Source: Zygnema circumcarinatum SAG 698-1b (Eukaryota > Plantae > Zygnematophyceae). Taken from it: a stretch of 64,000 nucleotides of DNA. The notes beneath the pieces are model-generated. The model was not told the origin of the DNA. It saw only the letters and a program-made list of their open reading frames with translations, and did no database searches. Shown in pieces: positions 1-64,000 of this stretch. The translations under genes and the position numbers were made by a program. Location of the stretch: positions 1,645,361-1,709,360 of the forward strand of contig CM074805.1 of the NCBI GenBank assembly GCA_037447605.1. Reading direction: 5' to 3'. How positions within the stretch are numbered: the first letter of the stretch is position 1; the number at the start of each line of letters is the position of its first letter.

Positions 1-1292
1 GAGGTAATGGTGAGGAACCTAAGTATACGTGTGACGTAGAGGAAAACACAATCTAGAAAAGGACAAACGATTGCTACAGGAAATTAGGAAAGAGTGGATG
101 GCAATTAAGTTTTGCTAGTTGGTAATATTTGCGCTTGAAGATGGATCCCAGGTGATTTTGAACAGATATAATGATAAGACAATATTAGAGGAGGTTCGAT
201 TGAAAAAACATTAAGTCAGGGAACGAGCGTGGATGTTGAAATGAGTGACAGGGGCACAGACGAGATGCAGGCATGCATGTTAGTGAGCGGAAGAAAGGAA
301 ACGAAGGGACACGAAAATTAAAAATAGCGAAGGAGATAGCAATAGTGAAATACGTGGAAGTAGTTTGAGTGGGGATGAAAAGGAGTCTATGCCCAATGGA
401 AAGTCACTGAGATGTAGTAGAAGTTAATGGAAGGTGGAGAAATCGGGAGCAGCAGATGGCGTGGGAGAGGGCTGCAGACGGGAGGGGAGAGTAGGAGAGG
501 GGAGGAGGAGAGGGGAGGGACATCAGTTGTATATCAAGACAGGAGAATAGCGGAAGAAATTGGCGGTATTAATGGTGAAGCAAATGAGAGGGATGTACGC
601 GACATTGGCTGACACGGGGACGGCCAAAAAGGGAGAGGGGGAGGGAACAGAAAAGAAAAGTAGATGCTAAGGGGAATGATAGTGGAGGCCTCCGATGTGG
701 TAGTGGACGTGCATTTTCTAATCCTGGAGCACTTCATTTTTATTTTTTAAGTTAGCTTTTGTCTCACATTCCATAAAGATAATGTTTGAGAACGCTGATC
801 GTCTGCTTGCTCCTATGTGGTAAGAGGACAGGTCTCTCCAGAGGACCGACCCCCGATTCTAGAACGTGATTTATGTTCATCCCCCGGTGCTTCATCGCAG
901 CTTTTCGGTCGTTGAAGCTGATTCAATGGCAACTGCTCCACATTCATTATTCTATGCCTTCCATTGAAGGGTTTTTCGACCAAAATAGAAATTTGATTTT
1001 ATTTGTACATGTTGAATTAATAACTCTACTTTTTATGTTTAGATTAAAAGGCTTTGTTCGAAAAGGCTTCAACGGTGGTAGTCGAAGGGAGGGCGGGACG
1101 GATAACTAATTCAGCATGAGCGCCTGCCTTGCGGACCAATTTCCATAAAGGAAAACGCATCACGTTTCTGTCTTTTTTCTGCATGTGTGTTGGTTCCTAA
1201 TCGTTCCCACTCTCTCTAGGCGGGTCACTCGATGTGCTCGAGCTGCATGCATGCATGCGTCCTCGGGTGTGCGCTGCCCTTCCTTCCTCTTT

Positions 1293-1332
1293 CCCTCCCT
1301 CCCTCCCTCCCTCCCTCCCTCCCTCCCTCCCC
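1293..1332 (+). repeat. (CCCT)n microsatellite
   Basis: Ten tandem CCCT units read directly. Confidence 0.9.
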
Positions 1333-1613
1333 TCGCCGCTCCCCGCCGCGTGCTGCATTGGAGGGCGAGGCCCGCCGGCCACTGTCCCAGGGCTCGGCGC
1401 GCAGCGGGGCAGGGCTGATCCGTACGTTTGCGATGCGACCCAATACGTAATTCTGAGATACGATATAATGCGATACGACGAGATATTGTCCGGGTAGTTT
1501 CTTTTCATATCGTATCGTCTTCTCGATACGGGTGTGGTATGCGTTGTGCTGCCGGCTGATGACGTCACGCCGCGTGGGGGGTGCCGTATGAGTAGGGATA
1601 GCAATAATAATTA

Positions 1614-2100
1614 GGAAAATGCTATATTCACACCTTTTTTGTCTACACAGACCTTTTTCCGCCGGGCAGATTTTAAAATAGACAAAAAAGGATTAAAATG
1701 ATGGATGAGGATGCTTTTAACACACCTCTTTGGAATCGATACACACCTTGTTTCGGCGGGCAGATTTTATTTCACAATCTGCCCGTAGGCTGAAGATCCA
1801 TCCGCCACGAGATCGTTCGCGGGTGTCCGTCCTTCTCACGTGCATTCAATGTCCGCCGTCGATTCCTTCGCAGAGCACACCACGGCAGATCACCGTTCGA
1901 TCTGCAGACGGGCTGGGTCCCAGCGAATGGCACGCGCCCACGTGTCCAACCCAAGCCGGCACAAAACCCGTACAAAAGTGGTACGGTCGCAGCTTCGAGG
2001 AAAGGCGAAATGCCGTACATTGAGAGCCTGGCCACTCACAATTTGTCACGTCATACGAAAAAGACAAAAGTGGACACGTGGCAGACGGTGATTGGCCAGG
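1614..2100 (+). mobile_element. Solo, diverged arm of the foldback/MITE family at 41002-41904
   Basis: Shares ordered blocks with 41002-41460: gccgggcagattt, aaaaaggattaaaa, tttggaatcgatac, gtcgattcc, ggcagatcacc, gatctgcag, cagcgaatggcacg, ccgtacaaa, gtacggtcgca, cgtacattgaga, acacgtggcaga. No second arm seen. Confidence 0.6.
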
Positions 2101-2105
2101 CTTGG

Positions 2106-2170
2106 AGGAGCGGAGGGAGGGGAGGGAGGGGAGGGAGGGGAGGGAGGGGAGGGAGGGGAGGGAGGAGGAG
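2106..2170 (+). repeat. (GGAGGGAGG)n G-rich tandem repeat
   Basis: Direct reading of ggagggaggggagggagggg... tract. Confidence 0.85.
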
Positions 2171-2672
2171 AAGAAGAGGAAGAATCAGAGGAGGCAGAAT
2201 GAACGAGGAGACGGCGAGACGAGAACGGGACAAAGGCTCTGCATGTCTTGCAGCCCTCACGGTCTTCTCTCCCACACAAGGCCAAACCCATCATTGAGCC
2301 CGAAACACAATGCGGAGGTTTACAGTCATGATTCCAGGGAGCCGATGTGGGTTTGGAGCAAAGATTTTTTCTTGCCACAATATTTGATACATTTCCTGAG
2401 AAGTTAGCAACCGCCAAGCGCAAAGGAGCCGCTTTAAAATGAAAAGCCATTCCTATCAACAACCATTGTGAGTTCTACAGTACATATCCTCGACGGAGCT
2501 GCCTGAATACCAGCAACACCCTCTACATGTTAAATATGTGGACGAATAGGACTCTAAAAGCGGCTTTTAAATGCCGCCATTACCTCAGCGAAGCTGACTG
2601 CTGCTAAGCGTAAACACGGGGCTATCCCTCCCTCTTACGCAACCAAGATCCACGGACAACCCTAAGTCTTCT

Positions 2673-5638
2673 TTACGTTCTCTTGTACGAAAGAGCTTTT
2701 TCCTGCACAAATGTCGCAAAGAAAACGTCAACGCCGAGAAGGACAGGAACGTGTCTAGACTCTCTGTCAAGATTCCACTTCTTCAGCCACACCATTCAGG
2801 AGTGAGATAAGATTGGCAAGATAAGAGAGTGAAACAAGGCAAAGAGAAGGACCCCGCAGGCCGACTTTGAGAGGAGAGTTGGAGGGCGCACCGTGTGCAG
2901 CATGGTCGCTGGCAGCCAGGCGGGCGCTGTGGGGATGCCGGCCCATGCAATCTGCACAGCGCGCATGCATGCCAAGAAACATCAGAACGAAATGTCACTT
3001 ACGAAAACAGGTAAGTAACAGGCCAGTCTTTTTGTTAGATATATGGCATAGGAGTCTTGAATATGTCCGACGCATGATCTGACTCAAGTTCACTAAGCTT
3101 TTCTTTGGATGGACAAGGTGTGCACCTTTCAACTCTGATAAGGGAAATGATACAACCAGAGCCTTATCCTGAGCTTAAGACAAAAAGGTCTATGCTTACG
3201 GCTTCGAGTATAGTCCATTTCCCCTTTAGGTTTGCAGATCACAAACACATTAACCGGGAATGGTTCAAGATTCATAGGGCAACATCGCTCATCATGGCAA
3301 TCACACTACAAGAGCTATCATTGTCAGTCAAACCCTGCTCGCTTCAACAGAAACGAGAACAATCTTCACATACCACCATACTGATTGTATGCAATAAAGA
3401 GATGCTAAGGTGACCCAGCATCGTGAAAGACACATACCAGAGCGTATTCTCCTGACTCGAAAAAACGAACATCAAGCACCTGCAAGACAACAAAAAAGCA
3501 CACTTAAATCCGTCAATTAGTCTCTTTATCGAGGCCTCCACTCTGTCAGTCCTGCAGAAATGCAACTTCCCTTCCCGCTCACTGTAGTAACACCACAACT
3601 TATACCTCGCCACGTGCTTCATAGATGTAGTCTAGACCTTTGAAATACGGGGGGTGGTCCACTGCCATGAACTGCATCCATCCCACCGCAAGAGGTCAAT
3701 GTAAAAAATATCAAAATAAATGCTGCTCGGGCGAAATGCCTAGCTCCAATTCTGATAAACAGGTGGTTCTAAGACAGACACTCATATTGGCGATGGCAGA
3801 CGGAGTACCTCAACACTCGCAAGATACGTCTCCTTGTCCACACGCACAATTAGTCCTTTCTTCACTGCATGCCGAAACGAAATAGACAATAATCTGGAAT
3901 TGTGTTAGAGCGGGAATTCACCAAAGCGGGAAAGCGGACTAAAAAGGCTGAATGATAATAACAAAGATGGGAGCAGACTCACATGTTGGCTTTGGTGGCT
4001 CTTCCTCCTTCACGCTTTCAGCAGTTGTCACCGCTGCCTCCTCAGCCCTCACAATAACAGACTGCCTTTGTCTCTGCAATTTCCGGAGAACAGCATCAGC
4101 GTGAGAGTGATAACAGCAGCTTCCCTTGGGCACTTCATAGTGAACAGCAGCTTGTAAAGAACTAAGTTCGACAGGTATGCCAAATGGAACGAGATAATAA
4201 TGCGAGACTTCAAAACAATCGTAAAGCAAAGGCACACCAACCAGGTAACCGCTTTCCAAAATCGAGCTTTCTAGAAAACCAAACACGCACAAAGGTTGGA
4301 TGTCCTGCCCCGTACTCTGTTTCTAATCGATAACTGCTATATCTACTCTAAGAAACGTATTTTTTCAAAAACATCAAGTAACAGAGGAATATCTATATAG
4401 AAATCAAAGATTCAGAGGACTTCTCAAACTGAAGCAAGAGCTCTCAAAAGTACTCAGGGTCTGCGAGAAACTAGGGAGCTATCTTAATCGAAGTACGAAC
4501 TCTTGAAGTATGGGAACAAGATTGGTGACATTAATGCGAAGTTGCATTGCTCAGATATGAGTATTAACGCCAAATTCAGAAATCTGGATTCCAGAACGAA
4601 GGCCTTTTCTGCTTTACTGTGCACAAGTGATGAGTGCTTCAGATAATGTATCTGGGGAACTGAAACTGAAAGCCTTCAGCCACCTAGGTTTCCAAAGACA
4701 TCGGTCATTTTGCATCCGGCATTAGTTTTTTTGAAGTTTGAAACTTTAGGTCTTTCACAGTTGGAGGGTTGTAGAGCACCTATGGCTAGCACGATTACTA
4801 TTGGAGTGCTGTACTTTAGGCGGCTTCTGAACCGCAAGGAGTAGCACTAAACCGTATAGAATATAGAACAACGACACAGCACCAAAGACGTGATACTTCA
4901 AGGTTTCAGGTTTCAAGGAAACACCACTGTTTTCTGCATTTATGCAAGAATCAAAGGCATTGGCGTACAAATGCCGCTGGATCCTTGAAACCTCGTATGC
5001 CCTATGCATTCCATAAGGTCAGTAAGTTTACTCCCAACAAAAGTGATTGACATAGACTGCAATGCGATTTGTTTTCTACGTGGGTACAACAACGGGAGTG
5101 CCCGCGAAGGGATGCGAACGTGCGATAAGGAATAAAAACAAGAATTTCAGGCGTTGGCATGGCATATACCTGGGTTCTTGCAGCCGTCAGGTGCCACGAC
5201 AGGGCTGAAAGCTTCGTTGCAAAGGGCCTGCAGCTGCTGGTTCTTGCACCTTGCTGCAATTCCAAATAGCAGACAGACCGCACATCGTGAGCTCCTCAGC
5301 CTGTCACCTTTCTCAAAAAGAACGACTGTGTTTGAAACACCCTGCGATATCTACATTCTCATCAAAGGAACCAAGACCGCGAATTTCCCCTGCCGGTCGT
5401 CTTAAACCTGCCCTAATATTCAGTAAAAGGGCCTTCTCCATCAACAAAAATGCGCGAAAAGCGCCACTTCTGAACGCCGTCCTGAATGTGCGCCAAACCC
5501 TAACAGCGCTCCCGGACCCATGCTCCCTGGCCAAACTTCTGACGCCGAGCAGACTGCGACAGACCTTACCTTGCACAGAGGCGCTCGGTGGGCGGGCGCA
5601 GAACAGGTGGCCGGCGCGAGCAGAGCCGAGGAAGCCAT
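2673..5638 (-). CDS. NDHO: Chloroplast NDH complex subunit O (NdhO), multi-exon, with transit peptide
   Basis: Spliced GT-AG exons give ...EEEPPKPTLKKGLIVRVDKETYLASVE / FMAVDHPPYFKGLDYIYEARGE (3606-3671) / VLDVRFFESGEYAL (3438-3479) / IAWAGIPTAPAWLPATMLHT / EKALSYKRT* (2673-2702). This matches the recalled plant NdhO motif HPPxYKGLDYIYEDRGEVLDLRxFETGEYALVxWxGIPTAPAWLP. The N-terminus MASSALLAPATCSAPAHRAPLCK is transit-peptide-like; start and exon 2 are less certain. Confidence 0.9.
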
Positions 5639-6981
5639 GGCAGTGCGCGCTGCCTACGGCTGAGGGAGCGGGGCAGTGCAGAGCTGCCTGCAGGCAGGCA
5701 GTCAGGCGGCAGTAGCCCAGGGCATGCGTAGGGCAGCCGTAGGTAGAGCCCTAGGCAATAGATCCTAGGCCGTAGCCCTGCCGCGGTTGGCGCACGCCGC
5801 AGATGGATAAGCGTACGTCAGCCGACCAATCACACGCGGCCGGCGGCAACCAGCCGGCCGGCTGCCGACGGGCGTCCAGCCGGTTTTCGTACAGCACGGC
5901 CGACTGTACTGTACTGTACTGGCCGCGGGCGGCACGTTGTCGTGGACCTCGTCCCATCAAAGTGGCGCTTTTGCCTTTTGGCCGGCGGGCTGGCGCGGCT
6001 CCTCGTTTTAGGGCTAGCGAGTAGCGGCAGGCGCATCGCACGGCGGGAGGTACGCGGAGAGTTTTGATCGAACGGTGGAAGGTGGCCACGTCCAGATCGT
6101 GCGATAAAGTCATGGCTGATCATCGACGGCGCAGGGCGTCGGAGGCAGAGTAGTGCATGGCTCAGATGAACGGCGCGATTTGCGCGTGTTCGCTGTTGGG
6201 GTTGTACCGCGCCAGAGACCCGCACAGAACGGGCAGGAAAACTGTGACTGCGGGAGGTGGCGGCGCTGCACAGAACGCCCTCCCGTTCAAGCACGCGGCA
6301 CCGCAGGGCCGCACTTCCCGACCGACGGACGACGGCTCACGAAGCCTTTGGCAGCCGAAACTCCCTCGAAGGGCGCTGTTGCGGATCTACATACATACAC
6401 AAGTTGAGGGGGGCTTAGCCCTCCCGTCAGATTTTGAAAATTCAAATTTTTTTTATGTGTACATTTTATGCCGATGGGGAGCTAGCCTCACCTCAGCATA
6501 AATTCTGGATCCGCCATCTGCAAGGGGGGAGAGCTGCGGCCGTGCCTTCAGAGACTCCTGCAGAGTCTGACCAGCGTCACAGAGTTTCCGATTTTTCTGT
6601 ACGGTACGGTACCTCGCCTCGATTTCGGACATGCGACTGGACTTAGAGTTTGACCGCTGTCGAAGGTCTAACTCCGACCAAAATTTTTACTCCGCATAGC
6701 CACTCGAAGCCCTTGTAACGCCGCTGTCCTTGCTTGTCAGACTTAACAAAATCGAACGGAAGATGTTTCTTAAATAATACTGAAGGTGCTTCATACGGAG
6801 TACTCTTTTGCAAGCGGATCGCGATATCGTTATACAATATTCGTATAACATTATTAACTGAACTTGTTTTTGCGCGACGTGCTCCATATCGGCGACCTTC
6901 GCGGCTGCTTCGAGTGCCGTATCCTTGTTGAGCCTAGAGGCGGGGTTCAGGTCCTCCGCAGGCGGTCAGGGGCGGACCCGC

Positions 6982-7067
6982 GGGGGTGGTTTAGCCCTTT
7001 CCGCTCAGAATTTGAGAAAGCTCCGGGGGGGTGGTTTAGCCCTTTCCGCTCAGAATTTGAGAAAGCT
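6982..7067 (+). repeat. Tandem duplication, 41 identical bp at 45-bp period, in a degenerate MITE-like stretch
   Basis: gggggtggtttagccctttccgctcagaatttgagaaagct at 6982-7022 and 7027-7067; related sequence ggggggcttagccctcccgtcagattttgaaaa near 6409-6440. Confidence 0.85.
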
Positions 7068-7857
7068 GTCAAACGCAGCAAGCCTTCATTGTTCATTTAT
7101 CGATGTCATAAAGCCGGCGCGCATCGACAGGGACTATACACTCGCATTTCAGATTGCCTTTCCCAACTCACTGGTCAGCCCCTCTTGAAACTAACCTCCT
7201 GGATCCCCACACGACCCTTCAGACCCTAAAACCCTGACCGGCTCCTCGTGGTTTCCCATGTTGTCCATGTTGTTGCCCAACCCACGCCCTCCCTCCGCCT
7301 TGCGGCCCATTCCCCCGCCCCCTCCTAGCCGCCCTCCGCCCTCCGCCCTCCGCCTGACGCGTGGCGCCGTCACGATTCATCTGCCGTACAGAACTGACCG
7401 ACCACCCACGTGCTGGCCGTACTGTACGAATTCGACCGTGCGAAGCCACGGCGACAAAGTATCCCGCTGCCGTCGACGTGGCAGCCGCGGCCTCCCCCCG
7501 AGGTACGGGACCCGACGTCATCATATGCGTCATGGCCGAATCCTTTTGACGCGCACGGTACGTGTGGTGACGTGTGCACTTGGAACAGCGTCCAAGTCAT
7601 GCGCTCCTGGAGAGAGGGAGGCTGTACCGGGGAGAGGGAGAGGGAGCGGGAGTGGGAGAGGAGAGAGAGAGAGGGAGAGGGAGAGGGAGAGGGCAGAGAG
7701 GGGCCGGGAAGGGGAGTGCAGCCATAGCGAGGGGACATGGGGAAGGAGGGAGAGGGAGGAGGAAAGGAAGAGGAGGCGGGGAGGCGGGGAATGTAGCTGG
7801 AGGGAGGGCTGCTGGAGGGAGGGGAAGGAGAGGAGGGGCTGCTTGGAAGGTGCGACC

Positions 7858-10800
7858 ATGGGAGGATTTTGCTCGAAATGGTTTCCGGACGAAGAGGGGA
7901 TGGAGTCTCTGGATGGGTCGCTGGCTTCTCAACAAAGGTCGGCAGAAGTATGGGCCGGCATGCAGCGTTTGAGTGCCTCTGGGCACGGCTTGTGGTCTTC
8001 CTCTAGTAATGCTGCGAGCAGGCGGGTTCGGGTTGTAGGAGATAATTCGCATTGTTCTCTTTTCGGTCGCTCTGTGGGATGGACTTAGTCAATTGTTACG
8101 ATTTTTTTGAGTTTTTGTTGATGTAGAAATCTATGCTTGACACTTTAGGCCTACAGCTTGAGTGGTGAAACAAAGGAAAACTATTTGTTCAAGTTTTTTC
8201 TTGGTCTTTGTTTGCAAGCCTTTGCTGAATTATATTTCTTTGGGGGAGTTGCCGCCCGCCTTATTCCTTCACTATTGATATGGAACGCGCAGGGAATTTG
8301 GAACTTGTGCATTTTATAAAGAGGAGACTGAAGCAATGATTGACTGCACCCTGCAGGACATATGTATACTTCAAATAGTGCAGGTGGGCCCATTCATGTC
8401 AAGTAAAGTTCAGCCACTTGTAGTTGGCTTGATTATCACTCCGAACAGAGTATCTCCTTCATTTGCATGTCTTTTGAATTTATCATTTTATCTGGCCAAC
8501 ATGAACCTGAACTTTGTTTTTGCCTGCTTTCTTTGCAAACAGAACATCGGGAATTACTCATCACTAGAGCACCTCCCCCGAGACCTTAGCCAGCGAGTAT
8601 TCAGCGAATTAGCCAACCGACATCTGCTGACACCCGCTATTTTTCGAATCTTCAATGGATGTAATCTAGAGGTGCCAGTTTGCCTCAACTTCCGTTTGAG
8701 TCGGAATGAAGTGATTTACTAGCATGGCATTGTGCGCCTTCGGTGCTTTCAGTGCTCGTATTTGACAAACACAAGGTTGGAGCTAAGTGTCCTTTGCACC
8801 TCATGGCTTTTTTGACGTGACTTTGTTACACAACTCACGTTGCCTGTGGGTTGCAGGATGTATCTCTCAAATGCCATCCGGGAATCGCTGATCCTTGGCT
8901 GCACTTGGTTAGCCGGCACAATGCCTCCCTACTGTCTCTAGACCTTTCAGGATGCAGCCAGCTGTCAGACGCGGGTTTGCTGCAGCTGCTGGAAGCTGTG
9001 AACCTTGAAACAGTCTCCCTCAATGGTTGCTTTCGAATTACAAATGTGGGACTCTCGTTTCTACGGGGTCAGTGGCTTAAACAAGCACCTTCACCCTTCT
9101 CATCTGTTTCTTGTGGGACGACTTGTTTTACGTCCTGGGTAATGAATTGTTAATGTCAACAATAATTCTCCGAACTTTGCATGTGGTGGGGCCTAATATG
9201 ACAACTTGAAGAAGTGTGTGGTTACCTCTAGAAACTCGACCGCACAATTGCTGCCAATATGTTTGTTGAAGCACAGTCTCACCCTCTGACTGTTTTGAAG
9301 TTGAAACTAGATTGCATCGATAGCCAAGGAGGGGAGACATTTGTTTGTATTTATGTGGCCATTTGTGCATGGGATGAATGTGTACCTGAAATCTCAGAAT
9401 ATGTACGAAAACAACCTTTCGTCAGATACACGGCCTTTTCTAAGGAATTTCATTCTTTTTATACCTTTTTTTGCAGGCTCGAGCAACTTGAAAAGTGTCA
9501 GTTGCAAGAGATGCCCTCTCATCACAGCTACGGCCTTGGCGTCCTTTTCACACCTTTCGTCACTGAGAACTTTGGATATGGAGCTTTGCCCACGGATTGG
9601 GGAAGGACTAGTGCATATTCAAGGTAATTGGGACAATTTCAGTAAGCACAAAACTGCACCGCTTTTGCATGCGGAGTGGTTACTCACCCATGTAGCGATT
9701 CGCAGAGTTTAGTTGATTTGGACCAGGAACAAGAGCTGATTCCGCTTTTGGAATGAAAAGTGTCTGTGTCGATGTGAGAAATGTATGGAATAGATGCTTA
9801 GGGGTAAGTCTACATGTACCGGATTCTCTTTTTTTCTGCCTCTCCTTGCCCCTAAAGGTGGCTTCCCTTGTGCTAATGGCAGTTGTACTGAAGAATGTGA
9901 TTGAGACCGTAGAGTAGATACTACCGAAATACCTCAACTTTCCGCATGGACCTTGATGTTGCGACTCCTGCTCTCATTGTGGAGGTGGCTCAGGCTTGAC
10001 CAAGCTGAGACGACTCAACCTTGACTGGTGCAAGTCAGCGAGTGACTCGGACATGCGTGCGCTGTCAGCCATGGCGGAATTGGAAGAGCTCAACCTTTCA
10101 TTCTCTAAAGTCTCCGACTGCGGCATCAAGCAGCTGCAAGGTGCCATTCTGATGTGAACCATTTACCTTCCCAGGTGAACCAGGAAGCTGTTTTGTTGCA
10201 GCCAAGCAATGAGAAACTTGGGGAAGCCAGTTCTTGCGTAGTTTTTTGGCCAAGTCATCTTTTGTCATCCTCGGCAATGCAGAATGATAACTGTTCTACG
10301 CATGTAACTAGGCATTATTTTCGCTGGTAGTTTTTTTTTGTTGTTTGGCATAGCTTTTTATATTTTTCAAAGTGGCACTTAGATGACTGTATGTTTTCTT
10401 AAAGAAGAAGAGCTGCCAAGGAAAAACTCTCTCTTATACGTCTCAAAGTTATCTGCTGGGATAATTAGTTTAACAAACCGCCATTCTGCTTTGATGCAGG
10501 TTTGACGAGATTGAAGGTTCTAGACATGGCTGGATGCCCTATTTCTGATTTAGGGCTTTCAACAATTTGTAGTGAGTTCCGTGAGCCTTTTCTTTAGTCG
10601 CTGACGAAGAATGGAATACTGCAAAGGGCTGCCATTAGTGTGATCTGAATAATTCCACCTCACCGACTCCTATCGCAGGTTTTCTTGCAGAAGTTCACGC
10701 CATTGCGAGTTGCTCAATTTTGAGCAAACCTTAGCTCGTCAATGGACTTTCAGTAGTAATCATAACTCTATTGCTATTTGCTCTCGTAGTTAGCCATTCT

Positions 10801-13800
10801 TGTTTTCAGGCTTTGTTGCAGGAGAGATATTGTATCGTATTTCAAAATCTGTTTTTTTTTTTTTTTCTGGCGATAAAACGCTGTTGATGTATGTGGCGCT
10901 GGAAGTTAAGTTTTTAAGTTGTAGGCGAAAGCTGGGTTCTCTGCAGAATTGACTTCCTTGTCGTCTCTCAACTTAGAGCGCTGCCACCACATCACGAGTG
11001 CGGGACTGCAGCACCTCAAAGGCATGTTTGCTCCTTGTGTTCAAATATGTCTGCCATCATGTCGCCCTGCCATGGCACTCGTTCCACTCAATACAAAGTT
11101 GTCAATACGACTGAGGCATGATTTCTTTCTTGTCCTCATGACTCTGGAAGAGGAGAAGAACGAGGCAAATAAATGCGAGCACATGCTGCACTTTTTCCGT
11201 TATTTAAAAGGCGCATGTCTTTTTTTCTGTTTGTCTCTCTCTGTCGTAGGTTTTGCAAGCTAGGCTGGCTTCTTTGTGAAGTAAGCATTGCTCAGTCATG
11301 TCTACATAACAGCTTACATTTGTGGTATCCCTGCGCAGGAATGGTCAATCTTGGCACTCTCAACCTGGCGTATACTAATGTTAGGAAAGGCTTATCTGCT
11401 CTTGAAGGTGGACTTCTCTATTTCAATGTTCACTTTTTCTTCCTTTCAGTTAGTACTTTCAGGTATCCTTGTCAAGGAGCACACAATATAAATTCACTCT
11501 TCAGTTTACTTTTTCAGATACAACTTTTGTATGGAACCCTCAGAGTGTGAACATCAATAGCATGCACTCTCAGGTAGTTTGATTAGTTCTGGGGTTGACC
11601 TGGTTGAAATTGATCTGTTTGGTGGGCAGCCCTTCACCAGTTGGAGGACTTGAGCTTGGACTCCACGGGGGCATCTGACTCTGACATGCGATATGTGGGA
11701 GGTGAGTGCTCTTTCACCTTGCACATGTTTCAGTTGGCACAAGGGAAGCCGGAAGATGCTGCCTCCATTCACCTTTACGATTGGCTAGTATCTAGAGTGC
11801 ATGTTGTCCAGTAAACCGTTGACTGCATACTTGGTTTTTCGAAGTTTCATTCGGCCACACTAGTTTTTAGTACCATCTGCACCTCGATCAGGCCTGTAAT
11901 TTGACGGTGACGAGGTGCCCTGCTGCAGCTCTGGAGAGTCTGCGGAGGTTGGACCTGTCCGACACGCGAGTTGGGGACGAAGGCTTGCAGCGCTTAGGAA
12001 GTGAGGACTGCCATCACATTGTTGCACGCGCTTCCAAAACCTTGTTTGCTTTGGAAGGGCGAGCGTTGCGTGCATCATATTTATCCAATTGATGCTAAGT
12101 CTACAAGGTTTGATGTTAAGGATACAGGTCTCGTGCTTCCTTCCTTTCCATTGGCTGGTGCAACGTGTAATCCTTGACTTGGCTCCTTGCAGATCTGACA
12201 AAATACTGTAGTTTACCCTTTTTTTTTTGTACAAAAAAACTTGGCGAAGCATCTGTCGACTGATGGCACTCTCAAGATAGTTCGATTGCAGCTCTGTTGA
12301 GACGCAACCCGAGAGGAAGAAACACGGGCCAATGGCTGAGTGATGCCATTTCCATTTTTCCTTGGAGGTGGGTGCAGAGCTCACAGGTCTGGAGGCGCTA
12401 AGTCTGAGCTACTCAGCAGTGACAGATGGCGGCATGCCGGTGCTCACCAAACTGCGGGCGCTCACCTCTCTCAATCTTGACTCCCAGTTCATCACGGATG
12501 CGGGATTGGCATGCCTCACATGTATGTTGCACTGTGTGGCTACTATGTGTTGCTTTACAGCAAATGGACGCACTATAAGTGTATCTCAGAGAGCATGAAG
12601 ACTCTTCTGTTATCATCTGTTCGCATAGCTTTTTGGTTTACAGGACACTGCAGCAGCAGTTTCGTTTGAGCAGGTCCACCTTCCTCTGTAACTGAAAGGA
12701 GCAGGATGTGTTGTGTATTAAAGTAGTATTTGGGGAGCTGGAATACGTGGAAAGAATTGATTGCTCTTCCAAGAACTTACATATAGTGAGTTGCTATTCA
12801 AAATCTGAAGGCAGCCCCTTCGGGACTCGTAGAGGAAGCGTTTCACCATGACCGGCAGTGCCGATCTCGCTCTGACCATGTTTGAAATCTGATGTCTGGA
12901 AGGAGTCTATGCCTTAGCTGCTCAGGAGTATGACTCTTGTTAAGTTTCTTCTCTCTCCCTAACAGTGCAGGGATAAATGAGAGGTCGGAAGCAAGCTGGG
13001 CGGTGGAGGAGCAAATGCGATGAACACGGATTAGGCTGTGATTGCAATTTAGACTGCCAGGGGATCAAATGATGTGCCGAACTGAAGGCAGTTGTCAGGT
13101 TCATTCGTTTTGTGGCGAGTCGGTGTTCTGATGTCGAAGGGGGGGATCGGGGAGTGGCTGCATGCAGCTTTGACAGGGCTCACTTCACTGGACCTTTTTG
13201 GAGCCAAAATAACGGATGTCGGAGCGGGCCATCTGCAGCGTAAGTGGCCCCTCAGTAGTATATGCCGAGGAGAAGAACACTATCAGTTTCTCCTTTGACT
13301 CATTGAAAGCAAAAGAACGTGTGCGGATTCATATCTTGACGTCAGAATACCTGGAGCAGTCTGCGTTTCCCGCTTTTTCTGCAATGCTTTGTCCTGAAAC
13401 ACACGCACTACCCTTCATATGCTGCAGACTTCAAGAACCTTCGCAGTCTGGAGGTGTGCGGGGGGAATCTGACTGACTTGGGGGTCGCGCAGCTCCGCTG
13501 CCTGACCGGTCTGAGATCGCTGAATTTGAGCCAGAATATTCGCCTTACTGACAAGAGCCTTGCCTGCCTCGCAGGTGTGACCTTTTTTGTACATTACCTG
13601 CATATGTACTATGTGCTCCCACCTGCTTCGTTTGTACAGAGCCATGAATGTCAGCATCTGCTCCTCACTAGGGGGGTGGAAATGGGCTACAGGAATGGAT
13701 ATGTTGGAGAATTTGAACATCTCGGGCTGCCTTGTGAGCGAAGCCGGGCTGATGCACATCCTTCGGCTGAGCCGTCTCTCCAGGCTCGCCCTCCACTCCT

Positions 13801-13892
13801 GCGAAGTCTCCCGCGGGCAGCTGCAGAAGCTGCGGGCCTCCCCGCACTGCTGCTGGCACCCCGCCCTCTCCGTCACAGGGCTCTCCAGCTGA
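7858..13892 (+). CDS. Leucine-rich repeat protein (RNI-like/FBXL14-like LRRs, At1g15740-like) with N-terminal myristoylation motif
   Basis: Starts MGGFCSK (Gly2/Cys5). Exons encode LEHLPRDLSQRVFSEL, LLSLDLSGCSQLSDAGL, LETVSLNGCFRITNVGL, LRTLDMELCPRIGEGL, LSSLNLERCHHITSAGL, LRRLDLSDTRVGDEGL, LEALSLSYSAVTDGGM, LTSLDLFGAKITDVGA, LRSLEVCGGNLTDLGV, LRSLNLSQNIRLTDKSL and LENLNISGCLVSEAGL; TGA at 13890-13892. Boundaries of exons 1-2 are approximate. Confidence 0.85.
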
Positions 13893-16800
13893 GGGAGGGA
13901 GGCCCTCCGCTCATCTTGTCATTCAAAAGACCTTCAATAATGGCCGGTGCACGGCTGGGAAGCAAGTTTGATGCCGACCTTCCTCGACAAGCGGAAAGGA
14001 TTTGTTGGAAAGGAATGCCGTTTCAGAGGGGGCCAGAATTGGTCGCAAGGGCCTTTGGCATGGCCACGCTCGCACGGCACCGAACGTAGCGGTGTGTGTG
14101 TCTGTGTAGAGGAAGTGCCTGCACGTGCGAGAGCATGGACACGGCCAGAAGTAGACCAGATCAGACTGACTCTGCAGGCTATGGCCCTCGGTCCCCCCTC
14201 CCCTCCCCTTTGTGAATAACCCCCCTCCTGTAAAATGCACTAGTCGATATATTCCACTTGGTATAGCTCCATAGTGTCGTAGCTTTTTTTTTTCTTTTTC
14301 CTTCATAGTCGATGCCTGTTTGCGTCGCCAAGCTGGGGCTCATTGCAGAACACACTTTGTGGGCGCTGCGCACCGAACGATGAACCATGAACCATGAAAC
14401 ATGCATGTCCTTGTGTCAACATTCGCTACTTACCTCTTAGACTTCCGTCTGTACCATACCCTCACGGTTGTGTGCCTGTGTAGTAAGGCAGTTTCGTGCT
14501 GTGCCTGCAACCTGGTTGAGTGAAACTCGAACCATTCAAAGGATAAGGCTTAGTTACTACAGTCTATCCAAGAAACACAGACATCAACTCGGCACTTCGC
14601 CTACCTTCACCTCACCCACCTCCCGTCTTACACCCACGGAGTGAGCTGAAGGATGCGCTTCGCTCTGAGTGTTTCAAAAAGCTTTAGCATTACGTTGTTA
14701 GTACCGTAAAATAAGCCACTTACAGTCAACACGCTTCCACCGCGTAGAGGATGCTTCGCCCTTAGTTGGACCATTTCAATACAGCGATGAGCCAACCAAA
14801 AGCAAATTGACGACAGGTTGCTCCGTTACGCGCACACCGGGCCTTCGGGTGTGCGCGGACCGCACGGCCGCTGGAGGGGCTCGGGCCCGATTTGGTCGGT
14901 CGGGTTTGAACTGTGCCACGCGTCCCGTGGCGGCAGTCCGGCAGGTGGACCCGCAGAGTGGATCTTGGCGGCGGTTGCTGTCGCCCGCCAGCCCCCTCGC
15001 CCACCTGCGACGCCTACGTGGCAGGCGCTGACGAAGGCGGTGACACGCGTCGCGCTCGGATTGGGTTCCGTCACGACGACGCGGGAAATGTGGGCAGGTG
15101 GACCCGCGAAGGAAGGTGGGCGGGGAGGTAGATCCGGTAAAACTGGACATTGATCCGGAATTTCTGGAGGTGGGTTACGAATACACAAGGTATTGATCCT
15201 GGTTGTGGATCCGCGTGACGATCGCGGATAGCGTTTGACTGCTGGCGCCTCTTGGAGGGAGCGCTCCTGGAGGGAGAGGGAGAGGCGAGGGTGAGGCTGA
15301 GGGAGAGGGAGAGGGAGAGAGGGCGAGAGGGAGAGGGAGAGGGAGAGAGGGAGAGAGGGAGAGGGAGAGNNNNNNNNNNACTTGGGGGTCGCGCAGCTCC
15401 GCTGCCTGACCGGTCTGAGATCGCTGAATTTGAGCCAGAATATTCGCCTTACTGACAAGAGCCTTGCCTGCCTCGCAGGTGTGACCTTTTTTGTACATTA
15501 CCTGCATATGTACTATGTGCTCCCACCTGCTTCGTTTGTACAGAGCCATGAATGTCAGCATCTGCTCCTCACTAGGGGGGTGGAAATGGGCTACAGGAAT
15601 GGATATGTTGGAGAATTTGAACATCTCGGGCTGCCTTGTGAGCGAAGCCGGGCTGATGCACATCCTTCGGCTGAGCCGTCTCTCCAGGCTCGCCCTCCAC
15701 TCCTGCGAAGTCTCCCGCGGGCAGCTGCAGAAGCTGCGGGCCTCCCCGCACTGCTGCTGGCACCCCGCCCTCTCCGTCACAGGGCTCTCCAGCTGAGGGA
15801 GGGAGGCCCTCCGCTCATCTTGTCATTCAAAAGACCTTCAATAATGGCCGGTGCACGGCTGGGAAGCAAGTTTGATGCCGACCTTCCTCGACAAGCGGAA
15901 AGGATTTGTTGGAAAGGAATGCCGTTTCAGAGGGGGCCAGAATTGGTCGCAAGGGCCTTTGGCATGGCCACGCTCGCACGGCACCGAACGTAGCGGTGTG
16001 TGTGTCTGTGTAGAGGAAGTGCCTGCACGTGCGAGAGCATGGACACGGCCAGAAGTAGACCAGATCAGACTGACTCTGCAGGCTATGGCCCTCGGTCCCC
16101 CCTCCCCTCCCCTTTGTGAATAACCCCCCTCCTGTAAAATGCACTAGTCGATATATTCCACTTGGTATAGCTCCATAGTGTCGTAGCTTTTTTTTTTCTT
16201 TTTCCTTCATAGTCGATGCCTGTTTGCGTCGCCAAGCTGGGGCTCATTGCAGAACACACTTTGTGGGCGCTGCGCACCGAACGATGAACCATGAACCATG
16301 AAACATGCATGTCCTTGTGTCAACATTCGCTACTTACCTCTTAGACTTCCGTCTGTACCATACCCTCACGGTTGTGTGCCTGTGTAGTAAGGCAGTTTCG
16401 TGCTGTGCCTGCAACCTGGTTGAGTGAAACTCGAACCATTCAAAGGATAAGGCTTAGTTACTACAGTCTATCCAAGAAACACAGACATCAACTCGGCACT
16501 TCGCCTACCTTCACCTCACCCACCTCCCGTCTTACACCCACGGAGTGAGCTGAAGGATGCGCTCCGCCCTGAGTGTTTCAAAAAGCTTTAGCATTACGTT
16601 GGTTGTACAGTACCGTGAAATAAGTCACTTCCAGTCAGCACGCTTCCACCGCGTACAGGATGCTTCCTTGCGCCCTTAGTTGTGACCATTTCAATACAGC
16701 GATGAGCCAACCAAGGGCAAATTGACGACAGGTTGCTCCGTTACGCGCACACCGGGCCTTCGGGTGTGCGCGGACCGCACGGCCGCTGGAGGGGCTCGGG

Positions 16801-17284
16801 CCCGATTTGGTCGGTCGGGTTTGAACTGTGCCACGCGTCCCGTGGCGGCAGTCCGGCAGGTGGACCCGCAGAGTGGATCTTGGCGGCGGTTGCTGTCGCC
16901 CGCCAGCCCCCTCGCCCACCTGCGACGCCTACGTGGCAGGCGCTGACGAAGGCGGTGACACGCGTCGCGCTCGGATTGGGTTCCGTCACGACGACGCGGG
17001 AAATGTGGGCAGGTGGACCCGCGAAGGAAGGTGGGCGGGGAGGTAGATCCGGTAAAACTGGACATTGATCCGGAATTTCTGGAGGTGGGTTACGAATACA
17101 CAAGGTATTGATCCTGGTTGTGGATCCGCGTGACGATCGCGGATAGCGTTTGACTGCTGGCGCCTCTTGGAGGGAGCGCTCCTGGAGGGAGAGGGAGAGG
17201 CGAGGGTGAGGCTGAGGGAGAGGGAGAGGGAGAGAGGGCGAGAGGGAGAGGGAGAGGGAGAGAGGGAGAGAGGGAGAGGGAGAG
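13476..17284 (+). repeat. About 1.9-kb direct duplication (13476-15369 and 15380-17284) flanking a 10-N gap; includes a second copy of the LRR gene 3' exons (15380-15796)
   Basis: ORF pairs are identical at offset 1904 (13587 vs 15491) and offset 1915 (14776 vs 16691). Copies differ essentially only at about 14659-14810 vs 16563-16725. Copy 1 ends inside the GAGAGG tract at the gap. Confidence 0.9.
15370..15379. other. Assembly gap (10 N)
   Basis: nnnnnnnnnn in sequence. Confidence 1.
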
Positions 17285-17625
17285 AGAGGGAGAGAGGGAG
17301 AGAGGGAGAGAGGGAGAGGGAGAGAGGGAGAAGGAGAGGGAGAGGGAGAGGGAGAGGGAGAGGGAGAGGGAGAGGGAGGGAGAGGGAGAGGGAGAGGGAG
17401 AGGGAGAAGGAGAGGGAGAGGGAGAGGGAGAGGGAGAGGGAGAGGGAGAGGGAGAGGGAGAGGGAGAGGGAGAGGGAGAGGGAAGAGGGAGAGGGAGAGG
17501 GAGAGGGAGGGAGAGGGAGAGGGAGAGGGAGAGGGAGAGGGAGAGGGAGAGGGAGAGGGAGAGGGAGAGGGAGAGGGAGAGGGAGAGGGAGAGGGAGAGG
17601 GAGAGGGAGAGGGAGAGGGATAGAG
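17185..17625 (+). repeat. (GAGAGG)n purine microsatellite, about 430 bp, in the probable 5' leader of the DUF1639-like gene
   Basis: Direct reading. Shorter tracts at 7620-7700 and 15270-15369. Confidence 0.9.
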
Positions 17626-17946
17626 GGAGGAGAGGAGAGGAGTGGGAGAAGGGAAGAGGGACCAATGCTTGGTGGGAAGAGCGCTCATGGCTGCCTGACG
17701 GGCCCTCACTGCACTTCTTGCCGGCAGGGAAGAGTGGACCTGGCTTCTACAGAGCGGTGACCCGGGCGTTTAAGCGCCTCTGTCAAGCAAGCTCTGCTGA
17801 TCTTGCCTCGTGCGCGGGGAGCTTTCCTTCTTTTTTTCTGTTCAGCACTTGCGTTCCGCTCGGCCTTCTTCCATTGAAGCTTCGATCTGAGCTGAATATG
17901 ACAGCTATCCCGTGTCGGCAATCGCTGGTTTCCCTTTCCCTTCGGA

Positions 17947-19886
17947 ATGCGCCGTGCGAGAAGTGCGAGAACGAGAGCAGATGGAGGGCAGGTGAAGGCG
18001 GCCGTCAGAGATGAGCAGGGGGCGGACCAGCAGACGCAGAAGCTGCACTTCGGGCTGTCAAGCACAGAGGGCTCCGAGCAAGGAGCGAAGCTGGTGGCGA
18101 CGAAGTGAGTCGGAAGGCACTTGTTTGGCAGCTTATGACTTTGTTGCCAATGATGATGTTGATGATGATTGACTGTTATTTCTTCGCCTTCGTTTGTCCT
18201 CGGTTATGTGCTGGAACGTGATTTGAACTTAAAAAATGCTTAAATTTTCTATCGAATATTTTTTGGGGAGTGGGGGACATTCCAATACTTTGTGAGAGGA
18301 CATCGTGCAATCTTCGCATTTTACAAGTGAGCCAGCGTGTTTATCTTCGTTGACTTTGTAGCATCCTGCTTCACGTGTCGTGGTTAACTTATCCGCCCAT
18401 TCACTTTCCGTATTGTTTGATTTTGCACTGGTTTTCAATGCTCATTCGTGTAACTGTTGAGTATTGTCTATGCTCTTGCCCACTGGTTGAAGTGTTTTAT
18501 CTGCGAAGGCTTGCACTCTCCTGAGCCACTTGTGAAAGTTTCTGTGACGATGGTGCTAAATCAAAACTTCTCCCGTTTGCGACTGTATTCAGATCCAAAA
18601 GTGGCCTAGATTGGGCACCTAAATGGAGGAGCTCCCACCGTGCATGTGCTGATAGCCTCCACCATGTCCCAGAGGAGGGAGCGGGACCCTCTGAACAGCA
18701 GACTGCAACACCGGGGATACGTGAGAGAAGTACAGCAGCATTGGAGAAGAGAGAAAAATATGCTGGAGGCAATGGGTCAAAAGGAAGCTTGGCTGTTACA
18801 AACCCAAAGATATTAGGTTCAGCTCGTACCGTGCGAAAAAAGAGGACTGTGACTGTGAAAGCCGTTACCCCCAAGAAAGGTTTGCCTACCATCGGAAACA
18901 AAAGGTGAGGCTACGTGTTGCAACCAGGAGAGGTCTGATCTAGGAACTAAGTCATCTCTTGTTTACATGCTTCGCTTCCGAAGCTGTAGACACCCACACA
19001 CTTAGCAACTCCTAGAATTGCTCATATGAATTTCACGTCGCATTTTGGCAGTTGTTCATCAGCAGCTGTTGGGAAATGGTACATAGTTCCTGTTCCGTCC
19101 TACATCTTGCTGTTCCTCTTGCATTGGCATTTATTTCTTTTATGATGGAGGGATTTAGAGATTCGTGACATGACCCACGGATCTAGGGTGGAAAATGTGA
19201 AATTCCTCTAAGCACAGCTTTTCTGTATCTATACGTTCATGCTGTTGCAGAAAGCGAGGGCAGGCTGTTAGTGGCCTGGCCAAGCTGGCAGAGAAGGTGA
19301 GGAATGGACGGCCCGCCAAAGGAGCGGACAAATCAGATGTTAGGCCAGAGGACATTCCTGAACCAGTGAAAATCCCAAAGCTCAGAGTTATGCTAAGTCA
19401 GAAGGAGATTCGAGAAGATTTTATGAAAATCTCAGGACGCAGACCTCCATCGAAACCGAAAAGGCATGCGGTGCAAATATGGGTATGACTTCATTCCCAC
19501 GGCAGTATCCTTTCCTAACTTGCAAGCCAACGTGTGTCTCAAATATCCTTAGATTGTTCACGCTTTGTTCTTCAATCTACGAAGTAGCGGTTATTGTTGG
19601 GTCATGAATAACTGTTGAGTACTATGAGGGGCTGTTGGCCTGAATATTGGATTGTACGACTGACAAAATATACTACTGTTGATGGTGCTGCAGGGGCTTG
19701 CTCTTTGTGCCAATCTAGATTTATGTACCTCACGAGTATACTGATTTCATGGAGTCCAGGAGGACTTACACCAAGAACTGCCAGATTTCGGACCTTGTGC
19801 ATGGATTGAACCCATTTCAAATCTTGCGACGGTGGCAAGGTTGCTCGTGCAGCTTCCTGATTGGAGGTGCTGAAGGCGAATCATGA
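17947..19886 (+). CDS. DUF1639-like plant protein, multi-exon; both ends uncertain
   Basis: In-phase exons: MRRARSART...KLHFGLSS...VATK / SKSGLDWAPKWRSSHRAC...GLPTIGNK / RKRGQ...VKIPKLRVMLSQKEIREDFMKISGRRPPSKPKRHAVQIW. The last segment resembles the DUF1639 core (PKFxxxLSxKEIEEDFxxxxGxxPPRRPKKR). Final exon 19719-19886 is a guess. Confidence 0.55.
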
Positions 19887-21804
19887 AGAATCGAAGCATT
19901 AGTTGGACCTTGCAAAGCTGTCCGCGTTTGGTACAAGGGGTTGATACGGCGCAGTTCGTATTAGGGAAATCGTTCAGGGAAATTAGTGAACTATTGTGCA
20001 TGACGTCTTTCTTATCTCTTATGGATGCCAGGGAATAAGTTCGATGCTGAGCTGCTTCTCATCATGCAGTGAGAGGTGATAGAGACCTCCGCCCAGTTTG
20101 GTTAGCCTGGCTGACCGCTTGAAGCGATTCATGCCCCAAAGTGCGCCTCCAGGGTATGGTGTTGAGGTCAGCTGTCCCATTTTTTTTTTCTTTTTCCCGT
20201 TTGAGGGTTAACATAGCATTGGTGCGACTTCTTGGCGCGGAAGTCTGCTGGTTGCCTATGTATTTAGTGAAAGGTGGTTGTTTCATGTATCATAATGTGG
20301 AGGACATAATCATTGTAAAGTCTGTTTTTGAAAAGTTCCTTCACTCCTTTGAGACGAGAGTAAAAGAATTCTTCGGTTTTTCACCGAGACCCTGGAGCCT
20401 CAAATGGACAAGCCTTAAGATAAGAGACACTGGGGAATCCATCCAAATGTTAGTCTCGATCTTGCATGCTGATCTGCTACTTTAAGTAGGTCATGCACTG
20501 CATATCAGTCAATCCTCTTCACCAACTGCTTAAACTGGTTGGAGCCAGCCTGGCCTCGTTCGGTCATAAGACAGTGAGGAAATGGAATTGACGATAGTCC
20601 ACCGTCCATCTGGTCGATGGATGGCCATGCATCACCCACGTCTGCAAGTGACAATTATCGGTGCGCACTTAATTCAAAAAGTGCAAAATAATGACTTTGG
20701 CATATACATTTTATTCCTTTTTAACTCATGAGTATGACGAAGGCAGGATTAATTATAGAAACGTGTCGTATAGAAAATGTAAATGAGAGGGATCCGCCGT
20801 TCAAACTGGCGAAGGAAAAAAATCGTTTCCATTTCTCTGTTGTGTGATCGAAGTAAAAGCCTAAACTTCTTGCAACGTACTTTTATTCGCTGTCTGTATT
20901 TGTTTAGACAATCAATTGTATGACTGAAACCTACTGCACCGCCATACCAGCTTAACTACATTCAGAATCGTATGCTGCGAGACCGACAGGAAACGTTTTT
21001 CAAATTATAGAGGTTGTATAACCTGAGTTTGTAAAAGCTGCACGACATAACAACAACATATATTACAACATTATTTTCTCAAAAAGGTGCTAGTCGATGC
21101 TTAGACCTCTACATAGTTCATTTGCCAAAATGTGATTCAGATAACCTTGCAAATTGAAATTGGCAGCTAACTTGAAAAGCACCTCTGCGCGGCTTGCTTC
21201 ACGGACGCACTTTTTTACCCTTGTGCCACAAAAAAGGACCTTGTGTTGGGTAAAGCTCCTTCAGTAAGTGATAAACAATTGTTTGAAATTATCCAATTCC
21301 ACACGACCCTCACATGTCGAAGAGTGTTGTGAGCCGCACCCCATCCTATCGAGCAAGCAACCATCCACAAATCCACTGCATATCCACACGAATCCGAGCA
21401 GTACAAGTTTATTGACAAAAATATGAACACTTCTTCCGGCCAGAGATCTAGTAAGGGCTGGCGATCAGGCTGGCAAAGAACACTAGGAATTGCCAGTTCA
21501 CACTAGAACACGAGGCACGGCCTTACTCTAAGTTTCCTGGTCTCCAGGATTCCGTATTGAATGTATTGAATAAAGGTACAAGAACTCTGGCAAAAGGCGG
21601 ATAAAACCCCCTTTCCCCTTTCTTCCGGGTTTCACCCAGAGGACATGATTTGGTTCATCACTTGCGCGCAAGCGAAACACGGACAAGCAGAGAAACAGGA
21701 GGCAAGAATACTTACAAGAGTAGCAGGACCTACAGCAGGTACAGGAACCAACTGGGAAAAGGCTACTCAAAGCCACCCGTTCAAACATAAAAATAAAATT
21801 ACAT

Positions 21805-24800
21805 CTAAAAGAATTGTGTCCTTGAATTGCTTCGTGCTGCAACCACCTGCTTGATAACTCCGGACAAACTCTTCCAATCAATTGGCTTTGTTAAGTAGCC
21901 GTCCAACCCCATCTCCTCCAAGGTACCGTTAGCCTTTGTCAGAACATCCGCTGTGAGGGCATATATTGGCATCTTTGCCGCGGGAGATTTCAAGTTCCTG
22001 ATCGTCTTCGTGGCTGTCAAACCGTCCATTACGGGCATCTGCAGGTCCATGAGGATCATGTCATACGCCTTCTTCTGCACGACCTCTACTGCAATCTGGC
22101 CGTTACCAACAAGCTCCACCTGCACCACAACACAAAAACATTATCCATGAGATCTCAACTCTGGAGATGATCAAGTCAATCTACTCCCTCGGTGTTCAGT
22201 ATTCTTACAAAAAGACGAGGCTTAACCCAACGAGGGAGGAAAACCGTTGCTATACAAACGACAAGAGGGAAGCACTTTCGTGCAACAATTTCAAAGGGCC
22301 CTCAGGGTCAGACTAGCAGAGTGTACTAGCAGAGTACAAAACCCTTCTAATAATTTTCACCCCGTTCAGACACAAACTTAGACGCAGACAATAGACCCTC
22401 GCCACTGAGCGAAACTGAACTGCCATCACCTCACGTAAACGGCAGTTACCAAGCAGATACCATGAAAGGACCATGCGGTTTTGACAGACAAAAACAGAAA
22501 CACCTTCTCTGAGGAGAAACGTCGAAGACTAGGTTAAACATTCTGTAGAACAGTACACCACACGCAAAAGGCAATGTGCTTGCACCAACCTGATGTCCGT
22601 AATGACGAAGCATTTTCTTGATGAGCATCTGGTTCACTAGATTGTCTTCAGCAACCAACACAGTTAAGCTTTCTCCTTCTGTACTCAACGACTTTGTCGG
22701 TGTCAATGGTCGCACAGGGGCTGTGCACTCAATCTTCTCATCGTCGTTGCCAATGAAGAGCATGGAAGCTTCTCTTGCCGGCAAGAGAGCAATATTGAAA
22801 GCAAAAGTGCTTCCAGAACCAATCTCACTCTCGACCCAAATGTCTCCCCCCATTGCATTCACAAGTCCCTTGCAGATGGCGAGCCCGAGACCTGTGCAAG
22901 ACAGATAGATAATTAAGACAGATATAGGACAAGACAGATCATAGACCTCTAACCAAGACCATCTCATTACATTCGCGGCTGTTGAGCTGAGTGTTAGAAA
23001 ATGCCAAATGAGGTAAACCCACACCTGTGCCGCCAAACCGCCGAGTCGTGCTGCTGTCTGCCTGCGAAAATGACTTAAAGAGGCGACCTTGCTGCTCTGG
23101 AGAAAGTCCGATTCCCGTGTCAGTCACTCTGACCTCGAACCACATCTTGGAAATAGCCTTCGGCTTCTTTTCAGGTATAGTCTGACGCTTCCCCGTATTT
23201 ATGCGCAAGCCCACCTCCTTTACAATGTCATCGACGATAGCAGGGGTCCTCCCACTTTCATCTTCCCGCCGGAAATTTGATGAACTGTTGAGATCATTAA
23301 TATGAGCATTTGGACCATTGTTCGTGAAAAGGACTGCTGAGTTCACAGCCCCATCATCCGTAGCCCGTTCCAACATACCATCGTGTCTTCCCATTGGAAG
23401 GGGGCCGCTGCGAGGGGCTTGAGGGGGCTTTCCTTCTCTCACTCCCCCGAAGTTGCGAGAGGTCGCAAACCGTCCTGCCTGCAATTGGCTGCCCATGGCG
23501 TTCTTCTCCGAGACTTCGCGAGGTTCTGCTTCTATGCGGGGAATGACAATTGGGGCAACTCTCTTGGGCTTAGCCACTTTTGTCCACGAGATGCTGATAC
23601 CGCCTGCCTCAGTGAACTTGATGGCATTGCTGACTAAATTGGTCAAAACCTGGCCATACAAGGATAAGACATTGACATGAATCCTCCGAAGTTTACTTCA
23701 AAAACGAGAGCGTAAAGTTGATGTATAAGGGTCAGACATCAGAAGGGCAGAAAAGAAAAAACGATCACTTGCAAGTCCAGTCGTCTGAGACACCTCCGGC
23801 ACATTCCAAGTTGCAGACATTGCAGGACCTTCTTGGACGAAACAGAAGGGGAACAACACCGCATATCTGACAAATTTCAACATTCCAACATGTGTTGCAT
23901 ATAGGTTGAGACACTAGCATTGAAACGAATGTTGGGCGAGCGATGCAGAAACAGTGAGAGATGTGTACCTGCCGAAGCCGGTTCGGATCTCCCCGAACGG
24001 CCCACTCCTTCCTCTGTGGAGTATCAACCTTGAGGTCCAATTTCCGCTCTTGCAATCGTCCCTTGAAAAGAGTAGACACCTGAAAGAATATTCATACGAC
24101 GGATTATGGAGAGCAAGCTACAAGCTGGTTCGTTATTGTTCATCTTTATGGACTTCTGATTGGCAAAAGCTTAGGCAATAAAGAATGTCAGGATTGACAA
24201 GATGTTATCAGCTGGAAGCCATCTTTAGCTAAGGAAACAGTGAGGGCATTTACGCAAGAGCAAGCGAATCACACTGCAACCATGACTGGACATAATTACC
24301 CACCTGTTCTAGCAGCTCTCCAATGGAAAAGTCCACCTCCTCCAATGATAAATGGCCTGATTCGATTTTGGAGAAATCCAAAATCTCATTTAGAACTTGC
24401 AGCAGGCCCTCTGCAGACCCCTGCATAACTCGCACGTATCCAGCTTGCTCGTTCGTGAGAGGAGTCAGACGAAGAAGATCCAACATTCCAAGTACGCCTG
24501 CATGAATATAGACATTGGAAACGTTAAAATGTAACAAGAAAGACCTCCTATCCTTTGTTTATATCGACATTTCAGTCTATCAGAAAGCAAAAGCTACGCT
24601 ATGGTTGTCTTTATGGCATTTCTAGGGACATAAGCCCAGCCGATGCTGCACTGTACATTTCAGAAACCAGCAATAGCCTGGTTCTAATGTGCCGAGCGAC
24701 AAGGAAAGGGGAAGTTTGCACTTCAATCAAGCTTTAATACTTCAACAGGCGAGCTTAAGAGTATCTATTAAGATACTCTTAAGCTCAAGAGTCATCAATT

Positions 24801-27800
24801 ACCAAACATCTTGTCCTTCCTCATCGAAAAAATCTTCGTCCAGGCCCGTACCAATGAAGATATTCATTATGGCATAGCTTATGTTCACCACTGGTTGAAT
24901 ACGTCTAAAAATTCCCCAGTAAAGCTATTTCGCTTCCGTGAGTCGGAACAGCAACTCACAGCATGCCGATTCTACTTAAACTGCTTCACTCCAGCTAGAC
25001 CCACACCCCAAGGGATAGTACCACACCTCCCCCCACCGCCCCCCCACACCCCAATTCTCTAACCTGTCATTGGCGTGCGCAACTGATAGCTCATCATCGC
25101 CAGGAAATGCGACTTTGCTTTGTCCGCCTCCTCCACCACATTGCGCGCATCATGCTCTGCAGTGACGTCATCAAACATCCACACTCGGCCGTGCGTTACC
25201 TTCCCGGTGACGGGGTACGAGCGCAGCCGTAACACGCACCGGGGCTCCTGCAGCTCGAGGACGGCTTCCAGACTCTCCTGAGGGTTCAGGGCAACTGCTT
25301 CAAACCACCTGCAAGGGCACAGAGAAGGGTAATGTGTCCGAATGGTTCAGGCATTCTAAAGGAGTTTTCTTTCGTATCTGAGTCATTGGATTCGGCTGAC
25401 TCCAGCAGAGGGGATTCAGGTCGTCACATATTCTAAGTCCGTCTATGATACCCTATTTGCAAACTAAAGAACTTCGATACTCGTGTTTGTTAGTGGACTC
25501 TACGATCGATGCTCACTGAGAACGGAACAGAGAAGCCTGCAATGTAGAGGAACTACTGGCATCTGCTCGACAATTGGCTGCAGAAAAAGACTTAGGACAG
25601 CCAATAAACTCGATCGATGTGTTCATGTCCTTTCTAAAGCATTCTCTCACGTTCTTTCTCAATTGAAGCAGGCAGGCGATCACTCAAAAGCGGAAACTGT
25701 TTAAGGAAAAACGACTCCTTTGTATATCACTCACCTGTATATCTCCTCTTTTGAATTGCTCCGTTCTGCCAGCCAGTGCATCGCTTCTGCCACCTGTACG
25801 GGTTCCACCTCTCCAGCCCTGCATTCACACCCCCGCCACGAAATCATGGATACCACATGCGTCACGTGCGCAAACACAGAGACATCTGAGAAGTGCTTGC
25901 ATCCTCAGAGAGATGCGACAGGCCTTCATTTCACCAGATTCAAGAGGCAGCTCAAATTAACCCCCCTTCCCCTCCCTGTAGCGAAGTGAAAAGGCAGGCA
26001 GTTGCATACCCAGGCAGGTCTAGTAACTCTGCTGCTGCAGGGTTGATGAGGCAGGGGGCGAGCCCGTCATCCACAAAGATGACAGCTTGCGGCATTCGGG
26101 TGAGAATTGCATCAAAGCGCCGCCCCATCCTCTCGCCGCAGAGGGCTCGCACACGGTTGGCGAGGAGGAGAGGGAGGGCTTGAGCTGCATCTGCCATGAT
26201 CTCTTCCGCTTGCTCAGGCACGTTTGCGGGGTTGACCCACAACGAGTAACAAAGGCCTTCACACCTGTAAGACACTTTGACACGCATTGGTTCAGATTTG
26301 AAGGTAGCAGGGCTCACTAGTCTTCGTTGGACTTTTCTTCTACATGCGCTAGTCTTATGGAGAAGATGGAAACGGAACAGGATAAGACAGCTCATGTATG
26401 TTTTCTGCTGAGGGCGAAGATGAATGAGGGAAAATAAGAACTTTTGTGGACAGTTCGGCTGGAGGAGGTTGACAGCGATCACCAGGCGGTCTGTGGCATT
26501 AAAAGAGCAGCTAGCATGAATTGGATAATATTCAAACGTCGTTATTTCAATGGGCAACATCATCTGCAGCCTTAACCCAGTCTGTGAGATGTCAATGTCA
26601 TTAGAAGCTTACCCCTCCACATCAAAAGTGGTTGCCAAGTAGCGCCTTGGACGCTGACCCAATGCCGCTGCAAGAACACTTGGCAAAAGGATTCCCTCCG
26701 TATCCACCACCTGCCAAATAGAGCCATTCATGAGTTGAAACCATGCAAGCCTGAAGGCATTGAAAATCTGCAAGGATACAGGGGCTGAATCACCTTTACG
26801 CATCAATGTATAAATCACACATAGTCTACTGAATTAGAGAGAAGATGGCACGAGAGAAAGTTCTACCTTTCCTTTAGCTGCATTCAAAATTGCCTTGCTC
26901 AAACGAACAGGTAATGTTATGAGACCCGGCGGTTCACAAAGCACGGTCTCTGATACCCTGGACGGAGTCTGAATTATGGCTGCTATGGTCACGTCGGCCT
27001 GTAAAGCTCGCGCTATTATTCCAAGAACGGACTGTGGGAGGTGAAAATGCGCGTGAGCTAACTGATCCTCTTCCGTCGCATCATTCGGAACTTCCAAAAG
27101 CCCCAAGGCCCCCCTGTGCTGGGTGCCAAGGAGAGAGGCTGCAACTCCGTCTGCTGATGCCCCTCGAGATGGGGACTGACTTGGAGACGATGCATAAGAT
27201 GAACTGATGCTTCCAGCAGGAGATTTGGAGGCCCTTCCCATGCTCCCGTCCTCATGGTTACTAAGACCTAGAATCCCTGCTGCTGCACCATAATAAGCAT
27301 GCGGTATTGGATGCCGTGTAGGAGAGGCAGAGGGGGAGAGCAGGGGTGACCCCCCAGATGAACCGCCAAGAACTCTGGAAGGACTACTTCCAGAACCATA
27401 AGGAGGGGCAGTAGCCACACCCTGCAGTCCTGAAGCAGCCCCGGCAGAGTATGACCTCGTAGGGGCCATCCAGTCTCTCGCAGGTGAAGCATCTGGAGAA
27501 TCAGAAAAGTCGCCAGATCCGAAGCTCAAGTGTAGATGTGAATATCTTGTCGAACTGGGAGCAGATTTGGGGTTTGAATACTCTCTCAAGCCTCCCATTG
27601 TCATTGTCCGGCCTGCAAGCTGTGAGCCGTACTGATTCCATCTTGCGCTCCCATAAGGTGCGTGGCTAGGGATGCCTCCCGGAGGAGACATTTCCGGTGT
27701 TAATCCTCGAACCCCGCCATCCTGTGCCTGTGAACCACTAGAATACGCGGGTGAAACTCTTCCAGAGGAATACATTACACCTGGCAATACGGCATCTCCA

Positions 27801-29071
27801 AGAACTGCAGCCGCAGTTCCAGTGTATCTGTTGACAGTTGTGCTGCCTGTAGGCCTTGAATCTGTTGATGCTGGATGAAAAGCTGCCACACCGTTACCCA
27901 AACCCATCAATGCTGCAGCTGCTCCTTCATGCCTCGCACTTCCTGCTCGCGTCCCATCGCTCCCATCCTCGTGCCCATTTCCCATGCCAAGTGCCGCCCC
28001 TGCATGTCCAGCACTACTTCTGTCCAAAGCCTTTTCCGACAAGATTGATGCCTCCTGCACCTCCGGCGAATGTCTCCCACCCAGTGCAGCTGCTGCACCC
28101 TCTTGTCGACCGCCATGATCCACTCCATGAACGGTAACAAGTCCAAGGGCTGCTGCAGCAGCGCCGGCATGAGGGGTGAACCGTGAACTTGGAATTCGGC
28201 CAAGAGATGCAGCAGCAGCACCTTCATACCCCCCTTGGCCCCTCCTCCCGCTAGTAGGAGAGTCAAGCCTCAGTGCAGATGCTGCCGCCCCAACATGCCC
28301 TTCCCCAGCCCCCCAAGGGCCCCTCGAGTCCCGTGATGGTTCAAGGTTCAGCACTGCTGCAGCCGTCCCCCTGTGAGAAGTCTTGCCGAAACCACCAGGT
28401 GAACTTGCTGGCGAAGAAAAATGGCTGCTAACAGGAGAATCGGCAATAGGATTGATATTTCCCACCAACTGCCCAGTGGCATAACCAGCACCAATTACTT
28501 GCGCTGCTGTTCCGGCTACCCGAGAAGGGAAGTCTCCATTTGGTATTCCAAGTGTACCAGCAGTGGCATGGTTCTTCTGTACAGTACCATTAGGCATCCA
28601 AAATGCCGGAGGAGGCGTCCATCCATTATATGGAATCGCGGATGATTTCCCCTGTAAACTTCGCCGAGAGGAGGTCTCAAAACTGTCTTCTCTGCTCAGT
28701 CTAGCTTCATGCCTGCCACTTGCTGTTCTGATAACGACTTCCTTTGCTCCCACAACATCCACTAGCCCACCACCATCTGCCCTGCTGTTCCTTTCTGCAG
28801 ACTTGTCTAATGAACCGGAGTCGTGGCCATGGGCATGAGGCCAACTGTCAACTGCCCCACTTGATGCCGGCATTACTGCGTAAGGTGACAGCTGCTCCGT
28901 GGAAGCAGGCGGCATCAACAGAAGCAATCGCTCTTGTATGCTTTCGGGTTCCCCAAGTAACCGCCTTCTCTTCGAAGCGTGAACGCCCCCGTCAATTCCC
29001 AAGCCTTTACAAATCTTAGCGTCACCCACTTCGGCACCTTCCAGCGTGGAGGCTTTCGCCTCACAGCTCAC
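21805..29071 (-). CDS. Hybrid histidine-kinase-like protein: long low-complexity N-terminus, GAF-like, PAS-like, HisKA (His to Tyr), HATPase_c, receiver domain
   Basis: Exons: 26834-29071 ORF (745 aa low complexity); [11 protein letters not shown]... (about 26620-26770); PAS-like [31 protein letters not shown] (26010-26264); 25735-25818; [17 protein letters not shown] (25064-25308); GVLGMLDLL...[11 protein letters not shown] (from 24497); GDPNRLRQ; [48 protein letters not shown]; [26 protein letters not shown]; TAG at 21805-21807. First in-frame ATG is at 28915; true start unresolved. Confidence 0.85.
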
Positions 29072-29434
29072 AAGTGCAGCCAGACCTTTTGAAGTCTTCC
29101 AAAAGGTTGTTTCCCTACTCGTACAAATTTGTAAAATTTCCTTTGCGTAATGTTATTGTACGAAATTAAGCATGGAGAGGGTTTTTCGCAGTTATCTACT
29201 GACAAGGGGATAAGGTCGAAGGGGAGAAATACTGAGTTAGCTAATTCCGTGCCAAATCTCTAACTACTATCAATGAACTGTTTCCAGCCACTTCACAGCA
29301 GGTTCCTACAAGCTCACCCAGTTAGCGAATCGATGTCTCTGTGATCAGCACCAACATATTCTAAGAGGCCAAAACTAACATGGCACTAACCAAAGTATCT
29401 GTACTCCCTTCTATCTTCTACTAATTCTACAGCA

Positions 29435-31383
29435 TTACAAATCGTGAAAAAGATGACGCTTGAGGACAGGGATCACTATTTCTGGAGACGAGAGCTGTGG
29501 AAGATGTCCATGTGTTGGAAATATTTCGACAATACTCTTGCCTCCAAGAGACTGGTGTAGATAATCTGCAACTACTACAGGTACTGCAAGGTCCTTCGAA
29601 CTTTGTAAAATATGACAAGGGACCGATACCTGAAAATCAAACAAGGGAAATGGTGTTAACGCCATCATTACAAGAATCAGCACAATGACAACGAAACACA
29701 TATGCATCCATAGACACGCCCATAATGGGATTTTTCCATTCCTCCTATCAAGTTCCTCCTTCCAATACTCGTGCAACTTGCCACCTTGATACAGAGCCAT
29801 CTAGATTTGAATCCTCTATCAATGACAACTGTCATTCAGCCAACACAATACAAGTTTTAACATTCCATACGATACCATTCGAAACTTCACATGGCCTTTG
29901 ACAAGGTTTGCCATGCAAACTGAAACACGACTCGTCTAATTCAAGAAAAGGTTTTACCACAATTCAGGAAGCTCAACACAGCTGAAGCTTACGTGTGGAA
30001 GGACTTTGCGCAGATCAGACTGAAAGATGGTTTTTGCAACGCTTAACGCGATATCAGGACGAATACTAAAGAAAGTTCTCCCAAATTCCTGAACAGCATG
30101 TGATTCGATGTCAGCTCCAACAGCTAATGGGGCGAATCCTGAGACCCACGCCTTGAAATTCGATGACATTGCTTGAAACAGCTGGTTGAGATCCTCCTGA
30201 TCAAACCCACCATAATAGTCCTTGTCATTCAAATACCTGCAAGCAGCATAGTAGCCCAGAAGACTGTAAGCATGTGCATGTCAATGCAAGTCTCCCCCTC
30301 AATTTCACAGTTTGATGAAATTCGTATGTGGCTGGTGACAGATATCCCGTGAGCTTATGTTCCTAGTGCCTAAATCGACTGTCTGTGGATTCATGTCCTT
30401 ACCATGTGTGAAGGGTTTTACTGAAGAACTGGTGTCATAAGGGAAACAGACTAGTCAATCGAATTGAAGAGACCAATGAGACACCCTCATTTCACGTGGC
30501 GTTCTTTCCACGTTCTTTTCTTTCACGGCACGAGCAAGCAATGAACGATTCAGGCATCCTCTGCAAACTGACGAGCTGTATACAACGTCCTGAGCAACGG
30601 GACTACAAAAAACTGTGTTCCTGTCTCCAACACTGGAAAGGTTGGTATGGTGTGGTTTCAGATATAAGTAATGGATTACAATCTACTGCGTCCCTCCAAA
30701 TTTTAAATGCCTAGGCATACCACGTGAATTTCTAACGCGTCCTAACATCGAAAGCATTTGGGTTAAAACAATAGGCTGTTTAGGAACATGCCTAGAGTAA
30801 TGGACAGATTACTTTGTCGTCACATTTTCCTGCTCAGGCAACGGTTTGCTCTTTTCTAATCCTGAGAGAGCTGAACTCCTCTACGACCAGGTCGGGAAAA
30901 AGTCCTCATTTCATGATTTTGCATTGTTATAAGGACACTGAGGACGGAAGGTCACTACGAAATTCCAAACGTAAGGTATATTTGCCTGTTTAAGTGTAGG
31001 CAAAAGTCCAGGCATTACCTTGGGGATGCAGAGATTGTGATGATCTTGCTGAAAATTGTCGGGCGTTTTATGGACGCGATGTAACCAATCATTCCCGAAA
31101 CAGAGTGCCCCACATAGATGCAACTCGTAATGCCCAGCTCATCCAGGATGGCCAGAAGGTCTTCAACGTAGGCATAGAGATTTGAATATCGGGGAAAGGA
31201 AAACTTATCTGGGTCAGTGCTGCCAGCCCCAGCTAAGTCAAAGGTAACGAGTTTGTAATCATCGATCAGGTGAGGGATGACATATTGCCAAACCGATTGG
31301 TCAGTTCCAAAGCCGTGCCCGAGTACAACTATCTGCTCACTTGATCCTTGAACACGAGTATTATGGGTCTCCAACAAAGACAT
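29435..31383 (-). CDS. KAI2: KAI2/D14-family alpha/beta hydrolase (KAI2-type), 3 exons, 267 aa
   Basis: Exons 31019-31383, 29993-30236 and 29435-29629 total 804 nt. Motifs [20 protein letters not shown] (Ser nucleophile), SASPRY (KAI2-type Tyr), [38 protein letters not shown] (Asp), GHLPQLSSP (His). Intron 1 falls at the SPR/Y position recalled for plant KAI2/D14. Confidence 0.95.
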
Positions 31384-32468
31384 TCTCTTTCAGAAAAGCC
31401 TTTAACTCCAGTTGCCGGCACCTTCTGTGAGAAACGAACTGTTCAATGGGGCACTCCCCTAACATAGGTCACGTGTTCATACGCCTACTAGATATATAAA
31501 CAGTGGTTGTTCACGCAGGCGATTTTTAAAACCACGGACAATTGGCTCCTGCGAGTCGTACGTCCCCAGGAGCTTGTCAGACTAAAGGCCCTCAGTCTGG
31601 CGTGCCTTTCAAGCACATAAACCTCCAGCAACAAAACGGGAAACTGTCTGTCAATGACCCGGCATTCCGCGCACGTTCAACTTGCAGGTCCACATTTTCT
31701 TTGCAAAGAGATGGCTAGCACCACTATGAAGAAGTTGAAAAGTTCAGGAGAAAAGCTCTTCAAATAAGGGGACACAGGAGCAAGGAAATAACAGGGTCAA
31801 AATTCCATGCCGGCGCATGCCTGTCCCCTAATCTGAACAGAGGCTTATACCTTCAGTTCACTAGACCTAGTCCTGCAGCTTCCACACCAGTCTGCAGAAG
31901 CGTGTCAAAACCTGTAGAAAGGGGCTCACATGGTCCTCCTTCGTTGGTGCCTTCGCCCTCCATCAGCAGCACTCGCCCAGACGCTTCCTTCCTCGTGGTT
32001 CCAAGCCTCCCGTGCAGCGCCTCCCCGCTCCTCTCTGCCTCTCTTCCTCCCTCTCCCTCTCCCTCCGTCCCTCCCTCCCTTCCCGTCGCCGTACGCTGCC
32101 AGCACAGCCCTAACGCGCCGCCCTCCCCTCCCCCCCAGCTCCGCAAAACGAGGGGGATCCACCGACCAGCCCTCCCTTCCCAGCTCAAAGTTCAACCGAG
32201 CGGCCCGCTGAGCCGTTGACTCTGGATCCACCTCTTGAACCCGCGCTCCCCGGAATGGCCGCCCGCGTCGCCCGTGGCGCGCGGCCCGCCGTCCGATCCG
32301 CCGCCCCCGGACCGTATCGCGATATATCGCTGTGGCGCACCGTTGGGTCCAACAACTTCCGGCGGCGGGCCTTGAAGGCGCGCACGTGGAGCCGGGCCGC
32401 ACATGCGGAGGGGCGAGGCCCGGAGGGAGGGAGGGGGCCACTCGGGGCGACTTTGCGACTTGTGGAAG

Positions 32469-32503
32469 GCGGGAGGGAGGGAGGGAGGGAGGGAGGGAGG
32501 GAG
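32469..32503 (+). repeat. (GGGA)n microsatellite
   Basis: Direct reading. Confidence 0.85.
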
Positions 32504-33107
32504 GGCGAAGGAAAGATAGGGGAGATGTATGTGGCATGGGTCTCACGAAGGCAATGATGCCATCAAATGGACATGGACAAAATCATCATGGGGAACCACG
32601 AGGAACTGGTCGCAAAGAATCCAAAGGGTGGGGCTCTGGCTGCAGGCCGAACACGCGGGCGGGCGGGCGGCCGCAGACAGGCCAGACAGAAGCAGCCAAC
32701 ACTCCCGAGGCCGCCGGGACGCGGCTGGCTGCGCCCGTACAAACTGGAAATTTTCGTACAAAACTGGAGCTTACCGTACAAACTGGACTTTGCTGAGTTC
32801 TGTAGCGCGGTTCGATGCACAACTGCGCGCAGTAACGTCGTACAGAGTGTTCGCTGTGACGCATTTCGCGCGGCATTGCGCGCCAACGGACCGTTGTGCA
32901 TTGTCCTAGGACAGGGCGTGGCTGCATGGGGGAGGGAGGGACACCGCCAGAGGCGCGGACCACAAGCAGAGGCACACATGCTCTCAGCCAAAAACAATGC
33001 TTTCTGTACCCGCCGACTCTTCACTCTTCGAGTCTTCGTGATTGATTGCAAAAAGCTGGCACATACAGTGACTAAATCGCTCTACAGGAAATTCAAGTTC
33101 ATAGCCT

Positions 33108-36100
33108 TCAGGCATCCGTCAAAAGCACGGCGTTCAGCAGAATTTTCACAGCGCGTTCGCCGAGGGCACTGTCCTCCAGTCTCCAACTGCACTTTAATTT
33201 CCACGTGTGGCCCCTGCTTTCCTCTGCAGCCTTCCCTACATTTTCAGCCGTTGGCATACGTGGATATGTTACGTCCACATCCAAAGCTGAGTTCCTTTCT
33301 GGGATAAGTTCCGCATGGAACGACCCCGCTACAATGCAATCGCGTCTCCTTACCAGCACGCCCCTCCCCAGCCATCTCTCTAATTCCGCAAACATGGAAT
33401 GTAGCAACTTCCTGCTGTCTAAGGCATCCCTTTTCTTCCCCATCCCAATCTCAGAGGCCCGCGTTCCGTCTGACATGGCATGTACATCATCGTCATCATC
33501 ATCATCGCCCTCCGGCCCCTTCACCTGCTCATCAGCCTCCACATTCTCTCCAACTTGTCCAACCTGTTGACTTCTCTGGCTTTTCTCACCTTCAGTCAGC
33601 TGCTTCTCTCTGTCGTCCCTGTTCCCACGGTGCTCTCCAAGAAGGCCGTGCTCACCTTCATGTGCCCCCACAGCAGCTACTGGCCCCTCTCCCTCCCTCG
33701 ACTCAGCAGTTCTCACCGTTACATCATGCTCCTCCGTCTCACTGGTCTCGTCTACTGGAATCTTTTCCAAGTCCAAATCGAATCGTGCCGTCTTTTGAAG
33801 GAGGATCTGCCTTGCTCCGTCTCCACCGCCTTTCTCTCTACCGGGAGCCCCTGCATTTGGTCGCTCACTTTCAACCATTTCCCTCCCATCTCTACCCGAC
33901 AGAGCTGCCTCTCCCTTCAGCCCTGGCTCAAAACCTAATGCCTCCTCCTCGCTTCTGCACATTCTAAACTCTCCTGGCCGTTCTTCACGAATACGGTATG
34001 TACAAGTGAATGTGACTCGCTGTTCTCTGAGGCCCAGCACCTCAGAAACTTCACTTGCGTCGAGCAACCGAGGCTTCAGCAGCTCCATTCCCACAAGTAT
34101 GCCCTCTACAGGGATGCCCTTCCGCGGACGGGGCCAGTTTCCAATGGACCCAAGAAGCCCAGTATCACCGTACATCCTAGCCCTCCCTTCACCTTCATCC
34201 TCAAAAAGAGGATCTATGCCTTCATCCTCCAGTTTCCTGCCAAGCCCAACACTGTCTTTTGTCTGTTCTCTGCCTCGTCGCTTACCAACAACTCCTGACT
34301 GCGCGCTTGTGATTTTCGTGCTTTCAAACGGCGCCACTTGGCGTTTGATGAGACAAGGAGAGAGCTCGACTTTCTTGACCCACTTGACCGGAACTGTGAC
34401 CGTGGCATGATTCGGCGGGTCAAAGCAGGGGATGTCCAGGTCCTTCGCAATTTTTTCTCGAAGAATGGCCATTTTTGGCTTCTCACCATGCACCAGCATG
34501 ACATGCTTTGGTGCTAGATGTCGAATAAGGTCCATGATTCCCTTTGAATCAGTATGGGCTGAAACTGAAAGCTGGTGGACCTGCAACCACAGCGCGATTG
34601 TCAAGGCAATCGTAAGTAAAGCTTTAAAGCCTTTCCAAAAAGAGACAGCTAACCCTTCCCATGCCTTGCATCCTATCTAGCTTAACCATAATCCGAACTC
34701 AGTTCTACCCCTCCCTAACATACTATTAGAACAAGAAAAAAAATCCTAGGCCTACGCCCTAACTGCAACTGCATCCCAAGCCCTGAGCCTAATGCTAACC
34801 TCAACTTTAGTCCTAGCCCTACCACTACAACACTTGAACTCATTCAACTGTAGCCTAGGTCCAACACTAATCGTCACTTGATACCTCTACCCCGACTCAA
34901 GTAGTCATCCAAATTCTAACCCGAACCCCGACGCTAATAAAATCCTAATGCTAAGCCTGTTCTCCAAACGCTACCCTAGCATGATAGAGCCTTATCCAAG
35001 CCCGAACACAAACCCTACTGCTGTCTTCAATTCTGAGTATGCTGTGACGCCCACCTGACACTGCACATCGACATGGCTTCGTTTGTCAAGGTCCACCCGG
35101 TTCTTTCTGCCAGCTTGCAACCGGCTTCCCACTGTTCCGCCAATGCAGTACCTGTGAGAACGATTTGCACACAGACATGGATCCATGGTAAATCCTGAGT
35201 ATAAAGCATTTAGGCCTACCTATACTCTCAACCCTTCCTTAAAGACCACAAGTGATACGAGTCAATCATGGACAAAAGAGAAAAGCTAGAGAATCATGGA
35301 AAATACAGGACCCTTTCAAATACCACAGCGCGTATTCACTTTTGAACCAGCAATCTGCTACGACTCTTGAGTTTTAGTCCATCGTTTTTCGCTGCCTCGA
35401 AGATGACCGGCATACGTCAGCAAGAAACGCGCTTACAACAAAGTTAGCAAATTGATACATACCCTGGCAAAATGATCATATTTTTGTCTGATGGCGCCCA
35501 TTTCTTGAAAACTTCCAACGACAGGCCACCAGTTAGCATGCCGGGAGTGGCGAAAAGGACACATGGTCCGGGCGCATCAATCTGCGAACGATCAAATGGA
35601 GACACTTTGGGATGGAGGAGGGCACCCCAACCATATCCATCTCAGATTTTGAATGAAGATTCAACTTTCTTTTGCCAAAGCTCAAAAGTGTGTAAAGTGC
35701 ACGGATACAGTTCAAGTACGCCAAAAGGGCGCCTAATTTGAGTGGCCCAGTCATAAGGCATTTGGGACTGCCTTGAACCAAAGTTCAAGATTAATGGGGA
35801 AAGTAATGCCTATAAAGCATCAATGTATTGTCAAACTAAAAACATTGCGTGGTTAATGAATGCATTAGTTCTGTTCGGATTGTAGCAAATATGGTTAAAG
35901 TAGACAGCCATTGCATTTTCTTGCAACTTATTGCTCTGATTTTATAAGTACTAGGCCCCGCGAAGCCTCACATTCTGCTGACAACATAAACAGGCAGCAA
36001 ATGACGAAATGCTCTGAATGAGAATGAGAGTAGAGTGAATCAGGCGACACGAGGGAAGGGGGAACATCACAACTCCACGCTTACTCGCTATAGGGTTCAC

Positions 36101-39100
36101 TTTTGATGCAAAAAGGTCGTGAAGACTGCAACAACCAGCACAAAGAGGATAATTCCTTTTCATCACAGTCTGTCAGCTGCCAAGCTACATACCATGGGGG
36201 AAATCAAACGTATTTCGCGTGACGAATGTCGACTGGACTTTCTGATTGGTCCACATTAGCAGCATCTTGTAGTACACGTTCGCCTGGGCAGTCAGCCCTG
36301 CCCGAGCACCAGAAACTCATTAACGACTCCCATAAGGGATATACAGAACAGAACAGAGTTAGAATAGCAAAGCACAGAACAGCACAGCTCTCCTTGAGCA
36401 GCTGACCAAAAAGTTGAGCGGGACGCAATATTCCTGTTTTCGTTTCACAAAAGACATGTGCAACCCTGCATTCTGGCTAAACGAAGTACCTTCTGAGCTA
36501 TAGTGGGCTCTACCCGGGTATGAAAATGATACAATCTCGCCGTAGCCCATTTTGACACAAGCACAAAGGGAAAACCAAATGCTAAAACACCACTCGCAAT
36601 CATCAGTTTCATATGGTGCCACTTCTTTCACAACTATTTCTTTACCTGCTGAGAAGTAGATAGGGATCGTAAGTCTCATTCTTTCCCAGTACTCATCTAG
36701 CAAAATGCAGAGCTCCTGTTGGAACGCCCCAACAATCTGGAGGTTAGAGCAACCAAAGCCCTGCCATCGATTTGACATGCCAAGTGGCATTGGAGCTCCA
36801 TATGAGTGACGGACAAAGAACGAGGAAATACCTTCAATAACCATCCCCTATTCCTGACCTTAACATGTGACAGCAACAGAAAGGGACAGTGAAGCATGTA
36901 GATCAATGAAGTGGGGTCACGCTGACCTGGGCTCGACCCAAAGCAAAGACCGGAATCAATACTTTTCCTCCAGCAGAGACACACGTGTGCACCTGCAGTA
37001 AAATTCAAGACCATGAGAAGGTGGCCGGAGGGAGGTCGCTACGATGGAAGTGGCAATGCACTGCTTCGGTAGGCAAATCTAGTGAGGAGTCTAAGTGAGG
37101 AAAGTGAAGCACCTGCTTCACCGATGTTTCTTAGCTGCATGCTTCAACAGATGGTGTTCCAGATCTTCACACTAACAGCAGCGAAGCACTCTGTCAGAAT
37201 CTAGAAAATGGAAGGAAGCCTTGTGCTATATACATGAATTACTGTTTACGAAATGCGCCACAAGAATGATGCAGATGCACACACTGAGACTAAAAAGGTT
37301 GACGAGAAACACTTGTATGTGTGCTTTGGAAAAAACTATTGTTTTGTGCCGTGACAGTGGAGTGAAACGTTGCCTCTGTAAGCACAACATTAAGGCTGAA
37401 GACCGGCAGAGGTTGGAGATGAGATGAGAGGAGATCAGCAATGCATGCAACGCTACTGTCATCAACCAGGTTTCTTTGGAACCTCACCGCATTCAAAAAG
37501 TCCCTTTCCCGAGCTCTTTTGGACTCGCGCACTGTTGTGGCATAAGTTGATCTGCTCAGCCCCAGCAAAAACAGCAGCTTCATGAGTCGATAAACTTATT
37601 TGAAGTTGACTAGTTGTCCACACTTTTCAAGTCTATCGAACCTGCCAACAAGTGCTTTCCAGAAGCCCCAAGTTATTGCCTCGTTGCAGCGACTGCTCCC
37701 GTTCAGCGTATAAGAATCCTGAAAAAAAGACTTGCTACTTTGCAGTTCATGCTCCTCTCCGTGCTATCTACGTCACCATCACCAAAATGCGTACTCGGTG
37801 ATGAGAAGATCAGGTTCCAAACGATCGATCTGCGCCGCGCCCAAGTGCCTATCGGGCGTCATGTTGTAATCACCCGTATAGACAACGGAGGCACCGTTGG
37901 CAGTTACATGGAACATTGCCGCTCCTAACACCTGCAGATGTTAAAAAGGGCGACGGATTAGTGTCAACAGACAAATGAGAGGTATTATTATGGCCTGCAA
38001 GGCATGCTTCCTTGCTTATCACAGCAAGGAAGCAAGCAAGCAGCAAGCAATATGGAAATAAACTAATAATGAAAGAGCACGGCATATAACTGATAATCAG
38101 GCACAGCAATACGGGCAGCTTAAATATGAACCCCGCCAAAAAGTAAGGATTCAACAGCGTGTCTGTGAAGGATTTCTGAAAATAACTACTTCCTCTGTCA
38201 GAGCGACAGAGCAAAATGATGCTTCATCGTTCTGCCTCTTCATTTTGTGATCATCAAAAAGGAGTTTAGACTATCAATATGGAATGCTCACATGTCCTGC
38301 ATAATAAGCACAAATCTGCAACTCCTTGTCGACTCTCACAAGTTGATGCAAGTCCACAGCTGTAACTGTCCTCCCCAAAAATACAAAACAAGGGGATTGG
38401 ATCATGAGACACAGAACGGTCGGAGTATAGCCTGTGACAAATCCGGTCAAACAGAGACTTGGTAGCAGTCCAAGGAGGCAAACTTTCTATTCGTTCACGG
38501 GCCTACCCATAGAGAAACATGGCACTATCTGGATAATTAATTAATTCAATAATTGCGGATTAATCGACTCTTTATTCAACGAATTTGGAATGTTTCCGCA
38601 AAAAGTCATGCTCCAAGTTATTTTTAAACAATGGAAGGCACGAAGGAGATAACCATTATAGATGATTCTGCCCAGAAAAAATCCCCGACCTTGAAAAAGT
38701 GAAGCGAAAAAAAAAAAGGCTTCAAAATCTATTGACGACCCCGGATGCCTTCACGTTTATTGCACGGATGTACCTTTGGCTAAGCATGCCTTGATGTGTG
38801 CAGCAGAGAAAACTTCCGTTTCCCCTTTCCGATCGGACAAAATTCGCCGATAATCCTCCAGCATGAGAGGCAAAAGTGCCTTTGTTGGATACTGAGCTTT
38901 CAACACACCCAAACATTGCACAAGGAGTCTGAAAGTTCAGGAACTCCGAATTTTGAACCAAAGTACAACGAAGAAAATAGTGGGAAGTAATCAATAGTGG
39001 ACTACGGAAAGCTATAAAAAGCTGCTGTGATAAGTATAAGGACAAACCACCCGTCCACATGACTAGTCCATGACTTTGGACCTACCGTCATGTAAATGGG

Positions 39101-40245
39101 TCCTTCGTAGCCACAAACTTCAGTGAAATATGGGAGGGCTCCGCAATGGTCCAAATGACTGCAGCAACTCCATCAGTAAAATATCAGAGCCAAAAGACCT
39201 CACAAAGGAGTGCACACTGCAGGCTACTTGAACAGTCGTGGTGAGCTTCGAAAGATGCACGCATATAGTACAAGGGGTGAGGCTCATAACATGATATATC
39301 CCTATCATCGTCCATTAAAAGACTAGGTCGCATGTTTGACCAAATACAAGGCAACGGACAACATTGCTGCAACCCGCAGGGACAACCGTGCATTAGCGAG
39401 ACACCGTAGAGTTAAATTTGCCTCTGCGGTGTCCCGCTCATGCACTGTTCTTGCCAAGCACCAATCCCGTCCGAAGGTCTTGAACGAAGTGCTTACCTAA
39501 GGTTCCTCAGCAAGCTAACCTATTGTTGTATATGTCAAGGTGTATGCAGTCACTTACAAATGTGTGATGATGAGACAATCGATAGCTTCGGTAAACGTTC
39601 CATTTGGGCGAAGGAAGCTAAAATCAGGAAATTTGCGATGATCATTGAATCCCATGTGCATCCCGCAGTCAAACATGATCGTTTTCCCTCCCAGCTTGAC
39701 AATGACGCAACTTTTCCCAACATCTTGACCAGCACCTGCCAATTAAATCAAATAAAAAAGTATACGTATCTGAAGGCATTGTATGATGAAAACATGGAGG
39801 AAGTTCATATGACATATTGACACGGTTCTCGCTCACTTGAAACAACTGCACGTTTTTGAATGACTTATGTCGTCAACTCTATCGCACGAGTTCATAACAG
39901 GCTATTCAAAGGACTTTTCAGGATATCACAACCCAGCCTTCCCCTTGCCTTGATATAGCGACGCCAGATACAAACTAAGAGATTCTGAACATCCAACATA
40001 ACACCTACTCAATATAGACTGACAGACTGCAACCAAACAAACAGTAGAGGTTCTTGCAACAACTGTCGATCAGGAAGTGATGGCTCGAAAAGTACACAAT
40101 TGCACAGTTTTCCTTCCTGTCCTGAGCTTCAGCTCTGCTTGGCGCGCAATGACTCACTCCTCCGAGCAAAAATCACAGGCCAATGATCAGTTACCCATGT
40201 GTTGGGACGAAGAAGCTCACCGAGAGGTATGCAAGTGATATCCAT
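33108..40245 (-). CDS. INTS11: CPSF73-II / Integrator subunit 11 (metallo-beta-lactamase beta-CASP endonuclease), multi-exon
   Basis: [18 protein letters not shown]...MFDCGMHMG...[45 protein letters not shown].../[72 protein letters not shown]/...[11 protein letters not shown]/.../[24 protein letters not shown]. HxHxDH is intact. The last exon (about 33108-34583) carries a long C-terminal extension. Confidence 0.92.
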
Positions 40246-41001
40246 AAAGGACCTTCCACACTCGATGATACCGCCTGTTTTTGAGAGGAAAGTACTTCCA
40301 AGTAAGCCTGTGAATCGTTCTGAGCCAGCAGAGCTTTACATCTGTAGTCAAAGAAGTAACCTGTTTGCACCTGTGTGCTTGACTTTTACTGCCCACATCC
40401 TCTTTGAGTCCTGGATGAGTATGCTACCACATAAAGGAAAACTCTCCACAAGAATATATTGCCTCCTTGACATTGAAAAAGACTTCCCTAGGTAAATTAT
40501 ACCTCCTAATCTTACAACTTGCGCAGACGTCTCCGTGTTCGGTAGTCAAAATTAACGCCAGTTTTCCTCCTGAACCTCTTGCTTCAATTTTCATCCCTCA
40601 CAGTCGATATACTTCTATATCGAAATGTCAGTATATCTCGATACGACATTTTAGAATTATGCTAACTGGCGATATAACGATATATCGTATTGCGAAAATT
40701 GCTATAGGCGTGGGGCCCACATGACTCCGCTTGACCCGGCAACACGTGGCGAATCTCGACAAAAAGCCTACTGTATTCTCTCGCAGGTGGCGATCCAACG
40801 GTCAATAATTGCTGAGACTTGGCACATCCGAACAAAGCCCCGAAACTAGGACACGTGGCATATCCACGACAAAAACCCTCGAATTTGGTCGACGGTGTCC
40901 CCTACAAGGTTTGAGGGTTTTAGGACTAGGGTGTAGGCGCTTAGGTTTAGGGCTTAACAGGATTTTAGATTCGTAAGGTATTTTGGTATACGGTTTCTTT
41001 A

Positions 41002-41904
41002 GGGTAGTGATATTTCCACCCCTTTTTTGGATCCAAACACCCCTTCCCGGCCGGGCAGATTTCAAAAAGGATTAAAAACGGAAAATGCTTTTTTCACACC
41101 TTTTTGGAATCGATACCCACCCTCCATCGGCAGATTTTTTTTTTTGCGAAACAAGGAAAATGATAACCCGTCACCCCATTTTGAATATCCCGCCTACCTG
41201 AATTTTTTTCCACGCGTGCGGTCATCGCAGCCGTCGATTCCCTAGCAGATCGCAAAACGGCAGATCACCATTTGATCTGCAGCCGGGCTCGGTCACAGCG
41301 AATGGCACGTGCCCACGTATCCCGCCAAAGTCGTCTCAAAAGCATGTCCGTACAAATGTCGTACGGTCGCAACTTGAGGAACCCAGAATTTCGTACATTG
41401 AGACCTTAAACCAATCAAAAATGTCCACGTCAATCATGAAACACGTGGCAGATTTTTATTGGCTGGGAACTAACAATGACGAGATCTCGGGCCGAGGGAC
41501 GCGCGCACTCGTACGTGCGATCCGGCTTTGACGGGACTCGTGGGCGCTTTCCATTCGCTAAGATCGAGCCCGGCTGCAGATCGAACGGTGACCTGCCGTG
41601 GTGCGATCTGCGAGGGAATCGACAGATGCGATTGTCACGCACGTCCGCTTCGAGCGGATTCGGGCAGGCAGATATTTCTTTCCCTCAAAAAAAAAATTCA
41701 GGGAGGCGGGATGCAGTATTCAAAATGCAGTGACGGGGTATCATTTTCCTTGGTTAGCAAAAATAAAATCAGCCGACGGAAGAAGGTGGGTATCGATTCC
41801 AAAAAGGTGTTAAAAAAGCATTTTCCGTTTTTAATCCCTTTGGAAATCTGCCCGGCCGGGAAGGGGTGTTTGGATCCAAAAAAGGGGTGGAAATATCACT
41901 ACCC
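41002..41904. mobile_element. Non-autonomous foldback DNA transposon (MITE, MULE-like), 903 bp, about 320-360-bp imperfect TIRs
   Basis: Left end gggtagtgatatttccacccctttttt ggatccaaacacccc at 41002 is the reverse complement of the right end at 41904 (about 2 mismatches in the first 77 bp). Flanks tttcttta (40994-41001) and tttcttaa (41905-41912) form a 7/8 target-site duplication. No coding capacity. Confidence 0.8.
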
Positions 41905-42348
41905 TTTCTTTAAGGATGTATCGCGCAGTTTGACGCCGACGAAAAGCGCTTTTTATTGTTGCGTGACGTCTAGAGACAGCCCCAACAACGACATGACAAG
42001 GATGAGAACAAAATAGAATTGGGTCTAAGAGATCATTAGCTTGTCTCCATCCGAACGATTTACCGCATATGAAACATACCCCCCCCGAATGACCCCGATG
42101 GCCATTCGCCCGATATTACTTACTACACGAGGGAGCTATCCCATCCTATCCACTATGCTTGTTTGCTCACCCAATTCCTTCCTTCTTCCCCTGGGGGGGT
42201 GTTTTTTTTTTTTTTTTCCCTGGTCGACAAAGTACAGTCCAGCAACCGAACGTCCGTCAAACAATGAATTTTTTACAGTATATAACCGACGGAATCCGTC
42301 CGTGCCAGAAACTAAGTTTCTGTGAGGAGGCCGAGTCTCTCCCCCTCC

Positions 42349-45300
42349 TCATGAATAGTATCTCGGCGGCCTGCCCCCCCCGGCCGGCCGCCCAATGGCG
42401 ACCCGGTCGTCGTCCAGAACATTGAGAGAGGGCGCGAGGAGGCGCGTGTAGCGGTCGAAGTAGAGGAGCTGCTTCAGCAACAGCCCGAACTCGCGGGGGA
42501 AGCGCAGGCCGTACTGCTCGCTCACTCGAATCTGCAGCTCTCCCATTGGGCACACAAGTCAATATCTCGATGTCTAAGATTTGGAGAATTCATGGGCATA
42601 GCCATAACTAAGTGGTCCGCATGCCTCCAGGTGCTGAAAGTAAACGGAGGATCGTGTTCCATCTTACGACATTGACAAGGTAGGAAAACAAGAAGGACAA
42701 AAAAGAGAAAAGAAGCACCTTCCGGGATCACCCGTTTTTTACAATGATAGCAACTGTCTACCCTTCTGCCCAACCGAAAGGAGATAAGGTAAGGCCCAAA
42801 CGTGTAGACGAGAGCAGGACGACGCAGGAGTGAGGAGTTACCACGTCCAGCAAGAGCGCGTTGACTTGCTGTTCGTCCACCGCCACGGATGCCGACACTG
42901 ACGCTGCGCCGCCTTGGGGGGCACTGGTCGCTGTGATCAGCACCTCCGGGTCAAGGTCCTGCATGGACGACACACGCGGCTGTAAGCATCCCGGAAACTA
43001 TCAGCGCTCCTCATGAAGGAGAGGAAACAATGCAGAGGCATGACATATGAGTGCAGAGGACAGCTCTCGCCTTTACAAGAGGCTGGTAGGCAACAAAGCT
43101 AAACCTAAAGGTGTGAGATTGAGTGGATCTTAGCATACAATCACCGGGCCATTCGATAGCATTGTCCTAATGTCCTACCTTACAGAATGAAGAAAGGAAC
43201 ATGCTACAGAATTGGTCTAACTCATGTGGCATGAGCTGTTAGCAGGAACACACGTCTTGCTGGTATACACATTTCTAACTTAATACAGAATCGAAGCAAA
43301 TCATAGAGGCCTGTCAAAAAAGCCACGAAGGTTTACAATCGCTTGACATTCTTCATTAGTTAAGTCAAGAAACGGTTGCCAACCTGCACTGCAGTGAAAA
43401 TTTTCTCCAAGTCTCGAGCAAAGGCATTGAGATCCACTTCCGTGTCTGCCGCTCCCATTTGTGTCAAAGCCATCGCCATGGCCCGATACTCTCCAGAACC
43501 GACCGACGCCAAAAATAATTGTACCGCAGCCCAAGTTGACGGAGATATCCTTCCGACAATGCCTGCGATGTAAGGAGACCTCCAATACAGCTTCAGTGGA
43601 ACTGAAACGATTCAAATATTTCTCCTGCTGAGTACTTTGAGCCTCTGTCCAGACACGTTTTACTTGCCGAAAGGAAGACTGCAATTAGTTTCGTCACTAC
43701 AAGTTCATGCATAGGAAGCAAGCCTATATGACAACGAAAATGGTCCTCTCTCCTCAGTAACTTTAGAACGCTAAATTTCCAGGATGAGCTTAGTAACTTC
43801 TGGTTTTTTGGGAATTCAGTGTACAAGCAAACATGCGAGTGGATTGTGCTGGACTCTAAGAACTACGCAAAAATGTCTTTCAGTTACAGCAACAGCATGC
43901 AACGGAAACTCTGAATCCACCCTGAAGCGCATCAATCCAACCTCTGTAATCCTTCTGTAATCTGTTTTCCTACGCAGAGGCAAATGGTCTTCCCGGACAG
44001 TTCTAAGTGTGTCTGACTTATTAAAGCAAACAATACTAGAGGTGCACATCCTTATTTCATCGTCATAAACAGGTTCAAATAGGAGACTTTTTTGATTGAC
44101 TCACCAAAATCAATGAAACCAACCCGCCCATCTTCAAGGACGAGTAGATTCCCCGCGTGCACATCGGCATGGAAACTTTCACAAGCCACGAGGCTCCCAA
44201 ACCTGCATATATAAACATAATTCAAAGGAATACGGATGCAGTGAGTTAATGACCAATGAGAAAGCAATTTCGGGTGACATTTACGAGTGGGAAGAGATGC
44301 TGTAATCCACCCTCCATTGCACTGGAAACAATTGCAGAATTAATAAGGTTGACATTCATCATTCAGGCTCATAACAACACACAATACAGTCAAGGCATTC
44401 GAAGCACTAACCACACATTGAGTGCTGCGATAAGTGTGGCTTCAGGGTTAGGAACAATGCCCCGAATGGCATCGAGGTCAGTTAATGGCACGCCATAGAA
44501 CCGCTCCATAGTAAGAACACGTTTTCCGGAACAATGACGGAATACTGTTGGGGCTGTTGCCTGGTTAGCCAGCCCCATAGATTCCACGTATGCTCGAAAA
44601 CTTTCAATATTCAAAGCTTCCTTGTTGAAATCCACCTCCTCCAACATGGATGACCGAATGTCACCCACAATACCCACCTGCTTCCCCACTTCCTCCGTTC
44701 CCCAAACCCTGACCAATGAGATTGTTGTTCCACAATTCCTATTTGATTCCTATTTGAGTGTGATAATTTCTTACAAATGGATGAAGAAGCTGAGACCTTC
44801 AAAGGGGCATTAATGCACAACATAATGAAAGGGTATAATCTAACCAAAGAAGTCCGACTGACGTCAGGGCTTAAAAACTCCAAAACGCGGGCCGCCACAT
44901 ATAAAAAGTTAAGGTCTGCTGTGAGAATATCCTCCACACCCGGCTTTAGAACCTTGATGACCACTTCACGCCCTGTCCCCTTGAGTCGTGCTGCATGAAC
45001 CTGAGCTCCCCCATGCCCGACCCACATGGCCGCTTTTGTTCAGCATTTCAGGCACCAAGGGTGACTTCGTCTAATTGTTTCAGCACCCAGGAGCCTGAAG
45101 TCAAATGACGGGAAAAGGACGAGAACGGACATGAGGATAAGGGAAAAAGCAAATGTACGGGCAACAGTAAATGGTTGCTTAAGCGTTGGACTAACAAACA
45201 TGTCAATAAGCACCATATTACAACAAAAAACTAACCACTTTCGAGAGCAGAAATCTCTAAGTTTAGCAAAACTTTTTCATCTGAAGACATCTGCTCCTTC

Positions 45301-47884
45301 AGCGACCGTCAATGCCATTACACAAGTGAACTCGATCCGTAAACGACCTTCATGGAAGGGCATTTGTAATAGTAGGACGTTTAAAAAAGTGGCCTCCAGT
45401 TTGCAAACGCTGCAGGGGAGTTCTAACAACAAGCGCTGATCGATACCCCAATTATATTTGTGTGATAAGCTAGTTTAGTAATGTTTTCCTGTGCCAAAGA
45501 AAAACGAAATCACCTGTGCGATAGAAGCTGTTGCCAAGGGCTTTGAGTCCACGTATTCGTAGATATCCTCCAATGGACGGCCCAGCTCTTTGGTAATAAT
45601 CGCGCGGATTTGTTCAAAAGGTACAGGGGGGGTTTTGTCCAAACAGCTTTGGAATTCACGAACATATTCAGCGGGAAAAAGAGTTGGAGCAGAGGCAATA
45701 AACTGCAGGAAACCCCATCGATCACAATCAGAATTAAACAGCAAAAAAAGGCCAAAATCAAACGGAAACAGCAGAGATTGAGCGAAACAACACACAACAC
45801 GACCTTACTTTAAGCACCTCTAGAATCTAAACTCTCCTCACCCAGCTGCTATTTGGAGAACCAAAACTGTTTTTTTTTAGTCAAACAAATCTCTTAAAAA
45901 TACTGGCATCTGACACGATTCCGTCAAGCCAAGCTCTTTGATAGCTCAGCCATTCTCTCCAGTTTTAGCGCGACTTCACAAGGGAGTCAACCTATGGCAG
46001 GGAGATGGCACACTTTAATTGACTTTTTAGGACTACGAAGAGGGAACCCATATTTACCTGACCCAGCTTAATATAAGTGGCACCAAGTCGCTCAAACAGG
46101 CGGCGAAGCACAGCAGGACCAGGAAGCTCAATCTGAGATACTTGTCCTTGCCGTCTGCCTTGATTTGCCTGAGCCCAAGCTCCATCCAGAAAAGACGTCG
46201 TATTAAGTTGCGATGCGAACTAGTTATGCCGGAATGCTGAAGGGTGTCTAGAGGGTGAGAATGGAATGGTCAAGCTGATTCGAAGCATTGATGGGTACAG
46301 ATGAACAAAAGAGAAGAAAGTGAGGCAAAGTTGAGCAATCAAGGACTAGGGAAGGGAAGGAGTACAGCGAAGTACAGGGAAGGTCTGCATGCAGCCAGGC
46401 TCTTATAAATCTTGTACATGATCAAGAGAAACCTCGGAAGCAACTTGAACCCCGCACCTGAAGCTGCTCCAGAAGCCACTCAGAGCCTACAGAAGCCACA
46501 GCTTGCAGACCTTGAACAAGTCGGACTGCACCACGAGGGCCTGTCTTCACCGTCAGCTGTCCTATTTCCTCCACGAGCTCCAAAAACTTCCGCTGCCGCT
46601 CTGAAAATACAGTCCCACCAGAAACAGAAGTCACAATAAGACAGATAGACTTGATCACACATAGTAAAGAGTTGCAATGTCGTTATCTCCATCAAGGATT
46701 GACGGTGCTTGGGACTGTCTTCACCGTTTAACCTTTGATGGGTATGAAACGTAGATGGCGACTCCACTTCTAGGGAAACAGTAAATGCTTTCCCCAGTAA
46801 CTAGCCAGGATATAAACTCGACAGAAGCCTCTCTATTCAAATTGCCAGAGCTACCGTGAGTTCCTCCAATTAAGTTCCTTGCTTCAAAACGTTCGATCAC
46901 ATGACTTTCAGGGGCTAATCTGCCGACAAAATGTACACGCTGATCTTACCCTCGATTTCAGCTGAAGTATTGTTTCTCCGCCAAGTTGATCGTTGCGCTG
47001 TGGCTGCTGCCGTGCTCGAACTCGAACTAGAGACAGCCATAGCCTGGCCAGCGCTGAAGCATTTTCTTGGACGATTGGGCCATTGCAAATCTTTCAAAAG
47101 CAGAGGTAACGAAGGTCCTGACAGCTGTCTGAAAGAGGCCAAGCCTTGGGAATGAGGTTGTGCGATATTCAAACCACCAGCGATGAAATAGTCGCTTGCT
47201 TTAAGTGCTTGCACCTGCAGCAACGCGACCGTGACAATGACATGTCTCCCAGTAAACCTAACGCTGTTGCTTTGACTTCCAAGAAGCGTCAAAAAATACT
47301 ACAAGCACGCGTCCACATGAGTGAAAACCTCAATTAAACACGAATAATTCATGGAAGTTTTTAATTTTCTTAATTATTTTCCGGTCTGAAAGGTTTAGAA
47401 GGAGCTCGTTACATGGATTATTAAAGTACAATTTCAGTCAGATCAGGGGACTACTCGCAAAGCCCTGATTTGGGCTGTAAAAGGAGCAATTGAAAATAGG
47501 ATCAACATACAAATTACCTTTTTCCAAAGGAACAATAATATGATCGAAATGTTAGCCTTGACTACCAGACAGAAAAGCTTTTCTTGAAAAACTTCCTTTT
47601 CATATCCTTCTCACATGCACTCTGCAACTTGAATTTCTTAATTTATTACCAATACATCTACAATGTGAAATAGTATGCTTAACAAACATCCACTGCTTGT
47701 TCAGACTGAGGGAGTGAATGGAGGGAGAGGTAGCGAGAGAGCCGCGGCAGCGAGGCAAACGAAGCCTGCCATTCCTTACCATCGCAGCCGGAGTTCCTCC
47801 TTCCCGCCGAAGCCTTGCAAGACAGCCGAACTCCGCGCCCTTGAGCCCTAAGCCCGCCAGAAGCTCCCTCCGCGCGACCGCCAT
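42349..47884 (-). CDS. ABC1K9: Plastid ABC1/aarF atypical kinase, At5g05200-like (ABC1K9), multi-exon
   Basis: KTGPRGAVRLVQG, LRRLFERLGATYIKLGQ/FIASAPTLFPAEYVREFQ, LATASIAQ/VHAARL..VVIKVLKPG, SMLEEVDFNKEA, FGSLVACESFHADVHAGNL..GFIDFG, YGLRFPREFGLLLKQLLYFDRYTRLLAP. Proposed exon 1 is 47780-47884 (MAVARRELLAG...). Confidence 0.88.
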
Positions 47885-48367
47885 GGCCTGCAGCAGGGCC
47901 CCTTCCCTTGCCTTCCCCCGCACTCCCTCGCTACTGGCACGCGCCTGGCGGTACGCGCACCCTCCGTACGAACCGTACCGCGCCCATGTGCCCAAAGAGG
48001 GGCCACATCGTTTCTTTTTATGACATCAGCAAACATAAACATGTGGCGTACAGTGCTTAGTGTACGGACACGCACGGTGTTTGAAAACCTGCGCTGTACG
48101 AATGGTGCGTGATGCCGTACAGTTGTAGGGTAGGTTTGGAGGGAGCCTACGCGTCACGTGACGCCTGGTCCCTGCCCTATTTGGGTTACCGTAGCTGCTA
48201 GTTAAAAAACAACAGGCTGCGGATCAAGATCCTCGTGCGTTTCCTTTTTATAGAAATGTCTTCGAACCTTAATTATGTGAAGTGAACTGAAACGGAAACT
48301 GATCGAACACATAAGCTGTTTAATATTGTGTTCTGTTCAGTTGCGCGAGGTGCGATTTAACCAATTA

Positions 48368-48897
48368 GAATGCACCACGTGGTCACTTTTAACACGCTGC
48401 GACACATACCCTATTTACAACAATACGTCCCGTAAAACATTCAAAACGAACGCTGTCGTACATAGAAAACGACACGTGGCAATGACAGTATGGGAGCGCG
48501 ATATACCCCTTTTTCTGCGCATTCGATCCAACGAAACGCACAACCAATCAGGACGCGCGACGTGGCAACGTCAGACTCGTGGCAACTATACCCCATTTTC
48601 ATTAAATCCATCTTTGACAACCTAACTGAATCCGTACGCCACATAAAACATCAAAATCGAACGCTGTCGTACGTAGAAAACGACACGTGGCAATGACCGA
48701 ATAAGTACGCGATATACCCCATTTTCTGCGCATTCGATCCAACGAAACGCACAACCAATCAGCACGCGCGACGTGGCAACGTCAGACTCGCGGCAACTAT
48801 ACCCCATTTTCATTAAATTAATCTTTGACAACATAATCGAACCCGTCGTACGGATCAAAACGATGACTAAGCTTTTGCCTACGGCAACGCAAAAAAG
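48368..48897 (+). repeat. About 520-bp dimeric repeat, copy 1 (copy 2 at about 52666-53190, same orientation)
   Basis: atgcaccacgtgg...ccctatttacaacaatacgtcccgtaaaacattc...cctacggcaacgcaaaaaa is present in both copies. Internal monomer period is 211 bp (48449, 48660). Confidence 0.85.
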
Positions 48898-50802
48898 GGA
48901 GGTTAGATTTGTACCGTGATGAAGTGACAGAAATTCCACGTAGCTTGGCACAGCAGAAACCAACGACGTCCAAGCCGAACTGAACGCAAATGATCAACGA
49001 ACAAAACTATTTATTAAGTCACATCAAATAAGGCTGTCGTAACAATGGATTCGGCAACGGCTACCGTTTGTCAAACTACAAATAGAGCTGTTACGTATCT
49101 GTCAAACACGACACGGTACGTTAGAGCGGTTTTTAATTTAACCAACACGATGACCGTTTCGGGCGTTGTCAACCGAACCATTCCAAATCTTGCGTGTCCA
49201 TAGTTTGACAACACAAGCTGTTACGGTTTACCAACACATACCGGTACAAACATCCCGTTTCAAGCATTGTCAACCGACAATCACAATCCTGCGATTACAA
49301 AAATCGTACAAAAATGGACCCACATCCTCGTCCACAACGATTGTCCAAATACAGCCGTTTCGTGCCAGTACGGTGACGGCGACGGTTGACCTACCGATTG
49401 CCCTCCTGTTGTAGATCCTTTGACCGTCAGGTCTCTTTCGCCATTTTCCGGCTACCGTCCGTACAGCCGTTCGTTCAGATTCGCGGACCCACGCATGAGT
49501 GGTCCACATGGCACCACTTGATTCGTAGCCGACATTCGGAGGCGACTCCACTGACGCTTCTTTCCGCCGCTTCGTTCGTCGCGCGGGCGCGAACAAAAAT
49601 TGACGGAAAAGGAAAGTTACGAAAGTCAAGAGGCCAACCGGTCGGCCGCGCGTCGCATCTGCGCGTCGTATGCGCGTGTCGCATGAACGACGTCGCCGCT
49701 GTCGCACGCGCGCGTCGCGCGGGCGCGACACGGCTAGTCCACCCGCCGAACGCGGTGAACCCGCTAGATACCTCTAGCGCTGACACACGACGGTGATCCG
49801 GCCACGTGGCGAACCGCCACGGGCTAGCAAGAGCCACGCGGCGTCTCGCCACTGGCCAGCCCTGCTTCACGGTTATTGTTCCGCCTTTCGGCGGCGCCGC
49901 GCGCGCGGGTCGGCCGCGCGTCGCATCTGCGCGTCGTATGCGCGTGTCGCATGAACGACGTCGCCGGTGTCGCACGCGCCCGTCGCGAATTTTGCACCGT
50001 CCGATCAGCCACTATTGATTCATGATGACGTCAGCCATCCCTCGCTGCGAGACACCGCGTAGTCGTGACGCCGCGTGGAGCCGCGGGCCACGCGTGCCGC
50101 TTCGGGCATTGTCAACCGACAATCACAATCCCGCGATTACGAAAAACGTAAAAAAAAGAGAGCCGAAATAGAGCCAAATAGAGCCGTTTCGTGCCTGTAC
50201 GGTGACGTCGACGACGTTTCGATGACGAAACGGTCACGGAACAACCGCGATATCATCTTCCCCTGTTCTCCACCTCCACCCGAGTTCCATTTCTTACACT
50301 CGCCTGTCTAGCTCAGAAATTGCTGGTGGTGCTTGCTGCCGTTTTGTTCAGAAATCAGCCGTAACCAAACCTTATGTCGTTGCGGTTTCTCTGCCGTTCT
50401 GCTGCTGCAACAACTGCTGCATTTCTTCCTACCAGAGAAACCGAAATGACCGACAAATAATGATTGGTGGAGGAGGAGGAGGAAAGAGGAAGGAGGAGGA
50501 AGGAACATGGAGTGTGGTGAAAGGGAGAATGGTGGAAGGGCGAAGGAAGAAAAAGGAGAGGGTGTTGAGGAAGGAGGAGGAGGAAGGAGGGTGTTGAGGA
50601 GGAAGGCGGAGGAAGGAACATGGAGTGTGGTGAGAGGGAGAATGGTGGAAGGGCGAAGGAAGAAGTTGAAGAGGGTGTTGAGGAAGGATGGAGGCTACTA
50701 ACTAACATGTCAGTCAGTCAGTCTGTCAGTCTGTCCGTCTGTCTGTCAGTCAATCAGAAGTCAGTCAGTGTCTGTGACAGTCGATTTTCTGTGTGTGTGA
50801 GT

Positions 50803-50854
<52 letters not shown>

Positions 50855-51755
50855 TGTGTGTCGTGTGTGTGTGTGTGTGTGTGTGTATTTTCGTGTGTGA
50901 CTTTTACAAACAAAAAAGTCAACAAACTAACAAGTCAGTCAGTCAGTCAGTCAGTCAGTCAGTCAGTCAGTCAGTCAGACCGTGAGTGTGTCTGTCAGTC
51001 AGTCATTCAGAAGTCAGTCAGTGTTTGTCAGTCAGTCGGCCAGTCAGTCAGTCAGCTAGGTTGTCCGTCCATAGTCAGTCAGTCCTCTGGACTTAAAAGA
51101 TTTTACAGTCCTCTGGACTTTAAAGAGAAATCGCTGGAAATCGCTGGAAATCGCTGGAAATCGCTGGAAATCGCTGGAAATTTTGAAAAGCTGGAAATTT
51201 TAAAATCCTGGACATCTGGAAATTTGGACATTTCGCAGTTTTGAAAATTACCAAAAAAAAAAAAAAAAAAAAAAATGATAAAAATGACATCATGATGTAC
51301 ATAACGTTCGTACTTACGCTTGACTTATGTGTTTTATAGCAAATAACCATGGACAGATTTCGGAAGGACCCGGTCCTGGAGATGACGATGTTCAAAAAGA
51401 TCGAGAAAATTTCGGAAACATAAGATCATGATGAAAAAAGGTTCGTACTTACGCTCACACTCTTGCATTGTATAGCAAATAACCCTGGAAAGATTTCGGA
51501 AGGACCCGGTCCTGGATATAGCGATGTTCGAAAAGATCGAAAAAATTTCGGAAACATAAGATCTTCATGAAAAAAGGTCCGTACTTACGCTCACACCCAT
51601 GTATTGTATAGCAAATAACCCTGGAAAGATTTCGGAAGGACCCGGTCCTGGATATGGTGATGTTCGCATTCTTTACATTTTCTTCATCATTTTCTTCATC
51701 TTTTTCTTCATCATTTTCTGATTTTTTTTTTTTTTTTCATTTTTTGTGCGTGTGA

Positions 51756-51786
<31 letters not shown>

Positions 51787-51804
51787 TGTGTGTGTGTGGG
51801 TGAA

Positions 51805-51841
<37 letters not shown>

Positions 51842-51975
51842 GAGTATTTTCGTGTGTGACTTTTACAAACAAAAAAAAAAAAACAAAAAATCAAACTAAT
51901 AAATACAACATGAGGCCACATGTTGTAATATTTAGATTGATTATGTTTTTTTTTTTCTTTTTCTGTGAGTGTGAA

Positions 51976-52011
<36 letters not shown>

Positions 52012-52665
52012 AGAGAGAGTGTGTGTGTGTGGGTGAATGTGTGTGTGTGTGTGTGTGAGTGTGTGTGTGGGTGTGTGTGTGTGTGTGTGTGTGTGTTTGT
52101 GTGTGTGTGTATTTTTGTGTGTGACTTTTACAAACAAAAAAACAAAAAACAAAAAATCAAACTAATATATACAACATGAGGCCACATGTTGTAATATTTA
52201 GATTGATTGTGTTTTTTTTTTTATCCACACACAAACTGCAAGACAGAATGTGGCCACATTCTGTCGGCGCAGTTTGTGTGTGGTTTTTTTTTGGTTTTTT
52301 TCCCATTTTAGGGCTACGTGGCAACACCTGATTGGATAACAGACATCCAAAAACACACTACAGTACCAACGTGGCAATTTCTGACTGGATAAGAATTATA
52401 ACTAATTCCGTTCGTGCTCATGTTGTAATATTTAGATTGATTTTTTATTTTTGTTAAAAAACCACACACAAACTGCGAAAACAGAATGAGGCCTCATTCT
52501 GTTTTCGCAGTTTGTGTGTGGTTTTTTTTTGGTTTTTTTCCCATTTTAGGGCTACGTGGCAACACCTGACTGGATAACAGACATTCAAAAACACACTACA
52601 TTTCCAAGGTGGCAATTTTTGACTGGATAAGAAGTATAACAGATTCCGTTCGTGCTAACAAATAG

Positions 52666-53190
52666 GAATGCACCACGTGGCCACTTTAAACACTCTGCGC
52701 AAATACCCTATTTACAACAATACGTCCCGTAAAACATTCAAACCAAAAACTGTCGTACATAGAAAAAGACACGTGGCAATGACAAAATCAGTACGCGATA
52801 TACCCCATTTTCTACGCATTCGATCCGACGAAACGCACAACCAATCAGAACGCGCGACGTGGCAACGTCAGACTCGCGGAAATTATACCCCAATTTCATT
52901 AAATTCATCCTTCACAACCTAACCGAATCCGTACGCCACATAAAACACGCCGTCGTACGTACAAAGTGACACGTGGCAATGACAGAATAAGTACGCGATC
53001 TACCCCATTTTCGGCGCATTCGATCCAACGAAAAGCACAACCAGTAAGGACGCGCAACGTGGCAAAGTCAGACTCGCGGCAACTATACCCCATTTTCATT
53101 AAATTAATCTTTGACAACATAATCGAACCCGTCGTACGGATCAAAACGACCGCAAAGCTTTTGCCTACGGCAACGCAAAAAAAAAAAAAA
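52666..53190 (+). repeat. About 520-bp dimeric repeat, copy 2, ending in a poly(A) run
   Basis: Homologous to 48368-48897; ends cggcaacgc followed by about 14 A. Confidence 0.85.
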
Positions 53191-53672
53191 AGTGGCTCCT
53201 GGTTGGGAGAGCATAATAATAGAGTAAGGTCATCAAAACCATCTCAGAAGGAATTGACGTAAAAAGGCATAATTTCCAGCTACAGTCGGCATTTCTCCAT
53301 CCCCGTCTTACAATCCTGTCACTTGAAAGTGCTCGAGGCAGAAGGGTTTATAAAAAAAAGAAGAAAACTGGAACAGCCTTTGGAGGCTTCCCCCAGCATC
53401 GAGGGGCATTGCTGCCAAATAATATAGACAAGAATAATTTTCAGATTACCGGATTACAGTAATACGACAGTGAAACATCGAATTCTAGCTAGAATTGCAG
53501 CTCGATTTTGGCTTAAAACGCCATCAGAAATATCCCACGTTACCCTTACTACAATCAATAGAGCTGCACCTAACCAATTTCTTCACGAAAGTTCCCTGCT
53601 TGAAGCGTCAACTAATACAAAGCCCTCGGCATAATCACTTCCGGCTGTGCTTTACAGCCTCCCCATTCGCCC

Positions 53673-56600
53673 TCAGGCTGAAGCGACCCGAGGCTGCTCG
53701 GTGTGAGGAAAGGCATCGGCTTGGCTCTCCTCCGGCCCGAAGCAGTAGCGGTCGTAGACTTCGAGGAGCATCTCCCTGCAGGGCACGGTGGCGCGCAGCT
53801 TGATGCAGGCGAGGAAGGAGCCCGACAGCTTGCGGTGGAGGCTGTAGGCGTCTTCTGGAGGAGGGGTCAGCCGATGTCTCAACATCGTGCTGCCGAGATC
53901 CGTGACTCTGCATACAATCCATGAAGGGAGAAGGATAAGGTCGCCTTCAGATGCCAAAGTGGAACACATAGTACAGAGGCAGATTGCATCGAATGCATAA
54001 GACATTAGTGCTCCACATTGCGGTAAAGATTAAGCTGGCATGACATCCAGTGAAAGTGGTCCATTCAGGCCCCACATATCCACGCTATTTTAGCAGTTGC
54101 ATACCGAGTAAACTTGTAATCATCGACAATATGCTGAATTCGACAACAAGTATTCCAGATCCACTCTTCAGTGGGAACGTAGTTAGGGCGAGGAGGAATA
54201 CCTCTCTCCAGTAAGACTAACACGGCAACAAATGACGGACTCAGTATCCCAAGTTTTGCAAAGAAGCCAATGCCACTCGTGGTTTGAAGTAAGCAGATTC
54301 ATCAGCTTAGCAGACAAACTTCGATCAATCAAAGAACCACCTCAATTGCACGTGTCTCTTCTCACACCCACGAGCTATTTTGGGCGAATGTGCCCGATGT
54401 TCAGCGCCCGTAAGGTCAGATAGAACAGTGACGGCGGCAAACACACAATCCAAAGCGCTAGGTTCACACCCGGAGCCCACCTGCGAGTGAGGCCGGGTAG
54501 CCGGAAATCGTAGCCTCCAAGTTTGGAAAAGGGTAAGCCCACAGTGAAGCCCGCCTCTGTGTGCGCATCAAGCAGAATCCGCGACTCCTCTCCCGTTAAG
54601 AACCCGAGGCGACGTGACATCTCGAGCACCTCTTCTCTGTTTCTGTCGGCACACGCTCGCACCTGTCGGCTCGGGACGACAACATGGTAAGCGATATAAG
54701 CAAAAGAAGCAGAATGCTGTAGCTCCATAGAGGTAACCCACCCCCTTGTTCCCCATCTGGAAATAGCGTTTCATGCTTTAAGAAGCAAGATTCGGTTGAG
54801 TCGTCCCAGCTTCAAAGTCTCACATTGCTAGAGCAAGACTTTCTATACAGCCTTAATTTTAAAGTTATCGGCATTTGACTGGCATTCTGTTGAGTCTCAG
54901 CGAGCAATACCTTAGGACTTCATTCACAGACTACTTGTGCAGTGAATAGCAATAATTTCTTCTGAGCGAGACTTTAGCCTGGGTTTATGTTGAAAGGGAG
55001 AAGCCATGCACAAGATGCATTCCAGATAGTTCACAGACATCTACATTTGAAACGTACCATGCGGATATAATCGTCCACAAATGGCTTAGGGAATGCTCGA
55101 GCAGCCCCAAAATCAATGAGGTGGATGGTGTCTGTCCGCTCGTCGTACAGGAAATTGCCCCAGTTTGGATCTGTCTGCAGAGCAAAGCAACATTTCAATC
55201 GTTGACGATACATTAATAAAGAGAACTACAAATATAAACAAGAATTGTACTCACCCCAATCCAAGTCAGAAAATGGAAATCACTTGAATCGACTGTCTCC
55301 AACTCAGACTTCAAGAATACATGTGGAAGCAATAGCTGTGATAATGGCATCTCTCCTAATGATGTTTGGACTATCCCAGAACAACTGTGGCGCGTAAGTG
55401 TTCAGATTCTTATATCTACTAGGAGGCAGATGCGACGAGATACAGGTATGTTTTGTAAGCCATATTAACTCGAGTGAGCATTTTTCCTGTAGCTCTGTAG
55501 GTATGCTATGAACAGAGTACACGTGCTCACAAGCAAATAACTAAGGATGCTTCATACGAAACGACACGCATAGTTCTGTGAATGGCGACCTTCTGCCATG
55601 GATTTGGTGCGAATTGCAGACCTGCATGAAGCGGAACTCGAAGAGCTCCAACAGCGTAAGGTGCAGAATCCGGTTAGCAACGCTGTTCCGCACTTTCTCG
55701 CTCATCTCTGCGGTCTTGTCAATGGACTCGCCTGCAGCAATCGAGGAAAAGGGAGTTCAAGTTTCGGCCCCATTCCACCTCCTTGGATCGACCATCCATG
55801 CTTGGACCCCCCATGGAGGCAAATTACAGGGCTCGTGGAATCCCCAAAATAAGAGTACGCACCTGGAACGAGCTCTGTAGTGAGGACCTTCTGGCTTGAT
55901 AACTCATCAATGACACGTGGTACATTAAACCCCTTCCGCCCCTTCATCAATTCTCTGAAGTGCTTCTGACTCGTTGCCTCTAACTCGTAGTCACACTCTC
56001 GAGCCAACTCCACCTTTGCCACCTGCCACGCGACAGAAAGCTGCCTTGAGATGTGGATAACCGCAGGGGCAGCCAAAGAGTGGGGTGATAAACTGCAGCG
56101 GAGCATGAACTGGAGCAGACAAGGGCGATGAGCAGCTGCTTACTTTCACAGCCTCGTCCAGATACAACTGCTTGGGGATAACGTTAGTGTACGTAAGGAG
56201 GCGCTTCAGGTTATCGATATCGCTGTCGATACTCTCTGCCACGCCCGGATATTGTACTTTCATGGCCACCTCCCGCCCATCCAATAGGACCGCCCTGTGC
56301 ACCTGAAAGCCAAAGCAGTGGGGACATCCACCCTCACTACCTTGCAAGTGCTTCTCTCACCATTGAGAGAACGATCTTCTTTTCACACCAAAGATTGACT
56401 CTGGAACAGATCTACAAGCTTGCAATACTGCAAAAAAGGCGTTCGAAACAATGGAGAATGGGATAGCGCTGGCAGGCGATGGAGGAAGACAGGAAAGGGG
56501 GATTGGGAGAAGGAGAGGAATCGAAAAAAGGCGGAATGAGAGGGGGGTAGGGCCAGGAGAAATGGGAACGGGTGAGAGGAGCAGGAGAAAAACGGGGACG

Positions 56601-59231
56601 GGACGGAAAGGAAGAGCTGGGGACAATTGAAAAATGGAGAGAAAGGGCGAGAGGAAGACTCGGGAGTGAATGTTTGGGTTGATGGCTACGCTTCCCGTAT
56701 TCACTCACCTGCCCAATGCTTGCAGCTGCCATTGGCTGTGGATCAAAGTGAGCAAGTTTAGATTTCCAGTCAGGCCCCAACTCCTTGCTCAAAACTTTCT
56801 CCAGCTGCCGTCGAGGCATGACATCAGCACCCTGCCTTACACGATCTAATGCAGCCAGCACCTGCATCGCGAAGAGTGTAGTTACTCGCACCACAAAATA
56901 GTAATGATTTCAGCATTCAATCCTTTCAAAAAAAGGGCCAACCTCGTGAATTTTCAGTTTCAAACATATCTGTCGAAGTTTCCCGGCTGTGGTCAACACA
57001 GCGAGGTTCATCCCCAACTAAGCTGCCTCGATTCTTCCCCTAACCTCTCCAAATAAATTTCTAACAAATATCGAATTCTGCATCTCTGCTTACCTGGGGT
57101 GGAACTATGGATTCGTCCTGAATGCTCAGCATCTGCCCAAGCTTCAATGCAGCTCCGCGCATTCGACAAAGCCCCAAGGCAATCCGCTCTGCGTTTGCCT
57201 CTGTCAGGAAAGGGCTGTAAATTGCTCCCCCATTGGAGCTTCCTTGGGGAGACTCCCCCTGCCACAGGCGGCGAGCAGACTCTTGCAAAGTTCCCAGCGC
57301 CAAACTCGCTCCGATCCCAGCAAATCTGGACATTCAAGCATCGCTGGAAATGTCTGAATTCGAATTCTTCAGGCATTCAGGCTGTTCAGCATGAATGCCG
57401 AGTGTGCCCATCGTCAGGACTAGGCTTGTCAATGCCATGATCGAGGACATGTCGACGGACACTGGCACCCATGGCTGGCGTCAGGCTGTTCAGCATGAAT
57501 TAGCACAAAAAAACGTGATTGAAATGAAATGTTCAACCTTCTAGCAAACATGACGAGCGCAGCATATTCTATCACCAAAATGGTGTCACACAGTCCTAAG
57601 CAACAACATGGTCTTGACAATTTCCTAGCCCGTACTCACCCGATAACCCTCCCAATCTGCGTCGACGGGACACTCCTCTCGCGAGGCTGAAATTTCATCA
57701 TCTTGGCTCGCCCAATATGTGGAGTCGACTGGTTTAATCTTTCCCCTTCTGTAAGTACAGGAGATACGCCCGACTTGTCATGAATGTCAGACTTTTTGTC
57801 ATATTCTCCACCTGCCGTTGGCGAAGCGCTATCGTGCAAGTTCGCTTCGTTAGCTGCCTTATCAGCCGTGTTATTCAAGATCCCGTTACCATGTCGCTCG
57901 TGTTCGACGGCAAAGCCTGAGTTTGAATGGCCAACATCATCAAGGGTCCTTAAGCCTGCCTGGCATCACATGGCAAGAACAACGAAATAACTCAGAGAAA
58001 GAAAGAGACAGGGTAGAATAGTTTATAGCCAAAGTTTCCGTTTTTTCCAACCCGCTCTTTTCTGGGAGAATTTGATTATGAGACACAAGATTGCCAAAAG
58101 ATCAGCTTTCTAGTATTCTCACCGTTGTTGTCGTTTAAAGATGAAATGGGAACAAACTGAGGAATACAACGCTTCACACTCCGTGAAGAGTAGGGACATC
58201 ATCCAAAGGTGAGCGTAGGCACTAACTTAGGTGCTTGGGATAATTGCAAAAAATGTCCGTTAAGCTATTAAGAACAAGGTGGAAGCAGACAAAATATACA
58301 AAGTAAAATTTCTCTACCGCCAACCAGCTGCGTATATTCTCAAACCAAGGACATCGACAAACGTTCCCTAGAGGTCGTCAAGGCTATAATTTGCACTTAG
58401 GCACCATATTGACCCCTCCATGTGTTCTTCACGAATGTATTGACGTAACTCAGTTGACCTATACAAGGCAGCCCTCCATTTCAAAGAAGAGCATAGTTGC
58501 ATAACTCTCAAGTAGACCTGAAAACCGTCAACTGCTATTAGCTGATAGCCATTTTTAAAGAGGTCATTAACAATGACCTGTGCAACTTAAAAAATCTCAA
58601 TCTTTCACCACGGCGTTAGTGAAAGAAAAGATTCACGATTTAACAACTCAGTTTGATTTCTACATGCTAAATTAATCGAAGCCTATACTACCAGAACCAG
58701 GGACTCGTGACTGGTCTCGTTATCGCTTCAGTGATTGATCCATGAGTGGGAAGCTGAGAACCAGGAAAAAGTGTTACTTCGAAAGAACCAGATAAGTTCA
58801 CTTCCTTGCATCCCTTGTTCATTCTTTCAACCCCACTCTCATACATAAATGCTTCGTCTGCAAACCTGTGAATCGTCCAGCATCCGCGCAAAATTAGCAT
58901 CAGCTCCTCCACCTTCAACGCCTCCCATGCTTCCCGCTTCTCTACGATCCTCCACCTGTACTCCTCCTCCAGGCTGCGCCATGGCTTTCTGAATGCCACC
59001 AGCTGGCCTATTGTCTTGTAACCGCTCCTCTTTAATCTCGTCATACCTCCCTACTTCAGCTACCTCTCCCCAACGCCTACCTCCTCCTGGAAAGGGAACT
59101 GCAAAAACTCCGACGCTGTCTCTCAGGGAGCGCAGAGAATGTGAGGCCACTAGAGCCAGCCCAGCCGCTAGCCGTGCGCCGTCTTCTACCACGAGAGGCA
59201 GCAGGCGAGAGGCCGTGTTCGCCGCAGCCAT
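53673..59231 (-). CDS. COQ8: Mitochondrial ABC1/COQ8 atypical kinase (ubiquinone biosynthesis), multi-exon
   Basis: [26 protein letters not shown]...[27 protein letters not shown]/...[59 protein letters not shown]/.../[19 protein letters not shown]/.../[23 protein letters not shown]. KxGQ and AAAS motifs are typical of COQ8. ATG at 59231 ([11 protein letters not shown]). Confidence 0.92.
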
Positions 59232-59728
59232 GGCTGCCTTCCCCCTTCCCTTGCCCTGCCTCCTGCCCTGCCCTGCCCAAGCCCCGGCCAGCTGCCAGGA
59301 CGTCGGCGCCTCCTCGCTTGCGCTTGCCCTCCTCCTGTAGGGGGAGCCAAGGGAGCTCCGGCGCAGAAGGTGCCACGTGGCGCGCCCTCCGCGAATGAAG
59401 GAAGCTGACGTGGTGACCCGAGAGAACGACAATAACGGTCGTGTTCACACGCATGGGACTCTTATGGCCTGGAACTGAAGAAGTCCAATGAAGAGTCGTC
59501 ACGTGTACAAATTACACGTGGCAGGACTTGAATGGCCAGCTCGACACTGTCGGTAGTATGCAAGTGCCAACCGTTGAACAAATCGCAGCCTTTTTAGCGG
59601 CAGCCAATGATGGCTTGCCACGTAGGCATATATGTATACGTGACATGCTCTGATTGGCCAATCTGGCCAAGAAGTCCAATGAAGGGCCTGCCACCCTGAG
59701 GCCATAGTTCTGTGCAGCAGCGAAGGCC
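59232..59728. promoter_or_regulatory. Putative bidirectional promoter between COQ8 and the methyltransferase
   Basis: About 500-bp head-to-head spacer with palindromic G-box GCCACGTGGC (59372-59381), further ACGT cores (about 59406, 59500, 59515, 59620, 59637), palindromic double CCAAT ATTGGCCAAT (59653-59662) and a duplicated GAAGTCCAATGAAG (59480, 59671). Confidence 0.5.
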
Positions 59729-62700
59729 ATGGCCATGGCCTTGCAGGGAGAGGCAATGGCCCTCCGCCATGGCGCCTCGCCGCTGCGCCACTGGCAGCAG
59801 GGCGGGGCTGGCGCGCCCAGGCTCGGCTGCTCCCGTGAAGGCGCGCTTGCCTCCGGATTCAGAAAGGGTCAGCTTCGGCTGCAAGAGAGGTGGAAGGAGG
59901 GAGCAGAGGGGACGAGGATGAGAGTTCACCGGCGAGGTGGAGGATTTAGGGTTACGTTTGGTCTGCAGGAAAATATCTTCAAGTCATTGGGGTTTCGCGT
60001 GAAGGGAAAGGAGGAAGCAGACGAGCAGCCGGTGGGAAAGGATATTGTGGTTGGAGGGGCGTACGAGGGGGGTAAGTCCTGCTCTTCAAGCTCTGGAGGC
60101 AGCAAGGAAGGTCCAATAGAGGATGTGATGAGAGGGGAACGGAGGGAGGTGCGCAATGGTTGTTTTCCATCAGAGCCAACTGTACTTCCAATGTTGTCCC
60201 ACACACTCGATTGTTGCAATGGTGATAAAGTATAAGTTGTGGCGAGTCACGCTTGAAATGTTGAGTTTCCAATCGTGCCTCTGACAAATTATTTCTCTCA
60301 CCCCACGCGGACCGATGTTGTTGTGTATCTACCCTTCTATCATGTGGGGATCACGTGTGTGTTCAGTCTTGAGAGCGGCTGAAAAAAGACTTACATGTCC
60401 GAGAGCAAGATGACGATAAAGGCTCTTTGTCTCCTCATTCCACGCGTTTTCACATTGTTCTCTAAGTTCATGGATTGTTGAAGCTCCTTGACTGACTAAA
60501 AGAGGTGTTTTTGGTCGTTTGTCTCCCTTTCTTTTGGCTGTCGTTTGGTGTTTCAGATTACGATCTACGCGTACTGGCCCATGAAATCTCAGAATACAAT
60601 GCTATCACGGTACGCCAATCACGCACATCAGTGTTGTTCCGTAATTCTCTGTGTTTTCATGACTTCTATTGTTCCAATGTTCTTGGTTTTTATTTTCAAG
60701 AATCTTCCGTAAGACGCTGAGAATTTGCAGTTTCTTTGAAGGAGCTCATTCGTTAGTTGGGCAGCGGCAGATTGATTTACTGTTTTAGAGGAGGGGGTCT
60801 GCGAGAGCGTACAACAGGTGTTGGAGGTCGCAAGGAGAGCAGACCATCCTATGGCCGGATCACGCGTGCTTCTTTTGGATGCGCCTGGAAACATCCACAG
60901 TGTATACGACCCCTTCAAGGTGACAAGCTGTTTCGACAGCATTTACGAACCTCAAAAGGTGATGTTAGCAGGTCTGTAGGTTTGCAAGATTGCATTCCTG
61001 TTTCACAAGTCATAGATTTCTTTATGGTTTTTCTGGCAATAGCATTTAATTTTAGATCCGCCAATTATTGTGGACCTTGGCTGCACTTCTACATTCACTC
61101 GTGGAGCATTCTTAGTATGGGAGTCAACTCTAATTCCAAATGTGAACCCTAGGGCGTGCGTGATTGTCTGTTTGAAACTGGTCGCCTCTTCAGTCTCATC
61201 GCCTTGAAATTTTTACCTCATTGGCATAAGATCCATATCGACCTCACCTTCTAAATTTCAATTTGCTAGGAAACGTCTCCAACACTAGACCGAACCAGAA
61301 AATTTTGTTCATTATTTTCAAGTGAGTACTGAATAAGTACTTAAACTCTGACAGTTATTGCATTCTATTTTAGTCTGAATCTTAGCCTAGATCCAGAGGT
61401 ATTTATGTCAAGTATATTGAAGGATTCTTATTAAGAGCAATCCGCTTCACTCGCTCATTCAGAATAATCCTTTCTCGGCGGAAAGAGACAAGTTTTCCCT
61501 TCCAAAGGCAGAGAAACTGTGTGTTGCTAAGATTCTGGCTGCACTGTGTCGCTGTACTTTTGAGATGGCTGAGTCTATTACCCATAGAACGGTATACTGT
61601 ATAGTTGTATGCTTCGGACGTATTTGTGGAACCATCTATGGAATATAGTACACGCTCGTTTTTTCCATGCCAAACACCTCAGCAGCTTTACGAATTTGTG
61701 TATCCGTTCTCTGACGAGCTGATGTCTGAGCTGCATCTTGACTTGATTTATAAGAGTAAAGCCAACGAAGATAAAGCAAATAACTTGCTTGTTCCCCTCG
61801 TTGAATTCAAAATTTTGCAGCTTTGGACAGATAGTTACTACGATGTGTTCGCCGTTTTTCCTCCACTCCTTCCGGAAGGTCCAATTGCGTTACTGGGATT
61901 GGCCGGAGGTACCGCTCCTCGGTGAGGACTACTACTACTGCATTTCTCATGCTTCACAGGTGGCACACTGAGCCCTGGTTTGTTACCTCTAGATACTGCT
62001 CCTTTTTGGTATCTCTTGAGGTGTGAGGTCGAGATCAATGACGGCCGCAATCGGCAACAACTCCTGGCTTGAGAAGCTTTATTTGCATGTTTGTTTGTTT
62101 TCATGTCCTCCTTGTAATTGCTGAACGTGATGCTTGTCTAATGAGATCACTGCCTTTCCTTGTGCGCAGGTTGCTGCTGCAGCTGTGGTCATGGCTGGAG
62201 ATCCATGGCTGGGAGCTCGATCCTGCTGTGATTAACGTGGCGCGAAAATACTTTGATCTTTCAGAGCTCGAGTATGTGAAAGAGACTGGGCACAAAAGCG
62301 GCTCTGATGAGGATGAAAGGAAACCACCGAGGGAGAGTGCAGTGGCGAGTCCCCAGAATGCAGCCAGGCTCGAGGCAGCGAAAAAGGATTGGAAAGTTCT
62401 TTTTGAGAATGGTGATTATTCTGAGGAACAAAAGAAGGCGCGTGAGGGCCATTTGGTAGTGCACATAGGAGACGCATTTGCAGAAGAAGCAACCATAGAA
62501 GGTGGATTTGCTGGCATCTTAGTTGATTGCTTTTCAGAAGGAATAGTTGTCCCACAACTTCAACAGGAGGCTGTGTGGGAGCGATTGAAGAAGCGGCTCA
62601 GACCAGGAGGACGAATAATGGTCAACTGTGCAGGCGGATGTGTCGAAGGCACAGACGCTAATGGAAAGGTTTGAGTTTCGTCCTTTACACCAGTCTTAAA

Positions 62701-63250
62701 TCAGAATGTATCACTTTAATAACCTTCTGGACCTTTTCAGAATTGCTTGATCCGTTTTATCTATGGTATTCTTCATGGAATGACAGTATCCATGAGGTAC
62801 ATGTTTGCTTGTAGTAAGGAGGTAAGCAATTGGCCGCCTTTTGAGCTTCAGAGCGTTTCACCTTCTCGTCAAGTTTGAACTTTTCCCAAATTTGAAGGTA
62901 CTTAGATATTGATCAGGAGACTTCATTCTCACTTCCTTTCTATTGCGGTGGTTTTTTAGAGGAGCAGGCGGAAGGTATGACTAACGCAAATATGTGCTGG
63001 GATTTTGGTGCAGGGTGGTGAAGCTTTAATGTTGGAAACTGTTATGGCTCTCAGTAATGTATTTGAGGGTGAAGTATTCTGCCAACGGATTGATGGGGAA
63101 TATGGCAACGTTATGGCGTGTACAGGCCCCCCGCCAAACGTAGCATTTTGGCAAGACAATGTGCCGGAAGTATTGATGCCTTATGTAGAGAGCTGGATGT
63201 CAAGCCAAGATTTTTTATCGACCAATAAAGTCGTCCAAGTGCAGGGATGA
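59729..63250 (+). CDS. Plastid-targeted SAM-dependent methyltransferase, spermidine-synthase-like (At5g63100-like), multi-exon
   Basis: DYDLRVLAHEISEYNAIT/VLEVARRADHPMAGSRVLLLDAPGNIHSVY/LWTDSYYDVFAVFPPLLPEGPIALLGLAGGTAPR/LLLQLW..IHGWELDPAVI..HIGDAF..GILVDCFSEG..LRPGGRIMVNCAG/GGEALMLETV...QG*. SAM-binding motifs GLAGG, ELD, GDA and VD are present. Confidence 0.85.
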
Positions 63251-63459
63251 CTCGCACACAGTTTGGAAGAATTTCAAAACTTGCACCCTTTATCGGTGAA
63301 TGTTGTGTACTTTCAGTTTCAATTCACTTTTCCCGTGCCAGATGCCCCCGTTTTTGTGAAAGAGGACGGCCCGATATGCGTGTCAGGCAGGAAAACTTAC
63401 GAATCTGGTTCAGGCGGGCAGACCCAAGCAAGGCAGATATTCCCAGGCAGGTAGGACCA

Positions 63460-63925
63460 GCTTAGGCATGCAGGCATGCAGGCGTGCAAACCCAAGCAGG
63501 ATGGCGGAAACAGCTTCTTGCTTGCATGAGCCCGGCTGCCTTAGCCGGCGTGTTTGTCTGCCTACCTGCTTTAGTCTGCTTGCATGTTTGGGCTGCCTTC
63601 CTTTCTGCTTTTTTGCTTGAGCCCGCTATTATGCCTTGCCTGAGCCCGCCTGCTTCGGCCTGCTTTCTGTCCCGCCTGCCTGCCAGCCTTAGCGCCCGAG
63701 TCTTCGTACTTGGCTGAGCCTGCTAAGCCTGCCTGCCTTGTCTAGTCTTCCTCCCAGGCAAGGCAGTAGGCTAAGGCAGGCAAGGCAGACTCAGACAGGC
63801 AGGGAGGCAGGTGTAGGCTCAGGGTTAGGCGCGCAGGTTCAGGCAGGCAGGGAAGGCGCAAGCTCAAGCAGGTAGGCAGACTCAGGCAGGGCAGGCTCAA
63901 GGTCAGGCAAGGCGTAGGAGCCACG
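63460..63925. repeat. Degenerate (AGGC/GCCT)n low-complexity tract with a strand switch near 63750
   Basis: GCCTGCCT-rich for about 63540-63740, then AGGCAGGC-rich for 63755-63925. Confidence 0.7.
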
Positions 63926-64000
63926 GCGATTAATGATAGAACATACCATTGACTCGGAACACCTGCCTCAAGGAACAGGTGGTCATGACACAGGACAAAC

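What the first reader, a model, noticed from the sequence alone, without database searches (positions are those of the whole stretch)
21805..31383. KAI2 hydrolase directly upstream of a PAS hybrid kinase: a possible RsbQ/RsbP-like signalling module in a streptophyte
Seen: an intact KAI2 (stop at 29435) is co-oriented with, and 364 bp from, the long ORF of a PAS-containing two-component protein. Established: KAI2/D14 are close relatives of bacterial RsbQ, which in Bacillus subtilis is co-transcribed with and activates the PAS-domain protein RsbP; land-plant KAI2 instead signals through MAX2 and SMXL. Inference: this pair may be a KAI2 output through a phosphorelay protein, either ancestral or re-assembled, in which the hydrolase product or KAI2 itself acts on the PAS/GAF module.
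Basis: partly seen in the sequence, partly recalled or inferred. Interest (0 to 1): 0.85.

Follow-up and report, generated by a model that had tools for sequence, protein, structure and literature searches.

The report
KAI2 still paired with bacterial-type kinase partner
In this alga, and also in a liverwort, the karrikin-receptor gene KAI2 lies directly upstream of a sensor kinase whose sensing part matches the operon partner of KAI2's closest bacterial relatives, so plants seem to have inherited a two-gene signalling module, which gives a testable candidate for KAI2's original output.

Summary
A 3-exon, 267-aa KAI2 gene (31383-29435, minus strand) has an intact catalytic triad. It is followed by a 10-exon, 1425-aa hybrid kinase (first ATG 28915, stop 21805). 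RNA-derived contigs from four runs cover the spacer without a break.

The pairing is not chance, for three reasons:
- In Marchantia paleacea, the KAI2A-type gene is followed 207 nt downstream, on the same strand, by the orthologue of this kinase. Only these two genes are collinear between the loci.
- The kinase's sensor (GAF-like domain plus PAS) is homologous (hhalign 99.7%) to a bacterial sensor family. In 20 of 20 Stenotrophomonas and Sphingobium genomes that sensor gene starts about 15 nt after an RsbQ-like hydrolase gene.
- Those hydrolases are the bacterial sequences that group with streptophyte KAI2 (split support 100/99).

The best reading is that a bacterial rsbQ-sensor operon was acquired whole and kept linked. 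It probably still works as a receptor-transducer pair.

Not shown: physical interaction, a truly bicistronic mRNA, or how widely the pair is kept. It is absent at the KAI2 loci checked in Closterium, Physcomitrium, Selaginella, Sphagnum and Calypogeia. The algal kinase has Tyr in place of the phospho-acceptor His; Marchantia keeps His. The scan's own notes had already flagged that Tyr and a possible bicistronic mRNA on this same window. No paper in the held library links KAI2 to a neighbouring kinase.

The parts
31019..31383 (-). KAI2 exon 1 (ATG at 31383; holds the nucleophile Ser94 in the GHSVSG motif)
   Evidence: a loose end of the RNA contigs at 30238 continues into this exon
29993..30236 (-). 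KAI2 exon 2
   Evidence: RNA joint 29626/29990
29435..29629 (-). KAI2 exon 3 (Asp216, His245; stop TAA at 29437-29435)
28916..29434 (-). Spacer between the KAI2 stop and the first ATG of the kinase. It is transcribed without a break. It holds 11 stops in the kinase frame and three upstream ORFs of 6, 11 and 6 codons. It has no AATAAA.
27047..28915 (-). Kinase exon 1, low-complexity N-terminal extension of about 620 aa. It carries eight G-A-A-A-x-L type motifs.
   Evidence: (no Pfam match)
26120..27046 (-). GAF-like sensor domain, spread over the end of exon 1 (to 26867), exon 2 (26710-26613) and the start of exon 3 (from 26264)
   Evidence: hhalign with the bacterial RsbQ-partner sensors; blastp with L066 and L036; model and fold search of the bacterial homologue
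25158..26119 (-). PAS domain with a helical insert, ending in a DVT (DIT-like) motif. It spans exon 3 (to 26010), exon 4 (25818-25735) and exon 5 (from 25308).
25064..25157 (-). Linker and H-box at the end of exon 5. The H-box reads MSYQLRTP, with the Tyr codon TAT at 25088-25086 where the phospho-acceptor His should be.
   Evidence: the RNA contigs show no differing letter here
22590..24497 (-). Rest of HisKA and the HATPase_c domain, with N, G1, F and G2 boxes intact and an insert of about 140 aa. Exons are 24497-24304, 24079-23969, 23649-23025 and 22891-22590.
21805..22119 (-). Receiver domain (Asp in the ILMDLQMP motif) and the stop codon

Best explanation
KAI2 and the gene downstream of it descend together from a bacterial two-gene operon. 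That operon encoded an RsbQ-type hydrolase followed by a sensor protein (GAF-like domain, long helix, PAS) joined to an output domain.

The pair entered an ancestor of streptophytes by horizontal transfer. It gained introns and, in this lineage, a long disordered N-terminus. It has stayed in operon order, a few hundred bases apart, in at least this alga and the liverwort Marchantia paleacea.

**Likely working (inferred).** By analogy with RsbQ and RsbP-PAS, ligand-bound or ligand-hydrolysing KAI2 contacts the GAF-like/PAS sensor. That contact changes the activity of the HisKA/HATPase/receiver part. The two proteins are made together because they share, or nearly share, one transcription unit.

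In the alga the phospho-acceptor His is Tyr, so this copy probably does not autophosphorylate in the classical way. It may signal through its intact ATP-binding and receiver domains. The Marchantia copy keeps the His.

**Shown:** gene structures, continuous RNA coverage, conserved gene pairing, sensor homology, matching hydrolase tree.
**Inferred:** co-transfer, present-day KAI2-to-kinase signalling, co-translation.
For: 1. **Conserved pair.** In M. paleacea locus L113, KAI2 (10001-12371, +) is followed by a 928-aa HisKA/HATPase/REC gene (12579-17547, +). By tblastn it is the orthologue: 45-55% identity in the sensor segments (55% over the aligned sensor), HisKA 82%, REC 62%, with shared intron positions. 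tblastx shows that only these two genes are collinear.
2. **Bacterial pairing.** In metagenome loci, RsbQ-like ORFs are followed at once, on the same strand, by PAS-HK, PAS-hybrid-HK or sensor-GGDEF genes. This matches Nadezhdin et al. 2011 (PMC3183031).
3. **Sensor homology.** The algal sensor hits only partner ORFs. An HMM of the bacterial sensors scores it 43.5 bits, E 1.5e-9 at Z = 1e6, above every other ORF outside that sensor family. hhalign of alga plus Marchantia against 30 bacterial partners gives probability 99.7%, E 2e-24, over 306 columns.
4. **Strict linkage of that sensor family.** 20 of 20 genomes have an RsbQ-like gene (42-47% identical to algal KAI2) ending about 15 nt upstream.
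5. **Congruent trees.** The split {22 streptophyte KAI2 + all 10 hydrolases with this sensor class + L035} against 40 other RsbQ-like sequences has support 100/99.
6. **RNA.** In runs X1 and X2 one contig holds spliced KAI2, the unspliced spacer and kinase exons 1-2.
7. **Natural fusion.** P0063 is an RsbQ-like hydrolase fused to PAS-PAS-PAS-GGDEF.
8. **Fold precedent.** The best fold match of the bacterial sensor is DhaR(N), a GAF-PAS module solved in complex with its protein partners DhaK and DhaL.
Against: - No interaction or genetic test exists.
- Contigs built from short reads cannot prove a single transcript, and tool output says so.
- In runs X3 and X4 the depth is about three times lower upstream of roughly 28150-28280 than downstream. 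This fits either 3' bias or a separate kinase start site.
- 15 AUGs lie between the two start codons. This argues against the leaky scanning used by green-algal polycistrons (PMC11291117).
- KAI2 transcripts of the closest relatives (83-85% identity) end 290-390 nt after the stop, with no kinase sequence.
- No kinase lies within 10 kb of KAI2 at three Closterium paralogue loci, nor at one locus each in Physcomitrium, Selaginella, Sphagnum and Calypogeia (the Calypogeia gene is KAI2B-type), nor on the eukaryote-like metagenome contigs, many of which are short.
- In Marchantia polymorpha, KAI2A is known to act through MAX2 and SMXL (10.1101/2020.11.17.387852), so a kinase output is not required to explain known phenotypes.
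- The algal H-box lacks His.
Confidence: 0.6

Rival explanations
1. Relic linkage only. The pair did arrive as an operon and has stayed adjacent, perhaps because the two genes share promoter or terminator sequences. KAI2 now signals only through MAX2-type partners, and the kinase senses something else on its own.
For: MpKAI2A phenotypes are explained by MAX2 and SMXL (10.1101/2020.11.17.387852). The pair is broken at most streptophyte loci checked. The algal kinase has lost its His, which could be decay.
Against: The tight same-order linkage (207 nt and about 520 nt) is kept across a deep split, while the flanks are unrelated. The sensor is 55% identical between alga and liverwort, and the ATP-binding and receiver motifs are intact. 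This speaks for selection on the kinase and on the pairing.
Confidence: 0.25
2. The transfer went the other way, or happened twice. A streptophyte KAI2-kinase pair, or its sensor, was passed to plant-associated Proteobacteria (Stenotrophomonas, Sphingobium). In that case the bacterial operon is not the ancestor.
For: The bacterial members found with this sensor class come from plant- and soil-associated genera. The tree is unrooted.
Against: RsbQ plus PAS-partner pairs are widespread in bacteria with several outputs (PMC3183031). Published work places the origin of D14/KAI2 in proteobacterial RsbQ (10.1101/2025.03.14.642314). The bacterial genes have no trace of introns and sit in typical overlapping operons.
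Confidence: 0.08
3. Chance neighbours. The genome is rich in histidine kinases, and one happens to lie next to KAI2.
For: The scan holds 84 notes on histidine kinases in this genome, so a kinase next to any given gene is not very rare.
Against: The orthologous pair is in the same order and orientation in M. paleacea. The sensor is homologous to strictly RsbQ-linked bacterial sensors. The hydrolase tree is congruent.
Confidence: 0.02

Closest known systems
RsbQ / RsbP-PAS bipartite sensing module of bacteria (Nadezhdin, Brody and Price 2011, PMC3183031)
   Same: An RsbQ-family hydrolase gene lies immediately upstream of, and co-oriented with, a gene whose PAS-containing sensor is joined to an output domain. 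Histidine kinase and hybrid kinase outputs are known in Gram-negative bacteria.
   Different: Here the pair is nuclear, intron-bearing and eukaryotic. The PAS is not the N-terminal-most domain: a GAF-like domain and about 620 disordered residues precede it. The PAS keeps a DVT (DIT-like) motif, which the RsbP-PAS class lacks. The algal sensor shows no detectable similarity to the N-terminal-PAS type partners in the loci examined.
Stenotrophomonas / Sphingobium rsbQ-like gene plus GAF-like-PAS-GGDEF gene (unnamed operon; S. rhizophila RsbQ is studied in 10.1101/2025.03.14.642314)
   Same: The sensor has the same two-domain make-up and is clearly homologous (hhalign 99.7%). The hydrolases fall on the KAI2 side of the tree. 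Gene order and orientation are the same.
   Different: The bacterial output is a diguanylate cyclase, not a hybrid kinase. One metagenome relative, L037, has a kinase output. The bacterial spacer is about 15 nt. Sensor identity to the alga is only 23-28%.
Marchantia paleacea KAI2A-type gene and its downstream HisKA/HATPase/REC neighbour (GCA_014180765.2, MUAA02000015.1)
   Same: Orthologous pair in the same order and strand, with a 207-nt spacer and shared intron positions.
   Different: The Marchantia kinase is 928 aa, has a short N-terminal extension and keeps the phospho-acceptor His.
Land-plant KAI2-MAX2-SMAX1/SMXL pathway
   Same: The same receptor family. Algal KAI2 is 72-76% identical to bryophyte KAI2.
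   Different: That pathway's output is ubiquitin-dependent proteolysis. The partner proposed here is a two-component protein encoded next door. MAX2 and SMXL were not surveyed in this genome.
Polycistronic nuclear transcripts of green algae (PMC7896298, PMC11291117)
   Same: Two co-oriented ORFs a few hundred bases apart with continuous RNA coverage.
   Different: Known cases rely on leaky scanning past a short upstream ORF that is poor in AUG. Here the upstream ORF is 804 nt and 15 AUGs precede the second start. No long-read evidence exists.

Membership tests
KAI2/D14/RsbQ alpha/beta-hydrolase receptors (KAI2 clade) | Sequence closer to KAI2 than to D14 or RsbQ | tested here: met
   Exon 1 scores E 7e-54 with PpKAI2-like C, about 1e-42 with D14 and 3e-25 with RsbQ. 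The full protein is 72-76% identical to bryophyte KAI2. It lies inside the streptophyte KAI2 clade, which has support 99/98.
KAI2/D14/RsbQ alpha/beta-hydrolase receptors (KAI2 clade) | Ser-Asp-His catalytic triad in a protein of about 270 aa | tested here: met
   Ser94, Asp216 and His245 in a 267-aa protein. It aligns without internal gaps to a 273-aa plant KAI2.
RsbQ / RsbP-PAS module sensu Nadezhdin 2011 | Hydrolase gene immediately upstream of, and co-oriented with, the PAS-protein gene | tested here: met
   The KAI2 stop is at 29435. The kinase frame is open from 29152 and its ATG is at 28915, on the same strand.
RsbQ / RsbP-PAS module sensu Nadezhdin 2011 | [quoted passage not shown] | tested here: not met
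   The PAS lies at about residues 817-931 of the ORF, after a disordered region and a GAF-like domain.
RsbQ / RsbP-PAS module sensu Nadezhdin 2011 | The PAS lacks the C-terminal DIT motif | tested here: not met
   The algal PAS ends FDDVTAE, Marchantia FDDVTSE, and the bacterial relatives FTDVTAD or FRDITSE.
RsbQ / RsbP-PAS module sensu Nadezhdin 2011 | Direct hydrolase-PAS interaction | not testable with these tools
   No complex prediction or experiment is available here.
RsbQ-linked GAF-like-PAS sensors (Stenotrophomonas/Sphingobium type, unnamed) | Homology across both sensor domains | tested here: met
   hhalign probability 99.7%, E 2e-24, 306 columns. HMM score 43.5 bits. tblastn hits to all 20 genomes.
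RsbQ-linked GAF-like-PAS sensors (Stenotrophomonas/Sphingobium type, unnamed) | Partner hydrolase belongs to the same hydrolase clade | tested here: met
   All 10 hydrolases with this partner class fall on the streptophyte side of a 100/99 split.
Hybrid histidine kinase | Phospho-acceptor His in the HisKA H-box | tested here: not met
   The H-box reads MSYQLRTP (TAT at 25088-25086). The Marchantia orthologue and bacterial L037 have His. The RNA contigs agree with the genome.
Hybrid histidine kinase | HATPase_c boxes and a receiver domain with Asp | tested here: met
   Pfam matches HATPase_c and Response_reg. The N, G1, F and G2 boxes and the receiver Asp are present.
PHK-type PAS histidine kinases of bryophytes (PMC6137987) | PAS-PAS-HisKA-HATPase-REC, orthologous to PpPHK1/2 | tested here: inconclusive
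   The M. polymorpha PHK homologue is on scaffold Mapoly0082, whereas MpKAI2A is on Mapoly0023 and MpKAI2B on Mapoly0031. So it is probably a different gene. No sequences were compared.
Polycistronic nuclear mRNA | A single molecule carrying both ORFs | tested here: inconclusive
   Short-read contigs bridge both genes in X1 and X2, but this does not prove one transcript. No long reads were available.

The most novel reading that the evidence does not exclude
The original output of KAI2, independent of MAX2 and SMXL, is a two-component pathway. KAI2 acts directly on the GAF-like/PAS sensor of the kinase encoded next to it. The two are expressed from an operon-like, possibly dicistronic, unit inherited whole from bacteria and kept since before the split between this alga and liverworts. 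The route would still be active in streptophyte algae and in liverworts alongside MAX2.
Probability: 0.35. Interest if true: 0.95.

Novelty: new variant of a known kind. Interest (0 to 1): 0.88.

Why it matters
**The open question.** What KAI2 did before the MAX2-SMXL pathway, and what it does in streptophyte algae, is not known. The transfer of rsbQ into plants has been discussed as a single-gene event.

**What this locus adds.**
- It gives a concrete, named candidate partner for KAI2.
- It suggests that a whole bacterial sensing module, receptor plus transducer, was transferred and kept in operon order in a nuclear genome.

**Why it is testable.** The same pair exists in Marchantia, where knock-outs, epistasis with kai2a and max2, and binding or phosphotransfer assays with butenolides are routine.

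**A bacterial counterpart.** The Stenotrophomonas rhizophila hydrolase has been reported to bind strigolactone analogues, but no output was described for it. Its neighbour, a diguanylate cyclase with this sensor, is an obvious candidate.

Tried and rejected
- **Spliced proteins could not be submitted.** They have no reference, so database tools only saw exon pieces. The spliced KAI2 and kinase were analysed only in scripts.
- **Scaffold alignment A1** (a plant KAI2 plus the window's exon pieces) returned only angiosperm KAI2.
- **The 735-aa first kinase exon** found nothing in the protein database. This says little, because the region is low-complexity and the length window excludes the full protein.
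- **Single-protein metagenome scan** with KAI2 exon 1 found nothing. The alignment-based scan worked.
- **Alignment A3** was too diverse for a genome scan. A4 worked.
- **Atlas search** with a Marchantia sensor exon gave only generic PAS clusters.
- **Read-through or fusion of KAI2 to the kinase** is rejected. The two ORFs share a frame, but 11 stops intervene and no joint is seen in the spacer.
- **Kinase as the moss PHK orthologue** is probably rejected on scaffold identifiers alone.
- **An AU test of a group I defined badly**, after seeing the tree (streptophytes plus all sensor-class hydrolases but without L035), was rejected at p 0.02. The actual 33-versus-40 split has support 100/99.
- **The source organism was not identified.** In the KAI2 tree its gene groups with Closterium sequences (97/85), so it is probably a zygnematophyte alga.
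- **SRA run names of the closest relatives** were not found in papers.
- **All encoding-contig look-ups were used up.** M. polymorpha, Riccia, hornworts, Zygnema, Mesotaenium, Chara and Klebsormidium were not checked.


Full report
**1. What is in the window**

The region is nuclear, intron-bearing DNA. KAI2 has three exons on the minus strand: 31383-31019, 30236-29993 and 29629-29435. Its introns are GT-AG. The product is 267 aa with Ser94, Asp216 and His245 in the expected motifs. The best solved relatives of exon 1 are Physcomitrium KAI2-like C and E (E 7e-54 and 2e-52). D14 proteins come next, and Bacillus RsbQ follows at 3e-25.

Five introns are fixed by RNA contig joints. The rest follow from GT-AG sites, reading frame and homology. 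The frame is open from 29152 and the first ATG is at 28915, which gives 1425 aa. The domain order is:
- about 620 low-complexity residues;
- a GAF-like domain;
- a PAS domain;
- HisKA, HATPase_c and a receiver domain.

The H-box reads MSYQLRTP, with Tyr (TAT, 25088-25086) where the phospho-acceptor His should be. The RNA contigs of four runs show no differing letter there. The ATP-binding boxes and the receiver Asp are intact.

**2. RNA**

Four runs of the same organism, from three studies, were laid on 24300-30260.
- In X1 and X2, a single contig carries spliced KAI2, the unspliced spacer, kinase exon 1 and the splice to exon 2. Exon 2 joins exon 3 in that contig, and a loose end continues into exon 1.
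- In X3 and X4, the KAI2-bearing contig runs on to about 28133 and 28283, inside kinase exon 1. Its depth is about 36, against 98-119 further downstream.

So transcription across the spacer has no gap. Contigs from short reads cannot show a single molecule, as the tool states. The depth step fits either 3' bias or a second start site.

Other points on the spacer:
- It has 11 stops in the shared reading frame.
- It has three short upstream ORFs.
- It has no AATAAA.
- 15 AUGs lie between the two start codons.

Read-through fusion is therefore excluded. The leaky-scanning mechanism known from green-algal polycistrons (PMC7896298, PMC11291117) is unlikely here.

**3. Bacterial context of the hydrolase**

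An alignment-based metagenome scan with KAI2 exon 1 gave 80 loci. Eighteen are eukaryote-like (50-63% identity), and none has a kinase match on the contig sequence held, much of it short. The other 62 are bacterial RsbQ-like genes.

Where the contig continues, the hydrolase ORF is followed at once on the same strand, often with overlapping stop and start. The following gene is one of three kinds:
- PAS-HisKA-HATPase;
- PAS-hybrid kinase;
- sensor-GGDEF.

This matches the bipartite module of Nadezhdin et al. 2011. They found 45 adjacent RsbQ/RsbP-PAS pairs with phosphatase, kinase (some hybrid) or cyclase outputs (PMC3183031). One library protein, P0063, is a fusion of an RsbQ-like hydrolase with three PAS domains and GGDEF.

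**4. The kinase sensor belongs to an RsbQ-linked family**

Searched against all these loci, the algal sensor (ORF residues 641-945) hits only the ORFs directly downstream of hydrolases.
- The best hits (L066, L067 and relatives) are proteins of about 440 aa with an N-terminal domain, a PAS and GGDEF.
- L037 has the same sensor joined to HisKA-HATPase. It aligns with the algal protein continuously from the PAS into the N box: 28% identity over 275 aa.
- Shared details include the PAS insert (PGA..VEP..A.AM..L) and the ending GR[VIL]W[ML]F.D[VI]T.

A profile of five bacterial sensors scores the algal protein 43.5 bits (E 1.5e-9 at Z = 1e6). That is above every ORF in the loci outside that sensor family, and above 200 shuffles.

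A scan of one genome per bacterial species with this sensor gave 19 Stenotrophomonas species and one Sphingobium. A further weak match, in a Lysobacterales genome, had no RsbQ-like gene. In all 20 sensor-bearing genomes, an RsbQ-like gene 42-47% identical to algal KAI2 over about 260 residues ends about 15 nt before the sensor gene.

An AlphaFold model of the S. rhizophila sensor (pLDDT 83) shows an alpha/beta domain, a 34-residue helix and a PAS. The best fold match is the GAF-PAS sensor of E. coli DhaR, solved in complex with its protein partners DhaK and DhaL. PdtaS and phytochrome GAF-PHY come next. TM-scores are modest (0.3-0.44), so this supports only the fold class.

**5. The same pair in a liverwort**

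Look-ups of KAI2 loci in annotated genomes gave these results:

| Genome and locus | Kinase within 10 kb of KAI2? |
|---|---|
| Closterium, three paralogue loci | no |
| Physcomitrium, one locus | no |
| Selaginella, one locus (an unrelated gene lies 90 nt downstream) | no |
| Calypogeia, one locus (KAI2B-type) | no |
| Sphagnum, one locus | no |
| Marchantia paleacea, KAI2A-type | yes |

In Marchantia paleacea, KAI2 lies at L113 10001-12371. It is followed at 12579-17547, on the same strand, by a 928-aa HisKA/HATPase/REC gene. tblastn shows this is the orthologue of the algal kinase:
- sensor segments 45-55% identical (55% over 319 aligned positions);
- HisKA 82%;
- HATPase 70-78%;
- receiver 62%;
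- intron positions shared at several sites.

Its H-box is MSHELRTP. The 207-nt spacer holds no ATG. tblastx of the whole window against the locus finds only KAI2 and the kinase to be collinear; the flanks are unrelated. In the hydrolase tree, this Marchantia gene is of the KAI2A type, grouping with a Riccia sequence. The Calypogeia gene checked is of the KAI2B type.

A profile of alga plus Marchantia against 30 bacterial partners gives hhalign probability 99.7%, E 2e-24, over 306 columns that span both sensor domains.

**6. Congruent hydrolase tree**

In a careful maximum-likelihood tree of 73 hydrolases, one long branch (1.12 changes per column, support 100/99) separates two groups:
- 22 streptophyte KAI2, all 10 bacterial hydrolases whose partner has this sensor class, and one hydrolase with a truncated partner (L035);
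- 40 RsbQ-like sequences with other partners.

Streptophytes plus the Stenotrophomonas/Sphingobium group have support 98/75. The tree is unrooted. Two rows on the streptophyte side of that split (L035 and L037) are long, and the tool flags their join. A preprint independently uses S. rhizophila RsbQ as the proteobacterial relative of D14/KAI2 and reports that it binds and hydrolyses strigolactone analogues. It does not mention a partner gene (10.1101/2025.03.14.642314).

**7. Reading**

Both genes of the algal pair have their closest bacterial relatives in the two genes of one operon type. The order and orientation are the same. The pair is kept in two streptophyte lineages separated by a deep split, while the neighbouring genes differ.

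The simplest account is that the transfer which gave plants KAI2 brought the operon partner too, and that the linkage has been kept under selection. By analogy with RsbQ and RsbP, KAI2 would act on the GAF-like/PAS sensor to set the output of the kinase. This last step is inference.

The Tyr in the algal H-box means that this copy is not a classical autokinase. The Marchantia copy may be one.

My rough estimates of each part are:
- common origin and co-inheritance: about 0.85;
- present-day functional coupling: about 0.55;
- a truly dicistronic mRNA: about 0.3-0.4.

**8. Known or new**

The bacterial module is known, and KAI2's bacterial ancestry is known. In the held library, no paper connects KAI2 with a neighbouring kinase or with a plant homologue of the RsbQ partner. 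The library is incomplete, so this is absence in what could be searched.

I class it as a new (eukaryotic, intron-bearing, hybrid-kinase) variant of a known kind of module.

**9. Limits**

- Spliced proteins could not be given to the database tools.
- The organism is unidentified. By the KAI2 tree it is probably a zygnematophyte.
- MAX2 and SMXL were not surveyed.
- The reads tool could be used only once.

Noticed in passing
window 25086-25109: The H-box has Tyr in place of the phospho-acceptor His. There is also a His seven residues upstream ([10 protein letters not shown]), where Marchantia has Gln (KSQFLAMMSH). Seven residues is two helical turns, so the His may have moved along the same face of the helix. 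This is pure speculation.
   Followed up: partly
window 27148-28369: There are eight copies of a short motif, roughly [HY]-x-G-A-A-A-A-x-L-G, in the disordered N-terminal extension of the kinase. One copy (GAAATILG) is kept in Marchantia paleacea just before the GAF-like domain (L113 about 13050). No Pfam match.
   Followed up: partly
window 26490-26613 and 30087-30210: Two minor alternative joints appear in RNA contigs. One is a 122-nt skip in the kinase (run X1, depth 7.6). The other is a 122-nt skip inside KAI2 exon 2 (run X4, depth 20.7), which would shift the reading frame.
   Followed up: no
L113 12372-12578: In Marchantia paleacea the annotated kinase ATG lies only 207 nt after the KAI2 stop, and the spacer holds no ATG. 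That leaves too little room for a separate 3' UTR, promoter and 5' UTR.
   Followed up: partly
P0063 (770 aa, library protein): This single polypeptide joins an RsbQ-like hydrolase to PAS-PAS-PAS-GGDEF. It is a natural fusion of receptor and transducer.
   Followed up: partly
L116 11193-15240: In Selaginella moellendorffii, KAI2 is followed 90 nt downstream, on the same strand, by a 1121-aa gene. That gene has no Pfam hit on record and no similarity to the kinase.
   Followed up: no
L037 3262-4884: An IS66 transposase gene lies next to the bacterial hydrolase plus sensor-kinase pair whose hydrolase is among the most similar to KAI2 (46%). This is a mobile context.
   Followed up: no
L107-L110 (Logan contigs of SRR8128902-07): The closest KAI2 relatives found (83-85% identical) come from unnamed transcriptome runs. 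Their contigs end 290-390 nt after the stop, without kinase sequence.
   Followed up: partly
window 33108-34604: The next gene upstream on the same strand ends with an RMMBL domain, as in the CPSF73 / Integrator-11 type of RNA-processing nuclease.
   Followed up: no
window 15370-15379: A run of ten N marks an assembly gap.
   Followed up: no

What the first reader, a model, noticed from the sequence alone, without database searches (positions are those of the whole stretch)
25064..25130. Phospho-acceptor His replaced by Tyr in an otherwise intact hybrid kinase
The H-box reads [18 protein letters not shown] (codons AGC TAT CAG; TAT at 25086-25088) where the canonical sequence is KSxFLANMSHELRTPL. 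His becomes Tyr, Glu becomes Gln and Asn becomes Met, yet the rest of HisKA, the N/G1/F/G2 boxes and the receiver Asp (MDLQMP) and Lys (TKP) are conserved and all exons splice in frame. This suggests a maintained pseudo-histidine kinase: a phosphatase or phospho-sink, a heterodimer partner whose REC is phosphorylated in trans, or a kinase with changed specificity as in phytochromes and subfamily II ethylene receptors.
Basis: partly seen in the sequence, partly recalled or inferred. Interest (0 to 1): 0.75.

Follow-up and report, generated by a model that had tools for sequence, protein, structure and literature searches.

The report
Kinase-dead algal PAS hybrid histidine kinase
An expressed, correctly spliced sensor-kinase gene of a land-plant-related alga has tyrosine and glutamine in place of the two residues needed to phosphorylate itself, and two close relatives have also altered this site, so it is probably a kept kinase-dead regulator and not a working kinase or a dead gene.

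Summary
On the minus strand the H-box reads [18 protein letters not shown], with TAT at 25086-25088 and CAG at 25083-25085. Spliced transcript contigs from four studies carry the same letters and all nine GT..AG introns. The N, G1, F and G2 boxes, the Thr at His+4 and the receiver Asp/Thr/Lys are intact. The Met for Asn is the subfamily norm.

The gene belongs to a streptophyte PAS hybrid-kinase subfamily that lies just downstream of KAI2 here and in Marchantia. Every other member seen reads H-E, except the window's two nearest relatives: P0151 reads H-Q and P0017 reads Y-E. So the acceptor pair is unconstrained in this small clade. The Tyr itself is not shown to be old or conserved. The window lineage is not accelerated relative to P0151.

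Published E-to-Q mutants at His+1 are kinase-dead but phosphatase-competent. My best reading is a maintained kinase-dead regulator, most likely a phosphatase or phospho-sink. A heterodimer partner or a DivL/PsmA-like scaffold remains possible.

It is a new variant of a known kind, of moderate interest. The scan noted other His-less kinases elsewhere in this genome, but not this gene. The spliced model was never joined; every search went exon by exon.

The parts
26867..29071 (-). Exon 1: long low-complexity N-terminal region with repeated G-A-A-A-A-x-L-G motifs and a conserved C-terminal block ([11 protein letters not shown]...). The first in-frame ATG is at 28914-28912.
   Evidence: Open frame. 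The donor at 26867/26866 is confirmed by spliced contigs. Homologous to the N-termini of P0020 and P0151.
26613..26710 (-). Exon 2: conserved pre-PAS block.
   Evidence: Joints in 4 runs. 84% identical to P0151.
26010..26264 (-). Exon 3: N-terminal part of the PAS domain.
   Evidence: Weak PAS_8 match. Joints. 77% identical to P0151.
25735..25818 (-). Exon 4: PAS, middle part.
   Evidence: Joints. Phase consistent.
25064..25308 (-). Exon 5: C-terminal part of PAS plus the start of DHp helix 1 with the H-box.
   Evidence: Translation. HisKA positions 1-19. Covered by spliced contigs with no differing letters. Five of the window's 7 private changes at otherwise invariant columns lie here.
25086..25088 (-). 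TAT, Tyr at the phospho-acceptor His position.
   Evidence: Identical in RNA contigs. His in 22 of 24 other subfamily sequences.
25083..25085 (-). CAG, Gln at His+1, the position of the acidic residue required for autokinase activity.
   Evidence: Shared only with P0151. The function of this position is taken from PMC3510030.
25074..25076 (-). ACG, Thr at His+4, the HisKA phosphatase residue, retained.
   Evidence: The role of Thr/Asn at this position is taken from PMC3510030.
25107..25109 (-). CAT, a private Gln-to-His change 7 residues N-terminal of the Tyr, on the same face of the helix by heptad geometry.
   Evidence: Inference only. In the wider family this column varies (Q/R/N/K).
24304..24497 (-). 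Exon 6: the rest of the DHp/HisKA domain.
   Evidence: HisKA positions 18-66, E 2.3e-08. 88% identical to P0151 and 84% to Mesotaenium.
23969..24079 (-). Exon 7: DHp-CA linker, ending ...GDPNRLRQ.
23025..23649 (-). Exon 8: CA domain with the N box, a variable insert, and the G1 and F boxes.
   Evidence: HATPase_c, E 3.3e-14. Motif alignment.
22590..22891 (-). Exon 9: G2 box, end of CA, linker, and start of the receiver (LVAEDN).
   Evidence: HATPase_c. Alignment.
21805..22119 (-). Exon 10: receiver domain with Asp (GAC 22045-22047), Thr (ALTAD), Lys (TKP) and the stop codon.
   Evidence: Response_reg, E 2.9e-18. Alignment. 82% identical to P0151.
29435..31383 (-). Context: KAI2-like alpha/beta-hydrolase gene directly upstream on the same strand. 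Its stop is at 29435-29437, about 360 nt before the top of the kinase reading frame.
   Evidence: ORFs and sequence. 68-81% identical to the Marchantia gene in the same position upstream of the orthologous kinase.

Best explanation
This is the KAI2-adjacent PAS hybrid histidine kinase of a streptophyte, probably zygnematophyte, alga. In a small clade containing it, self-phosphorylation on the H-box His has been given up. The acceptor pair reads Y-Q here, H-Q in the nearest relative and Y-E in a third member, while every other family member seen reads H-E. The dimerisation helix, the nucleotide-binding boxes of the catalytic domain, the Thr at His+4 and the receiver Asp are all kept, and the gene is expressed. 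I therefore read it as a maintained kinase-dead regulator of the phosphorelay. Its receiver would take phosphate back from phosphotransfer proteins, and the DHp/CA module, under control of the PAS input, may help remove it. That makes it a phosphatase or phospho-sink, that is, a negative arm of the pathway. Shown: the sequence state, expression and splicing, family placement, clade-restricted variability of the pair, and no rate acceleration. Inferred: loss of kinase activity, retention of phosphatase or sink activity, and any link to KAI2.
For: The TAT CAG codons are in DNA and in spliced RNA contigs from 4 studies, and the gene has nine GT..AG introns and one open frame. All CA boxes and the receiver residues are intact. 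The H-box is H-E in Mesotaenium, Spirogloea, Chara, Marchantia, Riccia, Calypogeia and all exon fragments. It is H-Q only in P0151 and Y-E only in P0017. With the H-box columns left out, the exon-5 tree groups window+P0151+P0017 (87/77) as sister to Mesotaenium (87/88). The exon-10 tree gives window+P0151 support of 96/92. Tajima-type counts of unique changes, window versus P0151, are 38:25, 35:38, 38:29, 29:26 and 33:30 with five outgroups, none significant. Private changes at invariant columns number 7 for the window, against 7 for Marchantia and 9 for P0021. Between the two Tyr-bearing genes pS is 0.67 and pN is 0.21, giving dN/dS of about 0.14 over 94 codons. From the literature: His+1 E-to-Q/A mutants (CrdS E372Q, NtrB E140Q, HK853 E261A) are kinase-dead but phosphatase-competent, and Thr/Asn at His+4 is the residue needed for phosphatase activity (PMC3510030). 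Nucleotide bound to CA stimulates phosphatase activity, which gives a reason to keep the ATP-binding boxes (PMC7005713).
Against: No biochemistry exists for this protein. In HK853 and EnvZ the His itself contributes to the phosphatase reaction, so His-to-Tyr may weaken that activity too. DivL, the classic Tyr-for-His case, has neither kinase nor phosphatase activity. The Tyr is seen only in this organism and in one 1.2-kb contig from another, so the His-to-Tyr step could be recent. All four RNA studies may use the same strain. P0151 could be a paralogue and not an orthologue, since its genome context is unknown. Five of the window's 7 private changes cluster in exon 5, which could mean local relaxation. 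The exon-level trees are short and only moderately supported.
Confidence: 0.42

Rival explanations
1. Heterodimer partner. The intact catalytic domain phosphorylates in trans the His of a canonical paralogue (for example the MpPAS6-type sister subfamily). The phosphate then reaches either receiver, so this subunit adds a second PAS input without needing its own His.
For: All ATP-binding boxes and the receiver Asp are conserved. Two subfamilies coexist in Marchantia and Spirogloea, so a paralogue is likely here. HK paralogue heterodimers with a pseudokinase subunit are documented (ChrS/HrrS, PMC9491836). The scan notes kinases in this genome that have an H-box and receiver but no ATP-binding domain (s1-390408, s1-344028), unchecked.
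Against: No paralogue from this genome could be examined, and the notes search by sequence was blank. No evidence of interaction exists. Nothing in the DHp sequence distinguishes hetero- from homodimerisation.
Confidence: 0.15
2. DivL/PsmA-like non-catalytic module. The kinase fold serves only as a docking or sensing surface for a phosphorylated partner or as a scaffold, with neither kinase nor phosphatase activity.
For: DivL has Tyr at the His site, keeps the H, N, G1, F and G2 motifs, has PAS domains, and lacks both activities (PMC4211667). In the PsmA hybrid pseudokinases the residue at the His site varies among orthologues (E, D, Q, V, Y), as it does in this clade (PMC12963549).
Against: PsmA has degenerate ATP-binding motifs and no phosphatase motif, and its receiver Asp is dispensable. 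Here these features are all conserved at family level. The DivL Tyr is conserved across its orthologues, whereas this one is not.
Confidence: 0.15
3. Young loss-of-function allele. The His-to-Tyr change is recent, possibly strain-specific, and the gene is simply broken but has not yet had time to decay.
For: No orthologue shares Y-Q. The four RNA data sets show identical sequence and may come from one strain. Extra private changes cluster in exon 5. CAY-to-TAY is a single transition.
Against: The kinase-disabling Gln at His+1 is shared with P0151, which is 23-32% diverged and still encodes a complete 1,583-aa protein. The window gene has an intact 1,477-codon frame, accurate splicing and transcript contigs in every run. 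There is no rate acceleration. A second clade member with Tyr shows dN/dS of about 0.14 against the window.
Confidence: 0.13
4. Changed acceptor. The intact catalytic domain phosphorylates the Tyr itself, a Ser/Thr, or the new His seven residues upstream on the same helix face.
For: The ATP-binding boxes are kept. Tyr arose or persisted in two clade members, both as TAT. There is a private Gln-to-His change at position -7. Plant phytochromes and some ethylene receptors are HK-derived Ser/Thr kinases (PMC6324907).
Against: The general base at His+1 is also lost here. P0151 keeps His and P0017 lacks the upstream His. DivL's Tyr is not needed for function, and no autophosphorylation was seen in the cited study. 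A 7-residue shift moves the acceptor about 10 Å from where the ATP gamma-phosphate is presented (inference).
Confidence: 0.07

Closest known systems
Streptophyte PAS-containing hybrid histidine kinases (Marchantia gene next to MpKAI2A, MpPAS6, Mesotaenium ME000231S03791, Chara CBR_g36321; more distantly Physcomitrium PHK1/PHK2)
   Same: Collinear PAS-HisKA-HATPase_c-REC architecture. 50-70% identity over exons 2-10. The intron falls after ...RTPMTG. KAI2 lies directly upstream, as in Marchantia.
   Different: All of these read FLAMMS-H-E-LRTP. The window reads Y-Q. Only PHK1/2 have been studied functionally (PMC6137987), and they belong to a different PAS-HK group.
Caulobacter DivL (pseudo-histidine kinase with Tyr550 at the His site)
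   Same: Tyr replaces the acceptor His. The N, G1, F and G2 boxes are retained. PAS domains lie upstream (PMC4211667).
   Different: DivL is bacterial, has no receiver domain, keeps the Glu at His+1, and its Tyr is conserved across orthologues. It lacks kinase and phosphatase activity and senses DivK~P. Here the Tyr is lineage-specific and a receiver is fused. The origin is independent.
His+1 acidic-residue mutants of HisKA kinases (CrdS E372Q/A, NtrB E140Q, HK853 E261A)
   Same: The same position is changed to the same residue (Gln), and Thr/Asn at His+4 is retained. These mutants are kinase-negative and phosphatase-positive (PMC3510030).
   Different: Those are laboratory mutants that still carry the His. 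Here the change is natural and, in the window gene, combined with His-to-Tyr.
Streptomyces PsmA (conserved hybrid histidine pseudokinase)
   Same: Hybrid HK-like protein with PAS domains, a long disordered region and a receiver. The residue at the His position varies between orthologues and includes Tyr (PMC12963549).
   Different: PsmA has degenerate ATP-binding motifs and lacks the E/DxxT/N motif, and its receiver Asp is dispensable. The window protein keeps all of these.
Plant diverged HKs (phytochromes, subfamily II ethylene receptors, CSK)
   Same: HK-derived plant signalling proteins that lost the acceptor His (PMC6324907).
   Different: Those groups also lost catalytic boxes and/or the receiver, are ancient conserved classes, and act as Ser/Thr kinases or through other partners. 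Here only the His/Glu pair is changed, and only in a small algal clade.

Membership tests
Functional HisKA-type hybrid histidine kinase | Phospho-acceptor His in the H-box | tested here: not met
   Tyr (TAT 25086-25088) in DNA and RNA.
Functional HisKA-type hybrid histidine kinase | Acidic residue at His+1, required for autokinase activity | tested here: not met
   Gln (CAG 25083-25085). The requirement is from PMC3510030.
Functional HisKA-type hybrid histidine kinase | N, G1, F and G2 nucleotide-binding boxes | tested here: met
   [28 protein letters not shown] and GGTGLGL align with the family. HATPase_c match.
Functional HisKA-type hybrid histidine kinase | Receiver with acidic pocket, phospho-Asp, Thr/Ser and Lys | tested here: met
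   ED, D (MDLQMP), T (ALTAD) and K (TKP). Response_reg, E 2.9e-18.
Functional HisKA-type hybrid histidine kinase | ATP-dependent autophosphorylation and phosphotransfer | not testable with these tools
   Needs biochemistry.
Streptophyte KAI2-adjacent PAS hybrid HK subfamily | Sequence membership: groups with the Marchantia, Mesotaenium, Spirogloea and Chara members and apart from the MpPAS6 type | tested here: met
   Per-exon trees separate the two subfamilies with 95-99% support in exons 3, 6 and 10. Identities.
Streptophyte KAI2-adjacent PAS hybrid HK subfamily | Collinear domain order and the shared intron after RTPMTG | tested here: met
   tblastn collinearity with L001. Exon-ORF fragments end at ...MTG.
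Streptophyte KAI2-adjacent PAS hybrid HK subfamily | KAI2 orthologue directly upstream on the same strand | tested here: met
   Window 29435-31383. Marchantia L006 7702-9792 upstream of the HK at 10001-14996. Not seen within 8 kb in L001.
DivL-type pseudokinase | Tyr at the His position with the catalytic boxes retained | tested here: met
   compared with PMC4211667.
DivL-type pseudokinase | Tyr conserved among orthologues | tested here: not met
   Orthologues read His. Only P0017 also has Tyr.
DivL-type pseudokinase | Common descent with alphaproteobacterial DivL | tested here: not met
   The gene nests inside a streptophyte family whose ancestral state is H-E, so the origin is independent.
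Diverged plant HKs (phytochrome / subfamily II ethylene receptor type) | Loss of His together with degenerate catalytic boxes | tested here: not met
   The boxes are intact.

The most novel reading that the evidence does not exclude
Tyr at the acceptor site is selected and not merely tolerated. Two members of a small algal clade carry it (Y-Q and Y-E), which parallels bacterial DivL. On this reading, the KAI2-adjacent PAS kinase has been converted in these algae into a eukaryotic DivL-like sensor or antagonist of the phosphorelay, possibly reporting a KAI2-dependent small-molecule signal through its PAS domain, as RsbQ does for RsbP in Bacillus.
Probability: 0.12. Interest if true: 0.75.

Novelty: new variant of a known kind. 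Interest (0 to 1): 0.45.

Why it matters
Two-component kinases expanded greatly in the algae closest to land plants, and almost nothing is known about what the non-hormone members do. This gene offers a natural series within one orthologue group (H-E, H-Q, Y-Q, Y-E) in which only the acceptor pair changes and everything else is kept. That is a ready-made experiment on how a hybrid kinase turns into a kinase-dead regulator. Because the gene sits next to KAI2 both here and in Marchantia, it is also a candidate link between KAI2-type hydrolase signalling and the phosphorelay. Such a link would be testable in Marchantia, where genetics is easy. His-less kinases are well known in plants and bacteria, and several others occur in this same genome, so the finding refines existing knowledge and does not overturn it.

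Tried and rejected
1. Sequencing or assembly error, or RNA editing: rejected. Spliced contigs from four studies match the window letter for letter.
2. Decayed pseudogene: rejected as the main reading, given the intact frame, accurate splicing, expression and no rate acceleration. A young null allele cannot be excluded.
3. 'Asn to Met' as part of the lesion: rejected, because Met is the subfamily norm.
4. Word search with the H-box exon alone: it found only one exon-sized relative, with H-E. The length filter hid the full-length relatives until the exhaustive search supplied P0020.
5. A third word search for mid-sized fragments found no further clade members.
6. Metagenome DNA scans for Tyr-bearing relatives: the strict pattern gave none, and the loose pattern gave only an unrelated bacterial hybrid kinase.
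7. PDB sequence search with the exon gave only generic, weak HK matches.
8. dN/dS against L001 or Marchantia was not attempted because synonymous sites are saturated at that distance. Only the 94-codon comparison with L004 was possible, and its dS is also close to saturation.
9. A search for a paralogue in the scan's notes, by sequence and by words, was blank.
10. The joined spliced protein was deliberately not built. That ruled out a whole-protein tree, codon-model tests, a structure prediction of this protein and an exact-sequence look-up.
Full report
**Observation.** The feature lies on the minus strand. Reading it gives ...[24 protein letters not shown]|G. Tyr is TAT at 25088..25086, Gln is CAG at 25085..25083 and Thr is at His+4. 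Pfam puts the start of HisKA on this exon and the remainder on the next. It puts HATPase_c on two further exons and Response_reg on the last, with a weak PAS_8 upstream. I derived ten exons: 26867-29071, 26613-26710, 26010-26264, 25735-25818, 25064-25308, 24304-24497, 23969-24079, 23025-23649, 22590-22891 and 21805-22119. All nine introns are GT..AG, and the phases carry one open frame of about 1,477 codons. Every search, alignment, tree and count was done exon by exon by reference, and results were summed only as numbers. The joined step (whole-protein search, fold, codon models) is therefore left out.

**Reads.** Seven runs of one organism, from four studies, hold about two thirds of the sampled words. 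Laying one run per study gave spliced contigs with joints at exactly the nine predicted introns (CT..AC on the plus strand). There were no other letters and no indels over 21600-27500. So the gene is transcribed and spliced as modelled, and TAT CAG is in the RNA. All the runs may come from one strain, so they say nothing about polymorphism.

**What the gene is.** The H-box exon alone found one exon-sized relative, P0001, at 61% identity. It has the same intron position and reads S-H-E-LRTP. Its 291-kb metagenome scaffold carries a gene collinear with the window gene from the end of exon 1 to exon 10. The word search cannot see longer proteins, and the question turns on relatives, so I ran the exhaustive representative search with the exon. 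It gave 136 hits, 18 of them at E of 1e-10 or better. That search supplied a full-length reference, P0020 from Mesotaenium endlicherianum. A region-restricted word search with P0020 named the family: Chara braunii, Spirogloea, two Marchantia genes (one filed as 'MpKAI2A', one as MpPAS6), Riccia, Calypogeia and a Trinity transcript, P0151. Per-exon trees split the family into two well-supported subfamilies (95-99%). The window gene falls with the Marchantia 'MpKAI2A'-labelled kinase, Mesotaenium, Spirogloea, Chara and P0151, apart from the MpPAS6 type.

In Marchantia, a 267-aa hydrolase lies about 200 nt upstream of that kinase on the same strand. It is 68-81% identical to the window's KAI2-like exons. 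The window has the same arrangement. So the window gene is the positional orthologue of an H-E kinase. PAS-containing kinases outside the phytochromes are known in bryophytes and streptophyte algae (PMC6137987; PMC13730384). I found no report of a His-less member.

**State of the H-box across relatives.** There are two exceptions.
- P0151 is the closest full-length relative (exon identities 84, 77, 77, 88 and 82% for exons 2, 3, 5, 6 and 10). It reads H-Q.
- P0017 is an exon ORF on a 1.2-kb GC-rich Logan contig (L004). It reads Y-E.

Only these two and the window share the signature [10 protein letters not shown]...VEEADKAK. With the two H-box columns removed, the exon-5 tree groups the three (87/77) as sister to Mesotaenium (87/88). 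The order within the trio is unresolved. The exon-10 tree puts window and P0151 together at 96/92. Any topology needs three changes at the pair within this trio. In contrast, among all 383 proteins fetched, only three lack the His in a recognisable H-box and only P0151 lacks an acidic His+1. Two metagenome DNA scans for Tyr-bearing relatives found nothing in the family. The conclusion is that constraint on the acceptor pair was lost in this small clade, whose ancestor read H-E. The Tyr itself is not shown to be old. It arose on the window's own branch, or it was lost again in P0151.

**Is the rest maintained?** The N, G1, F and G2 boxes, the DHp helices and the receiver Asp/Thr/Lys match the family. 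Counts of unique changes, window versus P0151, against five outgroups are 38:25, 35:38, 38:29, 29:26 and 33:30. None is significant. At columns otherwise invariant among six core sequences the window has 7 private changes. The comparison values are Marchantia 7, P0021 9, Spirogloea 24 and Chara 43. However, five of the window's seven lie in exon 5: W17L, L44M, A57V, Q67H and H74Y. This is a post hoc observation, and it suggests local change around the PAS/DHp junction. Q67H creates a His seven residues before the Tyr. Between the two Tyr-bearing genes, 94 alignable codons give pS 0.67 and pN 0.21, so dN/dS is about 0.14, with dS near saturation.

[quoted passage not shown] E-to-Q mutants (CrdS E372Q, NtrB E140Q) are kinase-negative and phosphatase-competent. 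Thr/Asn at His+4 is the residue required for phosphatase activity (PMC3510030). The window keeps that Thr. Nucleotide bound to the catalytic domain stimulates phosphatase activity, which offers a reason to keep the ATP boxes. The His also assists the phosphatase reaction, so His-to-Tyr may weaken it (PMC7005713).

I therefore favour a maintained kinase-dead regulator whose receiver and DHp/CA act as a phosphatase or phospho-sink under PAS control (0.42). The rivals are:
- a subunit that trans-phosphorylates a canonical paralogue (0.15; compare the ChrS/HrrS heterodimers);
- a DivL- or PsmA-like non-catalytic module (0.15);
- a young null allele (0.13);
- a changed acceptor, meaning Tyr, Ser/Thr or the new upstream His (0.07).

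**Comparison and novelty.** DivL is the classic Tyr-for-His kinase with all boxes kept, but it is bacterial, has no receiver, and its Tyr is conserved. PsmA shows the same orthologue-to-orthologue variability at the His site, but its ATP and phosphatase motifs are degenerate. This is therefore a new variant of a known kind. The scan's notes list other His-less kinases on other pieces of this genome (a CHASE receptor with Gln, a nitrate-sensor type, a His-to-Asn fragment). I did not check those notes. They lower the surprise of any single case.

**Verdict.** Interest is moderate (0.45).

Noticed in passing
window 29435-31383 (-) and L006:7702-14996: The KAI2-like hydrolase directly upstream of the PAS kinase is also found in Marchantia polymorpha, with the same order, the same strand and a gap of about 200 nt. 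The hydrolase exons are 68-81% identical. In one Marchantia assembly the 941-aa kinase itself is filed as 'protein MpKAI2A', which suggests a merged or mislabelled locus. The pairing appears to predate the split of these algae and land plants.
   Followed up: partly
window 27500-30531 (approx.), run X7 contig of 6,290 nt: One transcript contig runs from the kinase 3' end to about 3 kb beyond position 27500. That takes it past the top of the kinase reading frame (29071) and into the KAI2-like gene region. It is compatible with read-through or a shared transcript, but a contig across two genes does not prove a single RNA.
   Followed up: no
window 26867-29071 (-): The roughly 735-codon first exon is low-complexity but carries about ten copies of a short motif (aromatic/acidic-G-A/T-A-A-A-x-L-G). 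The motif recurs in the N-termini of the Mesotaenium (P0020) and P0151 proteins. Its function is unknown.
   Followed up: no
window 25107-25109 (-): A private Gln-to-His change seven residues before the Tyr puts a new His on the same helix face as the lost acceptor. It is probably coincidental, since the column varies in the wider family, but it would be cheap to test.
   Followed up: no
L005:234-2006: A bacterial 590-aa membrane hybrid kinase in a JGI metagenome contig also has Tyr at the His site (FLGTMSYELRTPLTG), with otherwise normal boxes and a receiver. It lies next to ffh and rpsP. It is an independent Tyr-for-His case.
   Followed up: no
L004:100-480 and 1060-1200: The contig carrying P0017 shows tandem duplicates of the intron-end/exon-start segments on both sides of the H-box exon. 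It also has a Gly-rich in-frame stretch of about 110 codons inside the PAS loop, which may be an insert or an unspliced intron.
   Followed up: no
P0020 (Mesotaenium) and P0030 (Physcomitrium): The Mesotaenium gene model lacks the G1-to-G2 part of the catalytic domain, which is probably a model gap. A Physcomitrium fragment of the MpPAS6-type subfamily is named 'ethylene receptor 2-like' in public databases, which looks like a misnomer.
   Followed up: no
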